Shown one piece after another: positions 1 through 64,000 of a stretch of 64,000 nt of DNA (positions are counted from its first letter, which is position 1; every line of letters begins with the position of its first letter). The stretch covers positions 2,976,001 through 3,040,000 of the forward strand of contig OZ176059.1 of NCBI GenBank assembly GCA_964247055.1. Reading direction: 5' to 3'. A program made the translations under genes and the position numbers. The DNA comes from Paragordius varius. Its lineage: Eukaryota > Animalia > Nematomorpha. The notes beneath the pieces are model-generated. The model was not told the origin of the DNA, did not search any database, and saw only the letters and a program-made list of their open reading frames with translations.

Positions 1-9
1 TTTTTAATT

Positions 10-48
<39 letters not shown>

Positions 49-175
49 CCAAATTTTAAAGAAAAAGGGGAAATTTTTAAATAAAAGTCTTGCCGATAAT
101 CAGTCATATTTTATTTTTCCCTCAATCAGAATTTTTATAAGGCACTGGTCCATTTTTGTAAATTAAATTTTTTAG

Positions 176-880
176 GAATATTCGATTGATTGCCATGAAA
201 CAGAAAACCCACAACAATCTGATAATCATAATAATAATGATCTCTTGAATGGAAATGGATATAGACGAACAACTATTATCCCTTTAAGTTTTTAATTGAT
301 ATCTAATATTTATAAATTATATAAATATTTTTTTTGTAATAATTTTTATAAAATATTACAAAAAATATGTTTCAAATTAAGGGTAAGATATATATATATA
401 AATTTTGACCTGCCATTTCCGATTTGATATTTAATAAATTAATCATTTGTCAAACTGGTTTGTAAAAAATAATAACTTATATGCCCCAAAATCGATGAAT
501 GATATCTTAATTTGATTGATTAATTTTTTCCTTTGTTGTACCTCGTGTTAATTGTGAGACAAATTGACGTAGTGTGTTATTACCCCTCCTGGATAAACTT
601 CTATTAATTGGAAATTGTTAAACGAATTTAGAACATGTTTTTTTTGCGTTCATATATATAATAAATTTTGACTTTATTATATATATATATTACCATAAAA
701 ACTTTTTCAGATGTAAAAATGAGTTAAAATACAAAAATAATGTTATACAATATAGGTTTGACATTGTTCTCACTTATAATTATTATAAATATTAATGAAA
801 CGGTTAAATAATTGTGATAGTGATTTAAATACCCACAAAAAGGAAAGCAATGGAAGGGACTTAATATTTTTGTCCAGCAA

Positions 881-931
<51 letters not shown>

Positions 932-3687
932 ATTTGCGTTATGTATTTGTAGATTCAATATCAAGCACAGAAGCGAATAGTGTCTTGGAGTGCGAAGTAA
1001 TTTTTATTTGTAAATGGATTGTTTTAAATATCATTTTTTTAATAATTATATAGTTAATCCAAATATAATCTCAAAGTATCATGAAAAATCGTATAAATTG
1101 CTTCTAGTTGAAAAAGAAACAACAAATCACTTTTTACAGGCTATATTAACAAACACTTTAACAATTAGAATATATATATATATATATATATGATGCATTA
1201 TAAATCATGTTAATTTAAACATCATATAACGCTAACAAATATTTATATTTTATTATTGATATTTTATTATGTGTAGAATACCTGTGATGATGAAATTTTA
1301 TACCACAGTTCCATGTTAAGACATCGACCTTCTTGCATTGATGCACAATCCGATGCATTTTTGTCACAATATTTAAATGGTAATACCAAATCCGAAAGCG
1401 ACACACAAGATTTGATTGAACAAAAAATGTCCATTCTTGGTTTGGTAAGTTTGTATGTGTTTTATATATATACCATTTACAATTCAAATTCACCTTTAAA
1501 CAATTCAAATTCACCCTTGAACAATTCAAATTTACCCTCGGACAATTCAAATTCACCCTAAAAATAAATTATGAAATTTCGGTCCAATATAACTCATCAT
1601 TATAATTAAATATATTTTTATGGCAAAGTTTACTATTTTTTCAGTATTATTTTGATTACTTACAAAGTTTTTTTTTAAAAAAATATAAAAAAATATAGGT
1701 AGTTCTTAATCTTAAAAAACATATAATTTATTTGAGGGTGAATTTGAATTGTTCGAAGGTGAATTTGAATTGTTCAAGGGTGAACTAGAATTGTTTAAGG
1801 GTGAATTTGAACTGTAAATGGTATAGTACACCACTTTCCTCTATATTTACCCCATTTTTGGGAGCATTGCATTGCTCAATATACGCATCATGACCCTTTT
1901 TTAAGTATAATAAAAATGACATTTTTTAATTATACTCAGCTTTTACAACAATATATAACGTTTAATAATCTCAAATATATTTATAAAAGTCATCAAATTT
2001 TATTTTTTTTATTGTTATTGGCATATTACCAAAGGCATCTAAATGCCCTTAAACTAGTAACTTTATGGAGAGTATACACATCTTTATACGTTTAAAACGT
2101 AAAAATTATTTTTTTATGAGTTTGTAATCAGAAAAGTGAATAATAAAAAGCTTGTTGGGGGGCGAGGAATCTTCTATCATTACCATTTATGTATATTAGT
2201 TTTATATAACATGATATCATAGATCCATTTGGAATTATGTCGATGCTATGAAAATGGGAGATTAAACGTTACCACAAATTGCCTTGCACAAAATACTAAT
2301 GATAATGGACAAAATCCTAATAATACTACCAATAATAATTGCAATAATAATGAATCCATAAAGACAGCAAATATTTCAAATTTACAATGCGCTTTTTTCC
2401 ACCTTAAATTAGCTGCCCAGTGTGGCTTAGGTCTCGCCTGTGATCAACTGGCACGAATTTATTTGGGCCTCCCTCGACAATTATTACCTGATTACGATAA
2501 TTTACATGATGTTGAAATTAAACCAATATATATATATTTGTCTAAAACGGGACCTTAAAACTGTTAATATTTTTAATTTGAGAAATTTTGTTAACTAGCA
2601 TTGATCGGCACATAAATGCAAATATTTTTATTGAGAAAGTCCACACAAAAAGCGTATAATTCTACTGATATATGGGAAATAATTTGTTATGATCTAATAA
2701 CTTTATATTATTTAAAAAAGATTTAATTTTGACAATCAATAACTACTCAATAATTACCATTCGTTTTCTTACTTAGTTTAAAGTTATAACCAAGTTTGAT
2801 TATTTTTGAAAAGATTACCTTTGTAATTTTTTAAATGTTTACTAAAACTTTGGATTCTATATTTTTACAATATATTTGTAAGGAGGACTTAAGCGATGCC
2901 TATAAACGCGAAACTGGATTGAAATACATGGAACGGGCAGCAAATTTAGATTATTCAACATCTATGCATTATCTAGCTCAAACCTATCAAAAGGGGTTCC
3001 ATAATACGTAATAATGTTATTAAATAAATATTTTTTAATGGCTATAAATTAGTAAAAAGGCTAATAAATTATTGGTTTCTAGAAATAATTTAGACTACGG
3101 GTGTTCACAAATAGCTTCGCGGGCCGCATTTTTGACCTAAAAAAATGGAAGGCCGCATTTGAAATATATATATATATATATGGGCATATAAAGGTAAGAC
3201 TGAAAATGCCGATACAATATAACAATTTTTTCTAGATTTTATCCATTATTTAGATATTTTTTTAAGAAATATCAGTTTAACTAAAAGGTATTGTGAGTAA
3301 ATTATGCAAATTAAGGATAAATTTTTCGCGGTCCACATATAAGGTCTTGGAGGACTGCGTGTTGGCTACCCCTGAGTGAATATGTAGAATTACATATTTT
3401 GCGTTATTAATTGTAAATAACATGTATAACTACATCATCCTTAAATAAATATACAGGATTTTTTTCAAAATCCTTGCTAACTGCTTTAAAACACCCAATT
3501 CGATTTATAAAAAAAATGAAAATGATTTTATGTTATCTATCCTTTTTGTCATTTATTTATTTATGTTGATATTTTAGAAATGAACAGAAGCATATATTAG
3601 TTAGTATGATGCAGACTAGATAATTTAATATATTCTAGTAGCCACAAAAACCCTAAAAACCTTAATACGTGTCATAGGGTGATATAA

Positions 3688-3734
<47 letters not shown>

Positions 3735-5025
3735 GAATATAGTCGGTAAGGCGAATATTGGAAAATTTCCATACTGGACAACCGATTGTATAGGAATTTA
3801 CCCAAATATCATAATTCTTTATGATCCATAAGCCAGGATCGAGCTTTTTTTATAACTAGCAAATCAGTATTCATTATGTGTGACCGATGAGTTTTTAATA
3901 GGACGAAACACGTCTCACACTATGACACGTGGTATTCACGCCAATAAATTTAGGTTTCTGTAGGTCTCTGTTGTTTAATAGGATATAATCAATTATTTTG
4001 TCTTTTAGTTAAAATTATTACCAGGAACCTATAATACGATTGATTTTTTTCAATTTCCTATGGTGTTACTCCTATTTTTTGGATTTTAAAAGTTCATTTT
4101 TGAGTTTATCTAAAAAAAATAAGGTTTCATTAAACGCACATTAGGTACTTTTAAATTTTAAACACTCTATATATATAATTATAATTTATTATGTTATTTA
4201 AGCCCAAAAGATATAAAAAAGGCTATACATTGGTCCACAAAACTCCTGGAAAGTTTAAATAAACAAAACCATCATCAAGATTTACAAAACGATGACGCTA
4301 AAAATGATATCAATGTTGATTATGAATTAGCTGTGATTGAACCATTAGTGTATTCTGAACAAAATTTTTCCATACATAAATTATATGCAAACCTTGGTGA
4401 ATTGCATAAACAACAATATGATATGTGTGGTGAAAGCAAACATTTAAATAAAGCTGGTAATTATATGCCTTTTTTATTTTAAATAATTTGTGAAAACACT
4501 TAAGTCTAGGGAGGAATCGGAAATGAAACCGTTTTTTTTCCGAAAACCGAAGCTAAAACCACAGTATTTTTTTCAAAATTAAAATTATTTCCGTGTTGGT
4601 TTTGAGAACCGGTATGGTGAATACCAAAAATAATTGCTTAAAATTTATTATTTTTAAATTAATAATAGAATGTTAATCATATTTAGTAATATTGTTTTAT
4701 AATTTATAATCATAAAAATATGAATTTTAGACATTTTTCAAAAGGTAGTTTATATTTTAATGGTTATGATTATCTCTTTAAAGCCATTTATTCACTCTAT
4801 GTAAAATTACGGATGAATATTTAGAAATTTAAAAAGTGGGACGAAATTTAAAACAATTAAACTGGAACTGTTTTTGTAAAAACAAATGTTTCTACACCAT
4901 TCAAGGGGACTGTTATTTTTTAAAAATATTTGGAACCAGTATCAGGAAAAATTAATATCGAATTAGAAATCGCTGATAAAATCTAGTGTAATTAACCTTA
5001 TAAAATAAAAAAAATTTAGTTTTGT

Positions 5026-5089
<64 letters not shown>

Positions 5090-5207
5090 TTTGTGTAAAG
5101 TTCAATACTATAATATGGCCAGCGAAACAGCACTGCAAGCTTTAGAAGGAAAATTAGCGATAAAATACTTGACTCTTGCCGAGGAATGTAACACTAATAA
5201 TATATAA
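176..5207 (+). CDS. EEF2K: Eukaryotic elongation factor 2 kinase, C-terminal part (SEL1-like/TPR region); 5' exons including the alpha-kinase domain lie upstream of the window
   Basis: Phase-compatible GT-AG exons 953-996, 1277-1444, 2223-2510, 2883-3007, 4203-4456, 5101-5207 (176-287 tentative). Translation RPSCI..SILGL/IHLELCRCYENGRL..AFFHLKLAAQCG..LARIYLGLPRQLL..GLKYMERAANL..KAIHWS..YNMASETALQALEGKLAIKYLTLAEE* parallels the eEF2K C-terminus (SILGKVHLAMVRYHEGGRF..AVFHLEHAA..AAEAAMEAMKGRLANQYY..AEE). Confidence 0.9.
1471..1823. mobile_element. TA-flanked MITE family M1 (TIR TACCATTTACAATTCAAATTCACC plus subterminal 21-bp repeats)
   Basis: Left arm has repeats of CAATTCAAATTCACCCTTGAA; right arm has their reverse complements, ending GTAAATGGTA. 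Confidence 0.85.
3096..3374. mobile_element. H1 MITE in an eEF2K intron
   Basis: ..GGGTGTTCACAAATAGCTTCGCGGGCCGC..GCGTGTTGGCTACCCCTG. Confidence 0.7.
3878..3920 (+). ncRNA. Minimal type I hammerhead ribozyme-like motif (variant core CCGAUGA) in an eEF2K intron
   Basis: GTGTGA-CCGATGA-GTTTT(TAAT)AGGAC-GAAA-CAC-GTC-TCACAC: 6-bp stem I, 5-bp stem II with two G-U pairs, GUC cleavage triplet. Confidence 0.65.
5031..5084. repeat. (TA)27 microsatellite, representative of many (TA)n tracts
   Basis: Others at about 13-42, 887-926, 3694-3730, 17820-17843, 21327-21348, 23750-23799, 28652-28686, 32830-32869, 36627-36653, 44751-44785. Confidence 0.95.
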
Positions 5208-7847
5208 TTCTCCTAATTTAACAATATGGTCATTTTAGTATTATTCCTTTATTACTTCAAATAGGATAATAATGTTTTGAAAAACTATTTTATTACAAAG
5301 TCCATCCAACGAGTTGTATATTTTGTTATTTTTGTACTATTTAATTTTTGTTATGATTGAGAAAATAAATTAATTTAAATGATAATTATTTCGATATTGT
5401 TCCTAAAATTACAGGACAAGTTTTTTTATAATTTTCTCTTGGACTTTTTACGGTTCCAACATTTTTAACGACTCTATTCCAAATTTATAAGGACTAATCT
5501 GGTTCCGACATTTCGTTTCGATAATATACCCAGAAATTAGCATTTTTTTGTGATTTTTATTAGGATAATTTACACTAGACAACAATTTTTTCTGCCTGAC
5601 GAGTTTTTTGCATTATCTTATATGTACTATTTTAATAGTTAATCCGAAATAAAAATTATAATTTCACCTGAGGATTTTTGATAATTTAATTTTTTTATGA
5701 TTATCCCCCTCTTTATCATAATTTTTAGAAATGTTTTTCTCTGAAAATATACAACAAATGCCCATTTTGTAATATATCATTCGAAAGAGTAATGAAAACT
5801 CTACATAATGCATACTAATATGTTTTATATCGAAAGTTAATATTGGACATAGGAAGCGACAAACGCGCGAAGCATGAGCGTTTTTCAATTAATAAATTTT
5901 TAAAACTAATGGATGATAATCGTTCAAACTTTGTGTAGTTGGCAATGAATGACCAAAAAAGATAACACAAAAAAGTTTTATGATTACAACACTTATTTAT
6001 TGCTTATATTTAATTTAAAACCGCCATTTAATTTTTTCTGAAAAATTCATAATATGAATTTTTTTTCTTTAGGCCTATAATTTCGAAAGTCGAATGACTA
6101 AAATTATAGTTTAAGGTATTCTTGATCTTAATTAACCATTATCTGATAAATTTACAATTATAACTATTTTTAGTATCCACTAGGTAATTATTTTTGATAA
6201 TAAAATTTTCTATTAGGCAAACCAAAAGCTTTTTCCAAGATTTTTTTAAACATAATAATATAACCCCAAAATTTAAAATAATTTATTTGATTTTTAAATT
6301 AGGTCTTTGAATTTTTTAACTTATTTTAAGGTTGAAAAAACCATATAAACCCAAATAACTTTTACATCGGATTGTTTTAAATGACTAATTACCGTTCGAA
6401 AGATACAGTTCGTGCTCTTTCGAATGATATATATTACATGGCTCTATATCTAAAACTGTTAATTTTAAAAATTATTGTTAAATCGGGACCAAAAATTTTT
6501 GATAAACCCTGGTAAAAAACTTAAGTGTTAGACCTTTTTTTCAGATCTACTATTTATGTTTAATGTATATTTAAATTTATGGGAATTGCATTTAAAAAAA
6601 GTCCAAATTTGTTGTCTAGTGTTATTAAATCTGTTATGTTAAAGGCTCACACAATAAAAATATTTTTTTATAAAATAATTAATCGTTAAAAATTTTTAAT
6701 AAATATATTAATGTTTTAGCACAAAAATTTTTTGGCGGACTCTTTACCAAATCTAGGTAAAATTACATGTTCCTGCGTCCTACGGGGGGTATTAAAATGA
6801 CCTGTAAATATATATATATACTAATTGGAAAATGTGTCAAGATTATCAAGTGGCCTTTACAGTGATTTAACAAAGTTATTTTCACTTTCGTGGTAAGTGC
6901 TCCATGTCAGAAAATCGCAAAAGTTTTTGTTTAAATTAAATTTTTGTAAAAGCTAGAGGCTTCATGTCAAAAATTATCCCTAAAATATATCATAAACTAC
7001 ATATAAAAAGCAAAAGAATGTTTTAAATTTTAGATGTGGGCGCCGAAAGTCCCGAATTTCGCATTTTTAAAATGGGTCAAATGCCAGGATTGCGCGATAA
7101 AAATTTTAATTAAGACTAGATTATCGACTAAAAATATTTTTTAAAAAAGGAAACATTTCACAAAAATTTAATTGTTAGCGAAATTTTGTTGATGCGTACT
7201 TCACATTAATTTGTATGATAGAAACGTTTGAAAGACGCTTGATATCATAAAAACACTTTTTCTATATAACTCGATGATGCTGAACGTTTCTATCATTTCG
7301 AAATTTGATTAAAATATTTGTTCATCTTCACTGAAAGCGAAATATTAGTATAATCTAATTAGTAATAAGCGTTTTTAAACCGTTTTCATCATGACTCAAA
7401 ATATTGTAGTATGTTTTAGCAAATTTAAAATTAAGTTTTTGAAAAAAATGCATAAAAAATGTTTTTAATTGATTCAAAATTTAGCAAAAATTTTAAACTA
7501 ATTCCTGGAAAAAAATCGGGACTTTTGGGTCGAAAATATTGTTTACCTTTTTATATGTAGTTTCTAATATATCTCAGTGATATTTTTTGGAATGGAACCT
7601 CTGGCATTTGCTAAAAAACTTGTTCAAAAAATATGCGAAATTTTACCATTTTCTGATACAAGGTTATACCACAAAAAGGGCAATAATTTTTTATATAATT
7701 CGTAGGTCCAAAACCAAAACACTATGATAATCCTGCGTTTTCCTATCAGAATAACATATCAACATGTTATTCATTTGTGGACACTGTGCATACACATAAT
7801 ATAATTTTTAATGTAATATATATTTGAATAACTCCTGATAGAGTTAA

Positions 7848-8408
7848 CACTTCGATTATTGGGGTATCTAAATCCCCCTAAATTTGAGTTGGGATTATTA
7901 AAAAACTATGAAGGAAACGGTCCCAAATTAAATTTATGCTTCTATCCTAATAAAATTATATAAATATGCCAAAATATGTAAATAAAATATTGTTTTGAAA
8001 AAAAGTTTCATGTCCAACTACTTCGACGCCATTTTTATTCATTTTTGCAAATTTTTGTTTTCATTTTTATTTTAAGGGTTAAATTAAAGCTAATTTTTTT
8101 TTAATTACATCTAACATTGATAGAAATAGAAAAAGCTGTTTATTTTGCATTTTTTTTAATTTTACCATTGCACGTATGTCATGTTGACTGAATTTTTACC
8201 TTTCGGTTTTAGCTTAAAATAAGTAATATCATGTATTTTTGAATAAATTTTTTATATATTTCGGTTTATTAATGTAATATAAGTGCAAGATTTTTTCATG
8301 GTTTTATTTGTTCATATCCTTTAAAGAATTTAATTTTAAACAAGCCTGGGGTAATTAACTACCCCAATTTGAATCGAAGGACTAAAATGAATGTGTTGTA
8401 TCCAAGTG
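7848..8408. mobile_element. piggyBac-like MITE, family P1
   Basis: TTAA on both sides (7844-47, 8409-12). Ends CACTTCGATT / TATCCAAGTG. Right end has an internal repeat TACCCCAATTTGAATCGAAG separated from the terminus by a spacer of about 25 nt. Homologous to 32895 and 37743. Confidence 0.8.
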
Positions 8409-8411
8409 TTA

Positions 8412-8425
8412 AATAAATATATACA
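8412..8425 (+). promoter_or_regulatory. Candidate TATA box of the sHSP gene
   Basis: AATAAATATATACA about 60 nt upstream of the ATG. Weak evidence in such AT-rich DNA. Confidence 0.3.
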
Positions 8426-8483
8426 AATCATCTGTTATCTCTACGTACACTATTATTGCTTACACGCCATCCACCATATTTAA

Positions 8484-9034
8484 ATGTCTCTGATACCCTT
8501 TTCACCTTTCGACGATATGAGTAGTGGGCGTTGGTTTCCATGGTCTGTGGCTCCTCCTGTTTTGTTTAATCAAAATTTTGGATCTGACCTGGCCGAAATG
8601 AATAATTTTATGCGATCAGCGATGAATCGAACATCTTCGGGTTTATCCGAAATGAATGTTGACAAGAATCATTTTGAAGTAAAATTGGATTGTCATCATT
8701 TTAAGCCGGAAGAAATGTCTGTAAAAGTCAAAGACAATATGTAAGAAATTTTAATTTTTGGCCGTTTTTTTGCTTATATTATATTCCTTTTCCTCTACAT
8801 AGGGTAACTATACATGCAAAACATGAGGAGAAACAAGATGAACACGGATACATATCGCGTGAATTTACCCGTTCTTATCTTTTACCGCCTGGGTGTGATA
8901 TAAATAAACTTAAAAGTCAGTTCACCAATAGTGGCATGCTTTCTATTGAGTGCCCACGCCAAGTCCCTGAAGAAAAGGGTGTTCGTAGCATACCCATCGA
9001 AAGGGGAAATACCAAATCTATTACCAACAACTAA
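8484..9034 (+). CDS. Small heat-shock protein, alpha-crystallin/HSP20 family, 162 aa
   Basis: Exons 8484-8740 and 8803-9034 with a 62-nt GT-AG intron. [66 protein letters not shown] is a typical metazoan alpha-crystallin domain plus IXI motif. Confidence 0.96.
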
Positions 9035-10953
9035 AAAAGTAGTCATTTATCCTATTGTCACTGCACAACACCACTTTACATTTTGATTTTTAATTGTTAA
9101 CCTTTTTATTAAAATGCTTTAGTTATTTCTTTTTGAATCACTAAACCATTAATAGTTATATTAGTTGATATTATATTTGGTTGACTAGTTTTAGAAAATT
9201 ATAGTCTTCATTATAGTATAGTTGTTTTATTAGTTATTAATAAATTTTAAATTTAGCATATTGCGTTTAATACATAATGCCTTTATATGCATGTTTTTTT
9301 GGAGCATAGCACACATTAATTAATGCCAATAGAAAATCAATATTGACGAAAATTAGTGTTTTTTGATTTTATATATAATTTGGCCAAAACTGATATCGTA
9401 CATTTTCATCCTGTTTTATATCAATTTATGTTTCTATTAAATTTTAAGGCATCCTTAAAATGAACACCTATATCATTTATAAAATTTCCCCCCCTATGTT
9501 AAATCCATATTGCATAAAATAATAGGAATTAATGATTTAGTTTCAGCCATATTCAAATCCCATTGTTAAATTTTAAAAACTGTGTCCCAGAATGATTGCA
9601 GTATATATAACGACTATTAACTGTGCAAAAACACCTATACTCCTTCAAAAAAATTATGGTAATTTTTTCAAAGCTAAAAATTGAAAAAATAGTCAATTCT
9701 GAGTTATATTCTGCATCATTGATTCTTATTATTAAATTTTTAAGGGCAGCAAATCATATTTATTTTTTCTCTGAAGTGCCGTGCACCACATAATACCGAT
9801 AAAAATTTCATAGATGTTTGACACATTTGTAGAATTTATACTTAAATTCATCAAAAATAATTAATTTAGGGCCATAAAAAAGCACTTTGAATCGAGATGT
9901 GATTGTAATTATGTGTGATATATTTTATTTTCCCGTTTAATTGCTACCATGCTTTAATCTCAAGATTGGGTTATTGACTACATTTATTTCAGTATAAAAT
10001 GTTTTCCGAAATCTATAATCAAAATTTATGAGTGATAACTTAAAGAATGTTATATTTATTTACAATAATTTGAATAACAAAAGGTTATGCTACAAGCTAA
10101 AATTATTTCATAATTTTTAAAATATCACCTCTTAAATACACCTTATTTAACATTTAGATAAACAGCTTATTTTATAATTATAACCCAAAAAATACTAATT
10201 TTTCTGAAATCAGTGCTTACTCAAAATAAAGAGTATTTTAAGTTATATATGAATAAAATTTTACAAAAAAGACTTATTCTGAGAAGCCAAAACGAGAAAA
10301 AACAAAATATAGTGAAATAGACTTATAGATACAAATTATCAAATAATTTTAATCAAGGTAGTGTATAACTCAGGGAAGTTTCATAATAATCGATACTTTT
10401 TAAAAAATAATTTTCTCTTTTTTAATTGATATTTTGAGGATTTCATCTTTTTTTTGAGAACAAGACCTCCGTTTTTTTCTTGTAACTACCATATATAAAA
10501 TCTCTAAGATACGACCCTAATTTGGCAAATCATAAATAAAGAGGACGTTAATTAATGTTCTTAATAAATCAAATTAACTGTGCCATAAATTTTAACCGGC
10601 CTTGGTAAATTATCAGCGATTTTAGATTTATAAATTGATTTCCCTATGTATTTAATAAAAATTTAAATTTATTAACCCCATTTATATTCACTGTATTAAC
10701 AAAACTAAAATGGTAGGTGACTAAAAAATAATTTATAATTGTTATCGATTCGTTTTCTCTAATGACCACTATAATTTTAATTAATTAAAACTTTTTTAAT
10801 CATAAATCTGTTATAATATTGACCCAATCATCATTAAAAGATATGTCATAAGATGAGGCTCCTGAAAATCAATTTAAAACAAATAAATATTAATTTATTT
10901 TAACAAATGGAAAAACAATAGATAATGACAACAATACATTGTATAGGAAATAT

Positions 10954-11124
10954 TTAAAATGTGTTAAATGCTTCCAAAGCCATTAACCGTGTATAGTTGA
11001 GCCATTCAAATGCCCATTTTTGATTCAAGGATAGTATTGAGCAATCTTGTAAGGTGACAGATTTTAACAATGGATTAAGGTCTAGGCACATGCGAAAACC
11101 ATGATGTTGTATCATATTGTGTTC
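10954..11124 (-). CDS. Alternative terminal GALNT exon 13b: second lectin gamma-subdomain
   Basis: ttttataacaag|GAA, phase 0, 171 nt to TAA. Encodes EHNMIQHHGFRMCLDLNPLLKSVTLQDCSILSLNQKWAFEWLNYTRLMALEAFNTF*, aligning to exon 13a [51 protein letters not shown] (minus strand) about 55 nt after the stop. Confidence 0.85.
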   Translation of the reverse strand, partial: EHNMIQHHGFRMCLDLNPLLKSVTLQDCSILSLNQKWAFEWLNYTRLMALEAFNTF

Positions 11125-13942
11125 CTTGTTATAAAATATTAGCTCATTGAGAGAATATATAATTTTATGGGATGCGCGTAAAAGTGTTATATACAGTATG
11201 CATTTTAATAGTTGCTTATATCACACTATAGTTGGTCAATTTGCTACACAGTATTGTATGAAAAAAAAAAACAAATTAATTAGCAAATTTTTCTTTTCTT
11301 ACATTACGTTGTTTATTTTATTCAATATTTAGTTGTTTTTTCCATATACTACTGTGACGCAAATTGCCAAACTATAGTGTGTAATAAGAGCAACCAAAAA
11401 ACAAGATTTGAATAAATGTTAAAAAATATTTGTCTTTTAGTTAATACGTCTTTTGTCTTTACAAATTTCGTTTACTACACAACCAAAAATTATAACCTAA
11501 AAAAATTATGTAAACAGAGTTTACAGCATATACACATGTGATTAGTAACAAAATTAATTACTATTTAGGAACTCAAATATACTAAATGTATGTAATTAAA
11601 ATTTGGTTATAATCGTTAAAGCGTGGTAGAGTGGTTAAGGCATGTAGCTTTTACAATATGCGAGTGGACTATGTTAAAGTTTAATTACCAAAATTGCAAA
11701 ATCTCATCCCTGGCTATACCAGCAAACGTTAAAAACTTAATGTTTCCTTATTTTAAATAAGATAGAGCTTTTATTTTTGATTAAAATAAGAATTTTGTAA
11801 ATTTGGCGATAATTTTATAAAGACTAAAACCACGGTTACTGATTTATTTTAAATGTTATTAAATTAAAAATTATCCATATTTTATATGCTCATTTTCTTA
11901 GCGTATCAAAAAAATATAGCATCAGGCATTTAAGGTAATTCCAAAATTAGATAAAAATTTATATATTACTTTCTGAAAATAAAATTATTATATATATATA
12001 TATATATATATATAATGAACCATCATGGTGTTTTTGGTTTAACTTAGGAGTATTTAAGAAACTTAGTTCCACTTTTTTTTTGTTAAAATGGCTAAAATAT
12101 ATTAAATTAATTTTATTTCGAAATTAATAGGGAGTTTATGTAAAATTTTTATCTCTATAAATGTGGGTATAAATTTCAGATTTTTGGATTCCTCAAAGCG
12201 GCTGTGTTCTCAAACTAAACGTAAAGATACTGACATTCTGGACAATTTATTATTGTGTACGACATCAAAAAATTATGTTAAAAGTTTACTTGATTAAAAT
12301 GTAATTTTAAAGATGATTTTGTCAAACCAATAAGCTGTTTTGGAGCATGAATGAAAAGGTATAAAACATTTTATATGATAACTTTTTCAAGTAATTCTAT
12401 GTTACTGCACATTTCTAACACTTCTAATTTCAACTTCGTACGTCTATACTATGTTTTTCAGACAAAAACTAATTAAATTTAATAACAAAATTAAATCTGA
12501 GATACTTGAAATGTTAAGCTATATTGAACTATAATGTAAAATGATCATGGTTTAAATTAATATATCAACATTTCGCTAAAATTATTAATTTACCCTAATA
12601 ATTAAATACTTATTTTTGGGCTAATTAACGCATTGATATGAATGTAAAATAGTTAATTTTATTTGGATTGTTATTATTTTAAACAAATTTTATTTTTTTA
12701 AAAATATAAAAATAGATAAATAATTATTTATTATAAAAAAATATTTTTTAGGGTATATTTGAAAAGTTTAAAGGAGAATTTGCAATTTTCTTCGGAATGT
12801 TCAAGAATCGATGTGTAAATAGAAAACTTATTGGATTTAATTGAAAAAACATAAAAATTTGCGAATGCGCCTATATAAAATAACAGTTTTTTATATACTA
12901 GAGTCATCTTGATATTTTCTTAATTTATAAAAATAAAACTCCTGTTTTTATTTAACTAACAACCAGCTTATGCACAAATCTAACCCTAATATTTTAGCAC
13001 TTTTTAATTGGAAAAATTTGATAAAATTAGGAATAACTACTTTAATAGAATTCAAACATTATTTCCACCATGATCATCCAATTAAACCAATTATTAATGA
13101 AATATTTTTTTGGTTTTTACATTTTTTCAGTTTTTTTAGATGAGTGCTTCCGGTTTTCAAAACAAACATGTATGTAGTAGATAAACTATTGTCATTTAAA
13201 ACGTAGAAATTATCATAACAAGTGTTTAACCCGTGATAGACACCAAAAATTTAGACGGGCCAGATTTAATGATTTTTGTCTTAAACGCCACATATAATAG
13301 ACAAGCATTTGATAGCCTCATATGCAGGCACTTATAAGCTTATTCAGTATACACCAGAATTTTTTGCGAATTATGCGCAATTATCATGATAATAACATCT
13401 ACCAAATTAACATATTTTATTATTAACCAATATTTGTAACGAATCTGGTTATCATAACATGTAAGTCTAACGTCGTGCCCCCAAATATTTAAACATATAG
13501 TATTTTAATATATACGCCTCGATAGATGTGTATTTGGGATATCTTGCCAGAACTCTCATATATATATATATATATATTACAGTTTAGAGTCTCTTTTTTC
13601 CTTTTTTATTAAAGGGCTCATAGATTTTCATTAAATATTTCTAATAGAATCATTGTGATCGATAAAAATCTTTACCAAGATGCGTATTATCAAAATTGAT
13701 GAATATAGTTCAGAGAGAGACGCAGAAAACATGTTAAATTCTATTTAATAATGTATTATCGATTCAAACGAAAATACGGAAAAACAAAAAATGTCGATAA
13801 AAATTTCAGAATGAATATTTATAAGTATTCAAAAAAATTTAATTCAGGGGCATTAAAAAAGCACTTTTTCGGCCGCATACGACCGTGAGCCGCGGTTTGA
13901 GTATTACTAGTTTAAATCTTCAATTTGGCGTCTTAAGATTAA

Positions 13943-14406
13943 CCCTATATTGATATTAAAAAACTATTAAAAAGGTCATCCAATATATGCCTTTATCAAA
14001 TAAAAAATATTATAAAAAATCCAAAATATATAATTGTGTGAAAAACTTTCCATATCAAACTAGTTGGACAATATTTTATTTTATTTAAGTTATCTTCATA
14101 ATAAATCTTTTCTAAAATTAATAACGACAGAAAAATGGTTAAATTCGCATTAATAAATTTAACTAATGCATTTATGTCGTATTATCAAAATTTTTAACCC
14201 TTAAAAGTTTATACATAAAATTAGTAATATCAAGCCATTTTGGACGTTTTTTTGCCTTTGGGTGTATCCATGTGATAAAAGTCCATATTTTGGAGATGAT
14301 TTCATTTTCCTAATTTATGAAATAAAATATTTTATATTAAAGAGGCCTAGGGTCGTCAACTACTCTCCAATTCGACTTAAAAGACATGTAGTAATTTATA
14401 TACGTG
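13943..14406. mobile_element. piggyBac-like MITE, diverged P1 relative
   Basis: TTAA|CCC..ACGTG|TTAA; internal sequence similar to P1 (aaaaaactat..tatgc..tatc..aataaaa..ccaaaata). Confidence 0.55.
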
Positions 14407-14676
14407 TTAATATTATACAATGAGTCCCACGGGGTCCCAAAACAAGTTTTTTTTATATGGCAAAAAATGGTACTTAAAAAACTAAATAATGGAAATCTTA
14501 TTACTAAAAAATATTCACCCTTTTCTGGAAATTTTCTAAAAATATATTATTTAAAATTTTTGGAAAATACCTTGCAAAAAATATGGGAAAATAATCTAAA
14601 ATATATGCAAAAAATTCATAAACGATTCCCTGCATGGATGATGCTAGGTACATACTTTCCAACCTAATTTTACTCT

Positions 14677-14958
14677 TACAGTAAATGATTAAAATTATAC
14701 AGACAAAACGTAAAAATATAAAGACAAATATTATAACCATACTTTTTAAAAACTTAATTTTTCCCATATAAATTGTTTGATTACGATTGTAAAATATGTA
14801 ATTGATTGTGTTACCGACATACATCTCTATTTCATATTTTATTAGGATAAACAATGATTTATATTAAAAAAATTAAGATTGAAAAAGTAGGGTTGTCTTT
14901 TAGAAAAAAAATTGTCTTTATATTTTTACTTGTCCGTATAATATCAATTTTTACTGTA
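14677..14958. mobile_element. C2 MITE
   Basis: TACAGTAAATGATTAAAATTATACAGACAAAACGTAAAAATATAAAGACAA..TTGTCCGTATAATATCAATTTTTACTGTA. Confidence 0.7.
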
Positions 14959-15925
14959 AATCAATGGCCTGCAATGATTGGTAACACCTACCTAATCAGT
15001 TATTCTATTACAAATTATCACACAGGCATTATAAAATACATTAAATCTATTTATATATCTATATTATATAATTATTTAAATCAAAAGTAATACAAAATCA
15101 TTTCCTAAAAATTTTGCATAAGTATATTATAAGTGTTTTACTGCTGTAATCAATCACATATGTCTTTTTTTTAAAATATTATAAGAGTAGTTAGGGCATA
15201 TGATAAAAATAAAAAGTAATCAATTTTTTAACCAAAATTATATATTTGTATGAAATTTTTTTACTCAATAAAATATATATTATATATAAAATAACCATAT
15301 GCATATGTCAAAATTCAACAATAAAATACAATAAAAGGTAGGAATATAATTTTAACAATATCAATGTGTTAAACGTTTGTTCCCTCGAAAGAAAAAAATG
15401 GTTAAATGTCATCACAACATATAAATATTTTGGAATTATCTCATAGCAAATAAAAGTTACCCAAAAAGCTAAAATTTTAATTCTGGCTTCCATAAACTAT
15501 GACACTATTTTATATATTTTTTTTGATATATTATATTACATTAGATAACCCTAGTTATTAATTTTGTGGTATTTGCACCAAATTTTATATAGATATAATA
15601 CCACATAAAATTGTATAAAAAATGGGATTTTGGAGTGATAAAAAAAGGAAATGATCAATAAAAGTTATAGATATATCTGTTCTTTTTGTGCAAGAAAAAT
15701 GAAATTATAATTGTGTATGTATGTATGTATATGCAGTTATCCTTTTTTAAGGGATATTGCAAATTTAATAATATAATATATTAGAGACATGCATTTCTTT
15801 AAGGTATAGAGCTATAAAAAAATTTCTTGGTTCCCCTCCTTGACCCTCCTTTAACAATATCTCCAAAAAAGCAACCACCAAGTTTGGTTCGGGGCTCGTT
15901 AAGTTAGAAAGAAGGCGTATAACTA

Positions 15926-17816
15926 TTAAGGTGGTAAATTGCTTATGATAGTTTGATTGTAGAAGGCAAATGACCATTGCTGTGTATTACTAGCCATGTT
16001 ACACGTATCAACGAAAACGAATCGTTTTTCCGGATCAAAATCTAGGCACATTTGTGTCGTGTGATGATATATACGGTTTTTGTCCTAACACATATATGGA
16101 TATGTAATGAAATATAAAAAACATACTACTTATTTATGATAGTATAGCAAAAATTGAATACACATGTTAGTATATATTGGTCTCCGTTGAAAGGAGTGTT
16201 TTTGACTCTTAATTTATTTTCACAGACCTGAGAAGCAGTTTGACCAGCAAATTGCTTTGTGCAAAAATTTTTAAAGTTCTATAATTCATTTGCTCATTAG
16301 ATACTTTTGTACTGATACATTTTCCTATTATATTTTTATAATTTGTTTCATTTATTATGCTATACTATATTATTTTCACTATACATTTGGCAATTTATAT
16401 TATATTGTTTGATTAATAATTGTTAAATTTTGGTTGTATTTTTATTATAATAATTTTGTAAACAAATCGTTTTCAAATGTCAGGAATCGAAAATGGAACC
16501 GGTTCCAAGTGTAAAGAACCGATTCCGGACCGCTAAATTTTTAAGAATCCAACGCGGTTCCGGCTCCATTGGTTCCACTTTTTTTAAACCGGTTACAAGC
16601 CCTGATATATATAAATCGCAAACAGAAACATTTGATAGCAATTAGTCCTCGAATGATAAATATATTATATATATATATATATCAGTCGACTAAATATATC
16701 TATCTATTTTCCTATTTAAACTTCTAATAACACATCCCGCTTTAGTGATCAAGACCGCCCCTAATAGGTATTCATTACACCATGGAAAGAGAGAGACTAT
16801 AAAACAAAAATTCATAAAATAAAACGCATTATTACACTTACAGCCAGCCAACATAATGATGGAAAAAATGTGTAAAACATACCGGCATATATCGCCACCA
16901 TTGATTCCCTTTCATACCGTGACACGGGTACATGGATACTCGTGTTTTGGGGGCAGAATAGGGCACATCTAAACACTTTTCTTTGCCATCAACCTTAATA
17001 TCACGTTTCCATCGCCATATAAACACCTTTAGGTGGGGACGGGGTATATAGATAGGAATATTGTATCATTAAAATATATATTTTTGAAATTAGGGAGCTA
17101 ATACAGGGGTGAACAACACAAATGGCTTCACGCGTTGCATTTTTTGACAATATCAAAAATAAAATTAGATTTAAACATGGAAAAAAATATATAATTACCA
17201 ACTATTTCATTAATTTTTGTTAGTTTGTTGGAAACAGGAAAGAATTACACAGAAAATTTATTTAGGAAATAGCAATTTTCCTAAGATATTGAAACATATT
17301 TTTCAAAATAAGGAAATTAATTTATTTAGTTTTCCAAAATTTTCGCGCCCAAAATATCTCGAGTGCCGCATGCGACCCGTAAACCGCGTATTGAACACCC
17401 CTGATCTGAATAATAATTTGTTAAAACTTAATATTAAGATTTTACCCATAAAATCATACCATTTTTACATATAAAGGCAAAACTTTTAAACGAAAAAATG
17501 TTGCGTTTTTAAACGCAACTTACTATATTATACTTATTAAATATTATATGTAAATTTTGCACCTTTAAAATCAAACAGTTTTTTTGCCAAAAAATATATT
17601 ATATTGGGCCATGCAGTGTATAGCGCAAAAAAAGATATGAAAAAGCTAAATTAAAGCAGATAATGTGACATGCAAAATAGTCACAAGAAGAAAAGTATAA
17701 TGGCATGCATATATAGTATAGTGTTGGATATTTCGTGTTTTTAATATATATAGTAGGGTTAACCTATGTATGAATAAATAATATATGTAAATAATATAAA
17801 GTGATCATATAAGAAG

Positions 17817-17847
<31 letters not shown>

Positions 17848-20800
17848 GTATAACTATACCATAAGGTTAAACATTTACCATGTTATGTTAACCTAATCAC
17901 ATTATGTATGCTGCAAACTCCCACCTGCATATTACGTAATATTATAGCTTTCAAAGCTATTTTGTTCATTAACTTTAACCCTAACCCTAAATGTCAACAA
18001 GTGTAGTGTACGTTATATAAGTTAACGCGCAATTTTTATTCGACCCATTATAATTAAAAACGATTAAACTTTATCCTTTTCTCTCATATATTACAATAAA
18101 TTCTAATTTTTGGTGAATTTCAGGAAAAATTAGCGCAATTTCCCACAATTTTTTGTTTTTGAGTTAAGGTTTTTTTGTTTAGAATTTTTACCGGTAAAAA
18201 ATTCCAACATTGATTCCCCAAACTACCATGGCAATTGCGTATCGCTACGCTGGGGAACGTAGATTCACTGGCATCTAAACATTTATGGCTACCACCCATA
18301 AAGATTTCCCTCTTAAAGCTCCAAATGAAAAACTGTGTAGTAAATGTGTGTCAATTTTTACGCATTAATATATACATACATAGAAAAATAATTACAGTAG
18401 TGTATAGAATATACAAATATGTGTCCATAAAAGAATAAAAAAATGTTTTTTTTTTAAAAAAAACAATAAGCCTAGTTGTAAATACACATATCTATAATAT
18501 CTCCTTGTTTTTTTTTAAAAAAAAACATTTTTTTATTCTTTTATGGACTAATCTTGTTTTACTCCATACGCTACTGTAATTCATATGGCTATGAAATATA
18601 CGAAAATGTGTTTAGTCACCACATAAAACAAATGTTAGTAATTTGACAAATGAACGGGGTGAGAGTTAAAAACCTTGAATCATCAATTACACCGGGTAAC
18701 AACATGCATATACAATTAAAAAAGATAAAATTTAACAATATGTATATATATATATTCTTTAATTAACGAGAAATATAACCAATTAGTTACTTTACAAATT
18801 GTTAGGATTAAAGCGGATAAGAAAGTTTTATAGATACATGCACCATCATTAAGAATATGCATTGCTAGCTATTAAATATAGCCAGATAGCATATAAAGCA
18901 TTATTCTTATTGGCTGTCAGGAAAAAGAGAAATAACTATAGGTAATAATATATCTTTCCTTACTTCATATATACCATTTGCAATTCAATTTCACCCTTTA
19001 ACAATTCGCACTCACCCTCAAAATAAATTATGTGTTTTCGAACTAATATTCATCATTTAAAGGAAATAAATTCTTATGGCATAGTTTATTACTTTTTCAG
19101 TATTATATTAATTTTAATTTCATTTTGAAAAAATATAGGTAATTTTCAATCATAAAAAATCCATAATTTAATTTAGGGTAAATTATTGTTTAAGGGGTGA
19201 ATTTAAATTGTTTAAGGGTGAATGAATTGTAAATGGTTTATTAATGAAAAACTAGCAATGTATACTTACTCATACTGTAACACACGCAAAAAAAGTTTTA
19301 AGGGCCCAAATATAATATGTTTTAATTATTCAATATAAATTATGGCACAAAAAAACCGTTCGATTTTGATGGTGACCACTACTAAAACTAAAAAAAGGTA
19401 ATAAATAACAAATAATTAGCCTGCTATATATATATAATAATAATTTAATTTGTTATAAATAGTTTAGTACTATATGCATATATAATCCATACCTGATCCC
19501 CTTCAAGGGAGGGATCATCCTTAACACATTTATTCACAATCAAATTTTCTTTGGAATCGACCTCCAAACATAAGTCATTGTGGATAGATCGGACCTATAA
19601 TTGATATGTTAATTATTATTACTGAAATTTATTGTAAAGTTATTGAGAGTTTGAAATTATTAAAATTTTTTAAAACTATTTCGAAGCAATAGAAACGGCA
19701 CCTTTTTATAGTATTTTGAAGGCAGTAGAGGGGTTAAAAAATTGATCATTTGGAAATATTTTTCTTTTTTTCCCACAAATTTTAACCCATTATTATTAAT
19801 GTCTTATTTAAAAATAAATTTTGTTACTGTTCATTAAAAAGTTTATACTTTTTTGGTTACTTACTTACATGTAGCAAAATAACTGGGCTCTCTCTCTGTA
19901 AGTGAAATTGAACCGAACTTATTCACAAACTGTTATTAAAAGTAACACCAATTTACCCCTTTTATATTGATGCATATTAACTAAGAATAATAATGAACAC
20001 AATTAAATTTTATTACAACTACATCCTTATTTAGATATTCACGAATATAAAATACAGAGAAAAGTTAAATATAAATGCAAATAATTTTGTATAGCGGTAA
20101 CACAAGGAAAAAACAAATGTTATAGGATGTAGTTATAATCGCTTCTACAATATAGAAAAATAAAATTTCAGCACAATTAGAACCGAAACTCTTTTAGTTT
20201 AAGGTGGTCTATGTTGCCCAATATTCCATTTCATATTTTATAAAAACAGTTTTTTACAACCCCCCCCCCCCCAAAAAAAAAATAGCTAAAAAATTATCAA
20301 CACATAGACACAAAATGTTATTGCATGTGTCATTTTGTGAAAGTCATAATAATAATAATAATATTAATATACTTTACAATTTTAATTAATGCCATATTGG
20401 TATTAAATATGGGATACAATACACAATCATATTATTGCAAAAAAGCTAATGGGTTTTTACACTTTTGGTTTTTTTCTTAATTTCTGGTCTGGTAAAGTTT
20501 AACAAAAACCCAATCATGCCAATGAAATCAATTAACCATAATTAGCAAATAAACGATTTGCTATAAATTAACCGATATAATGATACAATTATAATTTTAA
20601 TTCGAAAACTACTCTCCCCGTTAATTCATATTAACAAACGTTTATTCAACAATAAAAATCATTTTTCTCAAATAAAGGACCAAAATACATCTCTATTGGT
20701 ATAATCATAAGGTTTAATTATGGAATGCCAATTAATTTACCATATATATCAGTAAAGAGGTATTAACCAAAAAAACATTTTATTTTACAACGATGATACA

Positions 20801-23746
20801 ATACATTAATACGTTTTCGCCAAAAACTACTATTTAATTACGTAGTAGCGAACCTTTAACCTATCAATAAACCCATTTTTATTAGGATTTGTTTTTCGTT
20901 TACTTTTGTTTTAGCACACTCGGGGGGGGGGGGTTCAATAATGGAATATACAATACCCAATCATTTTGGCAATCGATATAGCATTTATAGTAAGAAAAAG
21001 ATTCACTCATATATTAATTTACCGATATAATGTTATCAGATACAAGGTTTTAGTCGAAAAAAAAACTGTAATTACTTCAACAACCATTATCTATTAACCA
21101 AGGCATTTCGTTTCATTTAGATTTTTAAATAATGAAAAAGGGTAAAAATGAGGGATAAAATACCTCTCCGTTAGCATAATCGGGAGGTTCAATCATGGGA
21201 TATTTGAGGGGAAGATCGAATGAAATGTTATGCATGAACCAAGAAAAGTTTTTACAATGCAAGCGTTCACGCAATGCCTTTTGTTCCGTTAAATCTCCTG
21301 GGTCTAAGTCACGATATTGGGGTCTAATATATATATATATATATATATGCATATATAAAAGAGTAGAAATTTATTAATATATATGTACCATTTACAGTTC
21401 AAATTCACCCTCAAACAATTAAACACCCTTGAACAATTTAAATTCACCGTAAAAATAAATTATGCGTTTTCGAACTAATATAAGTCATTATTAATATGAA
21501 ACACTATCTTTATGGCATTACTTTATTATTTTTTAGTATTATTTTAATTTAACAAAATTTTATTTTTAGGTAAATTTTAATTTTAAAAATCATAATTTGT
21601 TTGAGGGTAATTTGAGTTGTTCAAGGGTAAATTCAGATTGTTTAAGGTGAATTTAATTGGTTTTATGTCAAATTTTTGATATCTAAGTATTTATAAAGTC
21701 ATAAAAAATTATAAATTAGAATAATAAAAATATTAACCAATATTATAGATAAAGGTTTTTTGGTATATATATAAAATTTTATGTCATGTTTTTAACTTAT
21801 CGTTTAGGGTTGTGCAATTAAAGAATTAGAATTTAGTAGTTAAGTCAAATAGATAATATAAAAAAAATAGTTTTATCATATTAATTGAAAAAATTTAATC
21901 AAAAAGATAAAAATAATTTATAAAAAAAACAAAATAAATTATGTTAGTTGTATATTTTTAAAAGAATATTACCTTCGCATATAAATGTATTCCTTATATT
22001 CATCCATCCAAACTTCTGCAACTCGTTTATAATTCTATAATATAATAATAAGTATATAATAGAACAAAGATTTATTATATACCGTTTAGAATTCAAATTT
22101 ACCTTTAAACAATTTAAATTCACCCTTGAACAATTCAAATTCCCCCTAGAATAATTCATAATCACCCTAAAATAAATTATATGTTATTTAAGATAATTTC
22201 CTAAATTTTTATATATTCTTAAAAAATAAAATTTTGTTTTGAATTGAATAATACTGAAAAACTAATAGACTATGCCATAAAGATATATTTTATATTAATA
22301 ATGAGTTATATTAGTTCGAAACATTATATATTTTTAGGTGAATTTGAAATGTAAATGGTTATATTAATTATTTTCCCAAAAACATCAATTGAGTAATATA
22401 GAAAAAAATGGTTTTACTTATCTAATGCTAATCAAATATATACATACTATCTAGTAGGAATGACAAATTAAAATATAAAATAAAATTTTTAGGTAGTTAT
22501 ATTAATTTATTATTTAATGATACACAACCAATATGAATGATTTTCAAGAATAAAAAATGTATGTACACACTATATGTAAGAATTTGTCTACACAAAAGGT
22601 GGTTTACTGTATTGTTTTAGTTAGTTAAAACATAAATTATAATGTTAAACCTATAAAATTGTCTCTATATATATAAAGTTTAGTCTTTTTTCATTTTTTA
22701 TCAAAGGGTAAGGACTTAAATTAATTGTATTCAGACTTGTGAAGGCGTTAAAACAATCGCCTGTTTGCCCAGGGCTAATTGACAGTGATGATAGAAAAAT
22801 CGCATAGATTCGGGGTTCAAACTCTGGCACGTAGTTTACTATAAGAGAATAAAACTTTAAAATATAGCATTTACACCTCAAATTTACTCTTGACGACTAC
22901 GCAAATCCCCCCTTAAACATTTCAAAATCACCGTATAAAATAAATTTCGTGTTTTTTGGAAATTCAAAAACACGCCTATATTTATGTAGTTTATAATCAG
23001 TATTAATTAAACAAATATGTTATGATAAACTATGCCATAAAGATTTGAGTAAAATTAGCACCCCAATACACATGTTTAATTTTTTAGTCCAAAATGAATT
23101 TGAAATGTTCAAGGGTCGTGTATTTAAGTTGCAAATGGTATTAGTTTAGTTATATTACAATGGTAATTAACGGATTGGTTATGTTTTGTAATAATAGTTG
23201 TTAAAATCCGTAATATAACGATAAAAAATAATTAAATAGAATTAAATGAAATTATAAATAGAAATTATAAACGATATGTGAAACCCTTTGTCAATAGTAA
23301 TCGCAGACTAGTTTCGTGCTTGTTAGCACTCATCAGTACGACAAACTATTTGACTACTTGGGATTTAACATATCGATTTCGTAAAGATATATATATATAT
23401 ATATAATTTCTATTTATTATTTCATTTAATTCTATTTAATTATCCTTTATCGTTCGTTATATTACGAATTTTAACAACTGTTATTAGTTATATTACCTTG
23501 CCAACAAAATCACCAATTTGTGGGTTAGGAAAAGGGGCATACTTTCTATAAATATGACCGACACGGGAACATGGTGCATCTACCATTGAGCCCCCACATT
23601 GCCAAATCTAACATTTATCATTCATTGTAACATGAAAAAAAAGTCATAAAAATATTATATATATCTATACAGTAGCGTATGGAATTAAACAATATTAGTC
23701 CATAAAAAATAAGTTTATTTTAAAAAAACAGTGGGATATTATGGAC

Positions 23747-23803
<57 letters not shown>

Positions 23804-26800
23804 GGGTTGTTTTTGAAAAAAAAAACATTCTTTTATTATTTTATGGACTAATATTGTTTTATGCCAAACGCTACTGCATACATGTATATATGAAAAAAAA
23901 CATCTTTACGGTTAATTTTATAAAAAAATAATGTAATAAGTACAAACAATGATATCAGTCAGTATATGGTATTGGATTATTTATAAAATTTAATTTAAGG
24001 TTATATATTTTTTTAAGCGTTCATTATTTGCCTTCAACTCATGTCAAAATCCAAAAAAATGAATGAAAAAAAATTATATTCTTTTATAATTTCCAATTTA
24101 TAATGAAATTAACTTAAAATAATGTAAATAAATTCAATTTTTAGAATAAAGTTTTGACATTAGAGTAATGAATCAGTCAAAAAGGCTCAAGTAATTACGA
24201 TTAAAAAGTATATCACATGTATTGTGCAAATATTTAGTTTAGTTTACATATTATTGTTCACTAAACGAATCATCAAATGATGATATAATAATAAAAAAAA
24301 CCTTAAAAGATAATTCATATTGTTCCCCGCCCCAAATCATGAGACCAGTGTCATAACCGCCCAGTTCCCAAAAGTAATTTCGATCCATGGCAAATAACCC
24401 ACCAGCCATAACGGGACTCCTATATAGTAAATGAATTTTTTGTTTCATTTGGTGTGCAAAATGGGAATAATTAAAGGTGTTTGGCAAAAAATACATTCAA
24501 TCAATCTATCTATTATATAATTAATTGAATTAAATTATAGAGAAAGTATGGTTGTCTTTTTAAAAAGATATTTGTCTTTTACAGTAACCCCCTAAATAAT
24601 AATAAACTTAACATATAAGTAATATAAATTAGATAGCATATGTTAATCATCGTGAATTTTTTTAGATTATTTAATAAAGCCATACTTTTTGATTCAAATT
24701 GCTGAAAGTCGTAGTTGAGAAAATTTTCCTTATAATAAACCTCAGATAATAATTGAAAAATTATATTTAACCATTTTTTTATCGATTAAGCTTTTTTAAA
24801 TATCTGTAGCATTATATTAAATTTTTAATAAATTTTATATATATATTTTAAAAGGTCATATATTTTTAATAGGGGAAATTTTATAAAAAGAGCGAATAAT
24901 TCTGTCAATTAAATAAGATTGATCCTATTATAGATAATTTTTTGTGAGCATTTTCCCATTCCCATTATTATTAATGTTTATAATTTGCCAAAACATATAT
25001 AAACGACAATTGATAACATAAATCTATACAATATCAATATGATTTTTTTGTAAAACATATGTATGTTAAAAAAAATTTTTATTAATTAATTTCACAGTCA
25101 TGGTCGTAGAAATGCATTGATAACTAATCGAATTCAAAATCCACAAGACAATAGTAAGTGCAGGTAAAAATAAAATTATAAAAACAAAAGGTTAAATATT
25201 TTTTCTTGAAAAAAAACAGAAACCATACTTTGCTACATTATTAACCCATAGGATCGTTTTGGGTAGCGACATCGGAAAGCGCTGTAAATTCTCATTTAAT
25301 ATTATACATTTTTCTTTTAAGCAATTAGGTCAGGGGTGTCCAACATGAAAAGCTTGACGCGCCGCATTTTTAACTCAAAAAAATTTGACGTCCGACATTG
25401 GAAATATACAGTAAAAGTTTGTATTATACGGACAAAACGTAAAAGTAAGATGTTAATATGTAACACAATCAATTATGTAATTAACGATTGTAATTAAATA
25501 ATTTATATAGGAAAAATAAGAATTAAAAAAGTATGGTCGTCGTTTAGAAAAAAAATATTTGTCTTTATATTTTTACGTTTTGTCCGTATAAATTCAATTT
25601 TTACTGTATTTATGAGCATTTGACCTTTTAGATTTCAAGCTTAAGACTGTAAAATTCAAAAACAATATGTAACAATTTTTTATAGTTTTTGTCAATTGTA
25701 TAGACTCATTCAAAAAAAATGGTTAAGAAATATTAAATATGTTAACATTTTGTGACATATATTAATAATTTATGGATTTCCAAATTTTTGCAAACGGCAT
25801 ATAAAGCCTCAGGGCGTGTTAGATACCCCTGGTAATATTATTTAAATCCAAATTTCCAAAGGAAAAAATTGAAAAGTAAAAGGAAAATATATTTAGACAA
25901 TCACACTAAAAACTTGGATTTTTTCTCTACAAACTTTATGATTACAATTCGTAAGAAGAGCGGGGTGATTACCAACTTTCATATTCATGTGTCTTAGCAA
26001 CCCGCCTGAAAAAAATCATTGCTGTTTTTATACAATCAAAAAATATGTTTCTCATAAATTTTTACGGTACCTTAAATTTTTTCCCGTACATACTTTTCTG
26101 TATAGTTTTGGGGTTCGATCAGTTGGTTGTTGATGCATTTTTATAACCGTGATTGCGATCACTTCCAAAAATAATTAATGTTAAACTGTTTGGATAAATG
26201 TTTTTACCATGGGATAAAACGTGAAAAATGGTGTAATTAACGTATAAAGTTTCATTGTCGTTCGCACTTATTTAGGTGGCCAACATAATGAAAAAAAAAA
26301 CAAACGGGAAAAATTTTTTTTGCGATGGCCAGGCTGTCTTCTCTTGATATATAATACAAAAAAGTTTGCTTATCAAATTTTAACTTTAGTAAATTATTTT
26401 TTCCCCGTCCACCCTTAAAAAAATTAAAAGGCCCTTTTTTAAAATTAGACCCCCAGTTCGAGCTTATTCCTTGTAAAAAACAGATTTTTAAGAAAAATTG
26501 AAAACAGAAAACTCAAACTTGAAAGGATCAGCAGGGTGTGCCAAGTCCTCAGGGAGTAGGGGAAGGCGTTTATAATAAAGTTCCCAATCAAAGGCTCCAC
26601 GGGCCCCCTCATCCTGTGCTCGGTATTCAAAATTCTCATAATCTATAACGTCTATGAAGGGACACACCACTGTCCGATAATTTTCGGCAATCGGTTCTAA
26701 ACAACAATGTAACATTGCAATATAAATAAAATATGTAGGTATGAAATATAAAATTTTTAAATGTTTTATCTTTTTTTTTATAAGAAAATTGTTTTGATCT

Positions 26801-28648
26801 AGTTAATTAAATTGTTGTAATGTCATAAATGTAAGAAACTGAATGTAATTATAAAATATATATATAGTGCTCATTTTATTATTAGCCACTTCACATTATT
26901 TTTGGCCACTTGGAGACAATACAGTAATGTGTGAGCAAAAAAACAGCAAATGGATGAAATTAAACAATTTTTTCGTATGTTACAACATTGAATTTGTAAA
27001 TTTAATTATGGTCAAAATTTGTCCTATATCATAAGCTACTATAATACCAATTGGCCAACAATAAATATAATCATGAGCTTTATTAAGCAAAAATAAAGCT
27101 TTTAAACTAAATACATGCAGATCGTTCAGGTTTCCTATTTCAAATTACATTATGAGTAAGTATACATTGCAAGGTTTTCATTCTTATTGCCAGATGGAAA
27201 ATAGCAAAAGAGAAATATAATTGGTCTATAGTTATTTTTTCGCTTTTCACTACAGTCAGTAAAGTAAATAATAATTCATACCGCATATGCTATTTGGCAA
27301 TATTTAATGAAAACAAAAAAACTAGAAATGTATACTTAGTCATGTTTGTAAAATCGTTAAAAAACAAGGGTTATTTTCATACAACCCAAATAGGGCCACT
27401 AATATATAATTATATATAACCATTTATAGAACCGATTATATAGATATAACCCAATAAGGTATTTATATATGGGATTACACAAAGTTTAAAGCTAATTATC
27501 ATGAGGGAAAACGTAAATAAACATTTAGAACTAAATCCAAATATCTTGTAAAATATAATTTGAGGAAATGATAGATTATAGTTTGGAGCGAGCAAAGAAA
27601 AATTAAATAATGATATGTCAATTTAGTTAAATTACATGTATGACAAAAAAAGACTTAAAAAAATTAAACACCCACCAAATTTATGGAAAAAAAAGTAATT
27701 ACTCATTTATTTATTTAACCCCATACTACAAATCCTAATAACATACATATAATTTTATTTGATTATACTTTTTAAACCCCAATTTTATTAATTTACATCG
27801 TTTTTGCAAAATAAGAAATAGACATGTTAATTAAAAACACTGTATTATATTGTTCACAATTATATATACGATATATGTAGAATATAATATTTAAAGCTCT
27901 ATTATACCGTAAAAATATTTGACTTTATATAAATGTTTTACGTTAAAGCATTTCTACAGTATTATATTATTATAAAATTCATTATATTCATAACAAAGTT
28001 AGGATATGTGTGAAAAAAAATTATCCAGGAGGCTTAAAAAGTATGGAGCTGTCTTAGAACAAAAAAATGATTATTTTCACGTTTTGTTTTTATACTTTTA
28101 TTGCTGTAACTAATAAATAAATAAGTAAATAGAGATACCCAACAGAGGTGGTAACCAATTAACGTTACATTCGATATGGCTATCAAGGAATATAAGGACC
28201 TGACCTGTGGCGACTTTAGCGCCCGCTAACCGTGCCCGGATAAGACCTTGACGTGAAGGCATTCGAATAACGCGGGCCTGAAAACGTGCTGGAATTTTTT
28301 CCGCTAAATACCGTTCTAGCGGTTCCTTAAGGAAATCTGTATGAGTGTGTAAGTGTGTATGTGTTAAAAAATAGTTATATGATGTACTAAAGTGGTTAAT
28401 TAATAAATATTGTGATAAAATGGTTTTGTATAAGAGTTTTATTATCATGGTGGTTAGAAAGTTTTTAAATTTTATAAATTTAACAGGCACAAAAAAATTT
28501 ACATTTGGATGATATTAAATTTTATTGTAGTATACAGATTTAAACATTATATCAAAAACAAACCTGATCCATGCATTAAAAATTAACACTGAATTCTCAA
28601 AGAAAACCATTTAACCATTTTTTAAAAAGTTTGCAAAAAAGATTAGCC

Positions 28649-28689
<41 letters not shown>

Positions 28690-31600
28690 TCCATCTACGC
28701 CTCAAATTCACCCCCTCAAACAATTTAAATTCGTTCTCCTTAGATTTATATGTATAACTCATTATCAATATGAAATATCTCACTTTATGGCATAATTTAT
28801 ATTATTTTTTCCAAATATTCATATTTAACAGGTAACAATTTAATAATGCAAAAATTTATTTTAGGGGTAATTTTGATTTGTTCAAGGGTGAATGTTTAAT
28901 GGTATATAACAATATAAGCAATAACTAACCTTTAGTACTAAAATCATCCACAAGTATAATTTCATGTATAAGCTCATGAGGTGACCTATTTATAACACTA
29001 TGGACGGAACGTAAGAGTGTGGTCCAATGTTCCTGATGGAATGGAATGACAATACTAACATTGGGTAAATTTGGCAGATATTTTTTGGTTTTACATCTAT
29101 TGTGCCGATAATGCAGTAAAAATTGAAATAAAATAATACGGTGAAATATATAGACAAAAATTTTTTTTCAAAAGATACCCAAACTAGACCAGTAAAAATT
29201 GAAATTATACCGTGTCAAAACGTAAATATATAAAGACAATTTTTTTTTTAAATTAAATCTGTTGTTTTTAAAATATATACGTCATTATTTAATATGCAAA
29301 GTATGAAACAAAAATGTATATTAACACCAGCAATTAGGTATTTCATAATTGTTAGAAAATAAAGAAAACTTAAGGTTTATGAAAGTATGGTGCCTTTTTT
29401 TAAAAAATATATGTCTTTACATTTTTACGTTTTATCCGTAAATTCAATTTGTTTGTATGTATATATATATATTGTGTAAAATCAAAGAAATATTAGTGCC
29501 CTTAAACTGGGATATATAAGGGTACTTATTAACATTTCATTTTGTTTTTTATGCTCTAAATTGTATTACAGTATGAGTAACTATACATTGCTAGAAAATT
29601 ATTAATTTATGTTAAAAATCGCATATAAAATAAAGGGCAGTAATATGAGCGTATAGTTATTTTTTACTTTTTTCTAATATTAACCAATATTCTCTTTGTT
29701 GTATATGCCATTTGGCAATAATTATAACTTTCTAGCCAGCCAATATATACTTATTCATACTGTAGATTGCAAATCGGTAAAAACACCACAGTTTCTTTAT
29801 GGGAAAACTAAACTATGTTCTTCTTTGAACGTCAAGAGAATGTTTAAGCCTATAATTAGGACTGTACGCTATTGATGTGGATACTTATGTTAAGTTATAT
29901 AGTTATTCAAATAGATTGAATGAATTATTAAATAACGTGTATTAATTAAAATATTTTTATGAATGAAAAATGCGATTTATTATGGAAGATAAAAAAATTT
30001 TATAGTTTATTAATAATTCTGAAATAAATTTCCAATTTCCACATAATTAAGAAGCAAAAACATTTCCATAAAATTCATCTACTAGTTTCAATAAGGTCTA
30101 AATTGGATTCGTTACCCATAAAAGTAGTTGATAGATATTATATATACCATTTGTTCATATTCACCCTTAGATAATTCAAATTCACACTTAATCAAACTCA
30201 CCCTCGAACAATTCAAATTCACCCGAAAATAAATTGTGTTTTTTAAAATTAAAAATTACCTTTATTTTATAATATTTTTAAAATATGAAATTCGGTTTAT
30301 TAATATAATGCTGAAAAAATAATAAAATATGCCGCAAATATATATTTCATATTAATTATGGGTTATATTATCCTGAAAACACATAATTTATTTTTAGGGT
30401 GAATTTTTGTTAAAGGATGAATTTAAATTGTTTAAGATTGAGTTTGAATTGTAAATGGTATATAAAACTTTACTGGACTAAACTTCAACAAAAGCAAACA
30501 TAACTTTACAAATTAATATAATATGTAAAAGTGTTAAGATACAGTGGAAATATAAAATCAAATTATATTATATTTTTATATATCCAAAAAATAATATTAA
30601 TATTATCTTTGTTCGCAAAATCATTTTTTTTTTGAATTTTATGGCAACTAACAATTATAATTATATTTTTACATGTTCCAAACATCTTACCATTTTTTAT
30701 TAGCCTATATCCAAAATTGGGGATAAATATTAATATTTTGTTTCAATGAATTAATTACATTTTATTTTAAGTTTCTTATTATATCTTAGACATTATGTAA
30801 CGGCTAGCTTGCAAATATATGTTCACAAAGTATTGGTAAAAATTGATATTTTTAAACAAATCGCCACAGAATTTTTTAAGCGTTGAAAATGCGTGGCCCG
30901 GGAGACCATTTAAGTTGGACATCCCCTGTTTGAATATTGATACACACAACTGAAAAACCATGTATCAAAAATTTTGGATATACTTTTTCACCAAAATTTC
31001 ATGTGCGGTTCGCGAAAAATTATCTAAAAGTTGCAAAATATGCTTACAAAATCTTGGTAAAATTTACAAATTTTTTGAATAAACCTACTTATTCAATTGG
31101 CAGGAACTAGATAAAATTTAGTTTGTATTTGCATTATAAAGTCTCGCATGCTTAAATTTATTAATTTATTTATAACTGCATTTATATATATTAAGAATGC
31201 GGCCCGCAGAGCCATTTATAGATCCCTTGGCTTAGCAAACATTTGTGCAAATAAGCAAAACACTGTTTTTTGCACACAAAAAACAGTCCCATTCGAATCT
31301 GAATTTGAATTAAAAGAATTTTTTTATAAGATTGCAACAAAAACTAAGATTGATAAAAAACGCTTACAATGGATGCCTAATGTCAGGTAATGAACGATCC
31401 AAAGCAATCCCATCCGAAGCCAAGGCATTAAACCCATTAACGCTAAAGAGTTGTTCTCGTTTCTTTTTGGTTTGCGCGTCTTGGGCTACGTTATAGGCTT
31501 TGCCTTGTTCCCCTAAACCTAATTATTTATACATGTTATAAAAAAAATATATTTACACCAAACCAACTTGAAAAATATTAAATATTAAATTTAAACGTTA

Positions 31601-32826
31601 TCTATCATTATAAATACAGTATGAATAAGTTTACATTGCTAGAAAGTTATTAATTATTGCAAAAAAGTAAGGAAACCAAGGGCAGTATAATTGGTTGATA
31701 ATAGTAAAAAGTGAAAAAATTAATTATAAGCCAATAATAATGCCCTTTGTTGTATATACCTGCTATTTGGCAATAATTAATAATTAGCAATGTATACTTA
31801 TTCATACTGTAAATATGCGGATATTATCTCCAAATATATATATATATATATATGTACGTTTTAAGAAATTTGAGTTAGTTATTTTAATTACGATTTAAGA
31901 ATCCGTGGTAAAGAATATATTCAAATTCTAAAAGTGGTGTTGTTTTATTTAATAATATACGTTACAGAAAATAAGATATTTTAAGCAAGCGTTTTACTCT
32001 TTGCTAAAAAATTATATAAGTTTTAAGGCCAATTTTAACCAAGAAAGGCATAACAATAAACTAAAAAAATAACAAATATGTTTGTAAATTAACATAACCA
32101 AACTTTTTTGATACCTAGAAAAACCAGCCGCAAGCAAAAATATTAAGTCATTACTTTAATAATTATAATAATAATAAGAATACAAAGGGTCAACAGTTTA
32201 AAATTTTATAATATTTTTAAAGCTAACTTACCAGGAAAAAAAGACATCACAAGTTGGTAAAAAAAATTTCATAATAATATAGGCTTAAGTTTAAAAAGTT
32301 GTGTTAATACGATAATAACATATAATACAAACCGATGACATATTTTTGCATAATTCACATTATAAAGCAAATTTTGTATTACATTAAAAAAAATATATAA
32401 ATATAAGCAAAAATAGTTTGCTTGAAAATTATATTAAAATATTTTTTTGTTTTAGCTGGCAAGCAAGCAAGTAAGGAGGTATAGGTTTAACTGTAATTTT
32501 AAAGTAAAAAATAAATAAAATAAAAGCAGAATATACAGGTTTTCATATCTCTGATGGGAAACAGTTATTATAATTTTTACAGTTTTTATTATATTTAATT
32601 ATTATTATTATTGATACAAAATAAAAAAAAATATTAACCTAATTTCTCTATACAATCATATATATAAAAAAACAGGTAAAAAAAATCTTTTACACCACAC
32701 CACCATTAAACAAAATATATGGAAAAAAATTATATAAAACTCATTAATAAATACTATATAAGTAAAGAGAGCATAAAAATTAGCATACTTTGTTGATTTA
32801 AAAAAATATTAAACTTGAAAAATTGA

Positions 32827-32873
<47 letters not shown>

Positions 32874-35698
32874 GGTTGGGTCCAACCAATTTAACACTTC
32901 GATTCAAATTAAGGTATCTCTTAAATAAAGTTTTGAAACAGACGGTTCCAATTTAAATTTATGCTTCTCTATCCTAATAAAAATTATATAAATAAGCCGA
33001 AATATCTTAAATAAAATATAGTCTTGAAAAAAAAAGAATTCCATATCAAACTAATTTTTATTTAACGTTTTTGCAAAATGTTTTAAATTTAAAGCTAAAT
33101 TTAACGTAATTTTATATTTAAATCACATCTAACATTAATGGAAAAAGAAAAAGTGGTTTATTTTGCATTATTTTTACATTTAGTTAATGCAGATATCTCA
33201 CCATAAAATATGTAATATCAATTTTAAATGAATCTTTTTTGATATTTCGGTGCATAAATGTTATATAAGTGCAAACAAACTTTTGCAATGGTTTCAATAT
33301 GTTCCATCATTTAAGTGATTTTAAACAGGCATGAGATTTCCAAAAGACCCAAATTTGAATCGGAGGGACTGAAATAAGTAAATGTGTTGTAAAGTATTAA
33401 ACAAATCATTTTTTATGTATAGATTAATTTTGTATTCATCCGTTAAAAATTTCCGGTTATAACTGTAAATGATTGATAATTTATAAAAAGGCTTGGTAAT
33501 TAATCTTATAAACGCTCAAAAATTAATCCAATCCTAATTTTTGGGGTTGTAATACAATTTTGAGGTCTGAACATAAAATGTATTTGGCACAGTACATTAA
33601 TTTAAATGGCGCAGTTTTGTTATAAAAATTTTATTATGATGTTTGGCCTGCCTAAGTAATTTTCTATTCTCAAAAGGAGCTCTCGATAGCTTGGTAGGTT
33701 TTTGAAAGTAACAAAAATGTTAAATTTGTTAAACCTAAGTTAATATCTCCGTTATTTAACTGAAAATTGAAAGAATTTATTTATGAGTTTTACATAAAAC
33801 ACCTGGTTTTCAATTTTTATAAGTATATAACAAAATCATTTATATAATTAATATATATAATTATACAATATCATTAGTAATTGTGCTTTACAATAGCTTT
33901 TACACTTTTTTATGCTAATATATATATGGCAAAAAAGCATATAAATTTTAAAATAAATATATTATCAATTTAAAACTAGGGTGGCATCATAGATTAAAAG
34001 TCAAAGCATATCACATTATATACACCGTGCTAAAAATTTAAATTATCACAAATAACATTGATTGTTCAAAACAATTTTTAAGTAGGGGATCATTAAACAT
34101 AACTTAGCCGTGCAAAGGCCGCGTGGTTTTGTCAAATATATGAAACTATAATTCTAACTAAATTATTTTTTCATATATAAAAACAAGCGATTTTAAAAGA
34201 CTTGACAAATAATACACTAGATCAGGTGTGTCTAAAACAAATGCTTTGCGGGCGCATTCGCAAAATATATGGATGGGAATAAACAAATATTTTATTAAAT
34301 ATTAGATATAAGACTGTAAAAACTAGAATTTATCTTAACAATTTTCGCTATTTCATAGTGGAAATTCGGAAGTATGCAGAAAATATGTTTGCAAAATCAA
34401 TTATATCGGATTTCGTAAAATATGTTATTGAAATTTCTCGCGGGCTAAAATATTTTGAACGGTCGGGTGTTGAACACCCCTACACTTAATCAACAAAATA
34501 TAGACATATACCTATGTAGGTCAAAGAAAGAGAGAAAGACAAGCGCCATAAAACAAGTGGATGGAGAATAAAGCGAAAACTAGCACAAACAATACAAACC
34601 TTAATTTAAGGATGTCATAGATAAAGTTTATTGGCGAAAAAAAGTGTTGTTTCTCACATGACAGCTGTAACGTGTAAAATAAAAGCAAAATTATAAGTAT
34701 AAAACTCAGTTAATTAACATGTCAAAGAAACACCGTGAAATGTTATAAATGAAAATTACAATGAAAACGGATAATGGGAATCAAACTAAACTTAAACCTA
34801 AATAAAAACGGTTCATACAAAATGAATGTGAATGAAACCCTTGGTCAATAGGAATCGCAGACTAGTTTCGCGGTTGTTAACACTCATCAGACGGCACAAA
34901 TATTTGACTTGGGGCCGTTTAATTAAAATATAATAAAGTTAAAAACCAAAGATGACAATATACTAATTATGATAAAATTAACTACCTGTTCGTAATCTAT
35001 CAGCCTTCATTGCAGCATAATCGTGCCAATCCTTTTTTGTCAGCTGTAATAAATCATAAATTCAAATATTATTATTCTTAAAACTATTTAAAAAAATTTA
35101 GGAATCGTTCAAAATGAATATTCAAATTTTGCGTGCAATCGTCTGCGGCACCTCATTTACCGTTATTTTTATTGTCTGCTTTTACTGAAAATCTCAAATC
35201 TTTTCGATAACACGATTCAAATATTGGAAAAACAAATTTTACCTTAGCCAAATTATTCATTTGTTCTGGGTGAAATTTGCCACGACTATTTATGCCATGT
35301 TTTTCTTCATCAAGACCGTGAAATAGGATATTGGGTGTCTCAGGCATATTATTATTATCAGGTATTATTCCCCTTTCAATATTGTTATGTATATAGGTAT
35401 TATCATGTGGAGATTTTAACCGTTCATCCACGTTTCGAACGCCTACCCTATCATCCATCAGCAAACCATTTCGCCTAAGGTGGCCCGCTACGTCATCACC
35501 CGGTTTAATTCTCATATAATCTCCGACATTGTTAATAAATGGAGATGCTACCAAACGATCCCCATCCTTTCCATGTATGTGCATCAAAAGGAAATGACCC
35601 AATAGCGTAAGGCTTAAAACAAGGGCAATCCATTTTAACAATGTTTTGACAGTAAAAGCACCGCGACGTCTGAAAAATAATGGGGATGTGGCATTCAT
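15926..35698 (-). CDS. GALNT10: Polypeptide N-acetylgalactosaminyltransferase, GALNT10/pgant6/gly-10 family; canonical-like isoform about 687 aa
   Basis: 13 phase-compatible exons: 35698-35243, 35043-34986, 31518-31368, 29096-28930, 28336-28139, 26696-26519, 24419-24302, 23607-23497, 22034-21973, 21323-21164, 19594-19493, 17026-16883, 16084-15926 (2064 nt). N-terminal TM anchor, [27 protein letters not shown] (DxH), [30 protein letters not shown], and a ricin-type lectin with CLD/QxW repeats. Confidence 0.95.
17104..17403. mobile_element. hAT-like MITE family H1 (CAGGGGTG..CAAC / GTTG..CACCCCTG ends, subterminal GCGGGCCGC-like motifs)
   Basis: CAGGGGTGAACAAC..TATTGAACACCCCTG. Other copies at 3096-3374, 25331-25831, 34223-34482, 38950-39259, 40954-41232, 42610-42959, plus fragments near 13870 and 30890-31230. 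Superfamily inferred from termini only; 8-bp TSDs not recognisable. Confidence 0.7.
18192..18332 (-). CDS. Alternative GALNT exon 12a: second lectin beta-subdomain
   Basis: ctacacag|TTT...CCG|gtaaaa, 141 nt, phase 0/0. Encodes [47 protein letters not shown], which aligns without frameshift to exon 12b [48 protein letters not shown]. Confidence 0.88.
18393..18578. mobile_element. Tc1/mariner-type MITE family C3 (TA-CAGTAGCGTATGG TIR)
   Basis: TACAGTAGTGTATAGAAT..CCATACGCTACTGTA; second copy at 23668-23878 with an internal (TA)n. Confidence 0.7.
18972..19238. mobile_element. M1 MITE, nested inside a C1 MITE
   Basis: TACCATTTGCAATTCAATTTCACCC..GGGTGAATGAATTGTAAATGG; conserved M1 interior. Confidence 0.75.
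19869..19895 (-). CDS. Candidate 27-nt in-frame cassette micro-exon of GALNT (RESPVILLH)
   Basis: ttcaatttcacttacag|AGAGAGAGCCCAGTTATTTTGCTACAT|gtaagtaagt: consensus acceptor and donor, phase 0/0, between exons 10 and 11. Confidence 0.5.
21386..21660. mobile_element. M1 MITE, right end eroded
   Basis: TACCATTTACAGTTCAAATTCACCC..; M1 interior. Confidence 0.7.
22080..22360. mobile_element. M1 MITE
   Basis: TACCGTTTAGAATTCAAATTTACC..GGTGAATTTGAAATGTAAATGG. Confidence 0.7.
22865..23140. mobile_element. M1 MITE, diverged
   Basis: TAGCATTTACACCTCAAATTT..GTTGCAAATGGTA. Confidence 0.6.
23190..23485. repeat. About 80-bp inverted repeat enclosing the hammerhead; probable Penelope-like remnant
   Basis: Arm 23190-23269 (aataatagttgttaaaatccgtaatataacg..gaaattata) is the near-exact reverse complement of 23402-23485. 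Confidence 0.8.
23290..23354 (-). ncRNA. Minimal type I hammerhead ribozyme with palindromic stem III (Penelope-like-element type) in GALNT intron 8
   Basis: Minus strand: gtcaaatagtttg-TCGTA-CTGATGA-GTGCT(AACA)AGCAC-GAA-ACTAGT-C-TGCGA-ttactattgac. Canonical core, perfect stem II, extended stem I. Confidence 0.85.
23668..23878. mobile_element. C3 MITE containing a (TA)n expansion
   Basis: TACAGTAGCGTATGGAATTAAACAATATTAGTCCATAAAA..TTTTATGGACTAATATTGTTTT..ACGCTACTG. Confidence 0.7.
25331..25831. mobile_element. H1 MITE interrupted by a C2 MITE
   Basis: CAGGGGTGTCCAAC..GCGTGTTAGATACCCCTG with the C2 element at 25407-25608. Confidence 0.7.
25407..25608. mobile_element. Tc1/mariner-type MITE family C2 (TA-CAGTAAAA..ATACGGACAAAACGTAAAA TIR), nested in a hAT-like MITE
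   Basis: Long imperfect TIRs; homologous copies at 14677-14958 and 29190-29457. Confidence 0.75.
27146..27350. mobile_element. C1 MITE, diverged
   Basis: TATGAGTAAGTATACATTGC..CTAGAAATGTATACTTAGTCATG. Confidence 0.6.
28689..28904. mobile_element. M1 MITE, shortened
   Basis: CCATCTACGCCTCAAATTCACCC..GGGTGAATGTTTAATGGTA, adjacent to a (TA)n tract. Confidence 0.6.
29567..29764. mobile_element. C1 MITE
   Basis: TACAGTATGAGTAACTATACATTGCTAG..ATACTTATTCATACTGTA. Confidence 0.75.
30145..30460. mobile_element. M1 MITE, opposite internal orientation
   Basis: TACCATTTGTTCATATTCACCC..GAGTTTGAATTGTAAATGGTA, TA flanks. Confidence 0.75.
31615..31811. mobile_element. Tc1/mariner-type MITE family C1 (TA-CAGTATGAATAAG TIR)
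   Basis: TACAGTATGAATAAGTTTACATTGCTA..TAGCAATGTATACTTATTCATACTGTA. Other copies at 27146-27350, 29567-29764, 18850-19279 (interrupted), and a fragment near 45650-45735. Confidence 0.8.
32895..33396. mobile_element. piggyBac-like MITE, family P1
   Basis: TTAA|CACTTCGATTCAAATT..aaatttgaatcggagggactgaaat..AAGTA|TTAA; colinear with 7848-8408. Confidence 0.75.
34223..34482. mobile_element. H1 MITE
   Basis: CAGGTGTGTCTAAAACAAATGCTTTGCGGGCGC..GGTGTTGAACACCCCTA. Confidence 0.65.
34844..34908 (-). ncRNA. Second copy of the same hammerhead family, partly degenerate stems, in GALNT intron 2
   Basis: Minus strand: gtcaaatatttgtgccgt-CTGATGA-GTGTTAACAACCGC-GAA-ACTAGT-C-TGCGA-ttcctattgac. Shares flanks (aaaccctt..gtcaata..tcgcagactagtttcg) with the 23290 copy. 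Confidence 0.7.
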
Positions 35699-36621
35699 AA
35701 AGGGTATATGTCTATGTTTATCGTTTATTATGTTTGAAGCACGGAGATTATAATATATTACAGGTTTTAGCTTGTTTTTTGAACAATTCAACTTTTGTAT
35801 TGTAGGGCAATAAGTTATTGCGGATCAATTAAATATTTATGTATATTAGATGTATGTGATGGCGATTAACATATAGAGATTATATTGCAAAGTAGATGTT
35901 AAAAAAATAATGGCAAAATTAAATTTTAAATCCAAACTCCCTAATGAAGAGAAATGAAATGTTGATTTCTTAAGTAGCACCGATATCAAGTATTTTTTTC
36001 ACACAATTAAGTGCGATATGTAAATGCGAAAATTGGAATGTACGATGAAATGTACAGTGTATGCGTGTTGAACAAATAAATGATTATAGCCAGGTAAGGT
36101 AGAAAAGTTTATACAAAAACGTATATAAAAAAGGCAAAAAATCGGATATTGGTTGACCTAAATTCCGTTTATGGCGGTTTTGTTTCTTTTCATCGTCTTT
36201 TACCTTATTATATGCAAAAATAAATTAAGAGAAATATTATAAAATAGTAAAAAAGAGAATAGATATTTTTTACAATGTAGGCTGGTGGGAAATTGTGTCA
36301 AATAAAAAATGTAAACGTTTTCGTGCACCTGCAAATATTTGTTTAGCCCAATATAAAGTAAATAATTTAGATTGATCCATACATATATATCATTTTTACA
36401 AAAAAGACCAATGATATATATTGTATTGGTAGATTTGAAATCAAAATAATATTCATAGATTTTAGCTGAGAAAATATATAAGTCATATTATAAAATGAAC
36501 AAAAGTAGTTATATGGCTTATAACTATTTTTATTTCCAATCGAAAAAAATAGATATAACAAATTTACCTTGCGTCTACGTTTGTTTAAGAATGTAATAGC
36601 ATTGGCACGTTGATTCATATG

Positions 36622-36657
<36 letters not shown>

Positions 36658-37742
36658 GAAACAGAAAACACCCCGATTAAAATTTTTACATAGATAATCG
36701 TGTCATGATGTTTATATCGCTATTTTGGTACAACGCAAAAAATTGCGGTTTCACAATATAGATTTATCAAATGTGCTAAATTATGGCATCAAAAAAACAT
36801 ATTTTATATAAAATGCATACTCTGCTAAAAAATTTAATTGTCAAAATTTTAAACATTCTATTTTGAGGCATGATTAAAGCGATATAAAAACGCTTTAAGA
36901 TATTATAAAAATTTAATGAAATCGTTGATGCTGAACATTTTTATATATTTAAAATTTTTTAAAATATAAAATATAATTTGTGTTGATTCTAAAAACAACC
37001 TTTAAATCAAAAGTGTGAGGTGATGGAAGTATACAGGGTATTTGAGTAGAAAAGTGTTTTTTTAACATCGCGTTTTTATCTTGGCTCTAGCACTTTATGT
37101 CTTTTTGGGGTTGTTTTATACCTAAGCGCAAAATTTAAATATTTTGAAAAATTTAAGCCTGAATTTCAAAGTTAGTTTTAAGCGAATGAAAAAAATATAA
37201 TTTAAAAAATGTAAATATGGAAAAAATCCTCATCCGATACTTTTTTTCATTATTTTTTTGACGTTAATAAACAGCGAATAAATGTGTATTATGGTTAAAA
37301 AATATTGATAAATTAACCTTAAAAAGCTTTTAAAATACAATTTACCAGCAAACTCTCTATCAAGTTTTGGAACCACCCGAAATCGGGACAATAAAAGTTA
37401 AAAACTCTAAAATTTATAGGCTTTTTATCTATACAGAGAGAGAGCTTAACAACTAAATATAAACCATATAATTTCAAAACAGTTTCTTTACTACTTTAAG
37501 CTCTGATGTGGAACTAACCTACAATGTCAACAAAAAATAAAAATGGAATGAAGTGTGTTATAATATGAAGTACGCTCCAACAAAATTTTAAAGTAAATCC
37601 AACAAAGTCTGCATTTCTCAAAAATATTTATAATTTACGCATTTTTGCGCTCATCAAAAAACTAATTCATTTTTGGCAGAAAAATTTGAGACTTTTGGAA
37701 CCCACATTAAAATTTATAAATTATACAAATGGTGTTTTTCAA

Positions 37743-38258
37743 CACTTTGAATCGAATTGGGGTATCTAATATACCCCAGACAAAGATTGGTATTTTAAAA
37801 AACTACTAAAAGAAATGCTCCCAATTTAAAAATTATATAAATAGGCCAAAATATCTATATAAAATTTAGTTTTGGGAAAAAAGTTCCGCATCAAACCACT
37901 AAAACACCTATTTTATTTTGCATCGCTTTTGCAAAATAACATGATTATATAATTTTAGTTTACTTTTTTATTAAAATCAGATTGAACATTGATATAAGCA
38001 GAAGAGTACTTGTAGTATTTTTGTATTTAGCTTATGCACACAGGTCATATTGGCTAAATTTTTTACTTTGCGTTTTAGCTCTGAATAGGTAATATCAATA
38101 TTTTTGAAATGAATATTTTGTTATATCTTGGTTCATCAATGTTATATAAATGCAAACCTTTCCATATTTCTTGAAATATAAAATTTTGAACAAGCCTGGT
38201 GTATTTAACTACCCCAATTTGAATCGAAGGACTTAAATGAATGCGTTGTAGCCAGGTA
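37743..38258. mobile_element. piggyBac-like MITE, family P1
   Basis: CACTTTGAATCGAATTGGGGTA..caagcctggtgtatttaactaccccaatttgaatcgaaggact..|TTAA; right end nearly identical to 8340-8412. Confidence 0.75.
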
Positions 38259-38949
38259 TTAAATATAGCATATTATAAATTTAATTATATTATTTAAAGC
38301 GCTTTCACCAAAAATGTATTATTTAGCATATGTGCGATTTTGCGATTTTATCAGGCAATTATCATTAAGTGTAAATAATTTTTTTAATGACTTGTTATAA
38401 AAACCAAAAGCACTATGAGATTCCTGGTGCATTTTTTTTCCTCAAATACATTTTTATCTAGTTTTTTTGGGTGCACCATGATATTAGAACCTGATGTTTG
38501 TGAGGATGAGTTATGGTCCGTACCATTTGATACTTTGTTAGTACCGCTGGAATAATTAAAAAACTCTGTCTACTTGCATTCACACAATTGGCTGAAATAC
38601 ATAAATATTGAGTATTATTAGTATTATATGGAATCATTATGGTGAACACCGATCATAAGCTATGAATTTTTAAACCCGGCATCAAAAAATATTTAAAATA
38701 ATGGTAAAAATATGTTCATCTCAAAGCTTTGGCCAATCCTCTTTTTGGACTTTAACTGCATATTATTTATACTTATCTATTTTAAATTCAATGAAAAAAT
38801 AATCATGTATAAGGATTCTATGTAACCTACACTTCACCATTTTCTCATTCCTTATAGTTTAACGTCATCTATGAATAACAGCCTTAAAATAATTTAATTT
38901 TCCACTTTTTATAAACGGATACACATTGTGTTTTTTGTATTATATAAGG

Positions 38950-39259
38950 CAGAGGTGACCAAAACAAATGGATTCGCGGGCCGCATTTTCGGCTGCATTC
39001 GAAATTATAGGGGCAAATAAGTATTTCATAACCTGGGAGGTCAAAAATGGAAATATATGAATTACCATTTATTTTACGAATTTCTGCTAATTGGTTGCCG
39101 ATCAGAAAGAGTTGTTTAGAATATTTACTTAAAGAATAATAATTTTATTGTGATTATGTGAACAATTTTTGAAAAATTCTGATTTATATAATTCGTAATT
39201 TATGAAATTTTTCGCGGCCGCACATAACATCTCAGACGGTTGCGTATTGGATACCGTGG
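38950..39259. mobile_element. H1 MITE
   Basis: CAGAGGTGACCAAAACAAATGGATTCGCGGGCCGC..TTCGCGGCCGCAC..GCGTATTGGATACC. Confidence 0.65.
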
Positions 39260-39881
39260 ATTTGAAAATTTATGGTAAAAATCCTTATGTTGCTATCATA
39301 TTTATATAAAAGAAGCCAGCTAATTTTTATACCGTTATATCCAAAATTGTGTCAACATGTAGGCAAAATCATGGAAAACTAATTTTATTTGGTTCCCCAC
39401 TATTTATTTTCTCGGTTTTTTAGCAAAAAAATATCCAAAATAATATTTTGGGGACTAAGAATTGTGATTTTTTTAAACAGTTTTTTTACATTTCTATGTG
39501 AAATGCGCCTTAAAACCATAAAAAGCATATGTCAAAATTTGGACCAATATACATGCTTTTAAAGTATAATAATTTTTTCTTGTTCTGGGGCAAGTGAATA
39601 AGTGTCGTATAAACTAAATTATAATATTTTTTAAACTTCAACAAGTGTGGATGAACCCTTTGTTAGGAAAACCCAGGCCCCTTATCCTAATATTTATGAC
39701 TTGAAACGCCAAATGTGTTCATATGTATATGACAAGCAAAACTATATAATATAAACTAAGGTCAGAGTTCCTTGGTTTTTAAGCACAAAATCATTTCAAT
39801 ACAGAATTTTTATCGTTATTTTATCAAATACTGGCGTAAATCTCGTGCTGCTACGCAGCCCGAGGAAATACTTCGGACTTT

Positions 39882-39903
39882 GGGGGGGGGGGGGGGGGGG
39901 GGG
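39882..39903 (+). repeat. G22 homopolymer
   Basis: 22 consecutive G, next to a degenerate two-unit ~177-bp tandem repeat (about 39960-40330). Confidence 0.9.
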
Positions 39904-40730
39904 CTATTTGAAAAAGGGATAATAAAATGATCTACATATGTGGTTTATTTCGAAACATTATTTAATAACTATAATCTCATAGGAATTTTAAAACGGTGCA
40001 TTTATACTAATATATTGTTTACTTGGGCGAAAATAGTTCAAAAAATTATTTTTGTGGACTTTTTTTGAAAAAAGTGGCATTTTACTGGGGGAGCGGGTAA
40101 AAAGAGGGCCTTAACCAAAAAAGCTAGCCGACATGTTCGGCGCAATCGGAAATAATTAAACAAAAATCATATTTGAAATTGAATGGTCCAACACGTTCTC
40201 CGGAAAATTGTCTCAAAGACACGATTTTTGTGGACTTTGATTTTTCTAAAAAAATTATTTTTTACACGGGTGGGCCCGAACTGGGGGACTAATTCAAAAA
40301 AAGGCTAAGCTCTTGTCGGGGCATTTATTAATGATTATATTTTTTCGATATTTGGATTTGAATGGGATTATTGGTTTTCCGGAAACAGATAACAAAACCA
40401 CCACTTTCCATTTTTATAAATATATAGATTATCTAATATTATTTTAAAATTTAAATTTTGCAAAAAAATATTATCTAATAATAATTTATTTAATGTGTCA
40501 TATTAGACATGTTAACAATAATAACTAAAATATAACAATAATATATATAAATATATATATATATATAACGTACAATTCACTACTCATTATGTAGCAATTT
40601 TATATTTCACTAAATAAAACTATGGCAAATTAATTAAAACATTTTATCTCAAAATAATTAATATAATAATTTTTTGGCAAAGATAGGATTAAATTAGGCA
40701 TCTTACCTTAGCTATTTTGTTATATATAAT

Positions 40731-43700
40731 TTAATCAGGTTTACTACATATCTCTGGTCCGGTACGTGAGTATTTATATTTAGTGTTATGTTTTGAAGTT
40801 CCAATAAAATTATCCTGGTTACAGTCATCATGAGTGACATATTTTTTATATGTGGTCTCTTTCAACACACCAAATTTTTTGCATTTATATCTTCGATTTT
40901 GAAACCTAATAAAATTATATTATATATTTATTATTCATCAGCCATTTAAATCACCGGGTACCCAACACAAATGATTTGGATCAAAAAAAAATCCCGTGGG
41001 TCGCAAAATATATAGGCATAAATAAATTTTTTTATTAAATTATTGTAAACAAAAGATTGTAAAAACTACCATTAATTTTAACATTCTAGTGTTTACTGCC
41101 GAATTCGGAAAGTATTATTGAAAAAATATATTAAAAAAAATAATTTTATTTGGATTTCGTAAAATTGTGCATTTAAGAAATTTCTTGCAGGCTTCAGAAT
41201 AATTTTGGAGGACCGCGTGTTGGCTACCCCCGATATAGATGAATATATGAAATTATACCAAATTTTGACTTGAGTATTTGTAAGTTTAATGCTTTTGGCC
41301 AATTTGTCCCTTTCATACGAGGTTAAATACGTCTTGGTAGCAAATATTTTTTCAAGTTCTCGTATTTGAGCCTGGGTAAATAGGATACGTTGTCTGCGTT
41401 TAACTGAACTACCTACGACATAATCAGTGCTATTATCATTTTCATGTTTTTGTCTATTTATGTCATTTTTATCCATATCATTATTTTTTATATTTTGATT
41501 GTTAATGCATAAATTGTCCACTCTCTCCTTATTATCAATATCTACTACATTATTAGGAATTGTTTGATTATGAATGCTACAAAAGTTATATGGCATATTA
41601 TGTGTTGGATTAGTTAATGTTGTATGTCGCGAATTTGTCAATTTCGTCCCATTTGCACAATGATAGGGTACAAGCGTTGTAGTAGACCCATAACAAAACT
41701 GTTTTTCTCGTTTTGTGTCACCGTGTTTTTGGAGAGTTTGACACAGTGCAATTAACGTTGAATTTTTCAACCCTAAACATGTTTTATTATTGGCATTTTG
41801 TTTACCCGATAATTTTTTCTGGGTAACCGCGTCAATTGGTTCATCATGAATGTGGCCTATATCGGATTTTGTTGAATCAGAAATAAAGTTTTCGTCGACA
41901 TTGGGACTGTCACCAGTAATATTGGGATTCGTTGGATTGTTTTGAGTATAAGATGGTAAAAATATATGTTGAACAGTATTTTGATTGCGTAAATTTTTTG
42001 ATTCTCCTATCCCTGAGTCAAAATTAATCAAAAATTTTTTGTTTTGATTGATATATGATTTATCATCTTGTGGTGAGGCTTGTTTATTCAGTATGTTTTT
42101 GGTCAGATTTTCATAGCATGATAAGCCAGTCCCATTTCTCTATAAAATGGCATACTTATACATATATTGAATATTGATTATATTTAGTTAGAGGACAAAC
42201 ATATGAATTCGGTTTATTTTTGGCCATAAATTTGGACCAATTATTAACATATAAACATTTAACTATCACAATTAAATATATTTTAAATTTAATTAAATAC
42301 AAACTTTTAACTGTGTCGCAATGAATTTAAATATTAAAATTTGTAAATTTTAAAGGCATAGTTGATAAATTAGACAATTCCATCAAATACAATATCAGTT
42401 CAATGGATCTTTTTAATTTTTCAATTTGAAAATTAGGTTAGTGTACCATAATTAATATTAATCCAGTTGAAATATTTTCCCAAAATTTCCAATAAACAGC
42501 CACCTTTTACTGAATTGTAATGCGCCCTTTGATATAATGCATTACAGCGTATTCCCCAAAACAATTGATATAAATAATTTTTATATGAAAAACCTATGTA
42601 TTTTTTTACCAGGGTGTCTTGCACAAATGGCTTCGAGGGCAGCATATTTTTACTCAGAAAAAACGCCGGGCCGCATTCCCAAAAATATATGGGCATCGAC
42701 AAATATTTCAATTGATTTTTTTTAATATATATAACTGTAAAAAAATTGCGATCACAATATAACTACTATTTATTTTAACAATTTCTACTTTATTGCCAAA
42801 ATTTGGGGAGAGACGTACGTAGTCATAAAATTTGTTTAAATATTAACTAATTTTGCAAATAGTAATTTTTAATTATAAAATTAGGAATTTGATATTTTTA
42901 AAATTTCCTCAGGCGGTATTTTCGGAAAGGTATGCGGTTCGCGTATCTTACACTCCCTGATTTAAATAATAACCATTGGTGTTTTTAGAGCTTAACACCA
43001 ATGTATCGAAAAAACAGCGCACATTTTTTAGTTATTTGAAGACAGCGTTCATATATATATTATATGTTAACACGTTGACGGACAATTGCGGCTATAGCCG
43101 TCAAAGCGAAGTTCACAATGTGGCATGACTGCTATAGCCGTCCAAAACGAAACGGTCGTTTTTAGACACTACGGCTATAGCAGCACAAATGTGCACTTAC
43201 TGGCGTATACGTAGAAGCATAGTGTCGTGTTTTGAAAACATCTTTTTAGGTTGAAGTTCATATTTCACCTGTTATACGAGTTGCAGATTCAGTATGCACG
43301 TGGTTGTGAAGGGAGTAGTGCGATCGTGTTTTCTATTGAATTTATAGTTCTTATTGATACCCTTAACGATTAATTAAAGGTATAATCAAAATTAAGTTTA
43401 TTTAAGCAGAAAGAGTAAAACTATACTTCTAACATTCTAAAAATCACAAAAACATATAGTGTCGATTTTCGAACTTCGCTTGTTCCTACTGTCCGTCAAC
43501 GTGTTAAGAGTTAAAAAAAAGTGTTATACCTGCATTACCGTTGTAAGATAGTATAAATAATATTTTTGATAGGCATTCTGCCACGCATTCAGATAGTATG
43601 TATAATAAAGTAATTTTAATTTGAACGATGTCCCTTGCTCGGTATCCGCGGTTTTGTGGATAGATGATATATTTTTATGATTATTATCTTTATTTAAATC

Positions 43701-44075
43701 ATCAGTTATCTGTTGATTTGCCATTGTTTGTGGGTATAATCGTTCTAAAAAATTTTAATTCATATAAAAATGATGGTGTATGGATAAAAAACGACACAAA
43801 AATGATAGTTATATAATGTTTAAATTATAAACGTGCCACTATAGTATTGTTTAAAATATTTATTTATCATTAACAGTTTTAACTTTATTTTATATACTTG
43901 TTAACTCTGATATGAATGATAAAGTTTGGTCATCCTTATATTGATAGCAATTTGTTTTCCCCTCACTAGGGTCTATATTTTCCATTGCTGCATTCCTTGG
44001 GTTGCGGGCTATTTTTATCAAAGATGATTCATTAACTGTCAACAAATCATTAATTGTAAATGTGGAATTTATCAT
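40731..44075 (-). CDS. NK2-class homeobox transcription factor, most like NK4/tinman/Nkx2-5
   Basis: Exons 44075-43898, 43744-43539 (or 43530), 42139-41259, 40905-40731. N-terminal TN/eh1 motif STFTINDLL. Spliced homeodomain KRRQRILFTQAQIRELEKIFATKTYLTSYERDKLAKSIKLTNTQVKIW|FQNRRYKCKK has the NK-diagnostic Tyr54; the intron splits the Trp48 codon (TG|G). Confidence 0.88.
40954..41232. mobile_element. H1 MITE inside the homeobox-splitting intron
   Basis: CCGGGTACCCAACACAAATG..GGAGGACCGCGTGTTGGCTACCCCCG; interior colinear with the 34223 copy. Confidence 0.7.
42610..42959. mobile_element. H1 MITE
   Basis: CAGGGTGTCTTGCACAAATGGCTTCGAGGGC..GCGTATCTTACACTCCCTG. Confidence 0.65.
43071..43503. mobile_element. 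piggyBac-like non-autonomous element P2 (433 bp) in NK gene intron 2
   Basis: Perfect 14-bp TIR CACGTTGACGGACA/TGTCCGTCAACGTG flanked by TTAA on both sides; three internal GCTATAGC palindromic repeats near the left end. Confidence 0.9.
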
Positions 44076-44747
44076 TATAAATTAAAGAAAAAATGAGAAT
44101 TTGCGGGTGAGCGTAGGTTGATTGGTAAAAAAAGGTTTGATAACAAGACCCATGTATCTTGTAAAAAGAATTGGAATTATGAATTACATTTTTTTATCAA
44201 ATGTGTAAGATTCAAGTAGTTTATATTTATACTTAGGTATCAATATTGATATTGCTTAATTATATTTTTATAAAAACAAAATTAAAAGTTTTATTTGTAT
44301 ATATTAGCACGATAAGATTTACAGATTTTTCCCGTTTAAATTTGAGGGGGGAGGAGGAGGGGATTAATACTAAACAATACAGCGAAATAAATTTCGATGA
44401 TGATTTATGCAAAAAATTAATAAGTTATATTTTAACAATTTTTATAACAAATTTTATAACAATATAAATATTGTTAGCTATCAATTATCTTATACTCAAA
44501 TATTTAGTTGAGTTGAGTAACTTTGTTTGATGAGTTTTAAATGGTTTTTTTTGCTAAAAAGTATTAACAACATATCGATGAGTTTATCATATTGAGTAAA
44601 TCATGGTATATCAAAAGAAGAATATTACAATCTATAACAATATATATAGATATGTATAATTTGGAGTAGGGATTAACAATGATTGAATTTATAAAAAACC
44701 AATCATAATACATAATATGTGAATTGTAAAAAGTAAAATAATATAAA

Positions 44748-44788
<41 letters not shown>

Positions 44789-46888
44789 GACAAATATCTA
44801 ATTAATCCGTTTTCTAAAACTTTCGGGTTAAAACGATCATTAACTTTCTTTTTAATTTTTAACATCTTAATTACTTAATTTGGTTTTGAAAATTGAACAA
44901 AATTGAATTGTGACTTTTGGTTGTGTAAATGTCCAAAATTTTGGTAAAAATATTTTTAAAAATTCCAGAATAATCACAAAACTGTCAACAATGTAAAAGA
45001 AAACGAAAACCAACTAACATAATAGAGTTATATTTGTTCCGTTACAGAATTAATTATATTTTGACATTATTATTATCTGTGGACATATATAAATTTTTGA
45101 AAAAGATTTAAAAACATTAATTACAAATTAGAAAATACGTGTAAATTTTTTGAAACTTAATTATTATTTGGAAGTGATGGTTCAATTAAAAAATATTCCA
45201 TGAGAGTTTATGATTAACTTTTTGGATTTTAGTTTGTGCCATTTTGAGGAAATTTTTAAAAATCGACATTATTTCACTTCCTCAAATATTATGGTGTTTG
45301 ATTTAAAAAAATTTGGTATTATATTTCTAAAGTTTATTTGATTTCTTATAGCATCTAAAATTTTGCACAAAATTATATATTTTTATTTAAATTCTCCCTT
45401 GAACAAATCATTCACCCCCGAACACCCTCAAATAAATTAAATATTTTTTAAAATTAAACATTACCTATATTATATATTTCTAAAAAATATCTTTATTTTA
45501 TAAAATAATACTGAAAAAATAATAAACTCTGCCAAAAAGAAATTCATATTAAAATGAGTTATAATATTTAACAAACACAATTTATTTTTAGGATGTTGTG
45601 TTAAGACTTTTTTGCAGGAAGTATAATGCGTATTGATGTACCGATTCATACTGAGCATATACGGCAAAGAGCATTATTATTGGCTAATAATAACTAAAAA
45701 TGTTAATAATGCATACTTACCCATCCATACTGTATTTTATTTATAAAGATACAGGTAAAATGAAGTAGTTATTTTTTTTAAAAAAAAGACTAATTGTTTG
45801 GTTCCTATTTATATAGATTTATTTAATTTACTGGCGTTTCATATTATATTGACTCTAGAACTTTATAATCGATCATTATTCGCGCTGCATGAAGGGGACT
45901 TTAAGTTACTAAATATAATATAAAGGATAAGCATACTTAACTTTATGATTTTTTGCCTTAAATCTTAATTTTGGGTTATACGTTTATAGTAAATTAAGTC
46001 GCAGTCTGAGCACCTTTCTCATTGAGAAAAAATAGGGATTAAACGCCTATTAGCGACTTGGATGAATAACATGATATGTAAGGGATTTAGAGCTGGACTC
46101 TTTTTGTTTAAGCTAGAAAGGGTTTCGATGGGTTAACCATATTGTTTCGTCTATTTTCCCACAATCTGTGGCCTTAAATCGAATACAATTTGTTGTAAAT
46201 TTGTTTTTTTTTCGGTTTATAAACAACAAATAGTTAATTTTCAAATTTCACAACAATGTCACATCCCAAACCTTTCATTTGTGTCTTTTAATTCATATAA
46301 AATTAACTAAAGGCTTATAGAAATCAACATATATGATATAATATATAAAAATGTATTTGCTATTGGTAAATTTTTATTATAATAGTTAATTATAAATATC
46401 ACAATAGCTACTAGTTTCAAATCCACAAAAGGGGATTCGTTTTCAAGTCGAAATCATGGCAAAAATATCTATATATACGTAAAAATATTTAATACTTAAT
46501 TGGTCAATCGTTTTTGATGAGGAATTTCAATTAATTGTTAATAGCCAAATGATGATTATGCTAATTGTAATATTTTCCAATATGGAATTTAATATAATTG
46601 TTCGATTTTCTATTATTTTTATATTTACAAAGTTCTAGATCCAGAGCCTCTCTGATGATTTTACCTTTATAAACATTAATATTAATACAACTAACTTTAT
46701 GGAAAAAGTTTTAGCATAAGAAAAAATACCGATAGACCTGGAGTCTACACGATAATATAGTGATAAAGTTTATGTATGACAAACTAGTACAAAAATTTAA
46801 TACGATAATTAACGACATGTCTCAAATAAATATTAAAGGCAATGCTTTAGCAGAGTACGCCTTAGATTTGTGATATACCATTTTTTAG

Positions 46889-47070
46889 CCAAAAGCAACA
46901 TTTTTACAACAAAACGCCACATTCTTTCTCCAAACACAACACTTTTTCAAGCAAACTCCACATATTTTCATCCAAATGTAACATTTTTTCGTTTGTCTTT
47001 GTTGAAAAATGTTGCATTGCTTGAAAAAATGTTGCGTTTGGTTAAAAAAATGTTTCTTTGATTGAAAAAT
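46889..47070. repeat. Degenerate 21-bp minisatellite arranged as two inverted blocks
   Basis: About five units like CAAAAGCAACATTTTTACAAC followed by about four reverse-complement units like TTGAAAAAATGTTGCGTTTG. Confidence 0.6.
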
Positions 47071-48249
47071 AATATAGTCAAACGGTGGCCCTAAAAGTGC
47101 CTTTTTATGGCCCTAAATTATTTATTAAATTTTTGATGTATTTTTTTTGAATATTGATATCTAAAAATATAATCAGTTAGGAAATCCTTATCTATTATAT
47201 AATATGGTGGAGGGTCCTAGAAACAAGATAGGTGTTTTGTCAACCTTTTTGATTTTTTATTGATTATCGCTGCTTAGATTACCATCTAATTTATATTCGA
47301 AAAGTAGTTAGATCAATATTATATATTAAAGATCGAATTTAGTGAAGCTTTAAAAAAAATTAAATAAAATTAATAACCTAGACGATGGATACATCATAAA
47401 TTTATCGTGAATTCAATCATAATTAACACAAAGATATTTTAACTATTAAATAAATTATTTCTTATCAAAAACTATTGTATATTAAGTCTTAAAATTTTTA
47501 CAGTAGTATGTACCGATTATTTTTTACTTCAGCGACTAGAAAAGGAAACCCCTCTTGTAAAACTAGTGGATTGTGATTTTACCATTTTTAGTTTGGTATT
47601 TAAATTAATATTTTAATATTTTGTAATTTGGAATTTCATGCCTAGCCCTGATTCATTAAATTTTTTTCTTATTTAATTTCAGTATATTTATGAGCGATTA
47701 GGTTTAGTTTATGCAATCCAAAAGCTTGTTTAACATAAAAAGTATCACATGGAAATGATTAGGCTTGAGAATCGGTCCCGTAACGACTTTAAAATTTATG
47801 GAACTCGATTTTGATTTTATTTTTTTACGAGAAACCATGACTCTATATTTATTTTTTTAAACAAAATTTCCGTTTATATTGTCCAGGAAAGCATTGGCTC
47901 TCGTTCCATGTTTCATACTGAAAAGTTTTTAGAAACTAAACTTTCCCTCAACACCTCGATATTTGATATTGCAATTTAAATATAATAAGATAAAAATAGG
48001 TAGAATTTGATTGAGAGATAGATTTGAGAAAATGCGTGAGTTGTAATTCGACAACATAATAAATCAAATTATTATTATTAATAACTAGTTTTATCTATTG
48101 TTTTTTTGATAAAAATGATTTTTAAAAACTGCAAAAATTTTATTTACTGGTTTAGATTGCTCGGAAATTGATAAATTTATCATATTTAAAGAATTTCGAT
48201 GATTTAAACATTATAAAACAAAGGCTCGATTATTAATAGTTTTTTCTTA

Positions 48250-49330
48250 GTGGGTAAATATAAAATATTATACCAATATTAAAAGTCACGCCTTATTTAA
48301 CTTGTGGCGTGTTTTCTTTGAGACGGAATAAGGTACTGAAATTACCCCCTCCACATTATTAAGACAAACGTAACGACTTGCGGATACATAGAGAATAACG
48401 CCGTCCCTCCGGGGTTTCATTTTTGTCGTCATTACTAATACTATTGTTAATGTTACTGCTCCTAATTATACCATTACCCGTTCGTCAGCTATAATCTGGG
48501 GGTTTATAATACCAATTAGAAGGGTGTGTGGTAACATATGGAAATAAGTTGGAACGGGCTCTTGATGGGGGATTGCATAGCTAGCTCATAGAAAAGTAAT
48601 GCGAACTTGAGTGCAATGGCATTGGTTTTTTTATAAGCATTAAATACAAAATGATGAATCGTGATTTTGAAATCACTATTTACCCGATTGCCTTACAAGC
48701 AAAATGTCCTGAGCTCGATCTTCAGCGAAACCACCAGGGCATGCATAACGGCAAAAGCATGTTTCTAAATAGGATATTACTATTATTGACTGTTCGTAAC
48801 ATCTACCTCCACCCAATGTGCAATGATAAATTAGTACCGCCAGTATAAGTTTTCCATAGGCCCGGAGATATTTAGGTGGAGCCGTTCCCTGGTATTCGCA
48901 TTCTATTGAGCATTTGGGCGCTAAGTGCGCATTTTTTCATATATTAGCCAAACCCGGGCCAGTAACCCTTTTTTACGGCCCAATAGTTTTAGCATGTATG
49001 CCTGGATGGCTATTATGCAGGTACTTGAAAATTTGTGGCTTAACTTTGTCCGGAATTATTGTATTTCCTAAAAATTATAAACCATATCCTCAATTATTTA
49101 TCGCCAAAGGTTTGACCAGGGGGTCAGTCCAATTATTGGACCAGGACTAATTTCAATTTCGCTATCGTGGAATCACTATTTAAATTTGATACGCTTGGAT
49201 TAAATCAACTGACCTTGCTACTCTCTGTGCCTTTCTCAAATATCATCGGCTGTTGATTTTTAAAGTGGAATCTCGAACGACAGTCACCTATGTTTTATCT
49301 ACTAATGTAATCCTCTTCTTATATTTAATT
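48250..49330 (-). mobile_element. Decayed Ty3/Gypsy 3' pol fragment (RNase H end, integrase) with polypurine tract
   Basis: Frameshifted or stop-interrupted peptides GDCRSRF (ADxLSRLP-like), IIPDKVKPQIFKYLHNSHPGI..YWPG..C (HHCC finger region), RERLHLNISGP; PPT-like GGAGGGGG near 48345. Confidence 0.75.
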
Positions 49331-49559
49331 ACCACGCATATATATATACGGCACAAAATATAGTTTACCCAATATTTTCTACACCAAATTTCCATACATT
49401 AAATTCTTATGCTATAAATATACCCGTCACATTTTGGAGCGGTCGATTTTTTTTAATTTTGTTTTATCGCGATCAACTATATATTGAAACGTATGATAAG
49501 TTTTGAGTAATACATAAATTATATACGTCGTAAATTAATTGTTAATAACATTTCCTTAA

Positions 49560-50870
49560 ACAATAATATAAAAAATATTTTTGCGCTCTCGCCGACATTT
49601 CGAATGTAACAAAACTTGAAAAATTTTACTTTCCCCGATTTGCACGATGTATGCTGGGAAGAAATCGAGGCTGGTCAGAAAATATCCAACAAACAAAGAA
49701 CACATTTTTATCGCGTTTTGAATTTTTAGAGCGGAAAGATATCCTGGACAAATATTTTTAGATCTGATTAGAATTAAAACATTGCGCAAACGTGCAATTT
49801 TCATGAATTGATTATACATATTCATCTGTGGACTTAAAGACAAAAAACTTGAAGCATAATGCATCCAGATCTAACAAGGATCACGAGCAGTAAGTGAGTT
49901 TAAATGCAGTAATAAATCTACCCTAGATTATGAAAACTTCAACGTGGAGTTTGACACGGCTAGGGTTAGATGTTTAACAAATGATAGTAATGAAAATATT
50001 ATGATAATAAACTTGGATATGATATATATATGATCAATAAAAGAGGTTGGATTAAGTCTCCCCCGCCCGCAATAAAGATATCATGTTCTCAAAGTGGCTG
50101 CTTTCATCAGTCCAGGATGTGTCCGGCATTCGACAAAGCATGTTATCGGTGTCAGAGGTTACTGCCTGTTTCAAAATTAGGTATGTTAATTAATTAAATT
50201 TAAAACCCCAAATTATTATATTAAACAAAACTCGTTTCGAAATGTTATTCGACACGGGGGCAGACATATCTTGAATTAACTTTCAAACTTGGTGCCGAAT
50301 AGGCAAACTAGAATTATTCCTATAAATTTCAAAATAAATACATATGATAACAATGATACACATATAATAGGAAGAAGCACAGATCCCTAAATAAAATAAG
50401 TAAGATCATCACGTATTATATTACGAATATCGACCTTCCTCTTATTTTTGGAATGGGTTAGATCAATTTATTGATATCCCCCTCCTAAATAAACTATTTG
50501 TGCATAATTTAGCTCACACAAATAATATTTTTAATAAATTCATGGTTAGAAGATAAATTAGGTTATTGGAATGGGCAGCCCATTATGATACATTTAACAA
50601 AGAATGGTAGGGGGAGGGTATTTCCGGCCTGGAGAGTTCCTATTGATTTACAAGAAAAAATGAGCAATGAAAAAAAAGAATATTAACTTAGGAATCATCA
50701 AACCCGTTGACCCGAAACAATCAAAAATTTGTTGGTCTGCCCGATAGTCAATGTATTAAAATCTAATAAAGCATTAAGAATTTGTGCAGATTTTAAGGTA
50801 ACAATTAATAATACATTCTAACAACACCATATTTAATCCCCCTATTTGATGATAAAAATGCCGCGAATCA
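49560..50870 (+). mobile_element. Decayed Ty3/Gypsy gag-protease-RT fragment
   Basis: gag-like SRFEF..PGQ..FICGLKD, zinc-knuckle remnant C..H..CPAFDKACYRC (~50075-50155), protease FDTGADIS (~50240-50263), RT PIVNVLKSNKALRICADFKVTIN (~50740-50810); stops and frameshifts throughout. Confidence 0.8.
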
Positions 50871-51831
50871 TCTTGTGTGGACACCCCTCTTAGACGATTA
50901 ACGGGTATGGTAAAATCAAATCGATTTCAGGATTGTAAGATGAGTGATATAATAGACCAAATCCCGCCTTCTATCTCACAACATATAGAATCAATAAGTA
51001 AATACAAAATGATTCATATGATAAAACTTAACAACGTAACAAATCTAATGTTTTGTTTTTAAATTATCCTATTAAAAATTAAAAACGAGCTGAAAAAATC
51101 ATTACTTAAAAACTAGACTAAGCACTACAAAAACACTTACATAAAATAAAAAGCCTCATTTAGACGGATAAGAAACAATATCGATATATGTGTCTTAAAG
51201 TACCCTAAAATTTATCATATTTTTATAAATGAAAATTTAAAAAATAATTATGCATCACTTTTATGATAATGAAATAAGTTTGATTGTACAAATTGTCGAA
51301 ATAAAAAATATATATGTATGTATGATCACATGGTTGAATATATCACTCATTAATAGAGATATGTATATGCTTAACAAGGTGTAAATATAAACATTTGTTT
51401 CAATAAAATATATTTAGACAATATATATATGATCGTTATTAGGTAAATGGTAACAGAAAATTATGAAAATATATGGCGCGGAATAAAATATGGCTTTAAA
51501 ATAATAACAACAAAGGGATAATGGAATGGATTGTCGGTAAATGCATGCACAGATATGGGATTATAAAATATTTTATTAACACCAAATCATCCTGTAAGTG
51601 GCTATGTTGCTTATTTTTTAATTCAAGCATGCATATCGGATGAACACAAAGATAATACCGAGTAAAGAATAATGCAAAGCCCATTAATTAAAAAATTAAC
51701 CACCAAAATTCTGGTTTGTAAAATAAAACTCATATATAGACATAAAGTATAACAACATATTGAAAATATAAAAAATGATTGTGTACAAAATAAATAAGTA
51801 AATCAATTGAATCCAAGAGGTGTGCTTAAAT

Positions 51832-54800
51832 TTATCGTCCACACACAATACAATTGATTTCGCGTCCATCGGCATAAATATCACAGCTAAGACTTCCACA
51901 ATGACTTTCCACAAACAACAAGAGAGAACCGGTAGCAACGGTAGTATTGAGACCACGCGGGTAAATATCTTGTTTTTCATGGACGCAAATGTATTCAGTT
52001 CTGGCATACCTTTCCCGGGTTGACATAATATAACCACGGTATATTTCGGAGAAACCATTGGGACACATAGAAAGGGCCGGTATCATAAGGTTCATAGTTT
52101 TGTTCGGGACATAGCAAACGGAACAAGCACTATTGTCATAAAATATAACATAATATTACAGTCGTAAGACTCTTTTTCTTTTTTTTATTTAAGGTAAGGG
52201 CTTAAATGTATTAGCAGACCCATGAAACCCTTAACATTACATGTCCAGGCTGATGAGAATATGAAAAAAAAACAGTATATATCCTATGTCATTACCACCC
52301 CTCCACTAATAAACATTATAATAATATTGATCAACGGATCGTAATTAAGGGCAAAAATGCATGGCCAAGCTCTTACACTTAGGAAAAAAATTGGCTTAAT
52401 ATATGTAAGAATGATTTTATCTATATTTTAGAAGAGGTCATATATTTACGCATTTTTATTGTGGATTTCCTCAAGCTCCTTCTTCCAAGCTGTTTGTGTC
52501 TGGAAAATGAAATAACGAGCTCCGAAAATTAGCGAGTTTCCATCAATTCCATCCTTATAATCAGCGAATTTAGGTTGGTCCGGCATGCAGAGATAGTTGG
52601 CACCGCTACCCGTGTAATGGAAATGTCCAGAAGCCGTGTGCCCTTAATACAGAAAATATTTAATGCTGCTGTTCACCACAAATGAAATTTATCTAATTCA
52701 AATGACATTCAAAGGTTTGATTTTGGATTAAATATAATTTACTTACCAAAGTAAAGTTGCTCTTCGTCAATGTTACATGTGAGTGATCCCCATCGCGTAT
52801 ATACCATACCCTTCATCCCAGTCATCATGGTATCGATTTCTTAATTCATATCATATAATATATATTAAATTCAAGGCTTAACTAAAATTCCCAGATTATA
52901 TTTTAAATATATAGCAAGTATGTTAATCAAAAATTAATGACAAGCGCGCAAAATATGAGCCAGTTTAATCGCGTTAAATAAAGAACGATAAATGTTACCC
53001 GTTCTTAGCTCCTTTTTGGCTTCCGAACAATCCGGACATATGCCATCTAGACCAGGTTCACCCTTTTCTCCAGGCTGTCCTTTTTCCCCGGGTGGTCCTT
53101 GGGCACCGTCACGACCTGGGTTTCCGTCTTTACCGGCTTCTCCACGAGGTCCCTCTAGCCCATCACGACCCGGGGCTCCTTGGATGCCAGGAGGACCTGG
53201 GGGACCGGAAACACCGGGTTCCCCTTGAGCCCCGGGTGTTCCATCACGACCTGGGGTTCCTGGTTCCCCTGGGAGTCCATCTTGACCGGGTTCAGCTTTC
53301 ACCAATGTTTCGGTCACGGGCCCGGGCAGACCTGGGGCACCATCTTTTCCCTGTATGTTTATTATGATATTTAATGAAATTTCGATTTTTTCATACGAAA
53401 ATAATTGAAAAGAGTATTTTATTTAAATTTTGATCATCTTTGTACTATAAACATTAAATTTTATGTGGATAATGGAATGAATGTGTTCAAGGGTCAAATA
53501 TTACCGGTGGGCCGGGTTGACCTTCTGGTCCTGGTGGTCCTTGCACTCCAGTCATACCCTTTTCTCCAACCGGACCAGGGGCACCATCTTTCCCATCTTT
53601 TCCGGGTTCTCCTGGATAGCCATCTTTACCGGGGCGTCCATCTAAACCGGGTTCTCCATCTTGGCCATCCTTACCGGGCTCACCTTGTTTACCTTGAAAG
53701 ATTTTTGTAAATATATATATAATATTTTTCCTCATTTAACATAATTCAATATATAAATTGTACATAATGTACAACATTTCTTTCGAAATAACCCAAGTTA
53801 GTTAGGATCATACATTTTACTATATGAGGAAAAACAGTATAAATCTATAAAATTTTGTTACCTGGTTCACCATTTTTTCCATCCACTCCGGGTTCACCAT
53901 CCCGTCCTGGGGGACCTTGTGGACCTGGTTCTCCTGGGTTACCTGGGGCCCCATCGTTGCCTGGGGTTCCTGGTTCACCTGCATCACCTGTCATACCCTT
54001 CATACCAACTTCACCTTTTTCACCCTAATATGGATAATATTAATTAATTTAGCACATATTAAGTTTTTATACATCAATGAATAGCGTTGGGTGATTGCAA
54101 TTAACTCCGATAACGCATTTTTTGGATTAATTCAAATAGTAAAAAATAAAATATCTCTTTCAAAAAAATAATGTACAGCGGGTCCTGTAGGTCCGGGCGG
54201 TCCTTCTTTTCCAGGCTCACCTGTTTCACCAATTTCTCCACGCGGTCCAGGGAATCCGGGCTCGCCCTGATCTCCTTTAACGCCTGGATTTCCTTCGGGA
54301 CCAGGTTCACATTGGCATGCGGCTATTATGTTAAAACATTTTTTAAATGTTATCGAAAGAGATTCATTACTTTTGTATATCGTGTAATTGGGATACATTT
54401 TTGATTTTTTGTATTTTGTATTAGAAAAAACTTTGCAGTTTAGGTAAATTAATAAATTTTATACTATAATATACAAGCGAGTCATAAATCAAAAATTTGA
54501 TAATAAATGTAGTATACCGTTTCCTCCACCTCCAACACTGGCTAAAATACCCTGTCCATTTCTGCGGGCCACTTCGTTGGCCGAATAATAACCGGTGGCC
54601 GGGTTCTCGGCCGCTCTTTTTGAACGTTTTCTCCTGAGGGTGTAGGAGGCAGCTGTACCATTTTTTTCATCCACAATTTCATTTGTTTCATCATACAGAG
54701 AAGCATCTACTGGTTCATCATCTAACGTGACAAGAGTGCTATCTTCAACAACAACCTTATCAAAAAAATTATTACAAAAAAATCATTAAAATAACATTTT

Positions 54801-55353
54801 TTTTATTTGAACAAAAAAAGTTTATCAACAAGTTATATACTGAATCGAAAGATTTGTTGGCTGTTATGGCGCTAAAGACATTGTTTGAGTTTGGAATCAA
54901 TTTATTTTTCTTGGTTACAATGTCATTGATTGTTTTGATGGAAGAATCTCTCTTCATCAATGATGCATGTTGTAATTGCAACTCAAGCTAAATAAGGCAT
55001 ACCACAATAAGTCATTAAAGGACGCACTTAAATTACATGTATTTTATACCAGATAATCATAATACACATTGAATTACCTTAAGCTCCTGTACCTCCTCCA
55101 ACAAATAACTATATTTAGCATTTAGCTTGTATTGTGGTATAATAAGGAGATATAGTATACTCAAAACTCCAATAGCTAATATAGCTAACAGGAAGGTTAT
55201 GGCAAACAGCGATTTAGTATGACTCTTACGTAAACCGTGTAACCAACCCGGGAAATAGTAATCACCATAGAATGATGGCAAATTATGGTTGCCATTATTG
55301 ACATTTCCATCGTGTCCGGATATGTAAATGGCTTCTTTGGATTCTAGCACCAT
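51832..55353 (-). CDS. Type II membrane-anchored collagen with C-terminal spongin short-chain collagen (C4-like) domain, about 697 aa
   Basis: Exons 55353-55078, 54987-54841, 54755-54518, 54322-54177, 54024-53862, 53692-53505, 53350-52999, 52839-52747, 52642-52450, 52129-51832 (2094 nt). [33 protein letters not shown] furin-type site, CQC, 57+28 Gly-X-Y triplets, CPDC, then [52 protein letters not shown]. Confidence 0.92.
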
Positions 55354-57120
55354 TTTTTGAGCGCGTCGAAAGTAGGATTTGAAAAACGACGCTTATACTA
55401 AAGGAAAAAAGAGTAAAGATAAGAATGTATATGGCCAGAAACAATTGGAGATTTCGCTTTAAATCAGTAATTTATTAACGAGTGTTTAAAATATGACGGT
55501 AACAATGATATGTATATATAAAAATTGGTAAAAAATAGACTTTTTTTGAAATTATATGACATTTTACAAACACTGGTTTATATGAAATCAAAAAGTTAAA
55601 TTGGCAAAATATTTAAATTTGACCGTTATTCTCCTTACATTTTTTAGTGTAGATAGTACAATTGTGCATTTAATATTATAGACTAACAAAATTATAAGCG
55701 CTTGGTGGTGTGGTTAATTAGACTTTTTTTTCAAATTAATCAAAACATTTACCTTTTTTAAAAGCAAGAGACGAATGAAACAACCAAACCTTTTCAGTTT
55801 AAATATTACATTTAATAGACCATGTCATAGTCAAATTCCAATTATTTCAATATAATTTAATGTCACACCATTTTTATTTTGCCTAATTGTGTGGTTGTTA
55901 TAAAAAATTAGTTTACGATATTTAATGACTATGATCATTAGTGTATAGTGTGCGACTTTTTTTATGTAATAAATATCGCTCACTTATATCATAGTTTTTA
56001 TATTATTATTAGATAAATTTAACAAAAAAATTTATTTATGGATGGACAAAGTATGGTTAAAAATATTAAGAAAATCACACACATAAAGTATTTATAATAT
56101 TTATAAATAAAATTAATTAACGACTTACATACCTGTTTTTGAAAAAAAAGGGATTTATCGTTTTTCCAAAGATTAGAGAGAGGATATAATTGATGCTATT
56201 GATTACTAATTAATATTTTATTGAGATAATGAGCTATTGCGTGTTAAAAAAAATTTTACTCAAAAAAAATAAAATAAAATTTAATTTCACAAAAAAATCC
56301 CAAAAAATGTCGACAAAAAATGAAGGAAAAAATGATAAATGATAATTATTATCGAGGGGAGGACAAACACCGTTTTTTTGTACTGCGTATGAGTCCTATC
56401 TAAAAAATTCTTTCTCTGTATAAGGTAATATTATCTGCTATTACATCAAGTAATGTATAATGTAATAATAATAATAAAAATAGCTGTTGTTTGACAATAT
56501 AAAGTAATTATAAATTTATATGTGAGAAAACTTGAGAGTATTATTATTTCAAAGAATTTTTTACACCAAATATATCCTTTTTTGGAGAAATATTTGTATG
56601 TGCGTATGTATGTATATGTGACTGTAGGGGCATATTTTTATTTTCTTATGTCCTGTTTCATTGGGGGAAATGCATCTCAAATTTTTGCTTAACTAAAATT
56701 AAATATAAAAACAATATAATAATTATATCTTTCTTCATCTATCATTATTTGAACAAAGTTTAACGACAAGCACGTCTAATGTATATATTGGAATGTGCTT
56801 AGGGTTAAACATTCATATACGACATTTTAGGGAAAAAAATATAATTTTATAAAATTTAACGAGAGTTAGTTGTTTGCTATTATTTCAAAATAAAAAAATT
56901 ATTTTTCCCAGCCTTTTGGTTAAATAAGGGAATCCTAAACCAAAATACAACTCATTCAGGAAAATCAGATATTTTTAAGCCAAAATTAGTTTTTTAAGTC
57001 CAAAATAAATTTGACAAAAAGTTAAAGATATGAAAATCATCATTGTATGTTGTAATCTAGTTTTTAAATTTTTCAACTACTAATAGCGTCTCTATATGAA
57101 ATAACTTATCACATCCTTAA

Positions 57121-57645
57121 CATTTGGGGTAGTTTTATGACCCCAAAGCCTTTAAAATTTAAATACCGTAAAAGTATTAAAATTATTAATATAAAAATAT
57201 GCTTCCTAAGGCTTTTATGCGCATGAAATTTTTTTTGTAAATTAAAAAAAAATCATTTCAAACTTTATTTATTGATTTTAAAGTCGTTTGAAAGGCTTTC
57301 TAATTACATTATAATAAAAAAAAATTATTTATTTATTTCAGCTGTTTCTTTCAATCGTGTTTTGAAGTTATTCGGATTTAAGTTTTGTACATAAGAAGAG
57401 GGTCGATAATTAAATTAAATCCAAACAAAAGGTTTCACATGTCGTTTATTTCTGTTTAAAATTATCTTTCAATTAATATTCTATTTAAATTTTGATTAGC
57501 ATTATCTTACGGATTTTAAATGTTATTACAAAACATAATCAATCCGTCATTTACCATAACTTTAAAATTGTTTATTAATAAATTAAAAGCCTGGGGTCGA
57601 AAACTCCTAAATGTAATCTTCTACAAAAAATGAAAAAGTTAAGTG
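57121..57645. mobile_element. piggyBac-like MITE related to P1
   Basis: TTAA|CATTTGGGGTAGTTTTATGACCCCA..TGGGGTCGAAAACTCCTAAATGT-spacer-AAGTG|TTAA. Confidence 0.6.
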
Positions 57646-58483
57646 TTAACAACCGTCCATTAATTTTTTATAATTAATAAAGATACGGATTTAAATGACT
57701 TATTTAGCGATAAAGAGGATAATTTAAAAATCCTGTTTTTATAATTAATATATGCGTAGATTGATAATATATGCTGCTTTAGATATTTAATAACACCCGG
57801 TATGTCGGCAAAATGACAAAGAGCTAAAAGTTAATTATAGTATAATTTTATCATGTAAGTTTTTTAAATAACACATAGAGAAACAATCATAAATATTCGA
57901 GTTTACAACAATAATGTTGATACATACAATTATATCTCCCAAAATTTGAGTAGCCCAAGGCTCTTAGTTCTAATTTTTTATATGTCTGGCTCATTACCAA
58001 AAGACTTCACAGAATATTTGTGATAATTTCAGGAAAATATCTGACATCCGTTTCAAACATAATTTAAATTTTATAAGGATACATGTGAAAGAATCTTTGT
58101 ATAACCTCCTGGTCAAAATATGCATAAATAATAAAAAAAGTCTCCAATTATGCTTATTGATTATGTTTGGACTATATCTTAATAAGGTTCGTTGAATTTG
58201 TATCGGAATAGATCTAAATTAAAAATACGTGTTATACTTTAAAATTAACATGCAAAAATTTTAAAATTCATTGTTTTGTATGAAACAATCTGTTAGATTT
58301 GGATGCTGTATCATAATTAAAAGTTTTTTTTCTGTAACAAACTAAAATAAATCAGTGCCATTAATTTTTTTAGAAATGTGTTTAATCAAATGGTTTCCCC
58401 CCATACGGTTTCAGCCGTAATATATAAATTTTTATTTTTGATTATTAAACATAACTGGAATCGGAGCAACCGTTTTTTCAATA

Positions 58484-58804
58484 TACCATTTACAGCTAAA
58501 ATTCACCATTAAACAATAAAATTTACCCTCAAACATTTAAATTCACCATGAACAATTATATTCACTCTTAAATAATTCCAATTCACCATGAAATAAATTA
58601 TGTTTTGAATAATAAAAATTACCCATATTTTTTTATATTTTTAAAAAATAAAATTACTTTTAAAATTATAACAATATTCAAATAATAATAGCTATGACAT
58701 AAAGTAACTTATATTAATGATGAGTTATATTAGCCCGAAAGCAGATAATTTATTTTTAATATAAATTTGAATTGTTCGAGGGTGAATTTGTGGTGTAAAT
58801 AGTA
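58484..58804. mobile_element. M1 MITE
   Basis: TACCATTTACAGCTAAAATTCACC..GGGTGAATTTGTGGTGTAAATAGTA. Confidence 0.75.
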
Positions 58805-58899
58805 TATTATGTAAGCGATGGGAAATAAAAAGATAACTTAAAATTGCAAAGAAAAACGGTTTTACTTTTTAATTATTGCAATAGTATTCATAGATTCTT

Positions 58900-59785
58900 T
58901 CAGGTTTAACAAAGAGAAGACGTACGAGAAACGCAGACGATTAATTTGATACAGACCCCATTTTGTTCATCTGATATTGAACAATAAACATTCCAATTTG
59001 CGCTCATCAAAAACTAGTGTCTAATTTTTATATTTCAGTAAATTTCTGAAATAAAATATTCGCTGAACGCATCATCATAAGAAAATGGATATTGAATTTC
59101 GTTTGTTAGCAGAAAATATACGGTAACATGCTCTATCAATCAGCACATGTGAAACATAGTTTGGAAATATGTTAAGTTATGATCTGTTGTGAAAGAATGT
59201 GGACGCTATGGTAGACCGTATAACTACAAAGACGATCAAATGCAATAGTTATTGAATGATGACCCAACTCACTCTCCACGGCAAATGGCAGAAGCATCCA
59301 GGACGATATTTTGCATTCTTAACTTTTTAAACCAGTTATTATTGATATATAACACTATCACCAACAAATGATCAATTTAAACTATGAAGTTAATCGTAAA
59401 ACAACCGGAATGGGCTAGAAAAAAGGTGTATTTTGTTATATAACAATGCTCCGTTCCACATAGCAAAACCAGTGAAAAACACAATCTCTTTGATGAGAAA
59501 TTTTTTCTACTCCGCTAAACTCTAGTGACCTGGCGCTTTCTGATTAATACAAATTTCATCATTGGGGCACCCTTCGCAGAACGATACTTCAGAGATTTAG
59601 ATGATGTTTAATAGGGGCTTGGATATCCACAAAAGACAACCAGTTTTTTCGGCACGGCATTCATATTAAAAATGGAGGCGATCTGTAGAAGCCAATGCAC
59701 AATTTTTGAATAAAATAAACATTAATTTCCTTTCAAAAATACATGATTATTACCAAAAAACCGGTAACTTATGAATACACCTGGT
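58900..59785 (+). mobile_element. Decayed Mos1-like mariner transposon
   Basis: Remnants GRP..DDQ..LLNDDP..QMAEA, YHQQMINLNY, NNAPFHIAKPVK, SDLALSD; 3' TIR reverse complement begins CCAGGTGTA, like Mos1. Confidence 0.75.
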
Positions 59786-62429
59786 GTATTGCTTTTAATA
59801 CCTTTAAAATATGTCATTTTTAAATTTAGTTCCGATAAATATAATTTTAACCTAAACTTTGGTTATAATATGAAAATAATGTGTTTTCATATACTGTATT
59901 TTAGTTAGGACATTTTATATTTTATTATATTTTGTTTAAAATTAAGCGGTTCTTGACCTTAACTTATTTATTACATTTTTTTGTAGATGAACTGTCACCT
60001 TGCTTAAAATTAAAAATGTTTGTTTTTCCATTAATTATATTAACATAAACTGACTGCTATTTTTATCTTTTAGGGGCTGAAATGCATGAAAGGAATTTAT
60101 TATATATTATACAAATCTAACATACTATATTAAGAGTTTTAATTTTACACCCATTTGTTGTAATAATATTGATGCTATTTAAATACCTTCATCATCAGAG
60201 TGAGATTGTGTTATTTTATAAAATTAGTTTTAATGATTTATTTGTTTTGGTTAAGTGTATAAAAATAATCCGTAAAATTAAAAATGTTTTTTTTTCATTC
60301 GTCCTTTAAATAATGGTTTATTATAACAAATATATTAAATAAGCCCATAAGTTTGAGTTAGTACATGAGACCCACTAGAAACATAAAAAAATCAACATGT
60401 TTTCAAATGGGCTTATCAAGTTTTTAAAATTAAAATTTTTATGTAAGGAATATCATTAAAATCCAAAAATAAGACATCAGGCTCATTTGGAGCGAAAAAC
60501 TAAATGATTTTTACAGGCTCCTGTTTTTTATTTGTTATAATTTATTGATTAGGTTCAATATATTAAAGAAGCTTTAAAAATGTAGATTTGGTTTATAAAT
60601 TACAATTTTTCATTATCTACCATTTAATAATTATAACATATCTTGTTTTTAATGGTATTTATCATTATCTTTTCATTGTATTTGCATTACAATACAAATT
60701 GCTTCAACTGATAGCCCAGGTCAATCCAATTCATATTATTTAAAAACTAATGATAAAACGTTCCTAATTATATTTTTGCTTCTAACGTAATAAAAATAAT
60801 ATAAATAGATAAAACTTACATATCAAACTGCTTCGCGACGCCATTTTTATTTTACATTATTTTTGCAAAATACCATCCTTTTTAGGTTCTACCGCAAAAA
60901 TTAATTTAATACTTTATTATAATCACAATTTATATTAATATCGATATAAAATGGTCAATCGCCTATTTTAATTTTTAGATTTTTTTATTAAATAATACAT
61001 TTTAGACCCAAATAAATATCACTCACTGCTGCGTATTTGAAATATAGAGCAGATATCATTTTTAATTATACAGGATAACAAAATTTTATCAAATGATAAC
61101 ATTTTATGGTTAATCAAAAGACATATTTTATACCGATATATTTAAATTAACATTGCGAGGAATGTAATTATATATAGCCAGATAGCAAATTATCATGTCA
61201 GGTTATGAAATATTTTGAAGAAAACAACGGAAAATCTATTTTATATACACATAATTTTTCCAATTTATAATTTATTGTATACCGAAATAAGCCTCAAAAA
61301 AACATTTTTATATACTAAATTGATCTCTGCTTTTATCTTTCTATAATTTAAAATCATATTTATTGTTTTGTTTTAATAATAAGTAAAATTATGGAAATGA
61401 CAATTCCACAAATGACTTAACAATTAAATTGTTCATTATTTGAAACTATCTTAATTATGTTTGTAATTTCTAAATTTATATTTTAGCAAATAATTATATG
61501 TCTGTTTTATTAGTAAAAGGTTATATTGAAACGAAGTCTATTTCGGCATTTCAAATTATCTTTGACAATAATGATAAATACGCTTATGGAAAAAATTTTT
61601 AAAATTGACATATTTTAATCGTAACATCCCTAAATTTTCAATTTATAATTTTTATAACTAATCGTATTCTTAAAAAAATTAGCTGTTAATAATTTTATAA
61701 TTATCCTTTTATCACACAGACCGTTGGTGTAAAAATAGTAGTATAATGGGGGGTAAAAATATTTTGAAACGTGTATGAAATAAATATTTTAGCGTGTCTG
61801 GACTCTTAACGATAATAATAATAAAATATGCATATTGAGTCTTGTCACACATCAAATTTCAGTCTGTAATATCCTTTCATCCCCAGTATCCTACATTATT
61901 AATTTATAAAAAAATGTGAAAGAAAAAAATGTGGTATGAAAGTATTCACGCATAACAGATCTGTTTACGTATATAAAAAATAAGAAAAAAACTCTGAAGA
62001 AAAACTAATAGATCGGGGGTTTACCTAGCTAGGCCATGGTTTGTGAATATATATAAATTTGCATATTTTTTTCTTTAATTTTATTTTTAGGTATAGGAGA
62101 GTGTGTGTGTATATATAACGACACACCACCTTTTATACCTAGAAAGTTTTAATGTTATAATATGTGTGTTTCCACGAATTTTGCCATATTTTTTAGTCTA
62201 ATTATAAATATTATTATTTTGTAGATATGTATAAGCATCATTTGAGGTAAAAGTACACGCATTACGAATCTCTCAAAAATGCGTAAAAATGAATTGGTAA
62301 TAAATAATTATTGTGAATCCACCTGATTAAAAGTAACTATGTTATACGTAAAACTTTAAAAATGCCTACCCGTTCCATTAAAAAAATATTTAAGGCCTTT
62401 TTGAAAAATCATCCGGTTTCACGTCATCA

Positions 62430-63576
62430 TACCAGTATAAAATTACTAATAGCGCATTTTTAAGTTTTTAGTAAAACAATGTGAATTTCAGGAAATCAAT
62501 TATTTATTTTGTTTCAAAATATGGTCCGTCGCCTCTAAATATTTTGCTCATCTTTCAGTTAGCATATGAATGCCGTCCCAGTTATATCTGATTGTCATAT
62601 GTGCTCAAGCCGTTTTCCTACGCCTTCTAAATTATTAAAGTGCATCAGTATGTGCCACATTGTTGCACAACTGAATTAGTCAGATGGTGCCAGTCAGGAG
62701 AGTTCAGTGGAGGCAAAAAAGTTTATATCTAAGCAAATTTATGGTTTCTTTCACTGGTTTTGCTTTGTGAGACGAAGCATTGCAATGTAACGAATCAGTT
62801 TGCCATATTTTATGGCTCATTCCACTTTTTGTTCGGGCATGGTTTTAATTAGTTATTTGTTAGGGATAGGTGATTTATTAACGATTTTACGGGACCAACA
62901 AAGTCCATAGCGATTGGGTGCACTGGACACAAAGCATGGTTTTCTTGAGAAAGCGATTTGGTTCGTATAAATGGAATGGCTTAGCGACGTGAAAGTCACT
63001 ATTTTGCTGCTTTGGATTGACAAAATAATGCCATTCCCATCAACGATTCAAATTTAATGCAAAAATGATTTTTTCTCATGACGTTGAAGCAGGATTTCCT
63101 TAGTCACTCTGCGGTTTTTGGATTTGACGTTGATTTAAATTGTATCAAGCCCATTAACCGAGTCTATTTATCTTTCCCATTGCTTATAGACATTTGTTTC
63201 TTTTTTGTGATACGTGCATTTCTTCTACTAATTGCCCTTTGAGTTTCGATTTCATCATCCACATGAAATCATAAATTTTAAAATTCAAAACCATATTTTG
63301 TTGATAGATAAAGTATGTTCACCACATGTTTCTTCTAGCAAACGATAACTCTCAGCCTTTTTCTTTTTATAAAATGCGTGCCGCAAATGTTCTTTTTCAG
63401 GCATAAATTTTGACAATATACTGTATGATAGAAGTAAGCCACTAGTTGGTAAACTCAAATTGTGGGTGTTTGTAATATAATATTAAATTTAGGGGTCTGT
63501 GTCAAATTAATCGGAAATACTTTTGGCGGACTTCTTAATATAAAAAAAATGGCTTCATTTTTTTTAACAACCTGTA
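62430..63576 (-). mobile_element. Decayed Mos1-like mariner transposon, same family as 58900
   Basis: SKFMPEKEHLRHA..KAESYRLLEETCGEH, PVKETI, LAPSD, DGPYFE; shares GATTAATTTGA(T/C)ACAGACCCC with the 5' region of the 58900 copy. Confidence 0.75.
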
Positions 63577-64000
63577 ACAATGTAATTGATTATAAAATTA
63601 AGTCGTCCCAACCAAAAAAAAAGTTATTTAATAAAAAATCATAGTTTAAATGTAGTCTTCTAAAAATTTAGTAATTGTTTCTAATATTAAATTTAACTCT
63701 AAAAATTATTATGCAAGGCTGATAGTGAAAATTATTAACCCTTTGTAGACAATAAAATTTGTTTTTGATGGGCCACAGTTGATTTTTGTTAGCAAATCAC
63801 CTTCTTTAAACTACAATCAGTATAGGGACAAAAAATAAAGTGCCATATATTTTAAAGTATGCACATTCATGCTGGACTATTCACATTACAGTTAGTCGAT
63901 TGGCAACACAATAGTGTATGGAAAAAGCAACAAAATGTTAAAATTAACCAGATTTTCTCATCGTTACTTTATTTATTTAACACAAAATTTGCCATATAAC

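Follow-up and report, generated by a model that had tools for sequence, protein, structure and literature searches.

A GalNAc-T10-type gene of Paragordius varius with tandem-duplicated, likely alternatively spliced beta and gamma lectin exons

Gene structure

The window analysed here, a 64 kb stretch of the Paragordius varius genome, contains on its minus strand, from 35698 to 10954, one polypeptide GalNAc-transferase gene of the GalNAc-T10 type. The gene comprises a single set of nine stem and catalytic exons, one alpha exon, two beta exons and two stop-bearing gamma exons, listed here in the direction of transcription together with two associated candidate features.

35161..35698, minus: exon 1, start codon, signal-anchor helix and stem, 179 codons plus 1 nt (open reading frame, donor G/GTAAA; phase matches exon 2)
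31368..31518, minus: exon 2, stem end and start of catalytic domain (AG/GT, phase consistent; 58% identical to transcript L021)
28930..29096, minus: exon 3, start of GT-A fold (Pfam Glycos_transf_2, E 2.6e-8; AG/GT)
28139..28336, minus: exon 4, DSH metal-binding motif (Pfam Glycos_transf_2, E 1e-12; best PDB match 2d7i, human GalNAc-T10, E 5.6e-15)
26519..26696, minus: exon 5, catalytic (80% identical to L021; AG/GT)
24302..24419, minus: exon 6, Gal/GalNAc-T motif ([10 protein letters not shown]) (Pfam Glyco_transf_7C, E 3e-6)
23497..23607, minus: exon 7, catalytic-loop exon (IWQCGG...VGK), single copy here (window tblastn, comparison with L021, phase)
21973..22034, minus: exon 8 ([13 protein letters not shown]...) (gene model)
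21164..21323, minus: exon 9, last part of the catalytic domain plus linker (closest PDB entry GalNAc-T10, E 1.3e-13, versus 1.5e-6 for T7)
19869..19895, minus: candidate 27-nt cassette micro-exon (RESPVILLH), interdomain linker (sequence pattern only)
19493..19594, minus: alpha-repeat exon, 34 aa, single copy, without the Asp/His/Asn sugar motif (AG/GT, open frame)
18192..18332, minus: beta-a exon, 47 aa (141 nt), diverged beta repeat (open, AG/GT, Ricin_B_lectin)
16883..17026, minus: beta-b exon, 48 aa (144 nt), canonical T10-like beta repeat (open, AG/GT, Ricin_B_lectin)
15926..16084, minus: gamma-a exon, 52 aa plus stop, proximal last exon (best PDB match, GalNAc-T10 gamma repeat, E 4.9e-6)
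10954..11124, minus: gamma-b exon, 56 aa plus stop, putative distal alternative last exon 4.8 kb past gamma-a (best PDB match, GalNAc-T10 gamma repeat, E 0.002)
10894..10899, minus: AATAAA, some 55 nt past the gamma-b stop (chance-level signal, 354 in the window versus 398 expected)

In the upstream model, from exon 1 (35698-35161) through exon 9 (21323-21164), splice sites and phase agree, giving 595 codons up to alpha. Membership of the GT27 family is indicated by a GT-A catalytic domain whose DxH metal motif can be read directly as LDSH in exon 4, with Pfam Glycos_transf_2 matching exons 3 and 4, by the Gal/GalNAc-T motif of exon 6 (Pfam Glyco_transf_7C, E 3e-6), and by a C-terminal ricin-type (QxW)3 lectin domain, the pattern CLD...C...QxW being present in each beta and gamma exon. 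Exons 4 and 9 and both gammas all have human GalNAc-T10 (2d7i) as their best PDB match, placing the gene in the T10/T7 subfamily, a further hallmark of which is a strict preference for glycopeptides exerted by a GalNAc pocket of the catalytic domain. The exons of the gene are up to 91% identical to the orthologous T10-type transcript L021, whose relatives carry the name GalNAc-T10 or, among insects, 'N-acetylgalactosaminyltransferase 6'. The gene's own annotated protein was not found among the 120 proteins listed as relatives of L021. The existing annotation, as seen in the preliminary description of this stretch, ends at gamma-a.

Sequence of the lectin exons

All five lectin exons are open, have a length divisible by three, are flanked by AG and GT and lie in phase 0, with both gammas ending in TAA; the coordinates, frames and stops given for them in the preliminary description were thereby confirmed. 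Pfam Ricin_B_lectin matches each beta and gamma exon separately (E from 7e-8 to 9e-3). A tblastn search of every exon against the window detected duplicates for beta (E 7e-11) and gamma (E 7e-9) only and no second alpha or catalytic exon in the window, in agreement with the single catalytic set described earlier.

The two betas are 45% identical to each other and the two gammas 35%. Against about 190 T10-type proteins the best identities are 38% for beta-a, 53% for beta-b, 51% for gamma-a and 42% for gamma-b, which bears out the order divergent, canonical, canonical, divergent that had been proposed for the four exons. In T10 enzymes the GalNAc-binding motif Asp/His/Asn is carried by the beta repeat (PMC10901373). 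Direct reading places this motif in both betas; alpha lacks it (CLE, no CH, no GNQ) and both gammas lack the His. The difference earlier noted between the betas at the stacking position, three residues before the His, is real, with Tyr in beta-b and Arg in beta-a, yet the GalNAc motif itself is kept in both. Their net charges are +6 (beta-b) and +1 (beta-a), and beta-a has an odd, unpaired third cysteine.

The betas are adjacent homologous exons of 141 and 144 nt, in the same phase (0) and 1165 nt apart. Since both are multiples of three and widely spaced, exclusivity is enforced neither by the reading frame nor by steric hindrance. The acceptor of gamma-b is weak (ataacaag/G). The AATAAA beyond it is uninformative in this AT-rich DNA, where the hexamer occurs at chance level, and was set aside as evidence for a gamma-b 3' end. 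The micro-exon (19895-19869) is the sole strict candidate across 11 kb of the gene's introns; the homologous transcript L021 lacks an insert at this position.

Maintenance of the extra exons

Across all 110 Mb of the genome, the sequence most similar to each extra exon is its neighbour within the same gene. Beta-a and gamma-b have GC contents of 0.41 and 0.36, respectively, compared with 0.18-0.28 in their flanks. By codon position, the two betas have identities of 0.64/0.68/0.34 and the two gammas of 0.48/0.58/0.35. When neutral decay was simulated up to the observed divergence, the probability of no stop was ~0.03 and that of keeping the ricin motif ~1e-4; several frameshifting indels were expected and none is seen. 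Both extra exons thus look like maintained coding sequence with signs of selection, and a long-dead relic is rejected by the simulation. The open reading frames themselves were set aside as weak evidence, long stop-free stretches being common here (43 of 1319 reach at least 47 aa).

A second sample of the species likewise has an intact gamma-b. The two DNA samples belong to the same species and are ~1% apart, with 0-1 difference across gamma-b, and are therefore too close for testing selection; a further, low-depth DNA run proved identical in sequence to the window. A profile-free HMMER search with gamma-b against 1.84 billion representatives returned three generic ricin-repeat proteins only and no orthologue. 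Lectin exons are single-copy in five other T10-type loci and in five paralogues in this genome, where no duplication was found. As judged from these comparisons, the beta and gamma duplications appear to be lineage-specific.

RNA reads and intron features

Three small RNA-like runs of the species contain next to none of the stretch, and two of them, compared with positions 10950-16949, yielded no piece of the gene. Their only match, 36 nt at 89% inside beta-b, comes from an unrelated contig with GC-rich flanks. Candidates for intron pairing comprise self-complementary (TA)n tracts at 17817-17845 and 11989-12014 and two inverted-repeat elements. Both extra acceptors have a high-copy inverted-repeat element close upstream, at 58 and 91 nt, and the inverted repeat at 11215-11388 is high-copy in reads. 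An RNA-pairing mechanism for exon choice was discarded: the features found were limited to (TA)n tracts and two inverted repeats, which have no evidential value in the genome of one species.

Possible use of the exon copies

The reading we favour, with a probability of roughly 0.6, is that of one T10-type gene whose beta and gamma exons were tandem-duplicated in the lineage and whose copies have been kept and are likely alternatively spliced. The betas would form a mutually exclusive pair, one of the two being chosen, and the gammas would act as alternative last exons, the message either ending in gamma-a or skipping it to end in gamma-b. The same catalytic domain would be placed on two to four different beta-trefoil lectin domains, the two choices presumably being independent, in isoforms of 694-699 aa as calculated from summed exon lengths and phases. 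Because the betas differ strongly around their shared Asp/His/Asn motif, a beta swap should alter the range of already-glycosylated substrates recruited by the lectin, in a similar way to the alpha swap of Drosophila PGANT9.

A bolder version of this reading, in which the choice of beta and of gamma is free and controlled by tissue or stage, perhaps with the micro-exon as a third variable, would yield four to eight lectin/linker versions, with beta-a, which has Arg instead of the pocket Tyr and carries five positive charges fewer, reading a glycan or peptide context other than GalNAc-Thr. We regard this version as rather unlikely; if true, the sugar-binding repeat itself would for the first time be seen swapped in nature, and the enzyme family would gain its first two-site modular lectin system.

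One or both extra exons might instead be unused or included at trace level, as recently silenced remnants, with protein made from beta-b and gamma-a only. The end of the existing annotation at gamma-a, the weak gamma-b acceptor, the unpaired cysteine of beta-a, the high-copy inverted repeats just upstream of both extra acceptors and the lack of an orthologue match for gamma-b among the 1.84 billion representatives are consistent with such silencing. Set against this, the intact frames and AG/GT borders, the kept motif residues and the exon-like GC content reject a long-dead relic, so that silencing would have to be very recent, and gamma-b is intact in the second sample; we consider this explanation unlikely.

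A further alternative, to which we give slightly less credence, is a coupled choice in which beta-a is always joined to gamma-b and beta-b to gamma-a, producing two co-adapted lectin domains and not four. In the beta-trefoil fold the beta and gamma repeats are in direct contact, and this packing, like the nested order divergent, canonical, canonical, divergent, would suit such coupling. The (TA)n tracts at 17817-17845 and 11989-12014 could also loop out beta-b and gamma-a together, but tracts of this kind occur throughout the introns of the window, such that pairings between them are expected by chance. No covarying residues were found between beta-a and gamma-b, and the C. elegans gene unc-32 offers a case of two independently regulated clusters (PMC4165533).

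Joint inclusion of beta-a and beta-b would keep the frame, both being multiples of three in phase 0, but is highly improbable, as the resulting four-repeat lectin domain conflicts with the three repeats that ricin-type beta-trefoils require, all of the ~190 sampled T10-type proteins have a single beta start motif (W-x-x-D/E-I/L/M/V-R/K), and L021 and other transcripts have one beta.

Comparison with other GalNAc-transferase genes

The lectin domains of GalNAc-transferases determine at which already-glycosylated stretches of mucins and other proteins more sugars are added, and how O-glycosylation specificity is diversified is an open topic. One of the closest precedents, correctly cited in the preliminary description, is Drosophila pgant9 (CG30463), in which exons 8A and 8B are alternative lectin-repeat exons of differing charge that change substrate choice (Ji et al. 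2018, PMC6115407). Like the present gene, pgant9 encodes a GalNAc-transferase and combines a single catalytic domain with a pair of homologous exons for the same lectin sub-repeat, and in both genes the two versions differ strongly in charge. Unlike pgant9, which is T1-like and swaps alpha, acting via a loop near the active site, the present gene is of T10 type, has duplicated the beta carrying the sugar motif and possesses an additional gamma last exon. Alternative splicing and its functional effect have been shown in pgant9 and are predicted for the present gene. The C. elegans genes gly-5 (9a/9b/9c) and gly-6 (8a/8b), experimentally established as mutually exclusive clusters (Kuroyanagi et al. 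2014, PMC4165533; Hagen & Nehrke 1998), likewise contain tandem homologous exons of 3n length. Their exons measure 102-111 nt, and some of the introns, at 11-34 nt, forbid double inclusion, in contrast with the 141 and 144 nt exons 1165 nt apart in the nematomorph gene.

Among T10-type genes, that of the nemertean Tubulanus polymorphus (XP_074650052.1 / XP_074650053.1, NCBI isoforms X1/X2) also has tandem gamma last exons, each with its own stop; on the genome (L095, 46676-46834 and 48823-48984) these were checked to lie 2 kb apart and are 53% identical. This gene differs in having a single beta exon and a second catalytic-loop exon, and represents an independent duplication in another phylum. 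No paper on the Tubulanus exons was found, and they are known only from database annotation. In four bivalves (Dreissena, Mercenaria, Mya and Ruditapes; NCBI X1/X2), one lectin sub-repeat exon of the T10-type gene exists in alternative versions, giving isoforms of equal length, but the exchange concerns alpha instead of beta or gamma. The catalytic-loop exon (equivalent to exon 7) is duplicated in Priapulus, Lineus and Tubulanus and is alternative in public annotations. The preliminary statement that an arrangement of this kind was not known for the T10 family consequently has to be amended. T10-type isoforms of Penaeus, which differ only by 7 aa in the stem, were rejected as a lectin-exon precedent, as were Mytilus models of 804 aa and 634 aa as lectin variants, these being repeat or model artefacts. 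One Mytilus gene model has a repeat confined to the end of the beta exon.

As in human GalNAc-T10 (PDB 2D7I), the best match for the catalytic exons and both gammas, the sugar motif is present in beta only. The vertebrate-like T10 locus L014 has the same exon borders and a beta exon of 144 nt; in contrast to the present gene, no duplicated lectin exon was seen in this locus or in a second vertebrate-like T10-type locus (L017). Neither a beta swap nor duplication of both beta and gamma in one gene was seen in other public T10-type annotations or in the named precedents. Alternative exons in GalNAc-transferase genes are thus a known kind of feature, and what seems new, as far as these annotations go, is the beta pair and the combination of beta and gamma in one gene. 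Taken across several phyla, the annotations point to repeated independent duplication of single exons (alpha, gamma or catalytic loop) in T10-type genes as a recurrent route of diversification, for which we found no published description.

If the extra exons are used, the gene would be a natural experiment in which just the sugar-binding beta repeat and, separately, the gamma repeat are exchanged on a constant T10-type catalytic domain, and would supply ready-made chimeras for testing the contribution of each sub-repeat. Both extra exons should be included in the gene model of this genome.

Gene structure and family assignment

The window, C10:2976001-3040000, lies in an animal genome of 110.6 Mb and roughly 25% GC. 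Exon-by-exon rebuilding of the gene model revealed a single polypeptide GalNAc-transferase gene on the minus strand, with the exons listed below.

Exons of the rebuilt gene model, together with the lectin-repeat exons that follow alpha and a candidate micro-exon
35698-35161 (-), E1: start codon, signal anchor and stem
31518-31368 (-), E2
29096-28930 (-), E3
28336-28139 (-), E4
26696-26519 (-), E5
24419-24302 (-), E6
23607-23497 (-), E7: catalytic IWQCGG...VGK exon
22034-21973 (-), E8
21323-21164 (-), E9
19895-19869 (-), candidate micro-exon (RESPVILLH): pyrimidine-rich acceptor, GTAAGT donor
19594-19493 (-), alpha-repeat exon
18332-18192 (-), beta-a: 141 nt
17026-16883 (-), beta-b: 144 nt
16084-15926 (-), gamma-a: TAA stop at its end
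11124-10954 (-), gamma-b: TAA stop at its end

From E1 to alpha all borders show AG/GT and the phases chain without a stop, reaching 595 codons by the end of alpha. In Pfam, the catalytic exons match Glycos_transf_2 and Glyco_transf_7C, and the lectin exons match Ricin_B_lectin. Human GalNAc-T10 (2D7I) is the top solved-structure match for exons 4, 9, gamma-a and gamma-b, and exon 9 matches T10 with an E-value of 1.3e-13 versus 1.5e-6 for T7. The catalytic exons reach 91% identity to public relatives of the orthologous T10-type transcript L021, which are named GalNAc-T10 or, in insects, "N-acetylgalactosaminyltransferase 6"; within our sample, the nearest T10-type proteins to these exons are from arthropods. 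The Pfam domains, the best structure match and the names of the L021 relatives together uphold the GALNT10 assignment of the preliminary description.

In a tblastn search with every exon against the whole window, beta (E 7e-11) and gamma (E 7e-9) were the only ones with a second copy, and no duplicate of alpha or of any catalytic exon was found. The layout proposed in the preliminary description, with a single catalytic set, two betas, two stop-bearing gammas and phase 0 at every junction from exon 9 onward, was thus reproduced in full, and its five lectin exons were located precisely where it had placed them. The gene structure with two betas and two gammas is real.

The candidate micro-exon is the sole one of such quality across the 11 kb of the gene's introns, and its inclusion would extend the interdomain linker. 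Exon 9 joined directly to alpha aligns well with human T10 and with L021, and we regard the candidate, for which the splice-site pattern is the one line of support, as rather doubtful.

Origin and maintenance of the extra exons

At the protein level, beta-a and beta-b are 45% identical and gamma-a and gamma-b 35%. Genome-wide, beta-a finds its closest match in beta-b, and gamma-b in gamma-a; the five further GalNAc-T paralogues of the genome come no closer to either extra exon, and no duplicated lectin exon was seen in these paralogues at the sensitivity used. In a scan of metagenome contigs, a related beta exon turned up at 80 loci, five of which are genomic loci of T10 type with sequence sufficient for a judgement (the invertebrate L007, L010 and L015, and the vertebrate-like L014 and L017). 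Each contains a single beta exon and a single gamma exon; a diverged second copy of either was absent from all five even when each locus's own exons were used as queries. The exon borders are ancient: in L014, too, the beta exon measures 144 nt. The 45% identity of beta-a to beta-b compares with 28-38% to orthologues, and the 35% within the gamma pair with 20-31% to the aligned metagenome orthologues, although the gamma comparison is weaker because local best matches in a wider protein panel are higher (51% for gamma-a and 42% for gamma-b). The simplest reading is that two exons were duplicated in tandem within this lineage and that beta-a and gamma-b, the outer copies, have evolved faster.

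An open frame alone carries little weight here, because 43 of the 1319 stop-free stretches in the 9-kb region reach at least 47 codons. Composition and codon structure are more informative: GC content is 41% in beta-a and 36% in gamma-b, against 31-45% in the other exons and 18-28% in the flanks of the two extra exons. Third codon positions are at random-level identity (0.34 in the beta pair and 0.35 in the gamma pair), versus 0.64/0.68 and 0.48/0.58, respectively, at positions 1/2 (Fisher test, p 6e-4 for beta and 0.04 for gamma). Since drift of one copy could also generate this codon-position pattern, we let the canonical copy drift in a simulation with intron base composition until positions 1 and 2 reached the observed identity. 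About 3% of the runs remained free of stops, the C-L-D...C(-H-G)...(G-N-)Q-x-W residues survived in about 1 in 10,000, and GC fell to 0.35 and 0.29 for beta-a and gamma-b; even modest indel rates would predict 5-9 frameshifts, and the extra exons contain none. Composition, codon positions and simulation speak for beta-a and gamma-b being maintained coding sequence. GC content, codon-position pattern and simulation outcome reject a long-dead relic for each of the two exons. One or both may have been silenced very recently.

Sugar-binding motif and predicted effect of a swap

In GalNAc-T lectin repeats, GalNAc is bound by a motif of Asp, His and Asn, which T10 has in its beta repeat (PMC10901373). 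Direct reading of the exons shows that alpha lacks the motif (CLE, no CH, no GNQ) and that both gammas lack its His, whereas all three residues are present in beta-a and in beta-b; the duplicated beta repeat is therefore exactly the one with the lectin sugar pocket. Three residues N-terminal of the motif His, beta-b has the Tyr common to human T10 beta and the aligned sugar-binding repeats, whereas beta-a has Arg. Beta-a also has a third cysteine, and its net charge is +1 versus +6 for beta-b, a difference resembling the charge switch of PGANT9, in which alternative alpha exons alter substrate choice (PMC6115407). Gamma-a and gamma-b are equal in net charge; their differences lie mainly in the tails.

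Alternative lectin exons in related genes

Alternative homologous lectin exons are established for the alpha repeat of Drosophila pgant9 (PMC6115407), and occur as mutually exclusive clusters in C. elegans gly-5 and gly-6 (PMC4165533). In metagenome contigs carrying a T1/pgant9-like gene, two alpha-like exon pieces lie upstream of a single beta exon (L019:784-879 and 2514-2552; also L023, L018 and L020), which fits the presence of the pgant9 alpha exon pair in a further organism.

We searched public proteins with L021, opened 20 clusters and sampled about 25 isoform sets. In several phyla, T10-type genes have equal-length NCBI isoforms differing in a single homologous exon. The difference is confined to the alpha exon in four bivalves, Dreissena, Mercenaria, Mya and Ruditapes (protein pairs P0022/P0187, P0190/P0036, P0191/P0195 and P0026/P0199), a pgant9-like swap but in a different subfamily. 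The catalytic-loop IWQCGG...VGK exon exists in two to five alternative copies, annotated as equal-length isoforms, in the T10-type genes of the priapulid Priapulus (P0103/P0125/P0126) and of two nemerteans, Lineus (P0069/P0183-P0186) and Tubulanus (L095:42801-42911 and L095:43653-43745); it corresponds to exon 7 here, which is single-copy in the window. Tubulanus also has alternative last exons encoding gamma, two in tandem (L095 46676-46834 and 48823-48984), both protein-terminating. They are 53% identical and separated by 2 kb, and thus arranged just like gamma-a/gamma-b. No beta alternative was seen among the roughly 25 sets, and our literature search found no description of T10-type alternative isoforms, including multiple IWQCGG...VGK exons. 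The earlier statement that this arrangement was not known for the T10 family consequently stands only for the beta swap and for a single gene having both beta and gamma alternatives, and not for gamma alternatives, given the Tubulanus isoforms and locus, nor for alpha alternatives, given the bivalve isoforms.

Predicted splicing of the duplicated exons

Beta-a and gamma-b are very probably functional alternative exons, and we assign a probability of roughly 0.6 to the main reading, in which one of the two betas is chosen and the message ends in either gamma. In gly-5 and gly-6, short introns hinder double inclusion (PMC4165533). Here both betas are multiples of three and lie 1165 nt apart, so that neither nonsense-mediated decay nor short-intron hindrance can enforce exclusivity, which would need regulation. 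Combinatorial use of beta and gamma is put forward as a hypothesis; a coupled variant, joining beta-a only to gamma-b and beta-b only to gamma-a, would likewise make both extra exons functional but appears distinctly unlikely.

The sequencing runs comprise DNA-like sets and a few small presumed-RNA runs with next to none of the window's words. Over 10950-16949 (both gammas and the end of beta-b), no piece of the gene was found in two "RNA?" runs, and the low-depth reads of "Organism B" carry the identical sequence. Across gamma-b, a second sample of the species shows 1 difference in 268 nt versus about 1% in introns, and gamma-b is therefore intact in it. A stretch of 36 nt in beta-b (16895-16930) is matched at 89% identity by contigs of high coverage from these two "RNA?" runs; their flanks are GC-rich, unlike this genome, and they may represent another gene or another organism.

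Repeats and neighbouring genes

Two unrelated inverted-repeat elements, at 11215-11388 and 18390-18581 (arms of 62 and 77 nt), lie 91 nt upstream of the gamma-b acceptor and 58 nt upstream of the beta-a acceptor, respectively. The former is probably a MITE-like repeat, because its word depth in the species' reads is very high. Further high-copy repeats occupy 14550-15149, 12550-12749, 13550-13749 and 16150-16749, and a repeated element, whose translated sequence is not shown, recurs at several intronic and intergenic sites of the window (1218-1568, 21307-21459, 21947-22183 and 30115-30255, minus strand).

A small heat-shock protein gene (8484-9031, plus strand; Pfam HSP20 in two adjacent open frames) faces the GalNAc-T gene's 3' end in convergent orientation. 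Elsewhere on the minus strand, a 348-codon open frame (41096-42139) encodes a homeodomain (Pfam E 2e-13) and a long low-complexity N-terminal part, and several collagen-gene exons with Gly-X-Y repeats (Pfam Collagen E 2e-16) lie at 52937-54500.

Follow-up and report, generated by a model that had tools for sequence, protein, structure and literature searches.

Tandem beta-repeat exons, probably used as alternatives, in the lectin domain of a hairworm GALNT10/pgant6-type GalNAc-transferase gene

The window analysed here, 64,000 nucleotides from the very AT-rich genome of the hairworm Paragordius varius, carries on its minus strand a gene for a polypeptide GalNAc-transferase of the GALNT10/pgant6 type, a kind of enzyme that initiates mucin-type glycan chains. 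The parts of the gene, in the direction of transcription, are:

21164..35698, minus strand: upstream part of the gene, with the start codon near 35698; limits approximate
34981-35031, minus strand: small exon in the upstream part; limits approximate
near 31368-31518, 28931-29137 and 26519-26696, minus strand: catalytic exons; limits approximate
near 28139-28336, minus strand: catalytic exon with the DSH motif; limits approximate
near 24302-24424, minus strand: exon with the Gal/GalNAc-T motif region; limits approximate
near 23497-23607, 21973-22034 and 21164-21323, minus strand: further catalytic exons; limits approximate
19493..19594, minus strand: alpha-repeat exon, single-copy
18332-18192, minus strand: exon 12a, a variant beta repeat (141 nt, 47 codons, phase 0)
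17027..18191, minus strand: intron between 12a and 12b (1165 nt, 26.5% GC), with a (TA)n tract at about 17811-17858
17026-16883, minus strand: exon 12b, the canonical beta repeat (144 nt, 48 codons, phase 0)
15926..16084, minus strand: exon 13a, the canonical terminal exon for the gamma repeat; contains a stop codon
10954..11124, minus strand: exon 13b, paralogous to 13a and likewise a terminal gamma-repeat exon; it has a stop of its own, with an AATAAA 54 nt after that stop

The DxH metal-binding motif of the GT-A catalytic domain is present as FLDSHIEC in the exon near 28139-28336. The catalytic exons match Glycos_transf_2 (Pfam E = 1.2e-13), and the Gal/GalNAc-T motif region is present, with a match to Glyco_transf_7C (Pfam E = 9e-7). 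At the C-terminus there is a ricin-B type lectin domain of three repeats, the alpha, beta and gamma exons each matching or resembling PF00652. A profile search, in which the query was one natural partial protein (P0159) together with separate single-exon rows, returned named top matches that were nearly all GALNT10, GALNT-like 6 or pgant6, with a protein of a second hairworm genus, Gordionus, at rank 2. The Gordionus orthologue matches human T10 (PDB 2D7I) with E = 1.4e-182 and T1 with E = 7.5e-124. Judged by these best hits, the enzyme is closest to T10 among the isoforms and belongs to the GT27 GALNT10/pgant6 subfamily, whose activity is the transfer of GalNAc to Ser/Thr, with glycopeptides favoured. 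Neither the alpha nor the gamma repeat of the hairworm enzyme has the sugar motif, which is also the case in T10; the alpha repeat reads CLE, as described in the initial annotation of this sequence, and has no His and no Asn-Gln. Searches for identical records found none for exon 1 or for the 657-aa protein of Gordionus, and that for the 704-aa form led to the Gordionus locus L006.

Exons 12a and 12b had been described as tandem duplicates of the beta-repeat exon, and this holds. Both peptides are encoded on the minus strand where they had been placed, 45% of their residues are common, including CLD, CHG and GNQxW, and the similarity is above chance (tblastn E = 1e-9 within the window). No third copy of the beta exon was found in the window by tblastn, and in the whole 110.6-Mb genome 12a and 12b are each other's best other match (E = 2e-7). 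They are homologous exons in tandem, of similar size and the same phase, and each has its own AG/GT sites: the acceptor and donor are ...acacag/TTT and CCG/gtaaaa for 12a, and ...ctaaag/GTG and CCG/gtatgt for 12b. Both match Ricin_B_lectin (Pfam E = 6.4e-4 for 12a and 6.6e-8 for 12b). The last residue encoded by the alpha exon is the Gln of the alpha Q-x-W, so that the first residues of either 12a or 12b complete the alpha repeat. The GC content of the exons is 36-46% and that of the introns 22-30%. The open frames around 12a and 12b gave no candidates when searched in a set of 5.8 billion proteins. A profile of 12a plus 12b run against a representative library matched mostly lectins with several repeats and short fragments of exons from other animals, at most 51% identical to 12b and at most 55% to 12a, the closest 12a matches being about 30 residues long; hairworm protein was absent from these results.

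The same arrangement is present in Gordionus, where locus L006 contains alpha, 12a, 12b, 13a and 13b in identical order and with identical exon limits. The orthologous exons include L006:61863-61967 (alpha), L006:64806-64946 (12a), L006:66003-66146 (12b) and L006:68349-68519 (13b, which lies beyond the annotated Gordionus stop). What is new here is the finding of both beta exons in another hairworm genus, in the same order, with 12a constrained there. Depending on the alignment method, 12a is 62-63% identical to its orthologue and 13b 59-60%; 12b has 73% identity with the beta repeat in Gordionus protein P0161 and about 50% with that of GALNT10 in other animals. Only the exons can be aligned between the two species. 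For 12a, pN is 0.256 and pS, which is saturated, is 0.838 (approximate Fisher test, p = 1.6e-9), a constraint equal to that of its neighbours: 0.207 and 0.706 for 12b, 0.249 and 0.785 for alpha, 0.307 and 0.852 for 13a, and 0.265 and 0.854 for 13b. By this comparison of substitutions, both 12a and 12b are under purifying selection as coding sequence. Since 12a is closer to its orthologue (62%) than to 12b (45%), the copies are not exchanging sequence by gene conversion. Both hairworm beta copies have a Trp (F-x-L-[ST]-W) at a position that is Leu, Phe or Ile in 102 other animals, and this shared residue points to duplication within the hairworm lineage. The best explanation is that 12b is the ancestral, default beta repeat, and that 12a is an old copy, formed within the hairworm lineage before the two genera sampled here diverged and maintained as coding sequence ever since.

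In human T10 the GalNAc site is the beta repeat, with contacts from Asp525, Tyr536, His539 and Asn544 (PMC4432651; PMC10901373), in agreement with the initial annotation, and the two hairworm exons are beta repeats of the GALNT10 type. The GalNAc-binding motif comprises the Asp of C-L-D, the His after the second Cys and the Asn of G-N-Q (PMC10901373), and the aromatic position is Tyr536 in T10 and Tyr471 in T2 (PMC4432651). Exon 12b aligns residue for residue with the human T10 beta repeat (PDB 2D7I/2D7R) and has all four contacts, with Tyr at the aromatic position. Exon 12a has Arg there, two residues before Cys-His; this replacement had been noticed in the window and is found in Gordionus as well. 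An aromatic residue (Tyr, Phe or Trp) occupies this position in 103 of the 104 matched GALNT10-type beta repeats, Gordionus 12a being the sole exception. The Asp/His/Asn triad is present in 12a and 12b of both genera and is invariant in the 104 homologues. As had also been noted, 12a is less basic than 12b, with a net charge of +1 against +6 in the window, and the difference is conserved in the second genus (12b +6/+7 and 12a +1/-1 in the two). The extra Cys reported for 12a is present in the window (GNQCW), but it is not conserved: Gordionus 12a reads GNQWW.

What would these changes do to the lectin domain? The working beta repeat of human T1 binds GalNAc with Leu at the "stacking" position (PMC10901373). 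The aromatic residue is thus not an absolute need, and the change from Tyr to Arg need not much alter GalNAc binding. It had been suggested that exon choice toggles or retunes the main glycan-binding site. Because 12a keeps the Asp/His/Asn triad and the T1 beta repeat works with Leu, "toggle" is too strong, and "retune" fits better.

Annotated proteins give a partial view of how the exons are used. The Gordionus cluster at 90% identity comprises just two forms, one of 657 aa with 12b and 13a, to which three RefSeq XP records also correspond, and one of 704 aa with 12a plus 12b; exon 13a is present in both annotated proteins. The 12b-only proteins come from RefSeq and BRAKER, and the 12a+12b protein is a single BRAKER/TSEBRA model. 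The cluster contains no form with 12a only, and none of the 120 best hits has a 12a-like repeat. GALNT10 isoforms of other animals (Schistocerca, Parasteatoda) differ by skipped linker exons, their lectin exons being unchanged. Two versions of the enzyme are very probably made from this gene; that 12a is included in transcripts, and that it and 12b exclude each other, we infer.

Could 12a instead be an optional cassette, skipped or included together with 12b, so that in the long form 47 extra residues would separate the alpha from the beta repeat? We consider this unlikely. The annotated Gordionus forms, of 657 and 704 aa, are exactly the two that it predicts. Including 12a and 12b together preserves the frame, the length of each being divisible by 3, and pairs of multiple-of-3 exons with a long intron can act as tandem cassettes in C. 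elegans (PMC4165533). AlphaFold2 predicts for the 704-aa protein a confident trefoil of alpha, 12b and 13a (pLDDT >90), with residues 558-602, the portion from 12a, disordered (pLDDT 25-33); an intact trefoil beside the disordered 12a suggests that co-inclusion need not destroy the domain. The low pLDDT of the 12a part says little about 12a, however, as it is expected anyway where no other aligned homologue covers the insert. The 704-aa model is the product of BRAKER1+2/TSEBRA, a procedure able to take in any in-frame coding-like exon, and it is without a RefSeq counterpart. Moreover, the residues of 12a that define a trefoil (both Cys, the hydrophobic core, Asp/His/Asn and Q-x-W) have been kept across saturating divergence, and a floppy insert would need none of them.

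It is far less probable that 12a is an unused relic of exon duplication, exon-like by chance or through exchange with 12b. An open frame of 47 codons is not rare here, 4.4% of such windows being stop-free, but 12a has been kept in place in a second genus with its pN far below the saturated pS, between flanking introns that cannot be aligned. Its splice sites are kept in both species, and its greater nearness to the orthologue than to 12b speaks against ongoing conversion. The least credible of the readings, to which we attach very little weight, is that 12a is maintained for a non-coding role, such as a decoy exon or a platform for splicing regulators that controls the use of 12b or of 13a/13b. 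Conservation by itself is no proof of translation, and the only transcript-informed models use 12b; against this, the constraint has the pattern of coding sequence, with pS saturated at 0.84 and the residues of the fold and of the sugar site kept, and the DNA identity of 12a between the two species is not above that of 12b.

The 12a-12b intron measures 1165 nt in the window, a length at which, as the initial annotation had argued, steric interference is insufficient; its Gordionus counterpart measures 1056 nt. The other known devices against double inclusion are absent too: neither exon would shift the frame, each having a length divisible by 3, and every splice site is GT-AG and lacks the U12 consensus. 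With an intron of about 1.1 kb, multiple-of-3 exons and ordinary GT-AG sites, neither steric hindrance nor NMD nor U12 incompatibility can enforce exclusion, and any exclusion would have to come from splicing factors or RNA pairing. A search for competing docking/selector pairings had been proposed, and one inverted pair was found in the window that brackets 12a:

19335-19374 (upstream arm) and 17560-17599, minus strand: inverted pair of 40 nt, 75% complementary

The duplex energy is about -36 kcal/mol, and in a scored complementarity alignment the score was reached by 3 of 200 dinucleotide shuffles. We regard the pair as a weak docking/selector candidate. Complementarity in the Gordionus introns is at background level, with nothing comparable to the window pair, and no conserved intron pairing or alignable intron block was found between the window and Gordionus. 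All three introns of the lectin region in the window contain (TA)n tracts. A strong hairpin just upstream of 12a was considered as a gene-specific signal and rejected, being a repeated MITE-like element.

From what is observed, namely two exons with their splice sites and their age, selection on both, and a conserved Arg and charge difference, we think it probable that this GALNT10/pgant6-type gene has one alpha exon, two alternative beta exons (12a and 12b) and two alternative terminal gamma exons (13a and 13b), and that 12a replaces 12b in some transcripts and so retunes the lectin domain. The replacement would take place in some tissue or life stage. The 12a enzyme would then have, as its sole canonical sugar-binding repeat, one with Arg for the platform Tyr and with Asp/His/Asn kept, and it would carry about 6-8 fewer positive charges. 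Its lectin domain may be retuned and not simply switched off, in which case different already-glycosylated or charged substrates might be held for the catalytic domain. A more tentative extension, which we would not rate above a possibility, is a conserved combinatorial lectin system in hairworms. Two beta and two gamma exons on one T10-type catalytic domain could give up to four modules, the choice of beta exon changing an otherwise invariant platform Tyr to Arg with the loss of about 6-8 positive charges. Such a system might be controlled by parasitic versus free-living stage, re-aiming O-glycosylation to different mucin-like substrates.

Alternative lectin-repeat exons are already known in pgant9, gly-5 and gly-6, and the hairworm pair is probably a new case. 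In Drosophila melanogaster, pgant9 has the alternative lectin-repeat exons 8A and 8B (PGANT9A/B; PDB 6E4Q, 6E4R) (PMC6115407). As with the hairworm pair, the two exons are homologous alternatives, about 30-47 residues long, each coding for a single lectin sub-repeat, and the resulting versions differ strongly in net charge. Which exon is used in the fly depends on the tissue and alters substrate preference (PMC6115407), and the splicing was proven by cDNA, qPCR and rescue, whereas we deduce that of the hairworm from sequence. The fly exons encode the alpha repeat in an enzyme of T1 type and exert their effect via a charged loop over the active site, while those of the hairworm encode the beta repeat in an enzyme of T10 type. 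In T10 it is this repeat that binds GalNAc, and the hairworm pair differs at a sugar-contact residue. We know of no second beta exon in human GALNT10. The fly pair is a precedent for a spliced charge change that redirects the enzyme, and natural isoform pairs are informative in this respect. In the hairworm, selection has already tested a natural variant of the T10 beta site, with Arg at the Tyr536 position and Asp/His/Asn kept, and this variant bears on the contribution of the aromatic platform.

In the sister phylum, exons 9b/9c/9a of C. elegans gly-5 and exons 8a/8b of gly-6 are mutually exclusive by RT-PCR (PMC4165533). These too are clusters of homologous, multiple-of-3 exons in GalNAc-transferase genes, and one gly-5 pair has a long intron (1466 nt) comparable to that of the hairworm. 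In several gly-5/gly-6 pairs exclusion is enforced by an intron that is too short for splicing (11 and 34 nt); this is not so in the hairworm. At 102-111 nt, the nematode exons are shorter than those of the hairworm (141-144 nt). If the clusters were homologous, alternative lectin-repeat exons would be ancestral to nematodes and hairworms. The hairworms are a third invertebrate lineage in which the lectin repeats of GalNAc-transferases have been diversified through exon duplication. In present hairworm annotations these exons are missed or wrongly joined: both beta exons are included in the 704-aa Gordionus model, and 13b is unannotated.

The window is strongly AT-rich (22–40% GC) and the host genome is 110.6 Mb. 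The minus strand of the window carries a polypeptide GalNAc-transferase gene that runs from about 35.7 kb to 10.95 kb and is recognizable by stop-free stretches with the family hallmarks FLDSHIEC (the DxH motif) and a three-repeat ricin-type lectin domain. Single exons matched the Pfam families Glycos_transf_2, Glyco_transf_7C and Ricin_B_lectin. The exons have a GC content of 36–46%, versus 22–30% for the introns. The lectin domain is encoded by five exons: one alpha, two paralogous beta and two paralogous gamma.

Lectin-domain exons in the window
19594-19493, minus strand, alpha-repeat exon, single
18332-18192, minus strand, 12a, beta-repeat exon, 141 nt, phase 0, AG/GT sites
17026-16883, minus strand, 12b, beta-repeat exon, 144 nt, phase 0, AG/GT sites
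16084-15926, minus strand, 13a, gamma-repeat exon, own stop codon
11124-10954, minus strand, 13b, gamma-repeat exon, own stop codon

Searches were run exon by exon, and the profile used as query (A6) is comprised of one natural partial protein and separate exon rows. It retrieved GALNT10/pgant6-type proteins from many phyla, with P0161 (657 aa), from the hairworm Gordionus sp. m RMFG-2023, at rank 2; this is 50–95% identical to the window exons. For the longer Gordionus isoform, P0280, the match to the human GalNAc-T10 structure 2D7I has E = 1.4e-182. Other animals' beta repeats agree with exon 12b at about 50% of residues. For 12a, identity to non-hairworm sequences is no higher than about 30–40% across most of the exon, and a few short non-hairworm fragments are 50–55% identical to it within the conserved 30-residue core. 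In P0161 the beta repeat resembles 12b (73% identity) and the gamma repeat resembles 13a (54%). Because of this, and because 12b is nearer to other animals than 12a, sequence comparison identifies 12b/13a as the canonical route, with 12a and 13b as the extras.

The initial annotation had described 12a and 12b as tandem duplicates, and this is borne out by their lengths, shared phase, ordinary splice sites and spacing of 1165 nt. Their peptides are 45% identical and have CLD, CHG and GNQxW in common. Also as described, 12a has Arg in place of the 12b Tyr, a third Cys and a net charge of +1 versus +6, and the alpha repeat has CLE. The match between the two within the window (E = 1e-9) is far above chance. 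In a whole-genome search the best other match of each beta exon is its partner, which rules out that 12a was borrowed from another paralogue; no third copy was found in the window or by the whole-genome search.

In Gordionus, P0280 (704 aa, CAK9291493.1) is the second member of the P0161 cluster at 90% identity. The sole difference is a 47-residue insert in P0280 between the alpha and beta repeats, and this insert is the orthologue of 12a (62–63% identical, depending on the alignment). At the orthologous locus, L006, the alpha exon, 12a, 12b, 13a and 13b are in unchanged order, with exon limits and phases matching the window; 12a and 12b span L006:64806-66146. The 13b orthologue (L006:68349-68519, 59–60% identical by alignment method) is unannotated, 1.6 kb past the annotated stop, and keeps the acceptor position and stop. 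The 13b C-terminal EWLNYTRLM..AFNTF is kept in both genera. Only these exons align between the window and Gordionus; no conserved block was found in the introns. Synonymous sites are saturated and non-synonymous change is low in all five exons.

Divergence of the lectin exons, window versus Gordionus
alpha, pN 0.249, pS 0.785
12a, pN 0.256, pS 0.838
12b, pN 0.207, pS 0.706
13a, pN 0.307, pS 0.852
13b, pN 0.265, pS 0.854

Constraint on 12a is significant at p = 1.6e-9 (Fisher test, approximate). On this comparative evidence, the extra exons 12a and 13b are old and constrained, which is a new result here. Each copy is nearer its orthologue than its neighbour, so the copies are not undergoing homogenisation; at this locus, this excludes unused intronic copies that exchange sequence with the working exon. 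All four hairworm beta exons begin F-[IV]-W; GALNT10 of 102 other animals has F-x-[LFI]-[ST]-W. Since the Trp of F-x-W is shared by all four and is replaced by Leu, Phe or Ile in the other animals, a state specific to hairworms, the beta-exon duplication probably occurred in hairworms, prior to the divergence of the two genera.

What does the Arg of 12a do to the sugar site? In the T10 beta repeat GalNAc is contacted by Asp525, Tyr536, His539 and Asn544 (PMC4432651), and Asp/His/Asn is treated as a conserved binding motif (PMC10901373). By spacing in the T10 alignment, the Tyr536 position holds the Tyr of M-Y-P-C-H in 12b and the Arg of I-R-N-C-H in 12a. In 104 matched GALNT10-type beta repeats this position is Tyr (41), Phe (32) or Trp (30), the lone exception being Gordionus 12a. 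The Asp, His and Asn are invariant among the 104 and retained by 12a. The Arg and its surrounding motif, T-F-P-S-V-x-I-R-N-C-H-G, are identical in both hairworm genera, and the charge gap is also kept (12b +6 and +7; 12a +1 and -1); the extra Cys of 12a is not conserved in Gordionus. The binding motif is absent from the alpha and both gamma repeats, leaving beta as the sole canonical site, like T10. The initial annotation had proposed that exon choice toggles or retunes this site. Since 12a keeps Asp/His/Asn, and human T1 has a functional beta repeat with Leu at the Tyr536 position (PDB match; PMC10901373), we read the change as retuning of the site and surface charge rather than a proven off-switch.

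Of the transcript-informed models, the Gordionus RefSeq proteins use 12b and 13a, and the submitter's BRAKER1+2/TSEBRA set contains a 12b-only form and a 12a+12b form. The beta exons may be tandem cassettes, included in series: multiple-of-3 exon pairs with long introns are sometimes tandem cassettes in C. elegans (PMC4165533), and P0280 is annotated with both in series across L006:64806-66146. However, that model may be a gene-finder product; it is probably either such an artefact or a cassette isoform. In the AlphaFold2 model of the 12a+12b form, alpha, 12b and 13a make up a trefoil predicted with confidence, and the 12a part is disordered; this is weak evidence either way because the 12a part had no alignment depth. 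Exon 12a is very probably translated, and most likely it is used in place of 12b.

Which device would then enforce the choice? Steric hindrance is excluded by the 1165-nt intron (1056 nt in Gordionus), in agreement with the initial annotation, NMD by exon lengths that are multiples of 3, and a U2/U12 clash by splice sites that are all GT-AG. Weak donors, e.g. GTTTTT, are present at constitutive exons of the gene too. In the window, 12a is bracketed by one 40-nt pair that is 75% complementary, with an energy of about -36 kcal/mol; a score as high was reached in 3 of 200 shuffles. Intron pairing around 12a/12b in Gordionus is at background level, with nothing conserved with the window. Microsatellites of (TA)n occur in all three introns flanking 12a/12b (16653-16683, 17811-17858, 18728-18755 and 19425-19451); such tracts are self-complementary, could pair mutually, and are common in the host genome. 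A strong hairpin (77-nt arms, 87% complementary) is formed by a palindromic repeat, roughly 190 nt long (18385-18585), that precedes the 12a acceptor by 53 nt. This repeat has at least 40 genomic copies at 82–90% identity and so resembles a MITE-type element. The 12a-12b intron contains two telomere-like CCCTAA units, at 17970-17990.

Alternative homologous exons for lectin sub-repeats are established in two cases, pgant9 (PMC6115407) and gly-5/gly-6 (PMC4165533). Drosophila pgant9 exons 8A/8B provide a tissue-specific charge switch in the alpha repeat that alters substrate choice (PMC6115407); structures of both isoforms were among our PDB matches. The C. elegans exons (three in gly-5, two in gly-6) were shown to be mutually exclusive (PMC4165533). 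Unlike these, the hairworm pair concerns a T10-type enzyme, in which it affects the beta repeat and alters a sugar-contact residue otherwise invariant in the subfamily, and the gene carries another alternative pair for its gamma repeat. The 12a/12b choice may plausibly affect substrate selection.

Two other open frames were seen on the minus strand. A 312-codon frame at 41093-42031, which ends with the initial portion of a homeodomain (KRRQRILFTQAQIRELEKIF...QVKIWY), belongs to the adjoining gene upstream of the GalNAc-transferase. A collagen-like frame of Gly-Pro-rich triplets (52934-53317) falls where the window is richest in GC (40%).
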